Virus record (IMG/VR): IMGVR_UViG_3300032331_001429
Location: 1 to 56,894 of that record
Direction: 5' to 3' (one strand)
Length of the DNA: 56,894 nt
DNA from: a virus
Taxonomy: Duplodnaviria; Caudoviricetes
The notes beneath the pieces are model-generated. The model was not told the origin of the DNA, ran no database searches, and saw only the letters and a program-made list of their open reading frames with translations. A program made the position numbers and the translations under genes. Each line of letters begins with the position of its first letter. Positions within the stretch are counted from its first letter, which is position 1. Positions 1 to 56,894 of the stretch are shown one piece after another.

Positions 1-881
1 GATCCGGTTAGGCCGGAGCTAAATACTGTACCAGAGTATCCTCTACTTGCCCAATCAGTTCCGCCTATATTGGTCCAAGCAGGACCGCCAATTGTTATTG
101 GTCCTTCCCCAGATAGATGTCCTTTATATGTTATAAAGTCACCAGTTCTGGATCCTAAAGTAATTGAACTTGTTAAGAGGCCGTTTGATTGAGTGACGTG
201 GAATCCGGTCGCATCTACTACAACAGCATCTGTACTTCTACCTAACTGTATTCTATGGTTAGTTCCTAAACTACCAGCAAGGCTGGGATCATTTGTAGAT
301 CCTATAACAATATTTTGAGCTAGGTGTGAAAGATATACGGCTCTTTGTGCTAACCCACTATAGTTAGCATCATTAGGTAAATCAAAAGAAGCAAAGGCTA
401 AGTTTCTTAATCCAGGTGCACCAGTAAGAGTTGACACGCCCAGATTCTTCTGCATCTCCATTATATCATCTTGCAAAGTATTAAGATGCCAAGCGTTTAA
501 GTAATCAGGAACAGCTATATAAGTTACAGAAAAATCTGAAGTAGGTAAAGCAGTAAAAACAATGTAGGCACTTTTGGCATTAGTTGCACTAGTGTCTAAT
601 AAAGGACTCCCACCACCTTGAACCGTAATCGTAAGAGGAGTTCCATCTGCAGCAACCATTGGCCTATGCCATAGGTATAGTCTGTTTCCTATAAGCTCGT
701 CAACAGTTCTATTTTCTGTTACTGTTTGTGCTCCATCTAGCTCTGATATTTTATTGACATAAGTAGAAAACCTAGTTGGGTAGCCAATATTTCTGCCTTT
801 ATCCGAATATGGATTAGGACTTACTACAAATTTTTGACTTTCTCCTGTTGGAGCGTGAGTAGAGAATGAAGTGTATGCCAT
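1..881 (-). CDS. Tail fibre / baseplate-attached receptor-binding protein, 3' truncated by window edge
   Basis: Not in the ORF track. Manual translation from ATG at 879-881 (overlapping the TGA of the upstream gene, TGATG) stays open to base 1: MAYTSFSTHAPTGESQKF...VPDYLNAWHLNTLQDDIMEMQKNLG...; the A-x-H-x-N-x-LQD helix resembles fibre N-terminal anchors; Gly/Ser/Thr-rich; follows baseplate genes. Confidence 0.6.
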   Translation of the reverse strand, partial: MAYTSFSTHAPTGESQKFVVSPNPYSDKGRNIGYPTRFSTYVNKISELDGAQTVTENRTVDELIGNRLYLWHRPMVAADGTPLTITVQGGGSPLLDTSATNAKSAYIVFTALPTSDFSVTYIAVPDYLNAWHLNTLQDDIMEMQKNLGVSTLTGAPGLRNLAFASFDLPNDANYSGLAQRAVYLSHLAQNIVIGSTNDPSLAGSLGTNHRIQLGRSTDAVVVDATGFHVTQSNGLLTSSITLGSRTGDFITYKGHLSGEGPITIGGPAWTNIGGTDWASRGYSGTVFSSGLTG

Positions 882-2494
882 CAGATTACCTGAATTTTGG
901 AGTTTGGATATGATTCAATCATGTATACTTTATTTGTGTCTACGTCATTATAGTAATAATCATAGTACAATCTATAAAATAATTGCCTGCCAAGATTTGT
1001 AGTGATCAACATTACATTAGGATCTACTTCTGAGAACGCCAATGTAGTCAAAATTTCGTCTAATTGACCGACAAAAGTTTTACCCGGAGTAGGTATCTCT
1101 ATTTGAAAGTCTGCAAGAGACTCTAGATAGCTGCCCTTATTAGCAGGCTCTCTTGCGTTACATATTTTTAGAACAAACTTAGTTTCATTTAGATAGGTTT
1201 CTTTTACTAGTATAAATAGTTTTGTTCCTCGCACAGTCAGTAACTGTGGCACAATACTCACACTTGGATCATTATAGGTACCGTAAGTAACTTCTTCACC
1301 TATAGTCAAATCTCTTATATCGTATTCAGCATAGACATCAAACTCTGAAGGACCAAAAGACTTTTCTTTTATTTTACCTTCTTCTACTTTCCAGGTTGTG
1401 TCAAATACTTCATTAAAGAATGAAATCTTTCTGCCTTGAACGTTTGTAACAAACGGTTCTAGATCTTTGTGTATTCCAGTAATTTTTTCTATTCTAGTTG
1501 GTATGTCTATATTTAAAAATGTGTCTTGCGTTAAAACAGGCTGTATAGCAATTTTTTTAGTATCAATTCCAACGTTTCCTATAGCACAGACTTGAGAAAA
1601 GTAGCTAGAGCTATCAAGGTAGGGTAAGGTATCTAAAGTAGATCTTGACCATTTAGTTGCAAAGTTTGAAACTTCGAGCTTAGGCGCATTAAAGTATACT
1701 TTAGAATCAGATTCAGACTGAACAACAAAATGTATTCTGTAAACACTTCCATCAATTCTTATAGAGGAATGCAGTCTCCTCCACTCACTTGACGGAGTTG
1801 TACTTGTTGCTTGAGCATGCTTGACTGTACCATCTTGCATTTCTACTATAGTCAGCAAGGTAACTTTATCTTCAATCAAATTAGATAGGTAGTAAATGCT
1901 AAATGAAATAGTTTCTGCTATACTATTGTTGACATAAACAGATTGACCAAAACTTCCAGCTCCATCTATTAGCATACTATTTGGACATATATAAGCTTTG
2001 TTTTTTACTAGATAAACATTATTATAGTTATTAGAATTATACCTAATCCATCCTAAAGGAAGCTTAGTTCTAGCAGGAGCTAGTATAGAATAATTAGAAT
2101 TAAATAATAAGTTATTAAATACTTTAGTCTCAATAAGTTCTCTATTATATAGATTAGTGCTATAGAGTATACTTCTTTGGAACTTATCAGCAGTGTGCAG
2201 ATGTCGCTCTGTTATATAACTTGCAGTAAGTTCTATAACGTGTTCAAGATTTTGACCCCAAGAATTGACTAGTTTCCAACCATTGGAATCTGTCTTTTGT
2301 CTCATCTCCATCCATTGTGGTAAATTATTTAATATAGCTTGAGTAGCAGGAGCTTGATATCCTTGAGTCTGTGTTGCAAAAGTAGAAGCTACATCAGAAC
2401 TGTAGCCATAAGCAACAGCTAAAGAATTTTTGGTTAGTTGTCTTGTCTCATAGGAGTATCTAACCGGAAGATAATCAACTTTTATATTATTCAA
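881..2494 (-). CDS. Baseplate/tail protein with a probable carbohydrate-binding beta-sandwich module
   Basis: 537 aa downstream of baseplate J-like gene; segment NNLLFNSNYS...LPLGW...FGQSV...FSIYY...WRRLH...VYFNAPKLE resembles CBM4/9-like jelly-roll modules. Confidence 0.5.
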   Translation of the reverse strand: MNNIKVDYLPVRYSYETRQLTKNSLAVAYGYSSDVASTFATQTQGYQAPATQAILNNLPQWMEMRQKTDSNGWKLVNSWGQNLEHVIELTASYITERHLHTADKFQRSILYSTNLYNRELIETKVFNNLLFNSNYSILAPARTKLPLGWIRYNSNNYNNVYLVKNKAYICPNSMLIDGAGSFGQSVYVNNSIAETISFSIYYLSNLIEDKVTLLTIVEMQDGTVKHAQATSTTPSSEWRRLHSSIRIDGSVYRIHFVVQSESDSKVYFNAPKLEVSNFATKWSRSTLDTLPYLDSSSYFSQVCAIGNVGIDTKKIAIQPVLTQDTFLNIDIPTRIEKITGIHKDLEPFVTNVQGRKISFFNEVFDTTWKVEEGKIKEKSFGPSEFDVYAEYDIRDLTIGEEVTYGTYNDPSVSIVPQLLTVRGTKLFILVKETYLNETKFVLKICNAREPANKGSYLESLADFQIEIPTPGKTFVGQLDEILTTLAFSEVDPNVMLITTNLGRQLFYRLYYDYYYNDVDTNKVYMIESYPNSKIQVI

Positions 2495-2957
2495 CTATTC
2501 CTCCAACATAGAGTCGAAGCGATGTATAAGGGTTAGACGATTCTATACTAGTCAAAGTTTGACGCAGCCATATGCCCGTAGATTCCGTAGGATGCAGAGT
2601 TCCTATGTCTAGCCCACCTGAATAAGAGTTTGGTGCAACCCAACCATAAAGATCAGATGGTGGACGCTGCACTGATCCAGTCCCTAAAGATCCTGTTTGT
2701 AATGCTAGATAAATCTGTCCAGAAGTATGTTGTGCATCTAGCCATATTCTGGTATCGGTTGAAGTCATAGAGTATTCATTCTTTACAAATACTTTTCTAT
2801 ACTGCACAACTGCGCCAGTGCTTTCTATTGGATAGGCATATTGATGAGCAAAGAGCTCACCTAGGTAACCGCTGAGTTCTGTCTCAACTATTGAACCACC
2901 TACCTTTCCTGTTAATCCCGTAGGATTAAATTGACTTTTAAAGAATTTGAAACTCAT
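2487..2957 (-). CDS. Small baseplate/tail structural protein
   Basis: 156 aa, beta-rich; motifs QYRKVFVKN and IGTLHPTESTGIWLRQT typical of small phage tail proteins; overlaps both neighbours. Confidence 0.5.
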   Translation of the reverse strand: MSFKFFKSQFNPTGLTGKVGGSIVETELSGYLGELFAHQYAYPIESTGAVVQYRKVFVKNEYSMTSTDTRIWLDAQHTSGQIYLALQTGSLGTGSVQRPPSDLYGWVAPNSYSGGLDIGTLHPTESTGIWLRQTLTSIESSNPYTSLRLYVGGIVE

Positions 2958-4108
2958 TATAACATCTTTACCGCATCTTCAGCAGTATCATCTGGGACAA
3001 AAAGTTCATCTGCAGCTAATTGTATATTTGACAATATCTTAGGCTTGCCATCCAAACAGAATTCTAGGATTTTTACATCTTTAATTGTAGAACTTGCGGA
3101 GAGTATTGCAGATCTTAATTGATTAAGAACCATCTCCCCGCCCAATGGGATGCTAGCAAAGTAAGCTAGAACAGCGGATTCAGCAGCTCTTCTTGAAGCA
3201 GCTTTTGTGCCTTCTTCCACATTGGCATTAAATCTTAATTGAGCCATTACTTTAAAAGCAACATAGACAGGCTCTCTTATCATTGGGCTTACCCCAAAAG
3301 CAGCAACAGATTCTACAACTCTTCTTGCCTCATCTATAGTGCTTTGGGCTAGTTTATTTCCCTGAGGAATTAATAGTACATCAAAGGTTCCTGCGCCTCT
3401 AGCGTAGGGAACTATTTCTGATCTAGAAACTCCTGGCCTAGAGGATGCCGCAATTTGAATTGCAGTCCTGTTAGCTCCATATTTAGTAGTAAACGCTTTA
3501 GACAATCTGTACTTGTATTGAGCATCAGTTTCTACATCAGAGCCACTGACAATGCTAATATCATTTGTGACCTTGACATTAGGATTTGACAGGCTATGAA
3601 CAACAAGCTGATTAGCGCCTACGTTGAACTCTGCTCCAGAAATAGTAGCTCTTACTGGAACAAATGCGCTTCTTGCGTTAACAGGAAAACTAGTGTCGCT
3701 AGTTACTTGAAATACAATATCGCCTGAAGCATTGCTAACTGTAGTTCCAGCAGGTATCATACCCGATCCCGGAGCAACAGATGGAAGTCTAGATCCTAAA
3801 GTTCCACTATCTACATAGAATCTAACTGAACCATCTTGAATACTAGCTATAGCTTTTCTATCTTTTATTCTAGGCAAACCAAGAAGTTCTCCAAATAGAT
3901 CTAAGTATAAACCTGAAGCCGTACTTAGGAAACAATTATCAAAAGCACCAACAACAAACTCTTGCAGTCTAGAAATTTCTAAGTTGCTGGAATCGACCAG
4001 CGCTTTGACAATTGAACCTTGAGAAAAGTAGCTTAGGTCAGTATTAGCAGAGAGATAGCGTAAGCTCTCTCTAGACATTTCCGATAAAGTTCTTTTTGTC
4101 AGTGGCAT
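2957..4108 (-). CDS. Baseplate J-like wedge protein
   Basis: 383 aa with GSIVKALV, STASGLYLDLFG...LPR, IPAGTTV, GAEFNVGANQL, GSDVETDAQYKYRL, RGAGTFDV: P2 gpJ / Mu gp47-type motifs. Confidence 0.9.
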   Translation of the reverse strand: MPLTKRTLSEMSRESLRYLSANTDLSYFSQGSIVKALVDSSNLEISRLQEFVVGAFDNCFLSTASGLYLDLFGELLGLPRIKDRKAIASIQDGSVRFYVDSGTLGSRLPSVAPGSGMIPAGTTVSNASGDIVFQVTSDTSFPVNARSAFVPVRATISGAEFNVGANQLVVHSLSNPNVKVTNDISIVSGSDVETDAQYKYRLSKAFTTKYGANRTAIQIAASSRPGVSRSEIVPYARGAGTFDVLLIPQGNKLAQSTIDEARRVVESVAAFGVSPMIREPVYVAFKVMAQLRFNANVEEGTKAASRRAAESAVLAYFASIPLGGEMVLNQLRSAILSASSTIKDVKILEFCLDGKPKILSNIQLAADELFVPDDTAEDAVKML

Positions 4109-4545
4109 CAGATCACCAGTGGGGTAGGTTCGCCATCAATGTAGGGAAAGCTGTAGGCTATTTTTTGACCTTCTACTTGTACAAATTCTCCACTAATCAA
4201 AAAAGTTCCAGCTAATTCTACAATGCACAAAGCTTCTTCTGTATCAAAAGGGACCACAGTAGCCACAGCATCATTGTTAGAAAAAATTTGATTCTGTAGG
4301 GTTCTATTTATATTATTTTCCATTTTAGCGTGGCTAGCGGGTGTATTTGGTTCACCAATAAAAGCTCCCAGATTACAACCTACGTTCTTGTCTGCTGCGT
4401 AGTCACCGTAATCCGTTCGCAACACAAAATTTGCGGCTCCTTTGTATGTCTCTAAAGTGTCAGCTATTTTTATATCTCCACGTCCATCTAACACAATATC
4501 GCCATTAAAAGTTGCAGCTATATCTTGATCATAGTAAGTTGCCAT
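4108..4545 (-). CDS. Baseplate wedge / sheath initiator (gp25/gpW-like)
   Basis: 145 aa immediately upstream of J-like gene; GDIVLDGRGDI...LRTDYGDY...VGCNLGAFIGEPN pattern. Confidence 0.7.
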   Translation of the reverse strand: MATYYDQDIAATFNGDIVLDGRGDIKIADTLETYKGAANFVLRTDYGDYAADKNVGCNLGAFIGEPNTPASHAKMENNINRTLQNQIFSNNDAVATVVPFDTEEALCIVELAGTFLISGEFVQVEGQKIAYSFPYIDGEPTPLVI

Positions 4546-4546
4546 T

Positions 4547-5218
4547 TTATCTCCTCCTTAATATTTCGTTTTCAATTTCTTGATTGTCAATAATTATTGT
4601 ACCAATGTCTCTTTCACTTATTTGCTGTGATAAATTTTTCTTATTGTTTCTTCTGTTTGCTTCTCTTCCTATAAGAATTAAAATTCCTTCTACAAGGGCT
4701 ATGTACACCATTCGTCTATCGGTTAACAAAGTAAATAATCTGAATACCCAATTTTTTACAGGAGTAAAGAAAGAACTAGGAAACTCAGTTGCTAAAGTAT
4801 TCATTTCGTAGCCGCTTACTGTGTCAATGCTGGTACTGCCTAAAGTCGTAGAGCTAGAAGAAGAATACATCTGTGAGTTCTTTCCATCTGCCCTAAAAAC
4901 ACCAGGAGACTCCGCACTGTCAGTGTTAGCTACTATAAATCTACCAAATAAAGGTTGGACGCTTAGTGCTCCTCCTACAAAGTTTGCTGTTTCAAAGTCA
5001 GCAGAATATTTAGTAGTCTTATCTGTATCTAAAAATGAACTAAAGTTATAAGAAACTGCACTACCTATTTTTTCACCAACCTCAGATAGTTCTAAGTCTG
5101 GTTTCATTATGTACTGCGGACTAAACAGAGAAGAAGTATTTTTAATTTCTTCTTGACTTGCCGCTCCAAGGGAAGATCCACCCACAGAGTGGACGTTATC
5201 AAAAGTCATGTCAGTCAT
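4547..5218 (-). CDS. Hypothetical baseplate-region protein with one hydrophobic helix
   Basis: 223 aa; hydrophobic MVYIALVEGILILIG followed by a basic stretch; lies between hub and wedge genes. Confidence 0.45.
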   Translation of the reverse strand: MTDMTFDNVHSVGGSSLGAASQEEIKNTSSLFSPQYIMKPDLELSEVGEKIGSAVSYNFSSFLDTDKTTKYSADFETANFVGGALSVQPLFGRFIVANTDSAESPGVFRADGKNSQMYSSSSSTTLGSTSIDTVSGYEMNTLATEFPSSFFTPVKNWVFRLFTLLTDRRMVYIALVEGILILIGREANRRNNKKNLSQQISERDIGTIIIDNQEIENEILRRR

Positions 5219-5757
5219 TATTGTCTCCAGTCTTTGTACTCATTAGTGTAAGTAGTTGTTGTGTAGACAAACTCCCCATTGATTGCTTGAGAGGTGTCAA
5301 TAGAATCTACGAGTACATCGACCTTCTTTATATTAGCAGGTAAGTTTTTGGGTATAGTCAAAGGATTGATAGCAACCATTATCATATTTTGTTTTAGAAA
5401 GTTTAATAAAGGTTCTTGTCTTCTAAGTTCTTTTTGTAGCTGAAAAGCATTTTGTCTTTCATTGTTTGGGGGAGTTGGAGCAGGATTCTGAGACTGTCCA
5501 GGTCTAAGAGATAATCCAGCTTCGCGAATTAATTGCTCAAATTCTTCATAGTTGTACAAAGGAACAACAAAAACTCTATTTCTATTAGATGCATAAGCAA
5601 TTTCAATATCAGGAAAAATTAATCCTTGAGGTACTAGATTACTAGATACTATAAAGTCTATGACTCTTGCTCCTTTTATAATCCTACAAACAATGCCTTT
5701 ACTAAATCTTCTAGAGGCTAACTTAGCATTTGCTTCTGCTTTCTTAAATGCTCGCAT
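5218..5757 (-). CDS. Hypothetical baseplate-region protein
   Basis: 179 aa ORF with 1-nt stop/start overlaps on both sides; position where spike-related genes normally lie. Confidence 0.45.
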   Translation of the reverse strand: MRAFKKAEANAKLASRRFSKGIVCRIIKGARVIDFIVSSNLVPQGLIFPDIEIAYASNRNRVFVVPLYNYEEFEQLIREAGLSLRPGQSQNPAPTPPNNERQNAFQLQKELRRQEPLLNFLKQNMIMVAINPLTIPKNLPANIKKVDVLVDSIDTSQAINGEFVYTTTTYTNEYKDWRQ

Positions 5758-8700
5758 TATTTCACCGTAGAATTAGTTTCTACATAAGAAGGACCGAATA
5801 TAGTCTCAAATACTTGTTCTGCAGACTTATTTAGATCCCTCATACTCCAGAATGTATCATTAAAATTAATTGCCCAAATAGGATCGTCAGTATCCATACC
5901 GGCTAAAAAGGGTAATCCGTTAAAGTAAATTGGACTAAGTATTACAGGTAGTTGTTGAGTTTTTTGTGCGTTTTCTACAAAAGAACTGGTAGTCAATATT
6001 CTAAAACTAGTATGAGTAATTTGATTTGCCAGACCAGTAGATGCCCAATTTAGGAAGTAAGTATTAGCAGCACCTCCATATTTAGCCATAAGTCCGCCTA
6101 GTGCTTTAAATGGACTTCCTCCAGAGCCTAGCAGGATTCTTCCTACCTCAGCAGAGTTTTTTCCAAGTGCTGTTAATCGGCCTACAACTGCTTTTGTTCT
6201 GCCACTAGAAAGCACAGCTTTTAAAGAAGCTTTAATTCCTTCTTTTACGCTAAAAGCTCCAGGAGCCAATGCAGTGCCTCCACCTAGAGAAGCAACAATA
6301 ATTGCTATAGTTATTGCGTCTGATACCCAATCTATGGTTTTAAATACCTTATTAAAGGTATCTTCCATTGCGGCAGTTTGAAGTATTGCTGCTCCAGGAT
6401 TGGCGTCACAGACAGCCTGAGGACCAATATTGGTGACCCAGCCAGCATCAATAGACCAGTGGTGCACAACTGATTCTACCTCAAGCGGTCCAGTCATTTT
6501 TGTATATTCGTCGTTTATAATTATTCTATCATGAGGCTTCATATTTCTTCCTATAAGCATAAGTGTGCCTCTGTACATTCTTCTTATACCATCCGCTAGG
6601 TGAGTGCAAGCTAGCTTTGCCGCTAGCTCGTTGGACTGGCAATTTAGTTCTGTAAATATTTTTAGCTTCTTATTAGCTAAAGTAAGTCCAGGGTGGAACT
6701 GTAATCCCATGACTCCAGACACTTCTTGCTTAGGATAGTACACCCATTTTATACCAGAGTAAAAATCTCCTGACTTAAATAAAGATTCTTCATCATCTAT
6801 TTTAGCCACTGCTTCAGCATGTGCCGGATGCTCTACTATAACAGTATTCCACATATCTTTTGTACTAGCAACTATATCATTTTTTAGTATGTCATGATCA
6901 GAATCTATCCAATGATGCTGCCTAAACACTTGCATATTAGGGGGCAGCAGTCCGTCTATAGTTTTAATTTTATTTATTTCTGCTTGAACTTCTGGATCAT
7001 TACTTTTTAGATACTCATTAAAAAAGTATACAAATAATTTAAGTGTCAAAAGATTACTAGGATCTAGATTTTCATTTGAAGAATATCTTTTAGCTCGAAC
7101 ATTGTCTTCTATATCTACTCTTAGTTTCGCTGCTCTATCAAAAATACCTCTTATATCTTTCACGGCTGGCTGACTAGTAAATTGTAAAATTCCTCCTGGT
7201 CTTGCGTCTCTAATATATTTTCTTGTTGCTTCTTTATTTAAAGAATAAGCAACTACGGCATCTTCAAGACTTTTAACTTCTTTTATCCAACTCAATATAC
7301 TAGTTTTTACTTTATCACTAAGTTTGTCTTGATTAGATTGTAGTAGTTTAGTTGCATTCAGGCTTACCGTATGTTGTGTTATGTCATAATAATTTACAAG
7401 TTGTCCAAGAATATAAGGCTCTTGAACTTCAAAGAATGTTGCACCAACAACTCCTTGATTTGTGGCAACACTTCTTCCAAAGTTATTAGAGTCTTCTGTA
7501 TAAGGTTTATATGTGTCTAAGATACTTAGTATCACATCAGACATATTTTCAGTAAATTTAAATCTGTTTTCTAGCAAAGCATTAATTTCTGCCTCACTTA
7601 TTTCTTTAGAAGGTTGCAGTAGTTTAGGAAATTCAGTCTCTGCTCCTGGCCATTGTGTAAAAATATAATCTAAAGGAGTATCCATAATTGCATTTAAAAT
7701 AACAGGAATAGTGTTTCTTCCTAATTTACTTTGTATATTTCTATATGCTACTAAAGGAAGACTAGAATTGTCTATAGCTTTTTTCATCGCGCCACGGTAA
7801 GTATCCACATTTTTGCGATTGCCAATTAAAGTATTTCCTATTGTTACAACTTCATCTCTTAGCAATTTGTTTAATAATGTAAAGCAAGAAATATTTATAT
7901 TATATTCTAAGTTAAAATTATTGTAACTTCCAACATTTGGAACAAATTCATAGCCAGGCTCATTCCTAAACGCTGCAATTTTTATTTTTATAGATTGTAG
8001 ATCAGTAAGAACTTCTATATCAGAAACACCAGGACCCTGCCTACCGTTGTAGTCAGCAGCCGAAGTTTGATACTCAGTAGAAGTAGATAGATATTTATCT
8101 AGCCGATTATAATTCTGTTGAATATCATATTCTTTACTATTTTTAAATCCTTTTATAATAGAAGTAGTACTCTTGCTTGCATCTTTTTTATTATTGATAT
8201 ATTTCATCCAGCCACGGCGACCAGCTGGACCGCCCTTAGTAAATATATAAGGCTGATCAGGATGTCCAAAGAATAAGGTAGCTTCACCATCATAGGGTAC
8301 AACTGCTACTATTGCATTCCAACAGTGTCTGCTTGCTTCTTTAAAGACTTCCCAGGCAGGTTGCAACGGGACTACCCAGCTGTCGTTTATCTGAGAAGGC
8401 ATTATCTCAGACCAATTTCTCCAACCTACAACGTTATTGTAGGAAGGTAGATCTGCCCACCATATGTTTTTTAGTCTGGTGTCAAGACCTTGATTCTGTT
8501 TAGTTGTAGATTCTAGTCCAAAAAATTCTTTTACTGCATTTGTTATTGTATTGCCAACGTCTCTTGCTCCTGGTACAATGTCTACTCCATCTTGTCTATT
8601 TAATGCAATTTTTACAGCTTCTTGAACATCCTCAGTACGCAAATTTTTCAATATATAGTCACTAGTCATTTGAGGAAAGAAGTCTCCAAAGCCATCTGGA

Positions 8701-11700
8701 TTAGCATGCTGCATAGTCATTATGGCTAAATCTCTAGCTCCCCAATTCTTTACATTATCATTATAAAAGTTTACCTGTCTATTTATAAGTTCTGATTTCC
8801 AGCCTTGACATACAATAGTCAAAACATCTCCTGGTGATATTTCTACAATCTTTCCAGTAAATGCAATTTTTAGATTTTTAGGCATGGAGTCATACCCAAG
8901 TCTTATTTGTATAGCTCTACCTTCTACAATTTTGTATCTTTTTAAGTATCCTTCTACATTACTTCCTCTTAAATTTCCTGTAACTTTTTTAGTTATTGTT
9001 CCATCGTCACCCTTTACTGATACTACACCACCTTGGGGAAAAAACGAACTTTGAAGTAAAAATAACGGATCAGCAATTGTTATCACAGCTAAGTCCGCAT
9101 CGTCTTTATCCATTGTAATATCAACAGACATTATTGGATTTACAGAGAAGAAAGTATCATCTCCGTATAAATCAGACCCACGTTTTTCTAGTAAATAAAC
9201 TTTAACAGCCGGAAACATCTTACATGCGTTCTCATATATATCTGGCATTTGACTCAAGTCAGATCGTAAGCAGGCTGCGGTATTTTCATCAAGTGACCTT
9301 ATAAATTCAAATTCATTTACTCTATCTGCAGATCTTTGTGCTTCATCAGTATCTGAGTGCGGAAGTCTGCTATTAGGCCTAAGCAGTTTATAATCTTTTG
9401 CTACTTTATATATTTCGGCAGCTACTCCTGGTACTGTTAATTGTTTTCTTCTTACCACATTATTATTGTGGTGCACATATACACTAAGTTTTTTATCTCC
9501 TCTCATATACTCTTGCTCAAATTTATCTAGGGCAGCTATAGATAATTGATTCATAGTTTCATTATAAGCTGTCTCATCATTATAATAAGCTTTTTGAAAA
9601 GATTTTCTAATTATTTTAGATAAACTTTCTTGGAGTTTATGCTTTTTCCCTTGTTCAGTTTCTCTTGCCAGCTGACTTGCGAGACCTTCTATTTCGTTTA
9701 TATCATCTACTTCAAACGGTAATGACAATTGAAGTTCGTGACCTATTGCAGAAACATTGTTAGCTCCTGCTCTTATTTCCGCTAATAGTTTTGGTTTATA
9801 TTTTTCATTAAAGAGCCAAGCAGAAGGAGGTACAGTATCATTTTCATCAACAGCTAAGACTAACTGGTCTTCTGCATTTGTTTGATTAGTTCCTTTTTGC
9901 CCACTTGAGTTTACAATACCAAGATCATCGTAAGTTGGAGCAAATTCCTTCCAAAGATCTCCATATAATTTACTATATTTTGGTAAGAACAGATCTTCAT
10001 ATACAGATTTCTTAAAGTAAGAATTTATTGCTGTAGAATTAGAATCAGTAGCACTAGGATCGGTAGGGTAAGTGCCAGAATCTCCAATATATTTAATTAG
10101 TAACTTTAAGAATGCGGCGTCTAACCCTTCAACAGAATATATTTTAGACAAAGATTGTTGGATAGGACCCTTTCTTCTTACTACTACTTCAAATAAAGCG
10201 TTAATAAATTTCTGACTAAACTTTGTTGTAGACTTGGATAAATCTTGAACTGCTTGTCCACTCTCATTTGTAAAATCTAAAAACCCAGTGTAGTCTCCGT
10301 ATAGACTAGCAAACAGCCGTGAGGTAAGGTTATTTATATCAATTGGGTTTAGGGCAGGGTTGTTCTCTGTGCTATTACTGGTAAAGTCAAACATACTTTG
10401 TACATATTCTTTTACTATATTATAAACATTTGCATAATCAATCTCGTCAGGACCAAATACCATAGCTTGTAATTGATCTACACTTTGCCTTACTCTGTAT
10501 ACAATATTAGGCAGGCTTGCTCCTGTAGCTACTTTACCAGAAAAAAGTGGAGTTGCTTCTAGAGCTATAGCAAGTCGTTCGGAATAATCAAAAGAGGAGT
10601 CAAGCAGTACGGCTTTTAAAGTATCTCTATTAAGTATACCAAATGTTTCTAAAGTACCAAAATCTATATTACCATTAACTATTGGCCAAAATGTACTAAA
10701 TGCGTCAAATAAATTAGAGCCATCTGTTGTAGAATCTTGTCCTGTTATTGCATTTGCTAATCCAGATGGATTAGTAATAAGTTGTAGTCTAAATTGATAT
10801 TCTTTTGCTACTAGACCTTTAAAATATTTTTTCAAATCTTCATAGTCAGATCCGCCTTGTAATAGCTTGACTTCTGAATTGGTAAAAAAGTCAATGTTAC
10901 TTTCTGCCATGTCTAGTCTAACAGTTTTTGTAAGAGGCTGTTCTCCATTCTCTATAGAGACATGCAAAGGAACAAATGTATTACTTTTTGGTCTTCCAGA
11001 GATGTATCCTCTGTCTCCGGCTGGTTCTGCTAAAAGTTTAGCAACTGGACTATTAAGTACCCAACCCGCAACTCTTGCAAATCTATCTTTAGCTCGTGCT
11101 ATATAATCTGAACTTTCTTTAAACAAACAGAACTTACGGAAATCTGTATTATTTTCTTGATCAGCAAAAAGTAGATCTACAGAATAAAATCTAGATGTTG
11201 CTCCCATGTGTTGAGGAAAAGGTATGCCTTTGCCTATACAGTTTTTATAAGAAAATAAATTTTTTATATTACTAGATTCACTATAGACTTTAGTATTTTT
11301 ATTGTTGACAAAACTTAACTTAGTAAGGTCTGAAACATTTGGCTCAATTACCTCTCCTGTAGAGTACTCTCCATACCAACTAATTTCTACACCACTAAAA
11401 TCTTCTGCAGTAACGGTAGGAATCATATTATCATCTAAAGCAATATCTAACCATTTATTTAGATAGTAAGCATCCGAGCCATATGGACTTCTTTCTGGTT
11501 TTGTTTTGCCTTGATATAAAAGTTCTCCATTTGGATATATAGCTGACACATCTACCCTAGTCATAGTTAACGTAACGTACAAAGCGTAAGGAATATCTGG
11601 TACAGAAGCTAAAATAAGTTCATCTAGAGCAACCGGAATAAACCCAGTGTAGTTGCTTTTTTTCTTTTGATTATCTGTAGTGGCCGTTAAAGTAGTAGGA

Positions 11701-12008
11701 TCTACTTGGTTTGCAGCCAAATTCCAGCACTCACTTATAAGCTCATTATAAACAGATATAATAGGACAAGATCTAAATAAAGCTATCAGTTTTCTTAGAT
11801 CACTATTAATTTCATAGAGTCCTGTAAAAAGCAACCTGACTATAGCTTTTTGATTAGTAGCACCAGAATCCGAAACAAAATTTTTATTGGTTCTAGTAGA
11901 AGGTAAAACCTGTACAGCTTTTTCTTCTTGAATACTTATGTCCTGTACTTGATATGTAAATCTTAGTGGACCAATCTCAAGGGCAGACTTTGATATCTGT
12001 GATGTCAT
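5757..12008 (-). CDS. Giant baseplate hub protein (T4 gp27 / Mu gp44-like core with large extensions)
   Basis: 2083 aa; hub-like motifs GRAIQIRLGY...AFTGKIVEI...LTIVCQG, AWEVFKEA, and MYRGTLMLIGRNMKPHDRIIIND...LEVESVVHHWSIDAGWVTNI; located between tape-measure locus and wedge genes. Confidence 0.7.
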   Translation of the reverse strand: MTSQISKSALEIGPLRFTYQVQDISIQEEKAVQVLPSTRTNKNFVSDSGATNQKAIVRLLFTGLYEINSDLRKLIALFRSCPIISVYNELISECWNLAANQVDPTTLTATTDNQKKKSNYTGFIPVALDELILASVPDIPYALYVTLTMTRVDVSAIYPNGELLYQGKTKPERSPYGSDAYYLNKWLDIALDDNMIPTVTAEDFSGVEISWYGEYSTGEVIEPNVSDLTKLSFVNNKNTKVYSESSNIKNLFSYKNCIGKGIPFPQHMGATSRFYSVDLLFADQENNTDFRKFCLFKESSDYIARAKDRFARVAGWVLNSPVAKLLAEPAGDRGYISGRPKSNTFVPLHVSIENGEQPLTKTVRLDMAESNIDFFTNSEVKLLQGGSDYEDLKKYFKGLVAKEYQFRLQLITNPSGLANAITGQDSTTDGSNLFDAFSTFWPIVNGNIDFGTLETFGILNRDTLKAVLLDSSFDYSERLAIALEATPLFSGKVATGASLPNIVYRVRQSVDQLQAMVFGPDEIDYANVYNIVKEYVQSMFDFTSNSTENNPALNPIDINNLTSRLFASLYGDYTGFLDFTNESGQAVQDLSKSTTKFSQKFINALFEVVVRRKGPIQQSLSKIYSVEGLDAAFLKLLIKYIGDSGTYPTDPSATDSNSTAINSYFKKSVYEDLFLPKYSKLYGDLWKEFAPTYDDLGIVNSSGQKGTNQTNAEDQLVLAVDENDTVPPSAWLFNEKYKPKLLAEIRAGANNVSAIGHELQLSLPFEVDDINEIEGLASQLARETEQGKKHKLQESLSKIIRKSFQKAYYNDETAYNETMNQLSIAALDKFEQEYMRGDKKLSVYVHHNNNVVRRKQLTVPGVAAEIYKVAKDYKLLRPNSRLPHSDTDEAQRSADRVNEFEFIRSLDENTAACLRSDLSQMPDIYENACKMFPAVKVYLLEKRGSDLYGDDTFFSVNPIMSVDITMDKDDADLAVITIADPLFLLQSSFFPQGGVVSVKGDDGTITKKVTGNLRGSNVEGYLKRYKIVEGRAIQIRLGYDSMPKNLKIAFTGKIVEISPGDVLTIVCQGWKSELINRQVNFYNDNVKNWGARDLAIMTMQHANPDGFGDFFPQMTSDYILKNLRTEDVQEAVKIALNRQDGVDIVPGARDVGNTITNAVKEFFGLESTTKQNQGLDTRLKNIWWADLPSYNNVVGWRNWSEIMPSQINDSWVVPLQPAWEVFKEASRHCWNAIVAVVPYDGEATLFFGHPDQPYIFTKGGPAGRRGWMKYINNKKDASKSTTSIIKGFKNSKEYDIQQNYNRLDKYLSTSTEYQTSAADYNGRQGPGVSDIEVLTDLQSIKIKIAAFRNEPGYEFVPNVGSYNNFNLEYNINISCFTLLNKLLRDEVVTIGNTLIGNRKNVDTYRGAMKKAIDNSSLPLVAYRNIQSKLGRNTIPVILNAIMDTPLDYIFTQWPGAETEFPKLLQPSKEISEAEINALLENRFKFTENMSDVILSILDTYKPYTEDSNNFGRSVATNQGVVGATFFEVQEPYILGQLVNYYDITQHTVSLNATKLLQSNQDKLSDKVKTSILSWIKEVKSLEDAVVAYSLNKEATRKYIRDARPGGILQFTSQPAVKDIRGIFDRAAKLRVDIEDNVRAKRYSSNENLDPSNLLTLKLFVYFFNEYLKSNDPEVQAEINKIKTIDGLLPPNMQVFRQHHWIDSDHDILKNDIVASTKDMWNTVIVEHPAHAEAVAKIDDEESLFKSGDFYSGIKWVYYPKQEVSGVMGLQFHPGLTLANKKLKIFTELNCQSNELAAKLACTHLADGIRRMYRGTLMLIGRNMKPHDRIIINDEYTKMTGPLEVESVVHHWSIDAGWVTNIGPQAVCDANPGAAILQTAAMEDTFNKVFKTIDWVSDAITIAIIVASLGGGTALAPGAFSVKEGIKASLKAVLSSGRTKAVVGRLTALGKNSAEVGRILLGSGGSPFKALGGLMAKYGGAANTYFLNWASTGLANQITHTSFRILTTSSFVENAQKTQQLPVILSPIYFNGLPFLAGMDTDDPIWAINFNDTFWSMRDLNKSAEQVFETIFGPSYVETNSTVK

Positions 12009-12016
12009 AATTTGTT

Positions 12017-12679
12017 TTAGATTCTTTTACCTGCAATGCTGTAATGATTTACAAGCGATTTGATAATATTACGTCTATCTTTTGGTGTAGATTTATCTAG
12101 TATATTTTTAGTTAATATTTTTGATTGTATTGGCGACAGATTGTCAACAATACCATTTGTACTCTCATAGGCGTTTAGTGAGTTATTAAACTCTTGTCCG
12201 CCTAATATCTCAGTTCCAACCTTTTGTTTTTCATCTAGTTCTCCCTGGCCTCTATTTGATATTTCAATATCTATGACGTTAGGAATAAAGACTGGGTTAA
12301 ATCGGACATAGACAGAGCCAAACAAAGCTGAGGCTAGAGATTGAACTACATTTAACATTATAGATGTGCCTGTGCCTAATGTTAAAGTAATTGAATTTAC
12401 TTGTGAGACAGATGAAACTGCAGAGCCTATGGTAATATATGAATTTAAAGCTGCCTTGTAGTTAGTATAGGAAGTCCCAATTAAAGCAACCCTAGCTTTG
12501 CCAATAGCATTTGTCCCAGGAGAGCTAGAAACTAAAATGTAACTAGGAGGATTAATTTTAGCGCCAGAACCTACCTCTGAAATTTGTATATAGACACTGC
12601 TGTCCTCCTGAAAGTAAGCTGAATAACAAGAACTAGTTACAGGTGCAGGATAAAAGATTGTTCCAAGTTTTTTTGCCAT
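12017..12679 (-). CDS. Hypothetical tail-region protein
   Basis: 220 aa Ser-rich ORF tightly packed between the 1635-aa gene and the hub gene. Confidence 0.45.
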   Translation of the reverse strand: MAKKLGTIFYPAPVTSSCYSAYFQEDSSVYIQISEVGSGAKINPPSYILVSSSPGTNAIGKARVALIGTSYTNYKAALNSYITIGSAVSSVSQVNSITLTLGTGTSIMLNVVQSLASALFGSVYVRFNPVFIPNVIDIEISNRGQGELDEKQKVGTEILGGQEFNNSLNAYESTNGIVDNLSPIQSKILTKNILDKSTPKDRRNIIKSLVNHYSIAGKRI

Positions 12680-12681
12680 AG

Positions 12682-15600
12682 TTAGTAAGCGAAATCACTT
12701 TCGCTCTCCATATCCATTTGCCGCCTAATAAGCCAAGAATTATTTCTTGACGCGGTCTTATCCTCAATAATTACACGATTATTTACTCTATTGTCAAAGA
12801 AATTTGAATTTACAGAACCAAATTTTTGATTATATCTAAACCTTCCTGCAGATGGAGTGAAGTTAGAACTGTTAATTCTAGGTGGAGCTTTCATATTGGG
12901 AATGGACGGACCCATATCCATAGGCCTAGAGGTGTCCGAAGGAGGAGGTAAAGAGGCTGTAGATAAATCCGGTGCCGTCATTCTATTGATAGCCCCTATG
13001 CCAGCTAAAGCCGCTACACCTACTAACGCTGGAGCAAAAAGTTTACTTTCACTTAGAGCTCTCAAGCTTCCGAGCATATCAGTTTTTATAGAAGATATCC
13101 TCTGTCCAAATGTACTTGGACCTGGTATTACTGCTTTTCTAACTTTTGCAGCCTGTCCTGGTGTTGCTCCTCCTATGCCACTGCTCAAAACTTTTTCTTC
13201 TTCAGGAGCAAAAATTCCTGCTAAAGGACCAAAAACTTTCTTGAATAAAGTTTTCTGGTTATAGAACATATTTTCATCTTCAGCAAATGCTGCTACTGTT
13301 CCAAGGTTACCAACCTTAGGCGCTATGGCATAGCCAAGACCAATAGTCTGTGCCATCATAATAGACGCCTTCCTAAGCATGTATTCTTCAGAACCTTGCT
13401 GTGCTCCTTTTAAAAGTCCTTCTAGTACCTTAGGAGTGCTTGTTCTATTTAGAATAAATCCAGCTTGGAATATTCTATTTGTATCTTGTCCTTTGATGAA
13501 CTCATAAAACAGATCAGAAGCTTTTTCTATAGACTTAACAATATTTAAACCACCAACTGCAGTCTGTTCTCCTAGTTCTAGTAAGCCTATATTTAATTGT
13601 TCTTGTCCTACCTTAGAAGTACCTTTCTTAACACCTGCTTGAAATAGATACTGAGATAAAGAAAAAGATGCAGCATATTTTTGCTCAAAGAACTTAGTGC
13701 CCGCTCCTAAAATACTTTGCATTTCTCTGAGCTCTGCTTGACTTATATCTACTTTTATGCCTCTTTTTTCAAGATCAAGTATACTACTTGCTCCCGCTAA
13801 AGCTGGTATAAGTCTTTCTACAGTTGGTCTAACTGCTGAATAACCTAAAGAAGCAAAACTTTTTTGACCGGTAAACGCCGCAAAGATGTCCCCTACTACA
13901 GTTTGTTGCGCAACACCTTTAGCTGTGGTTGCAGCATCTCTAAAAAACTGCAATGTAGGTTCTATTGCTCTTGCTTGTCTAGCTATTCTGTTTCTATACT
14001 CTTTTGACCTGCCAGATAATAATGATATTGCTATTGCATCATTATCGACGTCTCTCTCAAACATCTTGAATGCAAGAGGATGCATCTGGACGTCTAGTCC
14101 AAGTTCTGAGACGCGGATATTACTAGCAGCCGTTAGAGGTGTGTCTACAATTCTAAGCCTGAACACTGACATGTGTTCTGCTCTTTGAGTCGGATCTGCC
14201 ATAAACATGGAGTATATAGAATTTTCATATTTAGCCTTTCTTAAAAGCTCGGCATATTCCGCCTTTGACTCCTTAGTAGCATTAGCCCCTAAGAAAAATC
14301 CTTGTCTTCTTTCGATAGAAGCTATTAATTGCTCTCTAGATACAGCTCCCTCAAATATTCTTCTGGAGCTTCCCATATTAGCTAAATCATGTATTGTAGT
14401 TTGCTGAGGAACCAGCCTAGCTCTGTATCCTGCACCAAGATGTATGGTGTTCATTTTTGCCAGGATACCTTTTTTGCCTCCTAGCTTGTCAAATATAGCT
14501 TGGATTGCTCCCTGTACACTTCCTCTAATTTCAGCTTCTGTTTGTCCTGAACCAAGAGAAGCAAGCATCTTAAGAACATTATATGCAGGATGAGTTTTAC
14601 CTAATATAACTCTTCCGTCCGTAGCTTGCTCTGTTCTTAATAGAGCTCTAGGAATAGGTATGTACCTATGTTCAAGTTTTCCTAATATTTCTTTACCTTC
14701 TTTATCAATTCCTTTTCCAAGGAGTCCTAGTTTTCTTTTTTGTCCTAAATCAAGATAAAAGAAATCACCCAAGTCAGGATCAAGGAGTGTGCCTTTTATT
14801 TCGGCCCTTGATACACCGCCAGCTTTTGCTGTAAACTGTTTTATATCAGGTAATTTCTTTATTCCTTTTCCGCCTAGAAGTAATTCACCATTTTGGCCTA
14901 TTGTTATTACTTGACTTTCTAATGGCTTAACAGCACCTGGCTCAGCTAGTCCTTTTAAAAATTGTTTTATGGGATGCTCATCTGCTAAAACAAAATCTTT
15001 CTTAGCATGATCCCATCCAAACATCTTAAATTGGAAGGCAAGATCTCTTACTAATGGATCTTGCATTGCATTTTCATATCCAAGTAGTCCACTGCCCATT
15101 GCGGCAGTCTTAAATTTACCTAAGGTAATTCTAAGTCTGTTTCTTAAGTTTGTATCAAGTCTTTGATCTGATCTTTTGAATCCAGAAACGGATATAATTC
15201 TAGCATCTTCTATAGCATCCTTTAAACTTGTTCCGCCTAAAATTTGCTGGACAGCAGAAGTAATATTAATTCCTTTTCTAGCTTCTTCCGCTATCTTGCG
15301 ATAAGTACCTCCTCTACTTCTTAAATCCTTTATTACTTTTATGGCCTGAGCAACTGCTTCTTTTTTATTAGTTGCCATAGAGGCAGTAAGAGTTTGACCT
15401 CCGACTCTGGCTACTTTTGCGGTTCCTAGTAAATGCTCATATTCACTTGAAACTCCGTGACGATATAACGTTGCGTGGAAGTTGTCTAAAAATCTATCTA
15501 TTTTATCTATTTTTTGTATATCTTGTGATCCTATAACAGCTTCTACACCAAGACCTTTAGCTCCTTTTACTCTATTGGCATCTAATTGATGTAGCAATCC

Positions 15601-17589
15601 TCCTAAAACGTTTCCTTGTCTTACTCCTACTCCAGTTAGTCTTATACCACCTATTACAAATCCTGCAGAGCCAGCAGCCATTTCTTTTATACTTTGAAGT
15701 CTCAACGACAAAGTTCCTGATGTATATTTAGGAGAAACTAGAACTCCTCCGCCTCTTGCTCCCGCAAAATTCATAGGTTCAGCGCCAGGAAGTCTTCCTC
15801 GTGCCAGCATCTCAAATATACCAAAATCCTGCCTAGGAGCCATCACGATCTCTCCGGTGGCTATATCTTTAGTAGGAGCATACATCAATGTGCTAAGAGC
15901 TTTCTCTCTTTGAGTTAATACTTTATTTCTAAACTTTTTCGTGGCTCCTGAATATTTAACAACGTTTTCAAATTCTTGCTCATTGATTTGTAGCATCCTT
16001 AAATTTTCATCAAGAGCGCTACCTCCAGTTAGAGTTTCGTATGCTCTAAGTACTCTACCAGTAGGACCTTTTATTTTAACCGTGTCCAGGTACTGTCGAG
16101 ATGCACTGGCCTCCAAACCAGTTGCTGTCATGAGCATACCAGAATCCTGGAAGACTGTTTGATATGCGTTTGATCCTTTAAGTTTTAAAGATAGAACTGT
16201 ATAAGGACGTCTTGATCCAATTATGTCAACTCCAGTAGCACTTCTAGCTGGTGTACCTGCGTAAAATTCACTTTCTGTCATGAAGTACGGAACAGGTCTA
16301 GCTCCAGCTTTTTGTATTTTTCTTGCTATAGATCGTGTAATTGGAGAAGCTTTATATACCTGATGATAACCTTTTGTTTGAAATCTTTCTGAGAACTGTG
16401 ATCCAAATATATTTGCAGCCTCTGGAACAGGCATTACAATATTCTTTAGTGCATCAACTAAAAAATCTGCTTTTGTTAAAGGATGCATTCCGGCTACGCC
16501 AAGTTTTGCAAATGCAGTCGGTAAGTATTCGTTATAGCTTTTAACTACTTTATAGGCCTCTCTTAAAGCCATAGAAGGACTTATTTTTGCTCCGAGCCTT
16601 CCTGCTCTTATGACATTTAAGAAACCAACGTCGTCGGGAACACTTACTCCTCTACTTTTGATGACTTGACTTATGACTCTTCTAGCTTCAACATACTCTT
16701 TATGCTTTGCAAATATTTCGGCAACCTGTCTAGTCTCTCCCCTGGCTTGGAACTCTTGTAGCACTAAAGCCTGCTGGCCTCTGTACATTGCAGTAAGAGC
16801 AGTATCAGACATTCCTCTAATACTAGGTCCTGGAGCAAGTAGGCTTTTTAGTCTAACCTTCCCTGCTTTAGCAGAAGCGCCAGCAGCAAACCCTCCTTTG
16901 ACTCCTTCACCAATGACGCTTTCTTGGATTCTTCCTAAGCCCCTCATAAACACTGAGAGGTCTTCTGGAGTTACATTTTTATTATACCTAGTAATAAGGC
17001 TATTTAATCTATCAAAAAATTCTTCAGAATATGAGGTTCTTATTACAGGTGCATCTGGTCCATAAAATCCAGGTTCTTGAATTTTTGTAAGTTGATAAGC
17101 AGATCTTCTTGATCTACCTAATTGAACTAAGCCACCTTCTAAAGTTCCTCTTTCGGCTTGAACAGGAAGAGGTGTATAGCCCATGCCCGCGCTACCTAGA
17201 TAAATTTCTTTTCCCTTTCTTAGTATTTCTATATCAGGCATCCTTTTAGATAATATGGCAAACGACTTTCCAGTTTCTTTTCCTCCTAACTGTCTTCCTA
17301 TATCTAAAAATTCTTTAGAATCCGAAGATATTCTTTCGAACTGATTGTATCTTCTAAATATTTGATAAGGATCAGTTTCTCTGATAAGGTGAGATGGTCT
17401 ATCTATCGGAGCAAAACCCAGCAGCTCTCTGAGTCTGCCTAGCTTGGCTAGATAAGTTTCGGCAGGTAAGCTACCTTTAAGATTTTGTTTTGCTGATGAA
17501 CCTTTGTTTATAAAGAGATCATCTATAATAGCTTGAGTAGGATTGTCTCCTTTAGCTCCTAAGTAGTCACCAATATTTTTGCTAGCCAT
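12682..17589 (-). CDS. Putative virion-associated single-chain two-barrel (DPBB) RNA polymerase-like protein
   Basis: 1635 aa. Collinear RNAP-like motifs recognised by eye: VFQDSGMLM (beta FEDS), GVEAVIG (beta PVDIVLN), YIPIPRALLR...DGR (beta-prime lid), EIRGSVQGAIQAIFDKLGGKKG, MFMADPTQ...SVF (beta-prime NRAPT), QMHPLAFKMFERDVDNDAIAI (beta-prime QLHPL...NADFDGD). C-terminal hydrophobic helix. Confidence 0.75.
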   Translation of the reverse strand: MASKNIGDYLGAKGDNPTQAIIDDLFINKGSSAKQNLKGSLPAETYLAKLGRLRELLGFAPIDRPSHLIRETDPYQIFRRYNQFERISSDSKEFLDIGRQLGGKETGKSFAILSKRMPDIEILRKGKEIYLGSAGMGYTPLPVQAERGTLEGGLVQLGRSRRSAYQLTKIQEPGFYGPDAPVIRTSYSEEFFDRLNSLITRYNKNVTPEDLSVFMRGLGRIQESVIGEGVKGGFAAGASAKAGKVRLKSLLAPGPSIRGMSDTALTAMYRGQQALVLQEFQARGETRQVAEIFAKHKEYVEARRVISQVIKSRGVSVPDDVGFLNVIRAGRLGAKISPSMALREAYKVVKSYNEYLPTAFAKLGVAGMHPLTKADFLVDALKNIVMPVPEAANIFGSQFSERFQTKGYHQVYKASPITRSIARKIQKAGARPVPYFMTESEFYAGTPARSATGVDIIGSRRPYTVLSLKLKGSNAYQTVFQDSGMLMTATGLEASASRQYLDTVKIKGPTGRVLRAYETLTGGSALDENLRMLQINEQEFENVVKYSGATKKFRNKVLTQREKALSTLMYAPTKDIATGEIVMAPRQDFGIFEMLARGRLPGAEPMNFAGARGGGVLVSPKYTSGTLSLRLQSIKEMAAGSAGFVIGGIRLTGVGVRQGNVLGGLLHQLDANRVKGAKGLGVEAVIGSQDIQKIDKIDRFLDNFHATLYRHGVSSEYEHLLGTAKVARVGGQTLTASMATNKKEAVAQAIKVIKDLRSRGGTYRKIAEEARKGINITSAVQQILGGTSLKDAIEDARIISVSGFKRSDQRLDTNLRNRLRITLGKFKTAAMGSGLLGYENAMQDPLVRDLAFQFKMFGWDHAKKDFVLADEHPIKQFLKGLAEPGAVKPLESQVITIGQNGELLLGGKGIKKLPDIKQFTAKAGGVSRAEIKGTLLDPDLGDFFYLDLGQKRKLGLLGKGIDKEGKEILGKLEHRYIPIPRALLRTEQATDGRVILGKTHPAYNVLKMLASLGSGQTEAEIRGSVQGAIQAIFDKLGGKKGILAKMNTIHLGAGYRARLVPQQTTIHDLANMGSSRRIFEGAVSREQLIASIERRQGFFLGANATKESKAEYAELLRKAKYENSIYSMFMADPTQRAEHMSVFRLRIVDTPLTAASNIRVSELGLDVQMHPLAFKMFERDVDNDAIAISLLSGRSKEYRNRIARQARAIEPTLQFFRDAATTAKGVAQQTVVGDIFAAFTGQKSFASLGYSAVRPTVERLIPALAGASSILDLEKRGIKVDISQAELREMQSILGAGTKFFEQKYAASFSLSQYLFQAGVKKGTSKVGQEQLNIGLLELGEQTAVGGLNIVKSIEKASDLFYEFIKGQDTNRIFQAGFILNRTSTPKVLEGLLKGAQQGSEEYMLRKASIMMAQTIGLGYAIAPKVGNLGTVAAFAEDENMFYNQKTLFKKVFGPLAGIFAPEEEKVLSSGIGGATPGQAAKVRKAVIPGPSTFGQRISSIKTDMLGSLRALSESKLFAPALVGVAALAGIGAINRMTAPDLSTASLPPPSDTSRPMDMGPSIPNMKAPPRINSSNFTPSAGRFRYNQKFGSVNSNFFDNRVNNRVIIEDKTASRNNSWLIRRQMDMESESDFAY

Positions 17590-20500
17590 TATCTGTATTC
17601 TCTTCTGTAATTATTTTTTACTTCACTAGATCTATCCATTTGTATTCTAGTAGTAAACCTAGCGCCATGTGAAGTTCCATTCATAGTACTTGCTCCTAGA
17701 CCTTGAGCAATATTTTGCCCAACTGTTTGATAGAAGTTGTTTAAACTAGAGTAGTTAGGTGGAGCTGTAAATGTTACTGATTGCTCTGCAAGATCAGGAT
17801 ATATCTGATTTAAAGTTCTTTCGTGAGACTCATAGAAACCAAATCTATGGTAATTATCTGATATACCATTTAAACCATGTTGAATCATCTTCAGTTTCAT
17901 AGATGGTGTATCCACTGAAGGATGCCATCCTAGCCAATCTGAAGACGGAATTTCTCTTTCGCTGAAGTACTCAGCAACTTCTTGATCTGCTGTTGCTTGC
18001 CTATTCTTACCGCCGGACCAATATCTGTTTAAGGCATAGCCCATGTAAGCAGGCAATCCTTCAACTAGTTCTTGTCTATTTTCTTCCGGGGTTTGCGCAA
18101 ATATGTCAAAGTATCTTTTATCAGATGATCTAGGAAGACTTGCTCTTATAGTCATAGGATTAGTTGCGCCCACCATAGTCTTACCCTGCATTTTCTTAAA
18201 CTGACTAGACAGGCCGGGCATACCTGCAGACAAGGTATAATTTTCTAGAGATCTATTTTTTAGATAGGTAAGCTTGTCTAAGTATTCTACAGCGTCAGAT
18301 TCCGCCTGGACATGTTCAGGCACATAATTGCTTGGTAAGCCTCCCATAATTCTAGCTGTACTTACTCCAGCGCCTAAAACTGCGCCAGCACTAATTGCAG
18401 GTAGGTTAAGGGCGGAATGCAGACCGCCTGCGGCATTAGCCAAAGGATTCATAAATCTTAAAGGACCAGACATCATAAAGGCTATACCGGCGCCTTTTAC
18501 TGCTCCAATAATAGGATTGGAAAGAGCCGTGTCAGTAATTGCAGGACGAACTATATCTTCGTATGGATGGAACCAAGATGGGAATTCAGATCCTTCAACA
18601 TATTGTTTTCTATATTTTTCATAAGGATCTCTAAACGGAGCAAGTTTAGAACCAAGCCATGGAACTTCTGCCAATATATCATGAGTGACAAAATCATATA
18701 GACCTCTAGTTACGTCATATATAGGATTGCTTCCTAGCTCATTATTTATGTTGATCAAAGAATCAATATGTCTAGGATATCTATTTTCTATAGAGGTCAT
18801 TCCTTTCTTATAATCCAAAGCTCGTTCTACTTTTGCCTGATAATAAGGATCAAGCTGCATTCCTTGTACTTGTTTTTTATATGTCTTAAAAGCTTGGCTA
18901 TAGGGAGCAACATCCGCAAGTATCAAAAATTTATCTACAACGTCATACTCTCCAGGTCTACCTGAGTGTAACTTATTTAATGCTTCATATCCAGGTCCAG
19001 GCAATCTAGACTCTGCGTCCTCAATTTTAAGGAATGGATCTCCCGAAGAAAAATCTATAAAGTAACTCTTATCTCTTTCAAACTCGGAGCCTTTTCCAGG
19101 CAAGAAGCTAGGCATTGTGTTCCTAGTTCTATTAACCATTGAAGCAGTGTTAGCCGTTATACCGTAATCAGACAACATAAATCTTCTTAGGAATTCTGTC
19201 TGGCCAAACGCGCCACCTAACTGCATTGCATATAATCTTCTAGCAGGCGAGTCTAGCATACTAGAATCGGCCCTCTCCTGGAAACTAGGAGTAAATTTTA
19301 CTCCAAAGAATTCCATAGCAAATTTATAGACACCAAGCGGTTCTGTAGCAATATTAGCCATTTTCTGCAATCTTGCTATTGGATCATCATAGCTAGGTGC
19401 AGTAGAGTTTATTTCTGGAATGCCCAGGTCTCTGGCAGTACTTGGATCAAGGCCTTCTGGCAGCACTCCTTGGTTGGATAAGTATTTTTCAGGAGGCCTT
19501 TCTATAGTTGGCTTTATAAGTTTACCTATAGTAGATCCAAGTATAGGACCAAATACAGGAACGTTTTCAAACATTGGACCAGTAACTTCATAAGGTCTGG
19601 TGCCTTTGTTTATTTCTTCTAACCTATAAGGATTAAATATATTAAGCAATCCACCTAGATTGCTAGGCGTGGGAAATGGTATGCCAAAAACATTACTATG
19701 ATAAGTATAGTACTCATCTTTTGATCCATAAGTAGATCTATATCTATAATCTGACATTAACTTATGGTACCAGCTATAATCATATCTAGATATTTCTCCA
19801 CCCTCCATGGGTGTATTACCCATGAACCAGAATCTTCCTTTTCTTATAGGTACTTTTCTTTCTCCAGAATATTCTTCAATTAATTCTCCTGGACTTTGTC
19901 CTGGAGACTCTCCGCCTATCAATGCTAGGACAGCACCTGCTCCTGCTAGAGCCTTGCCTATGGTTGTGCTTTTAGCTAACTTTGCAAAGGTAGCGACAGG
20001 AGCTGCAATATTTCTTAATACAAAACCAAGACCGCTGTCTACAGATCCTGGATAGTTTTCTTCTAAAGCTTTTAAGCCTTGCTGTACGCCTACGGCACTT
20101 CTGGCCGACTGTTGAGCAATCCTAAGTCCGGCGTAAATGCTAGCTAAAGTTTTCTTTGGAGATATGCCTGTTATAGATTCTGATACATAGTCGGCGTAAT
20201 CAATAGCTTCTGCTGCGGCTCCATATATTATAGGAACTGCAGCCAGTCTGGTTAAGTTACCGACTAGACTCTTGGCAGGGGCATAGCTTATTCCAGCTAG
20301 GGTTGCCGAAGCTAAATGGGAAGTTCTAAAGGCAAGGTAAGAAGTAAGATCTTTAGTGGAAGTAATTCCAGGAATCAATCTACTCTCTGGAGCAGCATAA
20401 AATAGCGGTTTTTCTACACTAGGCTTAGATCTATATGCCTCATCAAGAGGACTTCTTTTGATAGTGTATCCACCAGATCCTACAGGGGCAGTAAAGTATT

Positions 20501-21899
20501 CTTCTGGTCTTATATAAGTTCTTTCTCCAGCCAGAAGTTTCTGCCTTATTCTTGCTGCGCCAGTATTTTTAACTAAGGAAAATTTAGGACTTAGATCAAA
20601 TATTGTCAATAATTTTTCATACCAAGGTAAGTCTTTAAAGTCTGTACCAGCTCCTACAGCTTTTCCGGCCTTAACAGATTTTTGAATTAACTCTGGAGCT
20701 TCTGCTCCTACAGCTTGATCAACAAATGTAGATATATAATCCTGTTTACCAGTTTCTACAGAAACAAGTTGAGCTTCTCCTTTAATTAAAGCTCTAGTTC
20801 TTTTTATTGGATTTATAAAAGCTAGATCAAAAAATGATCTTCTAGAAGAAAAACTAGTACCAACTCCGGTAAGTTTTTCAAATTTACTTACAAGTTGCCC
20901 TACTGCACTAGTCCTTTGTTTTACATCTAATTGTAATCTATCTTCCCTAGCTGCTCTTATCGGTTCTAAACGATCTCCAATTCTTCTTAATTTTTGTCCA
21001 GTCTGAAGTACTTGTTCTTCTATTACATCTCCACTAACCTTACTATAGCCAAGTACATTCCCTCCAATAAAATACCTAGGACCACTGAATGAGTCGGTAC
21101 CACCTAGGACTGCTACAGCTCTTTTTTCTCCAAACAAAGATTGAAATACATTAAATTGTCCAAATAGATCTACCTTAGGAACAAGACCAAAATTATAGTT
21201 CTTGTCCTGCACAGACTTCATAAACACACTTCTGAGTCTTGTGTCTCTTATAGACCCAGATACAGTTGTGTAAATATTTTTATCTAATACAGTGGAGTGA
21301 GATACTAATCCTTCTTCTACTGCTTCAGTTAAAGTATTCCACTGATTCTTTCCTATAACGTTATACCATCTACTTTGATTGCTAAGAACTTCTCCAACGG
21401 TTGCTCTTTGAAGTTTATCTCCAAAAAAGCTTGTATGGTTACCGTAGTTTACATGGCGACGATTTACAAATTCTGTTAAACGTTCTTTAAGAGTATTTCT
21501 GACTTCTCCGGCAGCTGTGCCTCCCAGGATATCCATACTGCCAGAAAGATCTTGAATAAGATCTATAGGCCCTAACTGTAAAGTGTTTTTCTTTATATTG
21601 AATACACTGTTAAGTAGAGACTTTATACCAGACGCACCGCTAGCTGCTGTAGAAGCACCAGAGTTTGCTATCTTGTCGACTTCTGTATTTAGAGCAGTTG
21701 GATGCCCCAAGAAGTGCAACATGTTAGCATATATATTACCCTCTCTAGCTAACTGAGTTTTAAATATCTTAGCGCCTAGGGCAACAGCGCCTATACCTGC
21801 TGCCCAAGGTAATAACCAGCTAGAGTTATCCCTTTGCTGTTCAGCAATTTCTTGCTGACGCTTTTGAATAATATAGTTTGGTTCTTCTGGAGGGGGCAC
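17589..21899 (-). CDS. Tape-measure-like / DNA ejection protein
   Basis: 1436 aa (GTG start overlapping the upstream TAG) directly after the chaperone-like pair; several Gly/Ala-rich hydrophobic segments (WLLPWAAGIGAVALG, ALAGAGAVLALIGG, AISAGAVLGAGV). Confidence 0.6.
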   Translation of the reverse strand: MPPPEEPNYIIQKRQQEIAEQQRDNSSWLLPWAAGIGAVALGAKIFKTQLAREGNIYANMLHFLGHPTALNTEVDKIANSGASTAASGASGIKSLLNSVFNIKKNTLQLGPIDLIQDLSGSMDILGGTAAGEVRNTLKERLTEFVNRRHVNYGNHTSFFGDKLQRATVGEVLSNQSRWYNVIGKNQWNTLTEAVEEGLVSHSTVLDKNIYTTVSGSIRDTRLRSVFMKSVQDKNYNFGLVPKVDLFGQFNVFQSLFGEKRAVAVLGGTDSFSGPRYFIGGNVLGYSKVSGDVIEEQVLQTGQKLRRIGDRLEPIRAAREDRLQLDVKQRTSAVGQLVSKFEKLTGVGTSFSSRRSFFDLAFINPIKRTRALIKGEAQLVSVETGKQDYISTFVDQAVGAEAPELIQKSVKAGKAVGAGTDFKDLPWYEKLLTIFDLSPKFSLVKNTGAARIRQKLLAGERTYIRPEEYFTAPVGSGGYTIKRSPLDEAYRSKPSVEKPLFYAAPESRLIPGITSTKDLTSYLAFRTSHLASATLAGISYAPAKSLVGNLTRLAAVPIIYGAAAEAIDYADYVSESITGISPKKTLASIYAGLRIAQQSARSAVGVQQGLKALEENYPGSVDSGLGFVLRNIAAPVATFAKLAKSTTIGKALAGAGAVLALIGGESPGQSPGELIEEYSGERKVPIRKGRFWFMGNTPMEGGEISRYDYSWYHKLMSDYRYRSTYGSKDEYYTYHSNVFGIPFPTPSNLGGLLNIFNPYRLEEINKGTRPYEVTGPMFENVPVFGPILGSTIGKLIKPTIERPPEKYLSNQGVLPEGLDPSTARDLGIPEINSTAPSYDDPIARLQKMANIATEPLGVYKFAMEFFGVKFTPSFQERADSSMLDSPARRLYAMQLGGAFGQTEFLRRFMLSDYGITANTASMVNRTRNTMPSFLPGKGSEFERDKSYFIDFSSGDPFLKIEDAESRLPGPGYEALNKLHSGRPGEYDVVDKFLILADVAPYSQAFKTYKKQVQGMQLDPYYQAKVERALDYKKGMTSIENRYPRHIDSLININNELGSNPIYDVTRGLYDFVTHDILAEVPWLGSKLAPFRDPYEKYRKQYVEGSEFPSWFHPYEDIVRPAITDTALSNPIIGAVKGAGIAFMMSGPLRFMNPLANAAGGLHSALNLPAISAGAVLGAGVSTARIMGGLPSNYVPEHVQAESDAVEYLDKLTYLKNRSLENYTLSAGMPGLSSQFKKMQGKTMVGATNPMTIRASLPRSSDKRYFDIFAQTPEENRQELVEGLPAYMGYALNRYWSGGKNRQATADQEVAEYFSEREIPSSDWLGWHPSVDTPSMKLKMIQHGLNGISDNYHRFGFYESHERTLNQIYPDLAEQSVTFTAPPNYSSLNNFYQTVGQNIAQGLGASTMNGTSHGARFTTRIQMDRSSEVKNNYRREYR

Positions 21900-22537
21900 T
21901 AGAGAGCTCTAAACATTTTATTGTCCGCGTCAAAGTCTGGCTTATCAGCAGCTTCTCTTGATAGTATTGCTGCAGCTTCTGGAGACATTTGCTTTTTTCT
22001 TCCTTTCTTGTCTGTAGAAGTAGTCGGAGTCTGAATCTCTAATTTTCTTCCTAGAGTAGACTCAGCTAACACCAGGTATTTACTTTGCTCTCTAGCGGTT
22101 ATTCTTTTGTGCTCTTTACCCAATATATTGCCAGTACCAGCTAATATAGTATTTTCTATTAACCCCTTGTCCGTGCCTATTTTAGCTCTTTCTTCCTCTA
22201 AACTTTTGTTAATGACCTGGATATCCCCAGGAGAAGATAAGAGCAATACAGACGAAGATAGAGCTTCTACAGCCCCTGCTGGGGCGTCATTTAGAAGATA
22301 ATCTTTACCACAGGTAGATAATAATAAAGCTTTAGCTATTATCCACTCGTCAATAATATACTCAGGGATAGTTTCTGATAAGGAAGCTATGGAGTCTAAT
22401 TCAGAAAGATATAAAGGTCTAAATACAAACTTGTCTCCAAATAGCTCATATAAAAAAAGCTGCTCAACCCTCTCGCGAAGATCGAGCAGCAAAAAACTGA
22501 ATTGTTCGGAGGTTATCCTAGATGCGTTAGAGTCCAC
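21899..22537 (-). CDS. Tail assembly chaperone-like protein 2
   Basis: 212 aa; shares FRPL..E and PAG....LS motifs with the upstream 122-aa ORF; sits between tube genes and tape-measure-like gene. Confidence 0.55.
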   Translation of the reverse strand: MDSNASRITSEQFSFLLLDLRERVEQLFLYELFGDKFVFRPLYLSELDSIASLSETIPEYIIDEWIIAKALLLSTCGKDYLLNDAPAGAVEALSSSVLLLSSPGDIQVINKSLEEERAKIGTDKGLIENTILAGTGNILGKEHKRITAREQSKYLVLAESTLGRKLEIQTPTTSTDKKGRKKQMSPEAAAILSREAADKPDFDADNKMFRAL

Positions 22538-22540
22538 ATC

Positions 22541-22909
22541 TCATAGTTCCTGAGGTTCTACTTCATCACCGAAGCCTGAGGCTTCCATTATAAGCTCAGA
22601 GAGCGAAGGTATAATACCAGCAGGTAAGGTAGCCAGGTCAAGCTGACTTCCTACCTTTGGATGAAGTACTGCGCGCAGGAATAGTTCCTCTTCTCCCTCC
22701 TCTTTCAGGAGGCTGAGTTGCGTATCTGCTGTTTCTTGTGAACTAGCCTTCCTGATAGCCTCAGTTTTGTCCGCCATCTTTTTCTGGATGTCACGGAATT
22801 CTTTTCTTGTTAAGCTTCTATAGATACACTCAATACCGGCCACCTTAGCCTTAAAGACTCTGTGTCCGTTTGCCTTTGCTGTATCAATTATTGATTGTGT
22901 GTCACTCAT
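22541..22909 (-). CDS. Tail assembly chaperone-like protein 1
   Basis: 122 aa; IYRSLTRKEF...LPAGIIPSLSELIMEASGF; canonical chaperone position. Confidence 0.6.
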   Translation of the reverse strand: MSDTQSIIDTAKANGHRVFKAKVAGIECIYRSLTRKEFRDIQKKMADKTEAIRKASSQETADTQLSLLKEEGEEELFLRAVLHPKVGSQLDLATLPAGIIPSLSELIMEASGFGDEVEPQEL

Positions 22910-22910
22910 A

Positions 22911-23633
22911 TTATTTAATTAACTTTATTTCTCTATTTTGTGCAATAAATTCATAGATCTCATACAGAGGTTCAGAACTACCTTCTGCCCCTGCTTGAGA
23001 AATATTTTGAGATACTTCAGTAAAGTGTACGTTGTTAAACCTTACAAACCAAGTAGAAAGGTCAGGATCTTGATAATATATGTCTATCTGATTCCCTACT
23101 GTAGAACTAGAATCTACAATCAAAGGACTTGGAAAACTTCTTGCTGCAATAAGTTCTGGCTGAGAAGATCTTGCACTATCTATAAATAACTTATTTAATG
23201 CATTTTTAGTAGCATCTTTTGTAGACTTATTTGAAATTAAGCTAGCAATGTATTCTGCTCTAGCTAGTTTGCTGTCTAAGGTGCTGTTTGCAGGTAATTC
23301 ATATTTTAATGTATTAAATAAATTTGCTTGATGCTGTTTTTCGGTAGATGGTCCAATATTAAAATTGTAATTATACAATTTAGGTTCATATACATCCTGC
23401 CGGGAAACTAGCACGCTGTTTAGATAACCTGGAAATGTAAAGTTAATAACAAATATACCTTGTACAATTCCTTTTCCTCTTACAGCTTTTGAAAATTCAA
23501 AATCATTATATCCATAAATAGGCACCTTAGGTATTGATTCTTTATAGTTAAATCCATAAGCCTGTTCAACATGGTAACCATTTATAAAAGCAGCTACAGT
23601 AGAAGCCGTCGAATAGATGTAGGTTTCTGTCAT
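22911..23633 (-). CDS. Tail tube-like paralog (tube initiator/baseplate-proximal ring)
   Basis: 240 aa; KVPIYGY...AVRGKGIVQGIFVINF and C-terminal YEFIA align by eye with the tail tube motifs KAPIYTMG...SRGKRGIAGSIVF and CTFIA. Confidence 0.6.
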   Translation of the reverse strand: MTETYIYSTASTVAAFINGYHVEQAYGFNYKESIPKVPIYGYNDFEFSKAVRGKGIVQGIFVINFTFPGYLNSVLVSRQDVYEPKLYNYNFNIGPSTEKQHQANLFNTLKYELPANSTLDSKLARAEYIASLISNKSTKDATKNALNKLFIDSARSSQPELIAARSFPSPLIVDSSSTVGNQIDIYYQDPDLSTWFVRFNNVHFTEVSQNISQAGAEGSSEPLYEIYEFIAQNREIKLIK

Positions 23634-23642
23634 AGTACTGCT

Positions 23643-24581
23643 TTAAAAATCTGGTACTAGTCCCTGCTCTCTCAGTATCTGCCTGCGCCGTTCTAGATCT
23701 TGTTCTTGTTGATCTTTTCTTAAACTATATGCTCTTCCTACTTGTATAGACTCTTCAACAGTTTTAAACAGATCTCTTTCTACTCTTGCTGTTATCGCGT
23801 TTTGCTGTATACTTACTAGTTTATTGTAGGCTGCGCCCATGCTATCTTCTACTAATTTACTTAAACTACTAAATGCAGCCTTAGCGCCTAACTCTCCATA
23901 TCTAATTGCTTGTTTAGTAATATTTTGGTAAGAACTCCCAGCTGTCAGTGGCATGACATCCGTTGCTACATAAGTATATGTAGTTTCTGTATATAAGTCA
24001 TCTACGCTATATGTAGTTCCGTAATTAGTTATGGTTATTCCATGTATTATTTGAGATGCAACAGCACCTGCTTCAGTACAAGCTGTAATGACTATAGAAA
24101 AAGGAGGAAGCTGGTCTGCGACTAGTGAAGTTGTAGCATTAGCAAAACTTTCTCCTATGCCAACATCTACTACATCATTAAAAGGATCTTTTTTAATTGT
24201 TGCAAACACAAGACTTCCAGCAAAAGTTCTTGCTCCTCTAGTGTACCCTATAGGACTAGATCTTCCAAATACTCTTATAGGAGAAACTGATCTAGTAGAA
24301 GAAATAGATATAGTTTGTAGATCTGCAAATATTTTAAACTTACGAGAATCTTCTCCTACCAAGGATCCTTTAGTAAGAAGTGGTAAGTATATAGCTGCTT
24401 TGATGTCGGGACCGGCAAACGTCTGGTACTCTTCGTACTTGCTCCATCTAGCAGAAGCATCTTTTTGATATCTCTTAGCCTGTAAATCAGTTATCTCATT
24501 GGCTAATGTATTAGCATAGTTTTTATAATAGTAAGGACTAGCTTTATAATGAGCTGGATTAGGTGATTGAAAACTAGTCAT
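23643..24581 (-). CDS. Tail tube-like paralog
   Basis: 312 aa; FAGPDI, LQTISIS, RGARTFAGSLVF, DQLPPFSIVITA, YSVDDLYTE clearly parallel the motifs of 24651-25337. Confidence 0.7.
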   Translation of the reverse strand: MTSFQSPNPAHYKASPYYYKNYANTLANEITDLQAKRYQKDASARWSKYEEYQTFAGPDIKAAIYLPLLTKGSLVGEDSRKFKIFADLQTISISSTRSVSPIRVFGRSSPIGYTRGARTFAGSLVFATIKKDPFNDVVDVGIGESFANATTSLVADQLPPFSIVITACTEAGAVASQIIHGITITNYGTTYSVDDLYTETTYTYVATDVMPLTAGSSYQNITKQAIRYGELGAKAAFSSLSKLVEDSMGAAYNKLVSIQQNAITARVERDLFKTVEESIQVGRAYSLRKDQQEQDLERRRQILREQGLVPDF

Positions 24582-24593
24582 AGCTACTCTCTT

Positions 24594-24633
24594 AAATGGA
24601 AATGGAGGAACGGACTGTTGCCCGCCCCTCCAT
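24594..24633 (-). terminator. Stem-loop after tail tube gene (probable weak/partial intrinsic terminator)
   Basis: Minus strand AUGGAGGGGCGGGC-AACA-GUCCGUUCCUCCAU (14-bp stem with G-U pairs) followed by an interrupted U tract (UUCCAUUU). Confidence 0.6.
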
Positions 24634-24650
24634 ACTACGTGTCAGAAATA

Positions 24651-25337
24651 TTAGCCAGCAACGAATGCAGCCGACTTACCATCGCTGTTGACCTGGACGA
24701 ATCCTTGGTTACTCCAAGGAGTTATTGCAGTAGCAATAAATGTGCAGGCCTCATCTGTGGTTATGTCGTCGATAGACATTGACGATCCGACGTTCATAAC
24801 TTCAACGCCGTGGATCATCATTCTGGCCACCGAGCCGTACTCGTTAGATGCAGTCAACACAATGTCGAAGGGCAGAACTTGATCCAAGTAGTTAGGTTGG
24901 GCAAGGACCTTATCAAGAGCAATTCTTGATACGGTAGGCGATGCCGAACCAACTGCTGGACCTATAATGCCAGGAAGGACTTCGATAGTATTGATATTGA
25001 CGTCAGCAATCTCAAATCCTTGAGGAATCGAGTAACGGTTAGCTATATATGGTCTATCCTTCATCACCTCTAAGAGTGACGATCTATCAAACACGGTGAA
25101 GACTATAGAGCCAGCAATACCTCTCTTTCCACGGGAGAAGGATCTAGGATCCGCGTCTCCCATGGTGTAGATTGGAGCTTTCTCTCTCTGCACTGTGTAG
25201 GATATGCCCTGAAGTTCTCCTATAATCTTTCCTCCGAAAGTGGCGACCATGTCGACACCGGAGAAGCTATTATAGGTTTTAGAGAACGATGAGCCTGACT
25301 TTTGTGAGCCAGATGGTGATACGCCTTTAGTCGCCAT
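24651..25337 (-). CDS. Major tail tube protein
   Basis: 228 aa directly after the sheath; strong SD (TAAGGAGG); SFSGVDM...ELQGISY...PRSFSRGKRGIAGS...DQVLPFDI; high-expression codon bias. Confidence 0.8.
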   Translation of the reverse strand: MATKGVSPSGSQKSGSSFSKTYNSFSGVDMVATFGGKIIGELQGISYTVQREKAPIYTMGDADPRSFSRGKRGIAGSIVFTVFDRSSLLEVMKDRPYIANRYSIPQGFEIADVNINTIEVLPGIIGPAVGSASPTVSRIALDKVLAQPNYLDQVLPFDIVLTASNEYGSVARMMIHGVEVMNVGSSMSIDDITTDEACTFIATAITPWSNQGFVQVNSDGKSAAFVAG

Positions 25338-25351
25338 TTTGCATTACCTCC

Positions 25352-27031
25352 TTATAGTTCCTTACTTAAGGAAACTACTAGGTTAATTTCCTGTATCTCG
25401 AATGCTGGGACTAGCGTGAGGTTGATATCAAGCTGTCCTAACACTCTCTGATCTGGAGTAGAAGAAATAGAGAAGTCATAGGAGTTTAGTGCTCCCTGTC
25501 CCTTCATGGACAGCAGTAACTGATCTATTTCAGCATCCAGAGCGTTCATCTGAGGAGCGTTGTTTGGCTCTCCGATGTATTTGTCTCCGACTGCTCTGAT
25601 CAGGTCTGCAGCAGCCGCTACAATTCTCATTGTGGTCAGTCTGGTGTAGTCTGATCTGACGTACTTAGTAACATTAAAGGCGCCAGTGATGCCGCTTGCG
25701 ACAGTTAGGCCTTTTGTTCTAGAATACATTGTTACGTGACGCATACCCGTCATGTCGTTTGCTTGTCTAGCAGACAGCAATCTAAGCGCCGTCAAGCCAC
25801 CGATTTGCTTATTAGTAGTCGATGACTGAGGAGCAAGGCTTGCGATCTTACCAGCGTAGGCCGATGCACAAGAGCTGTTTCTGCTTGTGTTAGCAGGAGA
25901 AGCACCAACGCCAAGAGCCACGGTTCTTGTTAGTGTACCAACGGTTCTCAGAGGAGCACTAAAGACGCTTATGTAAGCACCAGCGTCAATCTTGTTTCCT
26001 CTTGCGTCAGTTACAAGATTATCATCACTGTCCTGCGCCTGCCATCTTCCGAAGTACTCTGTCTTAACACTTGTAGAGCTTGTGGCCGATGTATCCGACA
26101 ACATGTTGCCAGCTTGATCGGCTGCGCCATACAGCCAGTACAGGTAGCTTGTAGCGTAGTTTGAAGCGTTTGTAATGTTTACTTCAGACTTGGTAGAGTC
26201 ACCTGGGTAAGTGTGGTATGCCTGCCACTCATTTATGAGCGAAGCAGAAGGTACACCAAACTCTATACCTGCGGCGATGCTTGCTTTTATTGCGTCTGTG
26301 AATATAGTAGAGTTACCATAGTGACCAGTAAGCAAGTTTGTTTTTGGCAATCCACCTTCGACAAGGCCAAAGAGTGAAGTGATTTCTCCGCTATAGGTAG
26401 TATTCTTGCCCAGTTCTGCTCTGTTGTCAAATATCCATTGAGTTGGAGACTTGACCGAGATAACGCCTACCGCCGAGTTAGACTCGCTAGTAGAACGATA
26501 GCAGAAATCAGCAAGTTGCTTACCAAAGTTCCATGTCTCAGGACTATATTCAAAGCTTCCTGTGAATCTCTCGTCGATAGCGACGCCGACAGGTACAACA
26601 ACATCAAGGTCTCTATTTCTGAGAACTTCATAGGCACCTGACAAGTCAACATATCTTCCCGAGTGGTTTGTGCTTGGTTGGATGTAGCTATGCAAAGCTG
26701 CTCCGTTCAATATATTTATAACCATTACTTCAACGTTAGGAGCACCTGCGTTTATAGCTTCTTCTATGGCCAAGGCAAGCTCGCCAGGAACTCTGCCGTT
26801 TTCGCCATAAGTTCCTTCACCTACCGACCCAGGATAAATAGTTTTGGGTAGATCAAAGTAAAGTGTGTTCATTGCCTTTTCCACAGAAGCAACTGTGTAG
26901 GGCTCTCTTATTTTTATGTTTGGGTTAGAAGTTACTCCAAGCAGAGTAACCTTTGGACCAGCGGGCGGAGGTGCTATCTTTAGCCCTAGGTCGTTTAAAG
27001 TAACATTGATTCCTGGAAGGTAATCAGCCAT
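25352..27031 (-). CDS. Tail sheath protein
   Basis: 559 aa; N-terminal YLPGINVTLND and C-terminal YAGKIASL...STTNK...RLTTMRIV...YIGEPN...LDINLTLVPAFEIQEINLVVSL, typical of contractile sheath proteins. Confidence 0.9.
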   Translation of the reverse strand: MADYLPGINVTLNDLGLKIAPPPAGPKVTLLGVTSNPNIKIREPYTVASVEKAMNTLYFDLPKTIYPGSVGEGTYGENGRVPGELALAIEEAINAGAPNVEVMVINILNGAALHSYIQPSTNHSGRYVDLSGAYEVLRNRDLDVVVPVGVAIDERFTGSFEYSPETWNFGKQLADFCYRSTSESNSAVGVISVKSPTQWIFDNRAELGKNTTYSGEITSLFGLVEGGLPKTNLLTGHYGNSTIFTDAIKASIAAGIEFGVPSASLINEWQAYHTYPGDSTKSEVNITNASNYATSYLYWLYGAADQAGNMLSDTSATSSTSVKTEYFGRWQAQDSDDNLVTDARGNKIDAGAYISVFSAPLRTVGTLTRTVALGVGASPANTSRNSSCASAYAGKIASLAPQSSTTNKQIGGLTALRLLSARQANDMTGMRHVTMYSRTKGLTVASGITGAFNVTKYVRSDYTRLTTMRIVAAAADLIRAVGDKYIGEPNNAPQMNALDAEIDQLLLSMKGQGALNSYDFSISSTPDQRVLGQLDINLTLVPAFEIQEINLVVSLSKEL

Positions 27032-27041
27032 TTTTATTCTC

Positions 27042-28106
27042 CTATTGACGCAACTCTATACCACCAAATTGGTATTCGCCAGACCTGTAGAATAGTTCGC
27101 GGTACTCAGAATCGGTTAGCTCGCCAGTTACTAACTGATCGGCTATCCATCTAGGTGCATTGAACTTTCTATTTTTTACATCATTAAATTGCACGTCTAA
27201 GTTTATATCTATGTTTAGTATATCTCTACTGTAGACGGCTTCTAATTGCTCAGTCCTTAAATAGTACTGAGTGCCTCTAACTGAAAATGCCTGTCTCCAA
27301 GTCTTATCATATTGATCTTCTGATCTCTTAAAGAAGATAAGCTGACTAAGACCGTGCTGGATAAGGTTCCCAGTTTTTAGGCGCATGAATTGATCAAACC
27401 ATCTAATCAGTCTATCGCTGGTTCGCGGATCGTTAGACCAACTAGAAAATTCTACAATGTTATCAAAAAATTGTCCATAAATCTCAACAGTATGTCCCAT
27501 GACAAAGGGGTCTTTTACCGACTCTCTTAGTCTTGGTTTGTATTCCTTTTTGGAGTCAAAGACTCTTCCTAGGCTTCCGGGTTCCACGGATTTTACTGTC
27601 CAGGTTATGGTTGGAAATATAGGTGGAGGCTGTACTAACAGCTTCTCTAGGTTTGCTCCTACCAGATTTGGGATCTCATCTGGCATCTCGTGCCTGAACC
27701 TAATATATTTATCTTTAGCACTAAAATATTGAAGATGGTGAGAATGTTCTAGTGAAGGAGGATGTATAAGATCAAATTTTATAAGTCCTTCCCACAACCC
27801 GGTTTCTGGGTTTTTAATAATTTGGTCAACAGTATATACTTCACCAGTATTGGTATTTAATATTTTGTCGCCTTTAACAGGCTCAACAAACATAAATGGA
27901 AACAGTATAAGATTTTTATTAGTCTTATTAGGCACATAAGTCATTTGATGCCGAAGCATAAATAGACCTATATGTTCTATAGCATCTAATAAAGATAGAT
28001 TGCCTTCGTTCCGTGACTTTCTTCTTATTTCAAAACTTTGCAGATAAGAGTCAAAATATTGTATATAATTGTCACTAAACTCTGGGAGTTCATTGAGGTT
28101 CTGCAT
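27042..28106 (-). CDS. Tail completion / terminator-like neck protein
   Basis: Track ORF is 27042-28160; ATG at 28104-28106 (MQNLNE) preferred because it gives only a short overlap with the upstream gene and has AGGT upstream. Motifs PTITW...KEYKPRLRE...GQFFDNIVEF; position before the sheath. Confidence 0.55.
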   Translation of the reverse strand: MQNLNELPEFSDNYIQYFDSYLQSFEIRRKSRNEGNLSLLDAIEHIGLFMLRHQMTYVPNKTNKNLILFPFMFVEPVKGDKILNTNTGEVYTVDQIIKNPETGLWEGLIKFDLIHPPSLEHSHHLQYFSAKDKYIRFRHEMPDEIPNLVGANLEKLLVQPPPIFPTITWTVKSVEPGSLGRVFDSKKEYKPRLRESVKDPFVMGHTVEIYGQFFDNIVEFSSWSNDPRTSDRLIRWFDQFMRLKTGNLIQHGLSQLIFFKRSEDQYDKTWRQAFSVRGTQYYLRTEQLEAVYSRDILNIDINLDVQFNDVKNRKFNAPRWIADQLVTGELTDSEYRELFYRSGEYQFGGIELRQ

Positions 28107-28698
28107 TAGACCTATTACCTTTATATTCAAATTCCACGCCTTGTCCGGCAAACCTACCATCGTCCAGATTGCGTTCCTCTAGACTGCATCTCCAGTACTC
28201 TATTCTGCCGTTCTTTCCTCGTAGAGATAGTGAGTCTTGTACAGAAAACTCTCTCATGACTTTAAAAGGTTGCATTATTTTGCCAGTCTCTGACTCAATA
28301 TCTAATACCAAAACTTTATCAAATTTATTTACTGGCCTATCATGTTGAAGCACTAGATTGCGCCTTTGGGTAGATATATCTCCCGTAGAAGTTCTAAACT
28401 CAAATCCCATGGCGCTAAGCCACATATAGCCTTTTACTATGTAGTCTGTAAACAAGAATCCTATTCTGAAACATCTTTTGCATTGAGCAGTAGATTGATT
28501 AGTAGCCTGTTTGCAGGTGCATGGCTTACTAAAATCTATCTGACGTAATCCAAACCACTGAAATCCATTCTCCATCATTTCCCTCATAAAATTATCAAAG
28601 GAATCGTTGAGATCAATTTGAGTGGTCTGGATCTGTTCAAGCTGTTTCCTTATATCAAGGAAGTAAGTATCAATTGGATTTACTTCCTTGTTATGCAT
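28090..28698 (-). CDS. Head closure / neck protein with Zn-binding Cys motif
   Basis: 202 aa; PCTC...QCKRCFRIGF and C-terminal RGKNGRIEYW; position between adaptor and tail completion genes. Confidence 0.6.
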   Translation of the reverse strand: MHNKEVNPIDTYFLDIRKQLEQIQTTQIDLNDSFDNFMREMMENGFQWFGLRQIDFSKPCTCKQATNQSTAQCKRCFRIGFLFTDYIVKGYMWLSAMGFEFRTSTGDISTQRRNLVLQHDRPVNKFDKVLVLDIESETGKIMQPFKVMREFSVQDSLSLRGKNGRIEYWRCSLEERNLDDGRFAGQGVEFEYKGNRSNAEPQ

Positions 28699-28701
28699 CT
28701 A

Positions 28702-29190
28702 TCAAGACCAGTTTATGATACCTTCGTTATTCCAAACAATTTGGAACGTGCCCGCGCTTGACGATTGGTTGCCTCCGAAGTCGATAAATGCAACAAGGTA
28801 AGATAGGTTCTTTGAAGCAGTGTCGTTCATATTAGACAAATCTCCAAATTGATTGGTAGATCCAGATACATAGATAATTGCTCCTGAAGCAGTTATAGTG
28901 CTGCTCGTCCAGGAAACATCGTCAGCATCAAAGACGCCTTCCTTGTCTACAGTATCGGCAGTAACTGTTTTGTTGGTAAGTATCTTACCACCTTTAACAT
29001 ATCCGCCGCCTTCTGCAATCTCGTAAGCCTTTACGTCACCAGTTAGGAAGTGAGTATTTTGGGCGTTGCTTGAATTGATCTGAGCAGCGTAAGTCCCATC
29101 TACCAGCATCACTTTGATGGTGTGTCCGGTTAGATTGATTGCTCCAGAGAGAGCCGATGCCTTGTATTTTGTGTAAAGAAAACTTGCCAT
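28702..29190 (-). CDS. Small virion structural protein (collar/fibre-base type)
   Basis: 162 aa with a widespread phage motif set IKVML...GYVKGGKIL...FDADDVSW...TITASGAIIY...LVAFIDFG...GTFQIVWN..GI. Confidence 0.65.
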   Translation of the reverse strand: MASFLYTKYKASALSGAINLTGHTIKVMLVDGTYAAQINSSNAQNTHFLTGDVKAYEIAEGGGYVKGGKILTNKTVTADTVDKEGVFDADDVSWTSSTITASGAIIYVSGSTNQFGDLSNMNDTASKNLSYLVAFIDFGGNQSSSAGTFQIVWNNEGIINWS

Positions 29191-29196
29191 GATTTT

Positions 29197-30552
29197 TCAC
29201 CAGAATGGGTTATTTGTTTTTGCGTGTCTATTGAGATACACGTTAGCAACAGGTAGGTTCCATTGATAGAATTTATAGTTTGTGTCAGTGTATCTCCAAT
29301 TGACATCATACCATAATCTATCGCCTTGAAATAAAGATGCTCTTGTGGATCCTGCAAGGGACTTAAATTGCCATCCTTTAAACAAGGTCTCAAAAGCTAT
29401 TTCCCGTTCTTTCTGTACTCTAGCTATTTTTAAAGCTAGCCTTCCTATAGGATTATCTACAGAGACGTTTAAGTCTCCAAGTTGTCTTCTTGTTCCGCCT
29501 AGTACAAATTTATGATAATCCTTATCTTCCATTATATCTAGCAGAGTAGTAAGCAGTATATAGCGTTTACCGGCAAAAGGAAGATTGCCTAGATTTATTC
29601 CTCTCCCCGTTTTTTCCCATAAGAATATAGAGTTCTTAAAAAGAAGAGCACCAATATAGTCGTCATACAATTGATCACTTATGGAAGAAAGTTCTCTTTT
29701 AACAACTTCTGGCCCAAAAGCATTAACTGATAACTCAGTGTTAAATATATAATTAAGTGCGCCGCCGTATTCATCATTGTCAATAGAGCGTATAGAACTA
29801 TTTAAATCTATTGTAACGGCAAGGTTTTTAGGTAGCCCAGTAACAAATGTCACCGTCAGGTCTTTGTCACTAGCAGAGACTGAGTAAGTTGGAATTCTAG
29901 ATACTAAATTTTCTCCTGTCATTCCGCCTTCTCCTAAATATAAAAAATCCTCAAGGATTGGATATAACTTTATGTCAAGCCAGTTTGAATAGTTTTGGCC
30001 TGTCATTAAAGCTTTAGTAAAGCTAAATCTTATAGTATTGTCTCCAGTTATATTTACATCTACCCCATGACTGTGATTCTTAGGGCGGACTGCTGCAATA
30101 GTAAAGTCATAACCAAGGGCTTTGACATTAGTAGGAAGAAATAAGTCGCCCTCTAAAGTTAGATTACTTGCTTGCTTTTCTAAGGTAGTATCAATTTGAT
30201 AAACAGAATCTCCTGTAGCAAATATTACTGTAGTTGTTGTAGTTAATAGATCACCATTGGTTGCAGATAAAGAGTATCCAATAAGTTGATCTGTCCCAAT
30301 AACAATTACTCTATAGTTAGTATTCTCTCTTAGATTTACTAGAGGAGTTATGACAATAACTCTAGTATCACTTGACTTTAAAGCAATTGTTACTGGAACA
30401 TTTTGATTGGACCCTAGGTCCATTAGATATATAGAGTTGTCAGTCAGACTCGATGGAGATATAGGTTCATTATAAGTCAATTCTATTGACTTGTTTATAA
30501 AAAAATCTGTAGTCCCGGTTACCGGGTCTGAACTGACAAATGTTAAGGCCAT
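29197..30552 (-). CDS. Ig-like domain-containing head-tail adaptor candidate
   Basis: 451 aa; two bacterial Ig-like (Big_5-type) repeats (FVSSDP...IELTYNEPI...VITPLVNLRENTNYRV; IAAVRP...IRFSFTK) and a helical C-terminus with RRQLGDLNVS, reminiscent of head-tail connectors. Confidence 0.6.
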   Translation of the reverse strand: MALTFVSSDPVTGTTDFFINKSIELTYNEPISPSSLTDNSIYLMDLGSNQNVPVTIALKSSDTRVIVITPLVNLRENTNYRVIVIGTDQLIGYSLSATNGDLLTTTTTVIFATGDSVYQIDTTLEKQASNLTLEGDLFLPTNVKALGYDFTIAAVRPKNHSHGVDVNITGDNTIRFSFTKALMTGQNYSNWLDIKLYPILEDFLYLGEGGMTGENLVSRIPTYSVSASDKDLTVTFVTGLPKNLAVTIDLNSSIRSIDNDEYGGALNYIFNTELSVNAFGPEVVKRELSSISDQLYDDYIGALLFKNSIFLWEKTGRGINLGNLPFAGKRYILLTTLLDIMEDKDYHKFVLGGTRRQLGDLNVSVDNPIGRLALKIARVQKEREIAFETLFKGWQFKSLAGSTRASLFQGDRLWYDVNWRYTDTNYKFYQWNLPVANVYLNRHAKTNNPFW

Positions 30553-30555
30553 TTA

Positions 30556-31287
30556 TTATGAGAAGATTTCATTAACTGCTTGCGAAGCAGTCTTGTTACC
30601 TTTTACAAAGTCTTTGGGCGGAAGTGGTTCTGCCATTGGTTTTGCGACTTCGGCTCCCGAGTTTGTAGTAAGTTTAACCGTCCCATCAGGATTAATTGTA
30701 ACTTTTTTGATGCCTTCGGCCTCATCAGGTGGGTCATATAGACGGACAGGTCCATCATAATTCTTTGCAACTTGGTCTAGGAGTCTCAGGACTTCCTTTC
30801 TCTTTTTACCCTTATTTTCTTTTTCAATACAATAGTTAACTATCTCTAGAGCAGTCCAGCCTGAGTCGGATCCTCTCTTTATAAGCATCGCAAACTCACT
30901 CTTAGCTTTCTTAGAATCTAAACCACCTTCCTTTATCATTAGCCAGTATTTTTCTAAAGTGTTTGATGCTTTATCAATAGGCGGAATAAATACCTTACCA
31001 AGAACTATAGTTCCAGCTTGTAGGGCCTTGTCAATAATATTATAGTCATTAGGTGTCAAGTTGTCAGGTATAGTGCACCAGTAAGCATCTGGACTAAGCC
31101 AAATACTACCGACGCCAAAATAAGTTTCTCTCTTTAGATTTATAGAAATTTCTTTTCCAACTAAAGAGTTGTTAATTTTTTGAGGAGTAGGAGTATCAGT
31201 TACTACTACTTGAGAAGGATCAGGTACTAACGATCCTACTGTAGTTACAATCAAACCAGGGTCATTTGTCTTTTTATTTTTAGACAT
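30556..31287 (-). CDS. Hypothetical head-associated protein
   Basis: 243 aa; SD-like AAGGA upstream; EKENKGKKRKEVLRLL motif of a type often seen in genes following major capsid genes. Confidence 0.5.
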   Translation of the reverse strand: MSKNKKTNDPGLIVTTVGSLVPDPSQVVVTDTPTPQKINNSLVGKEISINLKRETYFGVGSIWLSPDAYWCTIPDNLTPNDYNIIDKALQAGTIVLGKVFIPPIDKASNTLEKYWLMIKEGGLDSKKAKSEFAMLIKRGSDSGWTALEIVNYCIEKENKGKKRKEVLRLLDQVAKNYDGPVRLYDPPDEAEGIKKVTINPDGTVKLTTNSGAEVAKPMAEPLPPKDFVKGNKTASQAVNEIFS

Positions 31288-31303
31288 GCTTCATCCTTGA
31301 ATT

Positions 31304-31339
31304 AAAAATCGGGAGGACATAGTCTTAGTACGTCCTCCC
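31304..31339 (-). terminator. Intrinsic terminator-like hairpin
   Basis: Minus strand GGGAGGACGUA-CUAAGAC-UAUGUCCUCCC (11 bp, one G-U) followed by GAUUUUU. Confidence 0.7.
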
Positions 31340-31438
31340 TAGGCCATACCAAAGGTAGCGTTGGTATGATATGGCCGGTTAAGCGGTAGAGGCTGTGCCC
31401 ACACACCGCTCGGTCCTTGGCCCCCGTTAAGGGCCTAG
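31311..31438 (-). ncRNA. Candidate structured RNA (four consecutive hairpins)
   Basis: GC-rich island with AT-rich flanks in an intergenic gap; hairpins at 31419-31435, 31381-31411, 31342-31376 and 31311-31339; G-U pairs favour the minus strand; family not recognised. Confidence 0.45.
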
Positions 31439-31453
31439 TTTTTATTTTTTTGT

Positions 31454-34400
31454 TCATGCTATTGTAATAGGATTTACAGTATAAGGATAGGTCAAAGGTT
31501 TTCCAACATCTTCGTTGTCTATAGTGCTTCCTGGCTCTGTGCTTCCTGGTTCACTAATAGGTATATCTGGGTATTCTTGATACACAGGAACGTTATCTGG
31601 ACTTGTAGACAGTTTTGGTCCATCTATAGATAATTGAATTATTGCATGTATTTTAGGTCCACGTAAATTTGCTGTAGTAACTATAAGAATTTCGTTAACA
31701 ATACTTTCTCCTTCTACTTCTTGAGGCTCTTCATGAGACCAATCATATGACAGTCTTATATCTTGCACAGCAAATTTATATAAAGTATCTCCTACTGCTT
31801 TAACCGATATATTAGCATTTGTAGGAGTTACGCAGTAAACAGTAAATGGGAACACAATTGATCTGGCCTGTAATAGAACTTCGGTTTCCTCGTCCGAACC
31901 AATCTTTTTCCCAATCGTAACCGATCTAACATTATTAGTTTGAATGTCAGGTTCATTTACTACAGCGTTTCCGTCTAAAGTTGAGACTGCTTTTATCATA
32001 TCACCATTACCTAAAAAATCTTGGTAGATAGCTAAAAAAGGCCAAGCAGCTCTATCCCATTCTCCAATATCAAAAGAAGCTTCTGCTAGTTTAAAGTCTA
32101 CTATAGCTTTAGCTTTGCTATACAAAGCTGCTACAGAGTAGTTTGGATCGTTTGATGTATAGTAATTATTTTTTATACCATTAAGAACCACGCTAGCGCA
32201 CACTGCCTGCCAAACACCGTAATAAGGATCAAATTGTGCCCATCTTGGACCCTCTTGAGTGTATATATTCCATATACATCTTGTGTCAGTTTCTTCTAAA
32301 TCTGTTTTAGTTAATGGCTTTCTGTAACTTGGAGCGTCTTTTCCAAGACCATATTTATCAAAGCAGTAGCTACTTATTCCATACCAGCCAATTACAGAGG
32401 TTGCCGTTCCTTCATTTGGATTAGGTTGATATTGATTTGAGTCATAAATAACTTGACCATTTACAATGACCTCCAGGGGTTCTGATATATAAGATCCAAT
32501 ATAATTAAAACCTGGACTTGAAACATTTTTAAGTGCAATTGCTACTTCACTTACTAACGATCCTCCACCAGGGAAGGCTCCTCCTTCTAATCTATTAATA
32601 ATTGCAGTAGTACCAGACACTGTACCACGGATAGTAGCCCCAACTGGGAAACACTGTATTTTTCTTGCTGGAGAATCAGCAAAAAGTCCATTTCCTGCTA
32701 CAACCTTTACTAGAAGTCTAGTCCAGTTATATTCTGATCCTGGTCCGAAATAATGAGTACAGTGCATAGTCACGGTAGCAGCAAGATCCCATGCAATATT
32801 TCTAGGTATACTATCAAACAGTGGTATTGATCCTGGAGCTATTGATTGACCAGGACCAGTAAGTTTTGTTATGGTATAACCACTCATGTAAGCACCAAAA
32901 GGAAATAGATCTTCAAACATTCTTTGTAGAGCTACATAACTAGCAACCACAAACGCAGACTGCCATGGAGTCATCCATGGATTTGCTCCAGGCTGGAAGA
33001 CAAACAAACCACCGACAGGAATTTCAGGATCTCCAATCTGATCTAACCTTCCAGGGAGATAATAATTTCTAGACCCATCTGACCAAGAAAATGGAGCGTC
33101 AATAAACTTTAATTTTTCTATGCCTCCTGGATTGCCATACTCCCAAGACAACTTGACAGTGTTGCCGAGCCAATATCTTCTTATTACTGCTTTTAAAAGA
33201 TCTTCAATCCCTGTAGCATAGTATAAAACTATCCCTGTCTGAAGCATTCTAGCTGACGCTCGGTCTGCTTCCCAAGAATCTATAGTTGGATTATTTCTAA
33301 AATATAGTGGCATACAAGCGGCAAAGTTTTCTGCCCAAGATTGAGCAAAACAATCTAATAAAAAGTAATCTGCTGAAATAATAGCAGCAAGTGCTTCTTG
33401 ATGACTAGAGCAGTGCTGTCTATCTAATCCTGCCCACTCTTCTGCAGGTTCTTGTGCTGTTGCTGCTTGAACTGGCCAGCTAAATTCGTGCATTCCCATG
33501 TAGTCGGGACTGTATCCCTGAACTTCTCCAGACCATAGCAAGACATCTGGATAGTTCTGTATTTTAAATATAGTTCCATCTTGCTCATATAACCACATTG
33601 GTCGTTGTCCCCACAGCCCTACAGAGTGAACAATATAAGGTATTTCTCTTGAGTAAGACGCTAAAATAGTGTAATATAAAGGGTTATTATGGAATGCATT
33701 TCCTAAAACACCTTGATTTCCGCCTCCAGGAGCAAATGGTCTAAGACCATATGGTCCTACAGGAAATGGCATAGGCTGGCGTCTTCCTAAATTCTCGTAG
33801 TAATTATGACGACTAAACATCATGCGATCTATTCTAGCAGTCTGATCTGCTCTGTCACTAGGATCTACATTAGGAGGAAATGGAGTATCTAGGAAGGCAG
33901 GCGGTACATACTTGCCCCAGCCTTCTGCAATTGCGCTAAGTTCTTCTTGTCTTTCTGCTAGTATAGTAGACCTTTGGTTATTTCCTAAAATTAGACATCC
34001 CCTAAAGTTTCTACAAGTTGCATACTTCATCCCATCGGTATGCCTTTCTCTCATAAAATTTGGATCTTCCAAGACATATAAATAACCATTGGTTGTAGGA
34101 TAATTAGAAGGGAAGTTGTTTAAATTTAGTTTAGAGTAAATGTGCTCTTCAAATCTAAATAAAGAATCACACCCAGCAATAGTTAGTGCTGTGTAGTCTG
34201 TAAGGACATGATGCCGTTGTTGAAAGGCATACTGTCCAATACTTTGTCCACCGCCTCTTGAGATATGCGAGCAGCCGTATCTAAACCAGAAATTTACATG
34301 TTCTATAGGCGTGCTGCTAATAATATTTTGAGTTGCTCCATAAATACCTAGAGAGGGTACATCAAAAGTCATTTCTACCCATATCCATTGCATAGTTTGG

Positions 34401-34855
34401 AATGGTCTAGCAAAGTATTTATACCTTCGATAATGAGTGTCAGACCCTCCAGTGCTTATTAAGGTTAGCTGATTGAAGTCTAATTCAACTTCTTGACCGT
34501 TCATTGCAAAATAAAATCTGATACCCCTAAACATATTATACACAGTCGCATCATAGGGAACTGTAGTATAGGATCCGCCAGAAGGATTGACTACTGCACG
34601 ACGCTCAGAGTTAGCTGCAACGTCTGCTCTAAATGCTATCTTTCCATATCTATAAGATCCATCTTCGTGGTTAGCACCATAAGGTTCCCACTGAACTTTT
34701 TGAGTAAAGGTTGGATCAGATCCCAGGCCATTAGCCTGCGATACAGTAATAATTTGATTTAAGGAGGTTACTTCACCTTTGTCAAAAGGAAAACCACATA
34801 TTACTATTCCACTTCTGTTGTGATTTGTTTTGTTTAAAACATAAACTGGTCTCAT
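31454..34855 (-). CDS. Large virion accessory protein, polysaccharide lyase-like (PcRGLX/YetA-like N-terminus)
   Basis: 1133 aa, strong SD (AAGGAGG); N-terminal IVICGFPFDKG...QWEPYGANHEDGSYRYGKIAFRADV fits the G-x-P...G...DGS-x-R/K-W/Y pattern of PcRGLX/YetA-type N-terminal barrels; aromatic-rich helical core (WAGLDRQH, PWQSAF). Confidence 0.5.
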   Translation of the reverse strand: MRPVYVLNKTNHNRSGIVICGFPFDKGEVTSLNQIITVSQANGLGSDPTFTQKVQWEPYGANHEDGSYRYGKIAFRADVAANSERRAVVNPSGGSYTTVPYDATVYNMFRGIRFYFAMNGQEVELDFNQLTLISTGGSDTHYRRYKYFARPFQTMQWIWVEMTFDVPSLGIYGATQNIISSTPIEHVNFWFRYGCSHISRGGGQSIGQYAFQQRHHVLTDYTALTIAGCDSLFRFEEHIYSKLNLNNFPSNYPTTNGYLYVLEDPNFMRERHTDGMKYATCRNFRGCLILGNNQRSTILAERQEELSAIAEGWGKYVPPAFLDTPFPPNVDPSDRADQTARIDRMMFSRHNYYENLGRRQPMPFPVGPYGLRPFAPGGGNQGVLGNAFHNNPLYYTILASYSREIPYIVHSVGLWGQRPMWLYEQDGTIFKIQNYPDVLLWSGEVQGYSPDYMGMHEFSWPVQAATAQEPAEEWAGLDRQHCSSHQEALAAIISADYFLLDCFAQSWAENFAACMPLYFRNNPTIDSWEADRASARMLQTGIVLYYATGIEDLLKAVIRRYWLGNTVKLSWEYGNPGGIEKLKFIDAPFSWSDGSRNYYLPGRLDQIGDPEIPVGGLFVFQPGANPWMTPWQSAFVVASYVALQRMFEDLFPFGAYMSGYTITKLTGPGQSIAPGSIPLFDSIPRNIAWDLAATVTMHCTHYFGPGSEYNWTRLLVKVVAGNGLFADSPARKIQCFPVGATIRGTVSGTTAIINRLEGGAFPGGGSLVSEVAIALKNVSSPGFNYIGSYISEPLEVIVNGQVIYDSNQYQPNPNEGTATSVIGWYGISSYCFDKYGLGKDAPSYRKPLTKTDLEETDTRCIWNIYTQEGPRWAQFDPYYGVWQAVCASVVLNGIKNNYYTSNDPNYSVAALYSKAKAIVDFKLAEASFDIGEWDRAAWPFLAIYQDFLGNGDMIKAVSTLDGNAVVNEPDIQTNNVRSVTIGKKIGSDEETEVLLQARSIVFPFTVYCVTPTNANISVKAVGDTLYKFAVQDIRLSYDWSHEEPQEVEGESIVNEILIVTTANLRGPKIHAIIQLSIDGPKLSTSPDNVPVYQEYPDIPISEPGSTEPGSTIDNEDVGKPLTYPYTVNPITIA

Positions 34856-34874
34856 TGTATTTTCCTCCTTATTG

Positions 34875-34912
34875 AAAAAGGGATGACCCCAGCTTTGGCT
34901 AGGATCATCCCC
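34875..34912 (-). terminator. Intrinsic terminator after major capsid gene
   Basis: Minus strand GGGAUGAUCCUAGC-CAAA-GCUGGGGUCAUCCC then UUUUU. Confidence 0.85.
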
Positions 34913-34935
34913 TCTTAGTTACATATTATCAACTA

Positions 34936-36315
34936 TCAGACTGTGCCGCTCTGGCCATCGTAGCTCAGATTAGCAGCAGCGCCAGTCGTGGTGATGTAGA
35001 TCTTATCGGAGAAGTCGAACGACTTGCCTACACGGATGCTCTTCATCAGACCAATGCCTCTGCCATCATTCATAACCGCAACACCGTAACGCTCGCGCAT
35101 CTTGATCTTGCGGATATCTCTTGCGGGATCTGTCCACTCGTCCGTGGTCAGTTCTTCGTCAACTACAAGCAAGCCAAGCTCGTTCGAATCGCAGAGGACG
35201 ATGTCCGTGCGGAGCGAAGTGGCATTGTATGGCATGTAGGGGCTGACAACAATCTTGAACGATGTCGGGAATGGCGACGGAACGTTCGTGAAGGTGGTAG
35301 CTAACTGCTGTGGCGACGAGACATAGGTGTTCTGGTTCAGACCACCGACTCTCCACTGGTTAGCGTTACCAGCCTGGCCCTGAGGCATCTGCCACATCAG
35401 CGGCGACATGCCATTGATGAAGCCGAATGCACGGGCGATACCCTCTTGCGAGAAGATCTGCCATGCAAAGGGATGCATAATCAGGGTGTTAGGCGTAAAG
35501 CCTCTGTCGACCATCGCCGCATAGGCGTAGTACAGGTCGTCAAGTGTTAGGGTGCCATTGTACGCACCGTTCGAATCACGACCAGTTGTTGATCTGTAGT
35601 TCGCCGTTGAGTTATCCAGCACGGTAGTGCCGTAATCAGCGGTGATCAGATCCGCAACCTTCTTCTCCTTCAGACGAGCCATGGCGCGGCCAGCTGCACG
35701 TGTCTGCATCGAGACAACGTCGTAAAGGCTGTAACGGAGAGTCTCTTCGGTAACCTTTAGGGCAATACCTGACTTTCCAATCGTAGCCTCTACCTGACCA
35801 GCCAGCTCCATGCTGCCTTCTGGATATTCTTCACCTTCCGAAAGGTCAGCAGCCTGCATAGCTCCACCCCAGGCTGGGAACACGATTCTCGTTCCGTTGT
35901 TGAACGTGATTCTGTTCAGGAGGCCGGTAAGAACTAGGTTAGGCTCAATAGCTTCGCGGGCTATTGTCGAAATCGTTCTGGGCAGCAACAGTGGGTGATC
36001 TGTCGAGAAGTTGTCACGCATCTGCTGGGTAAGCTCTACGTCCTTGCGGAATAGATCTTCCATCTTGATGCGCTCTCTAGCTCCATCGACATAACCATTG
36101 CTCTTCCAGAGCTTTGTCATCTGCTCAAGTCTCTTGCGATCCTTGACTGCAGCCTTGGCGTCATCTGAGCTATTGAGGAATTCTTCCTCGCCTCTCAGCT
36201 CGCCGACTCTCTTGCTTACTTCCGAATCGACCTGGTCCTTTAGCTGCTTGTACAGAGCTATTGCGACCTTCTTTTGGTCTTCGGTAAACGTTGCATCCAA
36301 TTTGACGTCTTCCAT
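34936..36315 (-). CDS. Major capsid protein (HK97 fold)
   Basis: 459 aa; LLLPRTISTIAREAIEP, LSEGEEYPE, KSGIALKVTEE, AAGRAMARLKE, PNTLIMHP, RDIRKIKMRERYG; strong SD (AAAGGAG), strong codon bias, followed by a terminator. Confidence 0.92.
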   Translation of the reverse strand: MEDVKLDATFTEDQKKVAIALYKQLKDQVDSEVSKRVGELRGEEEFLNSSDDAKAAVKDRKRLEQMTKLWKSNGYVDGARERIKMEDLFRKDVELTQQMRDNFSTDHPLLLPRTISTIAREAIEPNLVLTGLLNRITFNNGTRIVFPAWGGAMQAADLSEGEEYPEGSMELAGQVEATIGKSGIALKVTEETLRYSLYDVVSMQTRAAGRAMARLKEKKVADLITADYGTTVLDNSTANYRSTTGRDSNGAYNGTLTLDDLYYAYAAMVDRGFTPNTLIMHPFAWQIFSQEGIARAFGFINGMSPLMWQMPQGQAGNANQWRVGGLNQNTYVSSPQQLATTFTNVPSPFPTSFKIVVSPYMPYNATSLRTDIVLCDSNELGLLVVDEELTTDEWTDPARDIRKIKMRERYGVAVMNDGRGIGLMKSIRVGKSFDFSDKIYITTTGAAANLSYDGQSGTV

Positions 36316-36334
36316 TTTTTTTCTCCTTTATAGA

Positions 36335-37273
36335 TTACATTCTTACCAGAATGGTCAACGCCCAGTAACGCTTGTTAGCGTCTGCACGTGCACCTAGCAG
36401 GAATGTCGGGACGCCCTTAGTTTCAGCGCCCGAAAGCGTGAGACCTGGGACCGTCTGGACTCTCTCTAATCCTGCGAACTCTGCAGCCAAATCTGAAGCT
36501 GCGGTAAAGTCCGAAAGACCGTCCTTGAGCAGGCCTCCTACCGAAGTCGACGAACCGCCGGTTCCGATAAAGGTCTTCTTAAGGCATCTACCAATGATTC
36601 TTTCCTGAGCCTTATAGGCGTCGGAATTAAACTTGGCGTATCTACCTGCCTGACGTTGAGCATCGTAGAAATCAGTTGTTCCGATTCCATAGTGGAAACC
36701 ACTGCCCAGCATTACCACGTCGCCAGCGTTTATGATTGTTTCTTCGACGTTTGTTGCAGGTACCTGAATTACATACTGCGTGACAAAGCCTAAAGAGTGT
36801 TGTCTCTTGTAGTTTGTAAACGCTGTAGTGAGGTACGAGCTGTAGACAGGCTGCGACACAACGCCAATTGGCTTAACTTCACCAATTAGCAGTGCGCCCG
36901 AAGGACCAGCCATGCCCCACGTGGTAGTGGCCTCTGTTGATCCTAGGTTGACTAGCATCTGGCTATCTATTGACGTAGATATATTAGTAACTGGTATGTT
37001 TCCTGTTCTCATCATGGCAGGAACAAACGAACCGCTTGCACCTGCACTGAAGACACCGTACTGACCGGTTGCACCAGTCAAACCAGTTACAACGCCGATA
37101 ATGGTACCGGCGTCAATCACGATAGGATCGTGATGTACTTCGTCTACTCTGACGTGTGCGAGTCCTGAGTGGGGCAGTCGTGGGGCTGCCTGGCTGTTAG
37201 GTCTAACGCCTTCAGAGACTTCGCGGAAGTATGGGCGGTTTACCGCATATCCACGTGGGATTCTTAATGCCAT
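36335..37273 (-). CDS. Capsid decoration/cement-like structural protein
   Basis: 312 aa between protease and capsid genes; VIDAGTIIG, KPIGVV, INAGDVV, IIGR motifs; GC/codon bias similar to the capsid gene. Confidence 0.6.
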   Translation of the reverse strand: MALRIPRGYAVNRPYFREVSEGVRPNSQAAPRLPHSGLAHVRVDEVHHDPIVIDAGTIIGVVTGLTGATGQYGVFSAGASGSFVPAMMRTGNIPVTNISTSIDSQMLVNLGSTEATTTWGMAGPSGALLIGEVKPIGVVSQPVYSSYLTTAFTNYKRQHSLGFVTQYVIQVPATNVEETIINAGDVVMLGSGFHYGIGTTDFYDAQRQAGRYAKFNSDAYKAQERIIGRCLKKTFIGTGGSSTSVGGLLKDGLSDFTAASDLAAEFAGLERVQTVPGLTLSGAETKGVPTFLLGARADANKRYWALTILVRM

Positions 37274-37292
37274 AATTAAACTCCGTTAATTA

Positions 37293-38864
37293 TTAATCTG
37301 AAAAAGCCTGATCAATAGGCTTCTTTAAATTGTCCTGAGTCTTAGAAGGCTTTTTACTTCCAGCTTGGACAGTGTTCTTGCTATCGACAAGAATCGGTGA
37401 TGTTACCTTATCTTGTGAAACAATATCGTTGATGACCTTAGCGTCACTAGCTTCCTTTACTTGATTCTTTGCGTTAGCAAGTTCAAGGATCAGATCGGCT
37501 AACGAGTCTTTGAGCGAGTCTACAGAACGCTTAGATAGCTTCTCTGAGTAATCAGAAAACTTATCTACGCTATCTAGACCAGAAGCATCAGGCTTCTTCA
37601 ATTGCGCTCTAACCGATGCCAGTGCTGTTGCCAGCGCCTTTGACATCTCTACCTGCATATCCATCTGAGCCTTTGTCAGGCGTTCAATTTCAGATGTCTT
37701 AGTCTCAATCGTCTTCTCTAAGTTAGTAATCTTAGTAGATGCAGTGGACAGGTCCTGTTGCATCTTTTCTCTCTCTTTGGTAAGGGCCTCAAGCGAGGCG
37801 GACATGATAGCAGGATCTAACTTGCCATCTGTCACTTTGGTTTCCTTAGTTTCCATTGTTTTAGCTTCCTTAGCTTTAGATTTTATTTCGGTCCTTTCCG
37901 AATCCATATGTACATCCTGTTTAGACTTATTTAAGTGAGTCTGAGGGACATTGCTAGTCTCTTCAGATACTGAATTGTCTTCGTTAGGAGTAAGTTTTGG
38001 ACCGGCCATGTCTATAACTGATTTCTTATTAGCACTTATAGAAGTGCCTTTAAGAAGGTTATATTCCCCACTGTCGTCTTGAAGAGAGAAAGCGCGAACC
38101 ATCGCCTTTTTGCCTCTAGTCATAGACTCAATAAGGATGTTATCTTTTTTAAGTGCTTCAAATTTATTACAGTCTTCCCACTTAAAATTGATTAATTTTG
38201 CTGGTGGCTGGGCAGGCATATTTACAAAGCTGGCTTCATTATATTGCATGTTACCCGTTATGTAGTAACACATTCTGCCGCCTTCTTCGATAGCATCTTC
38301 AGCTTCCATCTCCTCGCCACCTGGTCCATAGACTTTACCAGGAGTATGCTCGCACTTAAATATATTACCACCACATACAGAGCAAGTTACCGAATCAGTG
38401 CTGTGACCTACCGATACGCTAAGATATCTGCCGTCAATAATTTTTTGAATAGACTCAGGATCAGTGATAATTGCATCAATGGTTACAACTCCAGAGCCCT
38501 TTGACCCCTCTGGATCTGGCGTCTCATAGTCATTCTCAAAGTCCCTTCCTGACTTTAAGGGAACAAATGTAGCCTTTACGATTCTACCGATAGGATCTTC
38601 GTTGATCGAGTGATGGCGGAGAACTGGCTTATCGTATTCAGCTTCACCACCAGAAGTCTTGCTAAAGAACGTCTTATATCCTTTTTGTACTTTGATACCA
38701 GGATATACTCTTCGGTTAGTTATAACTCCAGAATGGGTAGCATCCATCGATACTTTAAGTCTTGGATTCTTTCCATTGTTTACAACGCCAGCTATATCAC
38801 TTCTGATAGCCATGTCTGTTGGCTGGTCGACTAGTACAGAGTCAATGAATTTAAATGCTTTCAC
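37293..38864 (-). CDS. Prohead maturation protease fused to C-terminal scaffold
   Basis: 523 aa; ATHSG..NRRVY, HH...PIGRI, IIDGRYLSVSVG, CSVCG...CEH, EASFVNMPA; coiled-coil C-terminal half. Confidence 0.85.
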   Translation of the reverse strand: MKAFKFIDSVLVDQPTDMAIRSDIAGVVNNGKNPRLKVSMDATHSGVITNRRVYPGIKVQKGYKTFFSKTSGGEAEYDKPVLRHHSINEDPIGRIVKATFVPLKSGRDFENDYETPDPEGSKGSGVVTIDAIITDPESIQKIIDGRYLSVSVGHSTDSVTCSVCGGNIFKCEHTPGKVYGPGGEEMEAEDAIEEGGRMCYYITGNMQYNEASFVNMPAQPPAKLINFKWEDCNKFEALKKDNILIESMTRGKKAMVRAFSLQDDSGEYNLLKGTSISANKKSVIDMAGPKLTPNEDNSVSEETSNVPQTHLNKSKQDVHMDSERTEIKSKAKEAKTMETKETKVTDGKLDPAIMSASLEALTKEREKMQQDLSTASTKITNLEKTIETKTSEIERLTKAQMDMQVEMSKALATALASVRAQLKKPDASGLDSVDKFSDYSEKLSKRSVDSLKDSLADLILELANAKNQVKEASDAKVINDIVSQDKVTSPILVDSKNTVQAGSKKPSKTQDNLKKPIDQAFSD

Positions 38865-38866
38865 TA

Positions 38867-40978
38867 CTAGGATTCTCCTAAAGGTAATCTTATCTCACAC
38901 TCTACATTTTTATCCGTAGGAATAAACTCTTTATAGATTACATCCGATATATCTATTTGCTCAACTACTTCTTTGCTGGTATTGTCTACCAATTCAATAA
39001 ATTTGTAACCCATTCTTTTTGCAAATCTTATGAAACCATATCTAAAAGAAGTATCTACCTGATCTTTAAGTAACGATTCAATAGATTTTTTGATGATCTC
39101 TATATTTTTGATGGCTAAGAATGAGCTAGAATTCTCGTCTGCATCTGGAGTTAAACTTTTGATTATAGGAGCCTTATGAGGATTCAGTACTTTCCAGTAT
39201 GATCCGGTTATAAAGTTAGTCTTAAATCTAGAGATTGCTCTTTCTCCAATTGGCTCAACCTCATCCTTGAAATCAGGATTTTGCTCTAAATATTGCTCCT
39301 TAGCAACAGAGAAGCCAGAGTCTACTATATCAAGCAAACTATCTGAAGTTGAATTCACACAGTCTTTTACGAATGTAACTAGTGCGGCATTTACAGCATC
39401 TTCAATAGTCAGTTCTCCAGTTGGTGTTATACTCATTATAGACTTTTTAAGAACGTCTATGTGACTTTCTACAGAAGTCATTAAGTCATTCTTAGTAAAT
39501 CTACTTTTAACTTTAGACCCATACTGATTTTTTGGCTTGGCCTTGTTTGCGGTAGCGTTAGAAACCGACTTAACAGGAGAGCTAGGCGCTGCTGGTGCCA
39601 TACCTGCCTTTGCCTTAGCGGTGACCTTTGCTAGCTTGATTTGATTCTCAAGCTGCTTAGTCATAACAGTATCTAGAACTTCTTCATCTGTAAGAGCAGG
39701 CTTGTTTAGATAATCTCTTCTAAATTCTTCAATAGTTATAGCACTGCCTAGCATAAGCTGGAGTCCTTGATTCTGCTGGGCTCTCTCTTCTTCCTTTGTA
39801 ATGTGTGGGAAGGCAAAGTAAGCCATATTATCAAGGGTTACATCAAAACCACCTTCTAAGAGCAAGGGAACCACTAGGAATTGAGTGAGGGCCGCTGAAA
39901 TAGCAACCTGGTAGTCCTGAGCTGAGTCCTCAAGATTTTGACTTACGCTTGTAGCAGTTCCTCTATTAGCTGTATCTCCTCTACCTAAATCTAGAGGCGA
40001 GAGAGATAAGCCACCCAAAACTCTAGCCTCAAAATATTGCAACAAAGGCTCTAAGTCCATAGAAGACTTATCTCTGCTTATAAGGTGGACATCATGTCTT
40101 TCACTTGTTATAATATAACCTTGAGAAGGCATTGATTCTAGCTGAGCAAGTACAGTATCAACCTCGTTAGATCCATCGTCATAGATCATCGCGGGTCTAT
40201 CAGGTGTACCTACCTTGTAGTGGTAGAGAGGGAATGCTTCTCTTTCTGCTAAAACTAAGCAAAGTTCTTCTAACTTTCTAAGTGCTCTAATATCATCTAG
40301 AACACTAATTAAATAAGGAGTACCAAAGGTAAATCCAGTCTTTCTATCTATGGCCACATGGATAATATCTTCTACATCAAATATCTTTTCAACTTTTTGA
40401 CCGTCTGTGCTATATAGGGCCTGTCTCCACTTTATAGGAGTTCCATAGATATCAACCTCTACTTCAGCAGTTAGAGGATCCATGACAAAGATACCAGCTA
40501 TTGGGTTTATAGTTCTGCCAAACATCCTAATAGGCTTACCAGAAGATCTTGATTCATCTCTTCTGATAGCTAGGTATCCATTATGGTACATGATAACATT
40601 AGTTATAAACTCCCTAAGCCACGTTAGTGTGGGTATGCCGCTGATAAGAGCAATCTCATATAGTCTATTTTTTACATAGTTAATTGTCTTTTCATTCTTT
40701 CCTATAATGTCGTAACCTTCTTTAAGTATATTAATTCTATGCTTCCGCACAGAGTTCATGACATAAGGTTCGACGTCGGCTGCCCTTGCTATTTCCGAAA
40801 GGTCATAGAGAGGAGCAATAAATTTAGAGTTTCTTGTAAAGTTCTCTGTATAACCTTTAGATTCATAGCTCTTAGTCCTGCCAAGAATTTTGCTTCTTTT
40901 CTGAAGCGCTACCTGTATATTGTTTATGGTAGCCTGTGACAGGGCTAGTTTAATATCCTTAAGCTTTATATTAGCCAT
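38867..40978 (-). CDS. Portal protein
   Basis: 703 aa; NGYLAI, IFVMDP, EDIIHVAIDR..GFTFGTPYL.SVLDDIRALRKLEE, LGRGDTANRGTA; position between terminase and protease. Confidence 0.85.
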   Translation of the reverse strand: MANIKLKDIKLALSQATINNIQVALQKRSKILGRTKSYESKGYTENFTRNSKFIAPLYDLSEIARAADVEPYVMNSVRKHRINILKEGYDIIGKNEKTINYVKNRLYEIALISGIPTLTWLREFITNVIMYHNGYLAIRRDESRSSGKPIRMFGRTINPIAGIFVMDPLTAEVEVDIYGTPIKWRQALYSTDGQKVEKIFDVEDIIHVAIDRKTGFTFGTPYLISVLDDIRALRKLEELCLVLAEREAFPLYHYKVGTPDRPAMIYDDGSNEVDTVLAQLESMPSQGYIITSERHDVHLISRDKSSMDLEPLLQYFEARVLGGLSLSPLDLGRGDTANRGTATSVSQNLEDSAQDYQVAISAALTQFLVVPLLLEGGFDVTLDNMAYFAFPHITKEEERAQQNQGLQLMLGSAITIEEFRRDYLNKPALTDEEVLDTVMTKQLENQIKLAKVTAKAKAGMAPAAPSSPVKSVSNATANKAKPKNQYGSKVKSRFTKNDLMTSVESHIDVLKKSIMSITPTGELTIEDAVNAALVTFVKDCVNSTSDSLLDIVDSGFSVAKEQYLEQNPDFKDEVEPIGERAISRFKTNFITGSYWKVLNPHKAPIIKSLTPDADENSSSFLAIKNIEIIKKSIESLLKDQVDTSFRYGFIRFAKRMGYKFIELVDNTSKEVVEQIDISDVIYKEFIPTDKNVECEIRLPLGES

Positions 40979-40983
40979 ATTAG

Positions 40984-42924
40984 CTATTCTTCATTTAGGA
41001 TCGATTTTAGTTTATTGACGATTTCGTCGAGAGCATCTTTAGGAAGGGGATCTGCACAAGCTTTTCCTTCCTTGCTCTTAGAATTTTGCATGTCTAGTAT
41101 TCCGTATTTAAACTTAAGTCTTTGACTGGTCTTAGATTGTAAATCTGGAAAGTATTTCTCAATTTCTTGATTGCTTAAGTTTAAAGTAGGAGGCGGCTTA
41201 CCTATAATTTTGTAGATTACATCAGCGGCTGTAAGGTCTTTTATTTCTACGTTTGTTAATGGAACTGTCCCGTCATCGGTTCCTGAGGTATCGCATACCT
41301 TTGCCACATCTATTCTTGCAGCCACTACCTCAAGTATTCTAGCTATGCCTAACAAATGTCTTCTATCTGCTGCTACCGACCAAGTCATGTTAGCTCCCAT
41401 GCCATAGTCGTTAATGATAGATATAATCTCTCTGATCAGTTCTTTGATCATTTTAAACAGGGCTTGGATAGAATTAATAATAGCCCATCCTATACTAAGT
41501 AGACCTATACACTGTTCCAGTCCTGGTATGCTCACAGTAAAAGTTTTTACTAGTTTTAGTAAAACTTCTTGCATCACCTTATCCATCTGAGCAACTAACT
41601 CAAATATAGCCGCCATCAACATATTAGAGATTGCTTTCTTTATAGCATTGAGGAGATTTGCTATCTCTCCAGCCAGGTCCATACACAGTATTCTTAATAC
41701 TGCCGCAATAGTTCGTAGCATGTCTGTGTCGTTGAATGCGCCAAACAAAGACACTAGACAGCATATATCTTGATCAGTAATTTGGTACATAAAAGCATTA
41801 AGAATATCATCATAGATAGTATCGCTTTTTTCTTTAAGAGTCTTAGTAACACTTACTAATTGTATAGATATATCTATTTTTGGAAAACTAGTATCAGTGG
41901 TATCTGTTGTTGTAGAAGATATATTAGGGTTTTCTCCTCCTGCTCTTATTGAAGAAAACTTTTGAGAATAGGCATCTGCGTTGTTTAAAGCTCCTCTAAC
42001 TAATTGTTGATTTTGAGATACATGCAAATAAGCAATCCAATGATCTATAGTAAGATAACCGTTGGGCTCAATAAGTCCACCGTAGCGGCTGTAGTAATCT
42101 CCTACATAGTCTACAATTTTTTTGTTATCGTTTGATAAAAACGAATTTTTCAGATCTTGATGATCTATGCCAACTGCCTCTAAAGCTCTACTTCTTTCTT
42201 CCTCACTATTGGCCAGTTTGTTTACATCTTCTTCTGGAATTTTGACATTTAAAGATTTTAATAACTCCATAATTTTATAGACTTTAAACCCTAGCTCTAG
42301 TAGCAATGCTATACCGGCTGATACTTTAACATAATGTGCAACTTTGGCCTCAAATTCTTCTTCTGTAAGAACACCAAAGACATCTAGTAAAAAAGGAGCC
42401 ATAATTAATGTAGCAAGGAAAGCTCCTTCTACTCCACTGCCTTCTATAAAGGCTTGGAGCATACCCTTCTGAGTAGTTGTCTGCGTAGTATTTGATATCA
42501 ACTCCCGCTGCCCTGGTCCAGTAACTGGTATTCCAGTATTAAAATATCTTCTTCGTATTTCCCATTTCTTGGCATATATTTCATCTACACATTTTTGAAA
42601 CATTGAATAAGTTATAATAGTGCCATCGTTAGACTGTTCCTTATTTAATCTTCTAGCTGCTGCTGCAACTTCTCCGGCGCTAGCTTCAATTGGGATATAG
42701 TTAGCTGGATCCATACCAGCTAAGCCCTTCTTTAGTTTTTCTCCCTTTAGATATGTTGTAGCTAACTGTCTAAATATTTCATAGGTAGCTTCTTCTCTAC
42801 TATCTACCGGAGGAGGCTTTAGATCAGCCTTAGGAGTATTTGAATCATATGGAACGTTATCTTCAACAAGTTTTCTTGGCTTGTCAAATTCTGGGATACC
42901 GTTATAACCTATTTTTTGAGCCAT
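40984..42924 (-). CDS. Hypothetical helical protein between terminase and portal
   Basis: 646 aa, amphipathic helices, hydrophobic segments (AFLATLIMAPFLLDVFGVL) and several Cys; 1-nt overlap with terL. Confidence 0.5.
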   Translation of the reverse strand: MAQKIGYNGIPEFDKPRKLVEDNVPYDSNTPKADLKPPPVDSREEATYEIFRQLATTYLKGEKLKKGLAGMDPANYIPIEASAGEVAAAARRLNKEQSNDGTIITYSMFQKCVDEIYAKKWEIRRRYFNTGIPVTGPGQRELISNTTQTTTQKGMLQAFIEGSGVEGAFLATLIMAPFLLDVFGVLTEEEFEAKVAHYVKVSAGIALLLELGFKVYKIMELLKSLNVKIPEEDVNKLANSEEERSRALEAVGIDHQDLKNSFLSNDNKKIVDYVGDYYSRYGGLIEPNGYLTIDHWIAYLHVSQNQQLVRGALNNADAYSQKFSSIRAGGENPNISSTTTDTTDTSFPKIDISIQLVSVTKTLKEKSDTIYDDILNAFMYQITDQDICCLVSLFGAFNDTDMLRTIAAVLRILCMDLAGEIANLLNAIKKAISNMLMAAIFELVAQMDKVMQEVLLKLVKTFTVSIPGLEQCIGLLSIGWAIINSIQALFKMIKELIREIISIINDYGMGANMTWSVAADRRHLLGIARILEVVAARIDVAKVCDTSGTDDGTVPLTNVEIKDLTAADVIYKIIGKPPPTLNLSNQEIEKYFPDLQSKTSQRLKFKYGILDMQNSKSKEGKACADPLPKDALDEIVNKLKSILNEE

Positions 42925-44795
42925 TAGAAACCTTTTCTCTTAAAGCTGCCGCCTAGACCTTTTCTGCCCGAACTTCTGTTTGTATTGCTTCTCATTACTT
43001 GATTATATTTTGATCCTAGACGCTGAGAAGCTATATCAAAGTCCCTAGGAGCCGGTGGCTTGCCTTGTTGACTAACTTTTCCAGTAGTTCTTTCTAGACG
43101 CCATTTCATAGCATCTTCTATTCTTTCTTTTTCTGTAGCACCAAGTTCTGGAGCACTTTTTCCATCTACCTTGACACCTATAATTCTTGTAGAATACTCT
43201 ACTTGCTTTAGGTCGCCTTCTTCTAATACGAAGCAAGCACAAGCAATCATAAATGCTGTTAAGGTGTGATCTTCGCCCTGACTAAATCTTGCCAAGCCAT
43301 ATATAGAATAGTTTTCTACCCTATAGTTTCTCATTTGCTGAATAAGTCCCATTTGCTTAGAATCAACAGTGCTTATAGTGTCTTCTGATTTAGGTAGGAT
43401 AATTGCACCATCCTCTAAAAGTTTTACAGTTTGTTGAACTATAAATTGCTTAGCAAACTTTTTAACAGGTTGAGCAGTTATAGGATCCAGTATTTCCACA
43501 TTTTGATTCATGTGCAGGGCCTGTACTTTATGAGTCAGTCCTGACATAGGATTCTTTTGACCATATCTCTTAAGCATTTCTATTTGAGTTGTGCCATAAC
43601 CGGCATCTGCAAATATGTGCTTAAACTTCCATATCTCGTTCAGTCTTATGATTTCATTGACAGACTCAGTTTGCATGTACTCAGATTCTTGTATAATAAT
43701 TTTATTTACTAGTTTGAGCCTGCCTGCGTTCCATCCCATAATAACCATATGGGTACCAGCGCTCTTATTCCAATCTATGCCTAGTACATACTTCCAGTCT
43801 CCTTCTGGAGTTGTTGTATACTGATAATCTTGTATAGATTTATCAATATGACGTCTCTTAAAGACACCGTCTTCTAGGTCTCCAAAGTCAGCTAAGAACT
43901 CATGAGTAAAAGCCGCTTCGTTATATGAGTTTCTAAAGTATTGTTCTTGCTGATCTGTCCAAGTAGGATTTTCTGCTGATATGAACCAAAACTCTTTATA
44001 GCCTATATCTTTATTTACTACATAGCTATAGAACTTTTTACGCCAACCTTGTGGAGTAGACGCAGCAATTACTCTGGCATCTGGGTGAGACGCCAAGATA
44101 GCCATAATAGCGTCAATATCTTTTTCTTTGATAAAGTCTAATTCGTCAATTATAATTAAGTGTGCGTCTTGTCCTCTGATTTTATCAGCGCCATTTGAAC
44201 TAGCTGGACCGGCAGAGAATCCGAGTGCTTTTGATCCATTCTTCAGTTCTACAAGATTAGGACCTTTAGTGGATCTTGCTATAGAGTTAGTTATATTCTG
44301 ACTCTTCTTTATAAACTTGCGCATCTCATCAAAAAACCTACTTACTAGACGCTCGCTAGGAGCGATTACTAGAACTGTGTGGTTGTCGTTGGTGCATAAC
44401 TCAAACAGTATCTCGATAACCATTGTCTCCGATTTACCGGCACGACGACCACCCCTGATCAGCTTCTTATCAGCTGTGCAAGATAGTATTCTTTCCTGAT
44501 ACCATCTAGGTTCCCACTCAAACTCAGAGTAGGCCCAGCTTATTGGGTCAGATATAATTTTTGCTAGCTCGTACTCATCGTTGTCCCTAAAATCAGTAGG
44601 ATTTAAGGAGTTAGCAACATTGGATATGTGTCTTTTACAGTTAGGCGGGAACGGAGATTTAGATACACCTGTTTTGTAGAGCTTATCATAGTAGGCAATG
44701 CAATTTCCACACAGATCCCCCGGAGGAGCTTCTTTTAATGGCTTAAAATTTAATGCTTTATAGTCTATCTCTGGAATGTATTGTATATCAGTCAT
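42924..44795 (-). CDS. terL: Terminase large subunit
   Basis: 623 aa; PRWYQ adenine-binding motif, Walker A GGRRAGKS, Walker B LIIIDE, coupling motif ASTP, nuclease LGIDW and ADAGYG; no intein visible. Confidence 0.95.
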   Translation of the reverse strand: MTDIQYIPEIDYKALNFKPLKEAPPGDLCGNCIAYYDKLYKTGVSKSPFPPNCKRHISNVANSLNPTDFRDNDEYELAKIISDPISWAYSEFEWEPRWYQERILSCTADKKLIRGGRRAGKSETMVIEILFELCTNDNHTVLVIAPSERLVSRFFDEMRKFIKKSQNITNSIARSTKGPNLVELKNGSKALGFSAGPASSNGADKIRGQDAHLIIIDELDFIKEKDIDAIMAILASHPDARVIAASTPQGWRKKFYSYVVNKDIGYKEFWFISAENPTWTDQQEQYFRNSYNEAAFTHEFLADFGDLEDGVFKRRHIDKSIQDYQYTTTPEGDWKYVLGIDWNKSAGTHMVIMGWNAGRLKLVNKIIIQESEYMQTESVNEIIRLNEIWKFKHIFADAGYGTTQIEMLKRYGQKNPMSGLTHKVQALHMNQNVEILDPITAQPVKKFAKQFIVQQTVKLLEDGAIILPKSEDTISTVDSKQMGLIQQMRNYRVENYSIYGLARFSQGEDHTLTAFMIACACFVLEEGDLKQVEYSTRIIGVKVDGKSAPELGATEKERIEDAMKWRLERTTGKVSQQGKPPAPRDFDIASQRLGSKYNQVMRSNTNRSSGRKGLGGSFKRKGF

Positions 44796-44798
44796 ATA

Positions 44799-45548
44799 TC
44801 AGATTGCTACAGTCTTAACTGCGCACCCTTGCGTCCAAGCACCGCAATCTTTACAAAAGTATCTATGAAACTTGTTACATTTTGTATAGTTATATCCTCT
44901 TCGCTGTACGTTATGTGAACCACAGCAATGGCAGACATCAGTAGACTCTTCTGTTACTCTAGGATGTATCTTAAGCCAAGATCTAAGTCTCATATATACT
45001 TTTTCTAGCAACAGCACATCTTGCTTATTATACTTCTTCATTTTAGCCCAGGCTTTCTTGTTGCCTTGCATACACTCTTCCCATAACTTAAACCCACCTG
45101 TGCTGACTTTTTCGCCCACGCCTAAGATTTTACCTAGGTCATCTAGTCTGTTGCTGTCAAATGCAAAATATTTTCTTGCGATTTTTAAAGTGTCTATCGT
45201 CTTATATGGACTAGGCGGATTTAGGCCATGAACCAAGAATCTTGCGTTGGACTTCTTTATATCAAACTTATCACCATTGTGAGCAATTATTATATCTGCC
45301 TCATCCATTAAAGCCCACAGTTTCTCAACAAGATACTTATCATTTTCTTTATTTTTTGAGTAACCTGGGAAGTCAGGTAAGGCATAGTTCATAATCTTAT
45401 TAGAGCCTAACCATTTTGCAGCAAATGATAAAATATACCAATGCTGCTCAAAACTGATTACATCTTGTTCAAATTTACCCCATACCCAGCCCAAAGACGG
45501 AGCTGTTTCTATGTCAAATATTAGTACCTTAAGTTTACTAGGGAACAT
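44799..45548 (-). CDS. RNase H-fold DEDD 3'-5' exonuclease with C-terminal zinc ribbon
   Basis: 249 aa; ExoI FDIET, ExoII AHNGDKFD, ExoIII YNKQD; CHCC...CKDC. Confidence 0.88.
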   Translation of the reverse strand: MFPSKLKVLIFDIETAPSLGWVWGKFEQDVISFEQHWYILSFAAKWLGSNKIMNYALPDFPGYSKNKENDKYLVEKLWALMDEADIIIAHNGDKFDIKKSNARFLVHGLNPPSPYKTIDTLKIARKYFAFDSNRLDDLGKILGVGEKVSTGGFKLWEECMQGNKKAWAKMKKYNKQDVLLLEKVYMRLRSWLKIHPRVTEESTDVCHCCGSHNVQRRGYNYTKCNKFHRYFCKDCGAWTQGCAVKTVAI

Positions 45549-45578
45549 CGATTTTATCCTTTTAACGGCTTATATAAA

Positions 45579-45586
45579 TTACGTGT
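45579..45586 (-). promoter_or_regulatory. Intergenic ACACGTAA motif (candidate promoter/operator)
   Basis: TTACGTGT on + strand, about 30 nt upstream of the exonuclease start; recurs at 54015, 54976 and (7-mer) 24636. Confidence 0.35.
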
Positions 45587-45592
45587 GATAAA

Positions 45593-46249
45593 TTACCGAT
45601 GCATAAATTGTGCTTCGTTCCCTATAACCTGACGAACGTTCATCATAGAGTCATGTATAGCCATCACGGCTCTTTGACGCATGGTGTAGGAACCTTGACT
45701 ATCTAGCGCGGTCCCTGAGCTAGTCATAAATTGTTGTTCTTTTTGAGCCGCAACTTTGCTAATACCTGGGGTCGCAAGAGCCTCTATTAACTCAAAGCCT
45801 GCGGATAGAAGCATTGTTATACCAATTCCTCTAAATAGACCTCTAGAGCCTCTTAAGTTTCTTGTAAAAGCTTTTTCTGCTTTTGTAATATTTGGATCGT
45901 ATTTTCTACTGACGGCCTTGAGTTCGGTATTTCTTTGTGCTCTGACTCTTCTAAAATCTGCAGCTTTTCTCTTTCTGACGTCGCTACCTTTAGTAGCCTT
46001 CTTTATATCAATTTTATCAATACCTTCTACAGCTCTTTTGTACTTACCTACTATCTCACTTCTTTGTTTAATAAGATTTTTTCTTGGAGAAATATTCTTA
46101 CGAAAATATTCTACAGCATGCTTTTCAAAGCTAGAGTGAATAGTTTTATCAAATAGAAACGCACCGACTAAACCTGCTACTCCAGAGTTTATAGTGCTAT
46201 CATAGTCATATCCGCCACTTGGGCTAAGTAGGGCTTCAACATTTACCAT
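45593..46249 (-). CDS. Basic hypothetical protein with two hydrophobic segments (possible internal virion protein)
   Basis: 218 aa; Lys/Arg-rich core flanked by GVAGLVGAFLF and GLFRGIGITMLLSAGF. Confidence 0.5.
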   Translation of the reverse strand: MVNVEALLSPSGGYDYDSTINSGVAGLVGAFLFDKTIHSSFEKHAVEYFRKNISPRKNLIKQRSEIVGKYKRAVEGIDKIDIKKATKGSDVRKRKAADFRRVRAQRNTELKAVSRKYDPNITKAEKAFTRNLRGSRGLFRGIGITMLLSAGFELIEALATPGISKVAAQKEQQFMTSSGTALDSQGSYTMRQRAVMAIHDSMMNVRQVIGNEAQFMHR

Positions 46250-47532
46250 TACATTCTCCTTCTATTGTTGTGAATAGATTGGACAATACCTGCCGTAGAG
46301 TAATTTAATTTACTAGTTGCCGATTCTCTTGCATAACTAACATCTTCTATATTTCCCTCTGCAGCAGCGTAATGTTGCCTGCTTAATCCGATTGCAGCGC
46401 CTGCGGTTAGAGCTCCAGCACCTGCAATTGACTCTACAGGATACTTTGTTACAAATTTGCCTATTGCTTTACCTGCTGGCGATAATGTTAGTCCAAGTCC
46501 TACACTAGCAATTGCCATACCAAGACCAAAAGGAGAATCTGCTGCCCCTAGTACACTTGCTCCAGCTGCACCAGCTATTATTGCTGTTCCTAAAGGAATA
46601 GTGTGCACTCCTCCAATAAAAGCGCCAGTCTTTTCTAATCTTTTTTGAGCTCTAGTTAATCTTCCTTGCGCATACTTTCTTTGAGCACTTCTTGGGACAA
46701 CAGATCCTCTACTTAAATATTCTTGCTGAGATCCTCTTAACTGAGCTTCCTTACGCGCATTTAGTTGTTGCTGGCGTCTTTCTGCTCTAGTTCTTGGTGT
46801 TCTTCCACTTCTAGCAGTTGCTTCAGCTCGTCTAGAAGCTCTACTTGTTGCTGTGGGTCTTATTGGCGCAGTTGCTGTTGGGGAAACGGGCCTACTTATT
46901 CTTGCGTAAGTAGCTTCCCTTCTTCTTGCTCTGCCATAGACTGCACTAGCTCTTCTAAATTTTTTAAATTGTTTAGCTCCGGCAATCGCTCCTTGTACGG
47001 GATTAATTCCCAGAAGTGATTCTATACCTAAAAAAGTTCCAGCTCCTCTCACAATACTAGCTGCTGTTCCAGCGGCTGTCCCATACTGAGAAGTATATGC
47101 TTGTTCCCCCATATAGGATCTTTGCATTTCTGCTCTATTCTCAATAAAAGCTCCTCCAACTTGGCCTGCAGCGTAGAATCCGGCAGCTGGTAGGAGCCTA
47201 TTTAATCCAAAGTTTATTGCACGCTGTCTAGAAGCATAAGCTCTCTCGTATCTTGCTGTATTTTCCGCTAATCTAGGGGATCTAGCGAAGCTCATGCCTT
47301 CCTTCCGCATGATCCTTTCTTGATAATCAGCCGACCGATTTATAATTCTATTAGCAGTCTGCTCTTCCCTCCCTAAAATTCTTCCTACTTTTCTAGAAGA
47401 AGCTCTACCTGCTGCTTTTAATTCTTGCCCGGTAAGTCCTGTAGCATATCTAATGAAGTGACCAGCGTCACCTGCTGCTCCTAGGCCTTTTTCTAGGACA
47501 GAACCTAAGCCTTTAAATAGTGCACCAAGCAT
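46249..47532 (-). CDS. Arg-rich glycine-zipper protein (possible internal virion/ejection protein)
   Basis: 427 aa; very Arg-rich centre; three C-terminal Gly/Ala hydrophobic helices. Confidence 0.55.
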   Translation of the reverse strand: MLGALFKGLGSVLEKGLGAAGDAGHFIRYATGLTGQELKAAGRASSRKVGRILGREEQTANRIINRSADYQERIMRKEGMSFARSPRLAENTARYERAYASRQRAINFGLNRLLPAAGFYAAGQVGGAFIENRAEMQRSYMGEQAYTSQYGTAAGTAASIVRGAGTFLGIESLLGINPVQGAIAGAKQFKKFRRASAVYGRARRREATYARISRPVSPTATAPIRPTATSRASRRAEATARSGRTPRTRAERRQQQLNARKEAQLRGSQQEYLSRGSVVPRSAQRKYAQGRLTRAQKRLEKTGAFIGGVHTIPLGTAIIAGAAGASVLGAADSPFGLGMAIASVGLGLTLSPAGKAIGKFVTKYPVESIAGAGALTAGAAIGLSRQHYAAAEGNIEDVSYARESATSKLNYSTAGIVQSIHNNRRRM

Positions 47533-47534
47533 GG

Positions 47535-47765
47535 TTATTTACCGTACCTTAGAGCGCGTGACCTATTGAGTGTTCTTACACTACTTCTACCTGCCATTTT
47601 CCTAGTCACTGCGTTCCTTTTGGCCATGTTGTGCAAAGTCATAAGGGAAACATGTCGAGAAGCCAAAGGAGCTATCCTATGGGTTTTTATAGCAGAGGCA
47701 GCAAATTGGCTTTCGCCCTTAGAGCTTTTAATAAATCTTGTTAAAAATTTACTTACTAAATTCAT
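47535..47765 (-). CDS. Small basic hypothetical protein
   Basis: 76 aa, Arg/Lys-rich with only one acidic residue; fills the gap between neighbours. Confidence 0.5.
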   Translation of the reverse strand: MNLVSKFLTRFIKSSKGESQFAASAIKTHRIAPLASRHVSLMTLHNMAKRNAVTRKMAGRSSVRTLNRSRALRYGK

Positions 47766-48612
47766 CTTTTATTGTAAAGTCTGCATCTCTTATTTTTTCT
47801 GAATTCAACTGTCTACGCATTTTATTGATTTCTGCAGCTTTCTTGCGTAGCTCAGCAGCTTTTTGAGTAGCATCAATAGCAACCTGACCGGCAGTAATTT
47901 GAGCCTTTCTAGTAGCTAGCAATGCATCTCTAATCTTTGCGACGTTCTTACCTGCCCTTTCCATTGCCTCTATAACAGGATTCATAATATCAGCAAACAA
48001 AGGCGTGCCTTGGAAAGATTCCCCTACCATCTTGGCTTCTACTATGTTAGGATTCTTTGCCATGTAAGAACCACAGCGCCATCTTATCAATTCTTGACCA
48101 GCAAGCTCATAAAGCATGTCCATGTCAAAGCTATTCTCGGGAGCGTCAATATTTTCAATTCCTAGGGCGTTTAAATGCTTGTTAACCCACATATAGACAA
48201 TGCTTTCTTCTACTGGGCACCTTTGACCCACTGGGAGCTTTGATTTTGCCTCTTGCAGCGGACAAGAATGTATAAATGGGCACTGCATGCCTTTACATAT
48301 CATAGGCATGGTACCGGCAAATCCCCGGCTACTTCTAGCTATAAAATTTTTGAGTACTTGGACTGATTCTGGACTTAGGTCCGGGTTTAACCCTTGAGCC
48401 GCTGTGATAAGTCCATTCTCTGCGTTTTGGACAGCCTCAGAGGGTCCTGAAAACGCCGGACTCAATACTGGCAAGCAACTGTTGCCGGTTATTTCCCAAT
48501 TCTGAGTTGAAGATCCGCTTAAGTGCTGCTCTGGCAATGGGGCAGTCTGACCCTGAAGATTTTCTAAAACGGTGGTAATACTCGTATTCGTAGCTATAGT
48601 TGGCTTTGACAT
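47749..48612 (-). CDS. Probable terminase small subunit (Cys4 Zn-binding); start uncertain
   Basis: 287 aa; MICKGMQCPFIHSCP...CPVE, then helical NPVIEAMERA..KIRDALLATRKAQ resembling TerS oligomerisation helices; upstream of terL. Confidence 0.5.
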   Translation of the reverse strand: MSKPTIATNTSITTVLENLQGQTAPLPEQHLSGSSTQNWEITGNSCLPVLSPAFSGPSEAVQNAENGLITAAQGLNPDLSPESVQVLKNFIARSSRGFAGTMPMICKGMQCPFIHSCPLQEAKSKLPVGQRCPVEESIVYMWVNKHLNALGIENIDAPENSFDMDMLYELAGQELIRWRCGSYMAKNPNIVEAKMVGESFQGTPLFADIMNPVIEAMERAGKNVAKIRDALLATRKAQITAGQVAIDATQKAAELRKKAAEINKMRRQLNSEKIRDADFTIKDEFSK

Positions 48613-48673
48613 ACTCTATGAATCCTTGATCCTCATTTATCCATTTAGTTAACAAATCAAAAGGTATGTTCAT
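48437..48673 (-). CDS. Small hypothetical protein overlapping the TerS candidate
   Basis: 78 aa; ATG 1 nt after the upstream stop; globular-looking composition; overlaps 47749-48612 by 176 nt in another frame. Confidence 0.45.
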   Translation of the reverse strand: MNIPFDLLTKWINEDQGFIEYVKANYSYEYEYYHRFRKSSGSDCPIARAALKRIFNSELGNNRQQLLASIESGVFRTL

Positions 48674-48674
48674 T

Positions 48675-48986
48675 TTAGGCCTGATTTGTTTTAATTTTAT
48701 GTTTAATTATGTCGTCTTTTGATACAGCTAACAAAAAGGCTGTATTCAAAAGTGCTTGAGCTACAGCCCACTTAGTTGCATCAGTAGCTTGAACTTTACC
48801 TACTAGCTTTTCATTTAGTACTTTATTTAATGTTTCCTCATACATCTTGTGAGGAACTATAATATCATTTTCTAGTAAGATCTTTATTACATTATCAAAA
48901 GAAATTCTTATAATGCTTTTATCAGCCGAGTCAAAGTGTACATGGGCTAATAGTTGATTTATTAGTATCGTGCTTTGCTTTATCAT
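48675..48986 (-). CDS. Hypothetical protein
   Basis: Track start at 49016 lies inside a terminator hairpin; ATG at 48984-48986 (MIKQ...) preferred. Confidence 0.5.
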   Translation of the reverse strand: MIKQSTILINQLLAHVHFDSADKSIIRISFDNVIKILLENDIIVPHKMYEETLNKVLNEKLVGKVQATDATKWAVAQALLNTAFLLAVSKDDIIKHKIKTNQA

Positions 48987-48994
48987 GTTATTAC

Positions 48995-49035
48995 AAAAAA
49001 TAAGGGCCTGCAACACTTTTCAGTGATGCAGACCC
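48995..49035 (-). terminator. Intrinsic terminator with GNRA loop
   Basis: Minus strand GGGUCUGCAUCACU-GAAA-AGUGUUGCAGGCCC then UUAUUUUUU. Confidence 0.8.
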
Positions 49036-49042
49036 GAGTTGC

Positions 49043-49090
49043 TTACCTAAGTGTTGCCGTTGAGTTGTTATGCGTCGGTAAGACACACAT
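49043..49090 (-). CDS. Possible 15-aa leader peptide MCVLPTHNNSTATLR
   Basis: ATG 1 nt after the upstream TGA; TAA ends 7 nt before the terminator stem; too short for the ORF track. Confidence 0.25.
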   Translation of the reverse strand: MCVLPTHNNSTATLR

Positions 49091-49091
49091 A

Positions 49092-49574
49092 TCAACTACC
49101 GTCTTCCTCAAGTTCCCTAAGTGAGGAAAGTCTTTGTTCCATTGCGGCCATTTCGTAGGCTTGATAACCTTCCGGGTTGCCCACAGCAAGGTTAGCCAAC
49201 TTTATAGCCTTCTCAATTTCAAAAATGACGCGGTCCTTAATTTGCTCCAGACTGTCTGATGCAAAGAACTGACTTTGTGTTTGAGGGATCATTATAGGCC
49301 CAGTGGGGGCCTTGTTGAGCTCAGGCATTACCGAGAAGGACAGAGTTACTCCCCAACGAGGATTCCTCTTTCCACCTGTAGCAATGTCAGGTAATGACTT
49401 TAAACCTTGCGGTACAGTTATTACCTCCATAGTCTCATGGTTCTGAACCTCTCTACACGCTTCTGGAGGCGTTTGCTTAACGACCTCGTCAAATTTAGCT
49501 ATGAAATCCTGCACGCTAGCGGCAGACTGGGTTGTCTTGCCAGCTCCTGGGAACTTGATGATTGTGTCGGCCAT
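49092..49574 (-). CDS. Hypothetical protein
   Basis: 160 aa; IIKFP N-terminus; TAATG overlap with upstream gene. Confidence 0.6.
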   Translation of the reverse strand: MADTIIKFPGAGKTTQSAASVQDFIAKFDEVVKQTPPEACREVQNHETMEVITVPQGLKSLPDIATGGKRNPRWGVTLSFSVMPELNKAPTGPIMIPQTQSQFFASDSLEQIKDRVIFEIEKAIKLANLAVGNPEGYQAYEMAAMEQRLSSLRELEEDGS

Positions 49575-49771
49575 TATTCGGTTATTATTATCTTAGTTAA
49601 AGGTTCATGTATGTGTTTTTTGCATTTATCACACACATCGTCATTAACTACGTTTGCATTTTGTATAGTTCTAGTATTTGTAAATCTGCAGTTAGGCTTG
49701 TCACATACCCATATGATATTTTTGATTTTACGTTTGGCTTTATTGGGTTCTTTCACTTTAGCCTCTGCCAT
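49574..49771 (-). CDS. Small zinc-ribbon protein
   Basis: 65 aa; WVCDKPNC...VCDKCKK; basic N-terminus. Confidence 0.65.
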   Translation of the reverse strand: MAEAKVKEPNKAKRKIKNIIWVCDKPNCRFTNTRTIQNANVVNDDVCDKCKKHIHEPLTKIIITE

Positions 49772-49839
49772 TTTGGCCTATGGTTTTGGAAGCACCAAGT
49801 GGTACTCACCGTATTTGCTGTACAGCAATATAGTTAAAT

Positions 49840-49865
49840 AAAAAAGGGGGCCTTTTGGACCCCCT
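49840..49865 (-). terminator. Intrinsic terminator ending the Cys-protein array
   Basis: Minus strand AGGGGGUCC-AAAA-GGCCCCC-UUUUUU. Confidence 0.8.
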
Positions 49866-49893
49866 ATTTCTTGATTTAGATTAAATTATTAAA

Positions 49894-50514
49894 TCAGCCG
49901 GTCGTGCAGGGTGTGCACTGCAAGAATATTGGCTCAATTGTTTGAGACCACAGAGAAGTTCCAAAGGAACTTGGAATCGAGTAAATAGCTTGCAGGTAAG
50001 TTGTAAACTGCTGACCACATGGAGTAACTTTTTCTGCATTTCTCATTTTTACTGTAGCAGTTCTGGCACCAGAGTACGTTAGTGTTGCAACGTGAGTTAC
50101 GCCACCACCGTAGATGTCAAAAGTCAACAGCTGTATGTTTGCAGTTCTATTAGCATTCAGGAGACCTGAAGCTGCCGTTATGTCTATGTAGACGTTAGCG
50201 CCACAACCAAACTCATCTCTCATAGTGCAGCCCGTGCTGTCTATGATTACAAGCCCTGTTCCTCCGCCAGTAGTTCCTGTATATCCAGTTCCTGGGGTGA
50301 TTACGTTATAAGTAGTTTCAGAGCATTGACCAACATAAGGATTGGTATACCTTACTGTATAGGTAGCACCTATCCATGATCCTGCTGGGTTTGAGAACAG
50401 CAGTGGCTCTGAGTATGGTAGACCTCCGGTAGTTCCAGTACAAACTGCAAAGTTTAAATTACCGTAGTTATTTACTGTAGATAGAACCGGGACACATCCT
50501 GTGCAAATTACCAT
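49894..50514 (-). CDS. Cys-bracketed TG-rich paralog (array member)
   Basis: 206 aa; starts MVICTGC, ends CTPCTTG; SD AAAGGAG. Confidence 0.8.
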   Translation of the reverse strand: MVICTGCVPVLSTVNNYGNLNFAVCTGTTGGLPYSEPLLFSNPAGSWIGATYTVRYTNPYVGQCSETTYNVITPGTGYTGTTGGGTGLVIIDSTGCTMRDEFGCGANVYIDITAASGLLNANRTANIQLLTFDIYGGGVTHVATLTYSGARTATVKMRNAEKVTPCGQQFTTYLQAIYSIPSSFGTSLWSQTIEPIFLQCTPCTTG

Positions 50515-50538
50515 TGTGTTTTCTCCTTTAGTTATTTA

Positions 50539-51180
50539 TCAGATAGGTGGTAAGTAAGAACCAGAACTGCATGGAGAGCAGTTGTAAACGTGCGTAGAAT
50601 TGTGCTCAAGATAACCGCTAGTTCCCACTAATCCAAATTTAAAGTTAAAGCCGTAGTACTCAGAGAATCCACAGTTTAAAGCGTTGTTTGGAGTAGGATT
50701 CAGAATCATTAGACCAGTTGGAATCACCGCATCCGGTAATGTCACATTTCTTACTGATCCAATGCCGCCTCGGGTGTAGTCGTAGACCGTTAGAGTTCCA
50801 TAAGGAGTTCCTGGCCAACCTGACCAGAATAAAGGATCTCCTGAGAACTCAATTTTAAAGTCTCCGCCTTTGCACCAACCTTGTCCAGTGCATCCTGAAC
50901 CACTGACGAATGTGATTCCGCCAGATATCCCGGTTGCGCCTGTAGTAAAGTACCGTCTAGCGTATTCTCGGCAGTATCCTGACAAGAATAGGTTTGAATA
51001 GACGTTAATCGTTCCTAGTGAAATGTTTGTTCCTGACCAGCCCTGGAATGCACCAACTCCAGTAGCGGTCACATACATTGATAGCACATTTTGATACGAG
51101 GTAGCCGATGTTCCCGTGTATTGCAGTATGACGCTGTCAAATGACGGGGAGCATCCGGTGCAATTTAGTGTATTAGCCAT
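50539..51180 (-). CDS. Cys-bracketed TG-rich paralog (array member)
   Basis: 213 aa; NCTGC...SGYC...GCTGQGWC...FSGDP...NCG...CSPC; 8 Cys. Confidence 0.8.
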   Translation of the reverse strand: MANTLNCTGCSPSFDSVILQYTGTSATSYQNVLSMYVTATGVGAFQGWSGTNISLGTINVYSNLFLSGYCREYARRYFTTGATGISGGITFVSGSGCTGQGWCKGGDFKIEFSGDPLFWSGWPGTPYGTLTVYDYTRGGIGSVRNVTLPDAVIPTGLMILNPTPNNALNCGFSEYYGFNFKFGLVGTSGYLEHNSTHVYNCSPCSSGSYLPPI

Positions 51181-51262
51181 TAATAATCTCCCTTGTATTC
51201 TTCCTTCTATTTACTGCACAAGTATTTTACATATATGACAGAACTGGCTAAAAATTTAACAC

Positions 51263-51712
51263 TTAGCTAGTGGGACTACATCCCAGTGTCCAAGATCTAT
51301 CTGCAGTAAGATTACCAGCAAATGGAGGCAGCATTGTAACTACTTTAATCTCAATGCCATCTGTCGCTCCACAGGTAAGTTTATCAAATTTTACTACACC
51401 AAGTTTGTCTAAAGATAAATCTTTTTCAAAGTTATCTTTTTTGCTTACTTGAGTAACATATATTTCGGCTCTTGTGTTAGTTATAATGAGATTAAAGGTA
51501 AAATCCTGACTAAGGGCAATTAATAGAGGATTGACTCTAAACTTGGGGTGAAGATATACGCAATCCTCAGTATCCTCTACTGTCAGGGCTAGATCACCTA
51601 CATAGGTATTAGTAGCTTTCTCTAAGGTCCCAAATCCACTAGCGTAAAGAGGGGTCCAAGTTACCTCAGATCCCTCTACTACCAGCTTACAACCTTCGGG
51701 ACACTTTACCAT
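51263..51712 (-). CDS. Shorter, divergent Cys-bracketed paralog
   Basis: 149 aa; MVKCPEGC...TCG...LGCSPTS. Confidence 0.7.
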   Translation of the reverse strand: MVKCPEGCKLVVEGSEVTWTPLYASGFGTLEKATNTYVGDLALTVEDTEDCVYLHPKFRVNPLLIALSQDFTFNLIITNTRAEIYVTQVSKKDNFEKDLSLDKLGVVKFDKLTCGATDGIEIKVVTMLPPFAGNLTADRSWTLGCSPTS

Positions 51713-51719
51713 GTTAAGG

Positions 51720-52385
51720 TCAGTTGCTGCATTCTTTGCAGTAAAGAGTGAAGTAGCACTGACTTCTTATAGATCCAGTGTACCCAGGAATTAATGTTTG
51801 AGCTTCAATGAGTGCATCATATCTATTACCACAGTCTATTCTCACATTTGTCATGGAAAGACTTCCAGACGGTAGGTAAGAATTACCAGATGAAAGTACA
51901 CCAAAATCTAGGGCAGGAGGTAATCCGTTAGTTGCACTGGAGACCCACGCATAAATTGATGTTCTTGCCGAGGGCGCTCCTATGTAAAGGTCGGGATTGC
52001 CGCTAAACGAGAACCACAACTTACCTACCTTGCAAGGATTTCTTTGATCGCATCCTGTTCGATAAGAATATCCAATATTTCCTGTAAAATCGTTCTCGTA
52101 CATCGGATTTCCGCTGTACAGACCAGTAATTTGTACACCTGTAACAGTCTGGCACAGACCGCTATATCTACGCTCAACATACATATTTAAGGTGCCCAAG
52201 CTATAGCCAGTTATACCGGTCAAAGATCCAAGTCCATCTCCAACCATGTCTATTCTGGTTACAAAAGAAGGCACATATCCATACGGTCCTATAGAGTTAT
52301 TTACTGCTCCGTATGAGCTGCTGTAGACTCTTGTAGGGGCGCTAACAGCATGTGCATAATCTAGGTTACATCCTGTGCAGGGCAT
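51720..52385 (-). CDS. Cys-bracketed TG-rich paralog (array member)
   Basis: 221 aa; MPCTGC...SGLC...GCDQRNPC...FSGNP...DCG...CKEC. Confidence 0.8.
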   Translation of the reverse strand: MPCTGCNLDYAHAVSAPTRVYSSSYGAVNNSIGPYGYVPSFVTRIDMVGDGLGSLTGITGYSLGTLNMYVERRYSGLCQTVTGVQITGLYSGNPMYENDFTGNIGYSYRTGCDQRNPCKVGKLWFSFSGNPDLYIGAPSARTSIYAWVSSATNGLPPALDFGVLSSGNSYLPSGSLSMTNVRIDCGNRYDALIEAQTLIPGYTGSIRSQCYFTLYCKECSN

Positions 52386-52408
52386 AATCGAATTTCCTTT
52401 TTAGTTAA

Positions 52409-53041
52409 TTATCCTAATAAGCAGGGCTTACAAATTGTTTCTAGCATTACGCTATTCTCTACTTGACCTGAGTAACCAGGGATTCGTAAAGAGTAGGTCA
52501 GGTTAGCACCAATTGAAGTGCCGCAACTTACTGGCACGTTAGTATTTATATTTCCAGAGAAGCTTTGATTTCCTGAAGTTAGTGCTCCTGCAAAATAAAC
52601 ATTTCCATAGTTATAATCCTGAACTTGAATTGTTACAGTAGCATAGGGAGCGTAGTTCCATATATTGGGATTTGCAGAAAATGAAACTGCTAAATTGCTA
52701 ATGCAAGGAGATGCGCCTGTGCATCCTGTAATTCCTTGTGCCTTCCATCCAGTTAGTCCAGTTAAACCTGTTGAGCCAGTAAAGGTCAGAGAACCGGTAA
52801 CCGCCGTGCAATTCCCTGTCAAGCTCCTTAAGCTATTGACTGCCATATAGCCTAGATAGAAGCCAGTCACGCCAGACAGGGCTCCTCGTCCAGATCCAGT
52901 TATTGCTATATAAGGTATTATGGACGAGCTTACTCCAGTTCCTATCGGAGCACTGATTGAGCCATACGGGGCATAAGCTTTAAGGTGTTGCGAGCATCCT
53001 GTACAAAATTGCTGAAGTTCTTTAGGTGCGGGACCGGCCAT
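52409..53041 (-). CDS. Cys-bracketed TG-rich paralog (array member)
   Basis: 210 aa; FCTGC...TGNC...GCTGASPC...FSANP...SCG...CKPC; 8 Cys. Confidence 0.8.
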   Translation of the reverse strand: MAGPAPKELQQFCTGCSQHLKAYAPYGSISAPIGTGVSSSIIPYIAITGSGRGALSGVTGFYLGYMAVNSLRSLTGNCTAVTGSLTFTGSTGLTGLTGWKAQGITGCTGASPCISNLAVSFSANPNIWNYAPYATVTIQVQDYNYGNVYFAGALTSGNQSFSGNINTNVPVSCGTSIGANLTYSLRIPGYSGQVENSVMLETICKPCLLG

Positions 53042-53059
53042 TTTTGTTATCCTTTAAAA

Positions 53060-53287
53060 TTAAAAGCTATTCATTAGTTCGACTACTATATCTTTATAAG
53101 TATCTTGCATGATATGTACACCAAGAACCACATCAGGGCTTCCACAGCAACCTTCTGGTGCTTCTGCTAGTGTCTTTTCAATTTTTGACAATATAGTTTG
53201 TTTCTTTTCTTGGCTTATATTAGTTAGTGCTGAAACGTTAGTCTTAAGTTCATTAAGCTTGTAAATTATTTGATCTTTAACTGTCAT
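53060..53287 (-). CDS. Small helical protein with vicinal Cys-Cys
   Basis: 75 aa; helical hairpin then PEGCCGSP; starts 1 nt after the upstream stop. Confidence 0.6.
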   Translation of the reverse strand: MTVKDQIIYKLNELKTNVSALTNISQEKKQTILSKIEKTLAEAPEGCCGSPDVVLGVHIMQDTYKDIVVELMNSF

Positions 53288-53288
53288 C

Positions 53289-53987
53289 CTACACTCCGCC
53301 TGTTCCTGTCTGGCAAGTTGTGCAATTTATGTAGTAATAATAAGTTGCTCTTAGAGATCCAAATACGTTTGGAACAAATGCTTCAAAGGTAAGTTGACTT
53401 CTTGCTATTCCGCCGCAGCTTATATAAACTTGATCTTCTGTGAGGTTTCCAGAAGTAATATTTTGGTTTCTTACATTCAGGCCAGTTGGGGTGTGATACT
53501 TTGTAGGCGCAACATAGCTAGGATTAGATCCAGGAGCCGAGGAGTACGGATTCTGATACATAGCAGTTGAGTAAACGTTCATTGCACCATTAGGTGCGGC
53601 TACGTAAACGTTAGGATTACCAGAGAATTCAAAGTATAGATTGTTTATGGTGCAACCACGGATATCACCAGTGCAGTATTCTGTAGAAGCGTTATAAGAT
53701 ATTCCACTTGATCCAGTAATCAGCTGACCACTTGTAACTGCTGGAAGAGTTAACTGTCCTGTTATACCAACGCAACTACCATCGGTAGGATTGTTTAGGT
53801 AGATATTAATCCAGCCCAGAGGAAACCCGGTTATACCCGAAAGTTCTTGCTGACCAACTCCTTGTACTACATGACTGTATAATTGTATTCTAGGGCCACT
53901 TGAAGTTATGTTTGTTACCGGGCCTTGGAAACTGGCCGCGTCATAACTCATATTTGTTGTTAATTTACATCCTGTGCAGGTAGGCAT
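53289..53987 (-). CDS. Cys-bracketed TG-rich paralog (array member)
   Basis: 232 aa; TCTGC...DGSC...YCTGDIRGC...FSGNP...SCG...CTTC; 8 Cys. Confidence 0.8.
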   Translation of the reverse strand: MPTCTGCKLTTNMSYDAASFQGPVTNITSSGPRIQLYSHVVQGVGQQELSGITGFPLGWINIYLNNPTDGSCVGITGQLTLPAVTSGQLITGSSGISYNASTEYCTGDIRGCTINNLYFEFSGNPNVYVAAPNGAMNVYSTAMYQNPYSSAPGSNPSYVAPTKYHTPTGLNVRNQNITSGNLTEDQVYISCGGIARSQLTFEAFVPNVFGSLRATYYYYINCTTCQTGTGGV

Positions 53988-54014
53988 GATTACTATCCTA
54001 TGAAGTTAACTATT

Positions 54015-54022
54015 TTACGTGT
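54015..54022 (-). promoter_or_regulatory. Intergenic ACACGTAA motif (candidate promoter/operator)
   Basis: About 27 nt upstream of the ATG at 53987. Confidence 0.35.
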
Positions 54023-54048
54023 TTTCTGTGTATTTTACAATTTATTCT

Positions 54049-54921
54049 TTATCCACATGGAGTAGAGTAAAGATAGATGCGGCCTTGTACTGCTATATAT
54101 CCTTTATTAAATAATTGACCAGGTATAGCACTTCTTCCCCCGTTAAACGCTGCTCTATAATGTAACTCAGAAACAGATCCCCTAGTTACAGTAGTTTCGT
54201 ATACATTTGCTGGCCTAGTGGGCAGTAACCTAGCCATATCTGTTCCTAAGGACCATACTAATGACGGTCGAGTAGGATTAGGGATAGTATTTACAAAGTT
54301 TACCCAATCCACAGTCAAAGGAAAGGTATTTAAGTAGTCTAGACAAACTAGTTTAGGGTAGTATAGCGGTATGTTTGGAGCAAGTGGCAAAGAGTGAGCT
54401 AGTATTTCTCCAGGTCCAAATCCATAGCTAATTAAAAACTGACCGTAAGGACTATCAGATCCGACTACGACAGGAAGATTAAAACCTAAACTTGAGCCCA
54501 CGGGGGCTGTCGATGAGTTTTGTAAAGGTCTGTAATAAGGTTCAGTAAAAGTTATATTTAGGTATTTAGTTAAATCTGATGTAGACAGCGGCACGTCTAT
54601 GTCACTTATAAACGCAGGATCGGGATACCATTCAGCCGCAAGAGTCGCCTCGCCTATACCATCACCCTTTAAGGCGCACTCAGTTATTACTCTATTTTTT
54701 CTAGGATCAATATATCTTGTTTCTCTACATGTTGCATAGGTAGCAGGACCATCTGTAAAAATTGATAATTTACCTAATCTTACATTTGATGGGCCATTTA
54801 CAACATCTCCGTAAATATCGGTAGAGCTTACTTGTTGGTATCTGCTACTAGATGTTCTAGTAGGTAGTAGGGTTGAGCCTCCTATCCACGATATACCTAA
54901 TTCTCCCCCGGTACATGCCAT
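54049..54921 (-). CDS. Pro-rich Cys-bracketed paralog (long subtype)
   Basis: 290 aa; MACTGG...TPCG; LPVVVGSDSPYG matches LPFIVDPTSPCG of 55002-56096; SD AAGGAG. Confidence 0.75.
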   Translation of the reverse strand: MACTGGELGISWIGGSTLLPTRTSSSRYQQVSSTDIYGDVVNGPSNVRLGKLSIFTDGPATYATCRETRYIDPRKNRVITECALKGDGIGEATLAAEWYPDPAFISDIDVPLSTSDLTKYLNITFTEPYYRPLQNSSTAPVGSSLGFNLPVVVGSDSPYGQFLISYGFGPGEILAHSLPLAPNIPLYYPKLVCLDYLNTFPLTVDWVNFVNTIPNPTRPSLVWSLGTDMARLLPTRPANVYETTVTRGSVSELHYRAAFNGGRSAIPGQLFNKGYIAVQGRIYLYSTPCG

Positions 54922-54975
54922 AACTTAGGTCTCCTTGATGCTTGTTGCGAGCTACATAGTTTCCGTATTACTTGT

Positions 54976-54985
54976 TTACGTGTCA
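54976..54985 (-). promoter_or_regulatory. Intergenic TGACACGTAA motif (candidate promoter/operator)
   Basis: About 55 nt upstream of the ATG at 54921; the 9-mer TGACACGTA is also at 24636-24644, about 55 nt upstream of the ATG at 24581. Confidence 0.35.
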
Positions 54986-55001
54986 AAATTATAACTACAA
55001 A

Positions 55002-56096
55002 TTACTCGCATGGGCCACAAACTAAATCAATATATACATAGTCAGGGAATATGACCTGGAAACCGCCGAGGCTAATCCAGTTAGAGCATTCTATTATAAA
55101 TCTGTACACCTTACCTGGAGTCAAAATTAATGCTCTTGGTACACCGAAATGATCTTTAGAATTTGTGTACAATTCGTTTTCATTAAATGGATTAAACAAC
55201 TCAAAAGGTCTATTTCTAGGATGCCCTAAAGGTGCCGCTATATAAGCATCAGGTGGCGCATTTGCCGACAGAAGTGGCTCCCATTTTGATTTTCTCCATG
55301 TGTAAGGCGGATTCTTGTCTATTGGCCAATTATGGGTAAGGGGAGTGTCAACTATAAATCCTCCTGCAAATGCCATAGGAGCTTCAAAAATTACACCAGG
55401 AAGGGTACCCCATCCCGTACCTCCTCCAAACAACGGAACAGGATTAAATAACTGCTCACCGTACTGTATGCCTGGAGTAACTCCGCCAGCAGATGGAACA
55501 CCAAGTCCTAGACCGCATGGGCTAGTTGGGTCAACTATAAAAGGTAGCCGTCTACCAAGGTACCCCCATCCTCCCCAAATTCCTTCTAAGTTATTTGGCA
55601 CTCTGTCAAGAAAATTTGAAGCGTGCTCATACAATGTAAATATATTCTTTTTTGGTAAATTGGCTAAAGCACTGTAATTTGCAGTTGCATATACTAAATT
55701 AGGAAATCCTTGTAGAGGATCCGTACTAGGTGGAAGGGGGATAACATCTACATAAAGTTCTATACTTCCATTTGACGCAGGAGCGCACCTATTTGTTGAG
55801 ACTAAAGTTTTATTCTGGGTATTGACTATTGTTTTAGGCTGACATACTGGTTTTATAGGCGTGTCTGCTCCCTTTCTAAATTTTAGGCCTACTGCAGCGG
55901 TTGGTATACTAACACTTGGATTAAAAGGATTAATCTCACTCATAACAAAGGTCGCGATAAGGTTCATACCGGCTGTTGTTGTGTTTAGATCAATATTATA
56001 AGAACCTATTGGGACTCCTTGTACACTATTAACAGTATAAGATTGACGACTAAGATTTACCGTAAGTTTTCCACCGTTGTCTGAACATGTTGCCAT
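55002..56096 (-). CDS. Pro/Gly-rich Cys-bracketed paralog (long subtype)
   Basis: 364 aa; MATCSDNGG...DHFGVPRALILTPGKVYRF...YIDLVCGPCE. Confidence 0.8.
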   Translation of the reverse strand: MATCSDNGGKLTVNLSRQSYTVNSVQGVPIGSYNIDLNTTTAGMNLIATFVMSEINPFNPSVSIPTAAVGLKFRKGADTPIKPVCQPKTIVNTQNKTLVSTNRCAPASNGSIELYVDVIPLPPSTDPLQGFPNLVYATANYSALANLPKKNIFTLYEHASNFLDRVPNNLEGIWGGWGYLGRRLPFIVDPTSPCGLGLGVPSAGGVTPGIQYGEQLFNPVPLFGGGTGWGTLPGVIFEAPMAFAGGFIVDTPLTHNWPIDKNPPYTWRKSKWEPLLSANAPPDAYIAAPLGHPRNRPFELFNPFNENELYTNSKDHFGVPRALILTPGKVYRFIIECSNWISLGGFQVIFPDYVYIDLVCGPCE

Positions 56097-56213
56097 GATT
56101 AATCTCTTAAATTTTCTTTACTTTATTAAAAAAATTTACACATTACTTAGTTGTGTATTAAAATTACAGCTAAGTATTATTCGCATGGACCACAAACTAA
56201 ATCAATATATACA
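55002..56213. repeat. Imperfect direct repeat between 3' ends of the two paralogs (55002-55038 vs 56177-56213)
   Basis: 35/37 nt identical by manual comparison; a second block 55114-55159 vs 56289-56334 is 40/46 identical. Confidence 0.85.
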
Positions 56214-56893
56214 ATATCCGGCCACTCAATTCTCATAGGACCCAGATATAATGGACTTGTGACTACTATGCCAAACCTGTATACTCTGCCTGGAGTTAGA
56301 GTTAATGCTCTTGGCACACCAAAATGATCTCTAGGAGTTGGATATATTCCTTCGTAAACAAAAGGAAGGAATATACTTTGAGGAGTATTAGTAGGAGTTC
56401 CTAGTGGTCCCGTTGGATTTACATTAGGAGGAGTTAATATATAACCTGGAGGTTGCCATCCACCTAATGTTGTGGAGTCAACAATATTCCAGTCGTGGGT
56501 TAGTGGCTGATCAAACATCGAAAATCCGGCAAAAGGGAACGGCAAGCTGTGCGGCCCCGGCTGAGCTGGATTTAGCGGATAGTCTAAAGATATGCGACTC
56601 CACAATAATTCATTATACTGTATGCCTACTGGTTGCCCAAAAGGTCCTATATCTCCAAGCGATTGACCCAAAGGACTAGTGGGGTCAATTACAAGAGGCA
56701 AAGATCTTGAAAGATAACCTTGGTTACCTAATATTCCTGGATAGAAATTAGAAAAATTGCTTATTAGGTTTGAAGGGTGCTCACAAAGATAAAACCTATT
56801 TTTTCTAGGAAAAACATCAAACGTCGGGAGTAAGGCGAAATTACTTATAGTGGGGATTTGCTGTAAAGGGTCTAAAAATATAGGATTAGAAAT
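56177..56893 (-). CDS. Close paralog of 55002-56096, 5' truncated by window edge
   Basis: Frame stays open beyond the track start at 56701 to the window end (...DPLQQIP...FPRKNRFYLCEHPSN...GYLSRSLPLVIDPTSP) and aligns with the neighbour; same C-terminus YIDLVCGPCE. Confidence 0.8.
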   Translation of the reverse strand: MSNPIFLDPLQQIPTISNFALLPTFDVFPRKNRFYLCEHPSNLISNFSNFYPGILGNQGYLSRSLPLVIDPTSPLGQSLGDIGPFGQPVGIQYNELLWSRISLDYPLNPAQPGPHSLPFPFAGFSMFDQPLTHDWNIVDSTTLGGWQPPGYILTPPNVNPTGPLGTPTNTPQSIFLPFVYEGIYPTPRDHFGVPRALTLTPGRVYRFGIVVTSPLYLGPMRIEWPDIVYIDLVCGPCE

Positions 56894-56894
56894 A

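Follow-up and report, generated by a model that had tools for sequence, protein, structure and literature searches.

What kind of protein is encoded by the giant gene that occupies the tape-measure slot of this contractile-tailed phage? The window that we analysed is a 56,894-nucleotide stretch from a Caudoviricetes virus (IMG/VR record IMGVR_UViG_3300032331_001429), and the gene in question, ORF B (P0001; positions 12682-17589; like every feature given below, on the minus strand), begins with ATG and encodes 1,635 residues, none of them cysteine, which together carry a net charge of +67. A preliminary description had proposed that ORF B is a fusion of RNA polymerase beta-like and beta'-like halves, based on short motifs that were compared with E. 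coli strings. The coordinates of ORF B and all eight motif strings were found at the places given there, and the eight E. coli strings are all present in K-12 (RpoB 809 and 1093; RpoC 241, 295, 331, 351, 422 and 448), so these strings had been given accurately. The beta-like motifs are YQTVFQDSGMLM (residue 476, 16129-16164) and GVEAVIG (residue 681, 15529-15549), and the beta'-like motifs are RYIPIP (residue 975, 14611-14667), EIRGSV (residue 1020), KLGGKKGIL (residue 1035), YRARLVP (residue 1055), MFMADPTQRAEHMSVF (residue 1128, 14161-14208) and QMHPLAFKMFERDVDNDAIAI (residue 1168). From the analysis below, we propose with a probability of roughly 65% that ORF B represents a new family of two-barrel polymerases that jumbo myoviruses deliver through the tail, where novelty is set against Pfam, PHROGs and NCBIfam; Supplementary Data 3 of PMC10770324, with alignments of 23 families, may include this one.

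ORF B had no match in Pfam, PHROGs or NCBIfam, as had been expected of standard annotation, and no relatives of ORF B or of its distant family member P0063 were found in cultured phages. The ORF B family contains 73 representatives (clusters at 50% identity, E <= 0.001), which come from metagenomes. An RDxDxD motif is present in 77 of the 80 family sequences, the remaining three being fragments that do not cover the loop region, and 11 residues are invariant across the 69 full-length sequences (D1180, D1182, D1184, K406, R650, R806, R1058, R1179, K1322, P1133 and Q1317). This includes the three aspartates (14038-14052) on which the proposal of a polymerase depended. They lie in the candidate Mg-binding catalytic loop, E1178-R-D1180-V-D1182-N-D1184 (14038-14058), and the most conserved 30-residue window of ORF B in the 69-sequence alignment contains this loop. 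The second most conserved window (residues 803-832, RSDQRLDTNLRNRLRITLGKFKT; 15094-15183) includes R806, with no counterpart identified, and the third (residues 1311-1340, ..QYLFQAGVKKG..; 13570-13659) includes Q1317 and K1322 and is a possible start of a bridge helix; R650 is part of GGIRLTG (15631-15651). Four of the seven motif sites of the preliminary description fall within the eight most conserved windows of this alignment, and GVEAVIG, EIRGSV and RYIPIP lie outside them.

A distant subfamily, A6, is homologous to the ORF B family (E 7.5e-41 over 958 columns), and the N-terminal 900 residues of ORF B are conserved along with the core in both subfamilies. We found no split forms of the family beyond one fragment at a contig end and, as weaker evidence, no longer fused forms. 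Every full-length member (69 of 69) carries a positive net charge, with a median of +45, and the family contains three cysteines in 120,204 residues, compared with 0.81% in the proteins of the window. An intact DEDDh exonuclease domain (DnaQ-type) is found in 14 of the 80 members, at two different insertion sites, and the other 66 have no exonuclease.

The preliminary description had suggested a profile check against Pfam RNA polymerase families, and this check was negative: 16 members searched at E <= 10 matched RNase_T only, 20 distant members matched nothing, PF00623 was not found in the six frames of the window, there was no match to RNA_pol_Rpb1, and ORF B lacked the QDE-1/YonO-like RdRP family (PF05183) or any other Pfam family. 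The best profile-profile match of the ORF B family was RNA polymerase beta'. With hhalign, the family matched an 80-sequence beta' profile at E 0.0023 (0.00061 with the query trimmed; 0.00098 with 69 sequences), over 78-80 columns at default settings and with a probability of 13-29%, values that are low throughout the beta' comparisons (3-29%). The score of 39.8 was above that of the reversed profile (23.7) and was reached by none of 60 block shuffles (mean 18.5, sd 2.9, maximum 27.5), and six controls, each another giant protein or protein family of the tail module, scored 17.5-25.6 on the beta' profile, none of them at the loop. Genuine single-chain RNA polymerases, run as single sequences against the same profile, scored 22.1 (gp96 of the Thermus phage P23-45) and 21.6 (gp99 of phage 0305phi8-36). 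When E. coli RpoC was used alone, the catalytic loop was the top match (E 0.015), with the DxDxD loop of ORF B aligned to the beta' DFDGD loop within RpoC 446-481. The DxDxD loop was also the top match to gp99, a polymerase of the Pfam RdRP family (E 0.08-0.13), and the top beta' match of subfamily A6 again covered 331-466 in collinear order (E 0.19).

In a loosened hhalign alignment, four of the five beta' pairs proposed in the preliminary description follow one another in collinear order, but YRARLVP is placed differently. In this alignment only, RYIPIPRALLR (residues 975-985, 14635-14667), in which P978 and R985 are invariant among 16 aligned sequences, stands opposite beta' VLPVLPPDLRP (RpoC 241). 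The stretch GGKKG ... YRARLVP (residues 1037-1061, 14407-14481) aligns with IKGKQGRF / GRSVITV (RpoC 331-357) in a low-confidence part of the extended alignment; R1058 in this stretch is invariant in the 69 sequences, and for K1039 the invariance holds only within the 16 sequences of the A1 alignment. D1132-PTQRAEH-1139 (14173-14196), with the invariant P1133, aligns with beta' LLNRAPTLHRLGIQAF (RpoC 422), and the distant subfamily has RP[TS]PTH at the same block. The spacing agrees as well: the GK.G block and the next motif are 20 residues apart in both proteins (ORF B 1035-1055, RpoC 331-351), and the distance from there to the APTLH-type block is 73 residues in ORF B (1055-1128) and 71 in RpoC (351-422). 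ORF B resembles RpoC ~240-480 in the collinear order of VLPVLPP, KGKQG, the APTLH block and NADFDGD and in two near-identical intervals, but differs from it in being a single chain, in lacking zinc-binding cysteines and in having no detected bridge helix.

Searches of the PDB gave a more fragile picture. ORF B alone had no match (HMMER searches were not significant), the full family profile had a single, spurious match, and a 5-sequence catalytic sub-profile had an RNA polymerase beta' as its sole match (9gdo_D, E 1.2), which was lost to three unrelated matches when nine sequences were used. From the hhalign scores and their controls, we consider the similarity of the beta'-like half to be more than chance, and ORF B residues ~970-1200 are best read as a catalytic barrel of the beta' type whose DxDxD loop is invariant.

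The beta half of the proposed fusion did not fare as well. The match of the family to a beta profile (hhalign, E 0.059) fell on an unrelated stretch, further hhalign comparisons with the beta subunit, including the A6 and 69-sequence alignments, revealed no similarity, and a PDB-wide search with the beta-like sub-profile returned 11 weak matches, none to an RNA polymerase. K406 and R650, both invariant, lie in the region expected for a second barrel, as does a conserved acidic-Gly motif (FQDSG, residues 480-484, 16138-16152; [FQG][DE]xG across the family) that the preliminary description had proposed as the acidic site of a beta-type barrel, though the similarity on which a barrel at ~470-700 would rest is not more than chance. 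For the bridge helix, hhalign found no match, and the region of residues 1311-1340 gave its best Smith-Waterman alignment on RpoC 733-797 with a score that 72 of 200 shuffles reached. On balance, ORF B is most likely a very diverged single-chain member of the superfamily of two-barrel polymerases (the one that includes cellular RNA polymerase), from a contractile-tailed phage of ~190 kb.

The position of ORF B suggests how such a protein might reach the host. Upstream lies ORF A (P0017; 17589-21899), a 1,436-residue protein that has an N-terminal membrane helix and no cysteine and is a homologue of 0305phi8-36 gp145; its stop codon overlaps the start of ORF B in TAATG. Beyond it, two small ORFs (122 and 212 residues; 21899-22909) occupy the position of a two-gene tail chaperone; their match to Phage_TAC_5 is weak (E 0.019, below the cut-off), and they are syntenic with 0305phi8-36 gp143/gp144 (PMC2147016). 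Downstream, ORF C (P0018; 5757-12008; 2,083 residues) is an enlarged baseplate hub related to gp147 (phrog_20474, E 2.3e-27; tblastn). The order sheath, tube, chaperones, A, B and hub was observed in the window and in six further loci (those with ORFs listed, out of eight fetched). Synteny and hub homology thus bear out the earlier placement of the gene between the tail chaperones and giant upstream gene on one side and the baseplate hub on the other. A sigma-70 promoter and terminator scan of positions 5000-24900 produced no excess over shuffles, and neither tRNAs nor Rfam families were found when the window was searched for them.

This operon order (chaperones, gp145-like gene, slot B, hub) is also that of 0305phi8-36, in which the slot of ORF B is held by gp146, the assigned tape measure, which was detected in virions by mass spectrometry (PMC2147016); gp145 and gp146 are both annotated as MS-confirmed virion proteins. 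The conserved C-terminal tail of ORF B (residues 1606-1635, ...IIEDKTASRNNSWLIRRQMD...SDFAY; 12685-12774) is common to gp146 (hhalign E 0.02; sub-profile E 0.0056, score 22.5), at a score above those of 100 shuffles (mean 10.4, sd 2.0, maximum 18.1) and of seven other giant proteins (9.1-17.5). Slot position and conserved C-terminal residues, which are the tape-measure criteria of the 0305phi8-36 lineage, are therefore both found in ORF B. Cysteines are absent from gp96 of P23-45 (0 in 5,002 residues) and from the slot A and slot B proteins, gp146 among them, of three cultured relatives, in comparison to 8-12 in hubs, 10 in gp99 and 15 in RpoC. Between residues 1517 and 1535 (12985-13041), ORF B also has a hydrophobic membrane-type helix, and a comparable 19-mer is present in the last 220 residues of 43 of the 69 full-length members. 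By analogy with the MS-confirmed proteins of 0305phi8-36, the synteny, the common C-terminal tail and the absence of cysteine suggest that ORF B is delivered with the virion.

These same features are what one would expect if ORF B were simply a tape measure or another ejected protein of the tail lumen, with RDxDxD as a metal site or a non-polymerase enzymatic site (structural Ca/Mg, hydrolase) and the beta' likeness as convergence over a short acidic loop. We regard this explanation as unlikely, though it accounts for the slot, the tail in common with gp146 and the lack of cysteine, and it would fit the failure of every polymerase family model to match ORF B, the negative searches for a beta-type barrel and a bridge helix and the fragile PDB match; the neighbours of a C-terminal fragment (P0053) in the ESM Atlas also include tape-measure families, at 0.87, which is under the 0.9 lead threshold. 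Against it, the likeness to beta' goes beyond the acidic loop and covers 78-80 columns with four collinear motifs at matching spacing, and its score is above all shuffles and all giant-protein controls. Tape measures also diverge fast, those within the 0305phi8-36 lineage being alignable only over the last 60 residues according to PMC2147016, whereas the ORF B core can be aligned over 958 columns; gp146 itself lacks a DxDxD and shows no similarity to this core. In addition, the 11 invariant residues are those of a polymerase-like chemistry, and the repeated exonuclease fusion and the uniformly basic charge point to nucleic acid.

If ORF B is a tail-delivered polymerase, known virion polymerases offer models for its action. 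In P23-45, a virion two-barrel RNA polymerase is fused to the tape measure (gp96), and its injection and pre-early transcription, possibly during DNA entry, have been proposed (PMC10770324), a precedent that the preliminary description had reported correctly. ORF B resembles gp96 in having a DxDxD polymerase-like module, a tape-measure gene position and a membrane segment downstream, in lacking cysteine and in being missed by ordinary homology searches, and by analogy may resemble it in injection and pre-early transcription. The two differ in that the tail of P23-45 is non-contractile, in the catalytic loop (RDxD[NRK]D in the ORF B family, DFDGD in gp96) and in size, as ORF B family members have 1,450-2,100 residues, with ~130 after the membrane helix, and lack the 3,800-residue ruler and the metallopeptidase of gp96. 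Direct comparison of the family with gp96 residues 1-1200 by hhalign gave E values of 0.51, 0.16 and 0.52, and in no case were equivalent motifs aligned. Phage phi14:2, which is crAss-like, carries a virion-packaged two-barrel RNA polymerase within a giant protein, gp66 (10.1101/2020.03.07.982082; PMC10770324). By its description, gp66 is like ORF B in being a giant virion-module protein with a DxDxD-type loop and flanking giant genes (whose products, for gp66, are in the virion), but its phage is podovirus-like and packages it in the head, whereas ORF B lies in the tape-measure slot. ME3 gp036 gave negative hhalign results against both the ORF B family and beta'. Coliphage N4 also injects a giant virion RNA polymerase that transcribes early genes and has an unrelated, T7-like fold; ORF B may share this strategy.

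On our preferred reading of ORF B as a tail-delivered two-barrel polymerase, the protein would be made late with the tail genes, with translational coupling to the giant gene upstream at the TAATG overlap, and would be loaded into the tail by means of the membrane-type helix and the tape-measure-like C-terminal tail. At infection it would be expelled through the tube and, in or at the membrane, D1180, D1182 and D1184 would bind Mg2+ while several of the invariant basic residues would hold nucleic acid and NTP. ORF B might then transcribe the first phage genes, possibly during DNA entry, as proposed for P23-45 gp96. A bolder form of this scheme, which we offer only as a speculation, is that the tape measure of this ~190-kb contractile-tailed lineage has been replaced by, or turned into, a polymerase. 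Here a cysteine-free, highly basic protein of ~1,500 residues would lie extended in the tail lumen until contraction expels it, the C-terminal helix would serve as a membrane anchor, and the chain would refold to a two-barrel RNA polymerase that transcribes the incoming DNA and may help to pull it in; one member in six would also deliver an active DEDDh exonuclease. The P23-45 arrangement would then have been invented a second time, independently, in myoviruses, with ruler and enzyme in the same residues.

A further possibility, to which we give little credence, is that ORF B is a two-barrel polymerase of another kind, such as a DNA polymerase or primase resembling PolD, or else an enzyme of the RNA-dependent or repair type, delivered with the genome and paired in some members with a proofreading-type DEDDh exonuclease. 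DnaQ-type exonucleases are the usual partners of DNA polymerases, which would suit the 14 members with an intact domain, though 66 of 80 do without one. The superfamily includes both PolD and the dual-template enzyme QDE-1, according to PMC10770324. A complete relative (G001; 189,716 bp, with terminal repeats) has one copy of ORF B and no paralogue, in contrast to P23-45, which has a second, non-virion paralogue. A crude k-mer hunt in this genome for a phage-specific promoter motif (exact 12-mers, enriched 8-mers) was empty, as a polymerase of another kind would allow. However, G001 already has a DNA polymerase of family A, complete with an exonuclease of its own, as well as a primase-helicase, and no other Pfam-detectable RNA polymerase, nor a sigma factor, was found among the 144 ORFs scanned (182 were called, the other 38 forming the structural arm), a result that also counts in favour of the preferred reading; the best matches of the ORF B family, moreover, are to RNA polymerase beta' ahead of any other protein. 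PF05183 was found in neither G001 nor G002, its only match being 0305phi8-36 orf99 (E 1.1e-20, 10 cysteines), which encodes the two-barrel polymerase of that phage away from the tape-measure slot.

Least probable is a polymerase split over two genes, with a beta-type barrel in ORF A and only the beta'-type barrel in ORF B, since the rpoB-rpoC-like order, the translational coupling, the lack of cysteine in both proteins and the absence of a demonstrable beta-type barrel within ORF B are outweighed by the E values of 0.16 and 0.46 of the ORF A family against beta and beta' profiles (for which we rejected ORF A as a beta-like subunit), by ORF A homologues in 0305phi8-36 and the Moorella phage, in both of which slot B has no DxDxD, and by the joint conservation of the N-terminal 900 residues and core of ORF B. 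A C-terminal motif that had seemed common to ORF A and ORF B was also dropped, as it fails in loci L002 and L004.

If its fold and activity are as we propose, the ORF B family would be a sizeable new family of phage RNA polymerases, and the linkage of a polymerase to an internal tail protein would be recurrent, extending to contractile tails, rather than peculiar to a single Thermus siphovirus. This raises the questions of how a polymerase of ~1,500 residues passes through a 4-nm tube, whether the same protein sets tail length and what role the fused exonucleases play. For annotation, RDxDxD together with zero cysteines and the tape-measure slot could serve as a signature for giant genes now called hypothetical. 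Most members would also have escaped the published survey and its motif filter, as [RK]xPx{20,100}DxDxD (Chaban et al.) is satisfied by only 8 of 77 members.

The window corresponds to an entire IMG/VR virus record (56,894 bp; estimated completeness 29%) in which every long ORF lies on the minus strand. Using Pfam and PHROGs to name its genes, we identified a large terminase (42924-44795), a portal (38867-40978), a major capsid protein (34936-36315), a tail sheath (25352-27031; phrog_16991, E 5.6e-58), two tube-like genes, a sheath initiator and Baseplate_J (2957-4108), together with a putative XkdN-type chaperone (22541-22909) whose weak match falls below the cut-off (E 0.019). Three giant ORFs separate the chaperone-like genes from those of the baseplate: ORF A (17589-21899, 1,436 aa), ORF B (12682-17589, 1,635 aa) and ORF C (5757-12008, 2,083 aa). 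The stop of ORF A overlaps the start of ORF B in the sequence TAATG, and a scan found no excess of promoters or terminators between the giant-ORF genes of this tail operon. We propose, with a probability of roughly 65%, that ORF B, in the tape-measure slot, encodes a diverged single-chain two-barrel polymerase bearing the tape-measure C-terminal module of its lineage and delivered through the tail.

As the preliminary description had anticipated, standard annotation misses ORF B, which has no match in Pfam, PHROGs or NCBIfam; there was also none among PDB sequences. A word-indexed search recovered 16 relatives with identity down to 28%, and an exhaustive profile search returned 73 representatives at E <= 0.001, 47 of them at <= 1e-30. 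The alignment of a distant subfamily (A6) matched the ORF B subfamily over 958 columns (hhalign, E 7.5e-41). An RDxDxD motif is present in 77 of the 80 family sequences, the other three being fragments of 390-728 aa that match other regions. Eleven residues are invariant in an alignment of 69 full-length members (K406, R650, R806, R1058, P1133, R1179, D1180, D1182, D1184, Q1317 and K1322), among them the three aspartates of the candidate Mg-binding loop, and the best-conserved 30-residue stretch of the protein (residues 1163-1192) has this loop at its centre. Judged from sequence, the three acidic and six basic invariant residues would resemble a nucleotidyl-transferase site.

The ORF B motif strings first put forward as polymerase-like all occur at the residues and coordinates claimed for them, and the E. 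coli strings quoted for comparison are all found in K-12 RpoB (809, 1093) and RpoC (241, 295, 331, 351, 422, 448). When the ORF B family alignment (A3) was compared with E. coli RpoC alone, the best match was the loop (RpoC 446-481, E 0.015); against a profile of 80 proteobacterial beta' sequences, the match covered 78 columns (RpoC 406-483; E 0.0023, probability 12.7%), with E 0.00061 and probability 28.6% when the query was cut to residues 940-1330 and E 0.00098 for the 69-sequence alignment. The best match of A6 alone to beta' was likewise collinear (RpoC 331-466), at an E of only 0.19. With a loosened threshold, hhalign extended the alignment collinearly through RYIPIP/VLPVLPP, GK.G/KGKQG, DPTQR/APTLH and ERDxDxD/NADFDGD. 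The score against the beta' profile was 39.8, compared to 23.7 for the reversed profile, a mean of 18.5 (sd 2.9, maximum 27.5) for 60 block shuffles, 17.5-25.6 for five other giant tail-module proteins and 20.2 for the ORF A family, and none of these other tail proteins matched the loop. The DxDxD loop was also the best match between the family and gp99 of Bacillus phage 0305phi8-36, a Pfam RdRP-type polymerase (E 0.08-0.13). As single sequences, gp99 and gp96 of Thermus phage P23-45, both proven or accepted single-chain two-barrel polymerases, score just 21.6 and 22.1 against the same beta' profile, so a non-significant match is normal for this superfamily, a point also made in a published survey (PMC10770324). 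Among 177,635 PDB sequences, a 5-sequence catalytic sub-profile found a single match by HMMER, RNA polymerase beta' 9gdo_D (E 1.2), spanning the GK.G and loop pieces; we give this little weight because a broader 9-sequence sub-profile lost it and gained three unrelated matches.

Four loci of the ORF B subfamily and two from the distant subfamily share one gene order: sheath, tube, small genes, A, B, a variable gene and C (hub). Relatives of ORF A are gp145 of 0305phi8-36, gp035 of Acinetobacter phage ME3 and CDS0026 of a Moorella phage, and ORF C is related to the 0305phi8-36 hub, gp147. Between gp145 and gp147 lies gp146, annotated as 'hypothetical tape measure protein; identified as virion protein by mass spectrometry'; gp145 is likewise annotated as a virion protein confirmed by mass spectrometry. 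In the part of Hardies et al. that deals with orf146 (PMC2147016), the tape measure is assigned to this gene chiefly by tail length, only its last 60 residues are alignable with counterparts, and the two-gene chaperone stands one gene away. The C-terminal tail of the ORF B family matched the last residues of gp146 (hhalign, E 0.02), and a sub-profile of residues 1500-1635 did so with E 0.0056 and a score of 22.5, compared to a mean of 10.4 and maximum of 18.1 for 100 shuffles and 9.1-17.5 for seven other giant proteins. This region of ORF B contains its one membrane-type helix (1517-1535), followed by a proline-rich stretch. In contrast to ORF B, gp146 lacks DxDxD, and it has no similarity to the ORF B core.

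ORF B and ORF A each contain no cysteine, compared to an average of 0.81% for proteins of the window, and the ORF B family has 3 cysteines in 120,204 residues, with none in 78 of 80 sequences. The slot A and slot B proteins of 0305phi8-36, ME3 and the Moorella phage are similarly cysteine-free, as is P23-45 gp96 (5,002 aa), whereas hubs contain 8-12 cysteines, the non-structural polymerase gp99 contains 10 and RpoC 15. The absence of cysteine may thus mark proteins that leave through the tail. We consider it unlikely that ORF B is an ordinary tail-lumen protein with a metal site unrelated to those of polymerases; such a protein would account for the slot, the gp146-like tail and the composition, and its resemblance to beta' would then reflect convergence, against which stands a score above all shuffles and other tail giants. 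In the literature, we found no account of a contractile-tailed phage with a polymerase in its tape-measure slot (the family alignments of PMC10770324 lie outside this comparison), and P23-45, a siphovirus, was the sole precedent found for a polymerase in that slot.

All 69 full-length members carry a basic net charge (median +45), and 14 of 80 members (P0003, P0005-P0009, P0013, P0032, P0035, P0036, P0042, P0047, P0051 and P0057) contain a DEDDh exonuclease (RNase_T, PF00929) with three intact motifs (FDLET / FDxPxL / AHxAxxD). The domain is inserted at either of two sites in the N-terminal region (about 60-235 or about 215-400), which suggests that it was gained more than once. The ORF B of the window is without it. 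That ORF B is a two-barrel enzyme with a different function, for example DNA synthesis in partnership with this exonuclease, is improbable in our estimation; a complete relative, G001 (189,716 bp, terminal repeats, CheckV completeness 100), already encodes a family A DNA polymerase, along with a primase-helicase, ligase, RecA-like protein, ThyX and others, among the 144 of its 182 called ORFs scanned with Pfam (the 38 left out being the structural arm). No RNA polymerase or sigma factor was found among these 144 ORFs at E <= 1e-5, and PF05183, present in 0305phi8-36, is absent from G001, leaving its one copy of the ORF B homologue, for which no paralogue was found, as the sole candidate transcription polymerase seen there, in a genome where the majority of ORFs have no Pfam match whatever. 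In the 0305phi8-36 lineage, by comparison, the two-barrel polymerase (orf99, record 209484-211547, loop GGADTDGD) is encoded apart from the gene in the tape-measure slot.

For the beta + beta' fusion originally proposed, the beta'-like half scored better than chance (hhalign E 0.0006-0.0023, above shuffles) and the beta-like half did not, with no supporting match to a beta profile by hhalign or in the PDB by sub-profile search. A polymerase divided between ORF A and ORF B, which could place the beta-like half in the neighboring gene, is very improbable, as ORF A has no likeness to beta or beta' profiles. No bridge helix was found by hhalign; a Smith-Waterman search of ORF B 1195-1450 against RpoC 481-1000 best paired residues 1282-1337 with the F-loop and bridge helix (RpoC 733-797), a score reached by 72 of 200 shuffles. 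The family showed no hhalign similarity to P23-45 gp96, and the [RK]xPx{20,100}DxDxD filter applied in the published survey accommodates just 8 of the 77 members; that survey tabulates loop variants such as DNDKD and DDDKD for accepted phage polymerases (PMC10770324).

Several other features of these genomes were observed. ORF A has a conserved N-terminal membrane helix and 53 residues that are invariant even when gp145, ME3 gp035 and CDS0026 are included, many of them aromatic, Gly or Pro, a conservation far above that of the slot B gene. The slot B protein of ME3, gp036 (L180:16355-21166; 1,603 aa, no cysteine), carries at residue 1217 the sequence GGDHDQDQAAV, an acidic loop that resembles that of beta' and has a relative position similar to that of the ORF B loop; hhalign gave no support for beta' likeness, and no relative of gp036 was found in cultured phages. 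The gene that follows slot B and precedes the hub varies from 220 aa in the window (12017-12679) to 1,022 aa in locus L002 (13465-16533) and 1,463 aa in L004 (12558-16949), the latter two versions containing cysteines, and is missing from L182 and L183. G001 (L172-L174) also encodes a Ro60/TROVE-like protein, a NADAR domain, a HAD_SAK_2 RNA-repair-type domain, a nicotinamide phosphoribosyltransferase and a PAS-domain protein.

Elsewhere in the window, also on the minus strand, a strong terminator-like hairpin (24602-24633; 14 pairs, 8 G-C) directly downstream of the tube gene at 24651-25337 could determine how much tube protein is made relative to the tail proteins encoded downstream. Two adjoining ORFs at 45593-47532 (218 aa, net +17; 427 aa, net +40), next to exonuclease and terminase genes, have no Cys, Trp or family match, and their products may likewise be packaged or bind DNA. 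Unlike the cysteine-free tail giants, eight consecutive ORFs at 49894-56096 (149-364 aa, no Pfam match) contain 5-9 cysteines each and may form a paralogous set.
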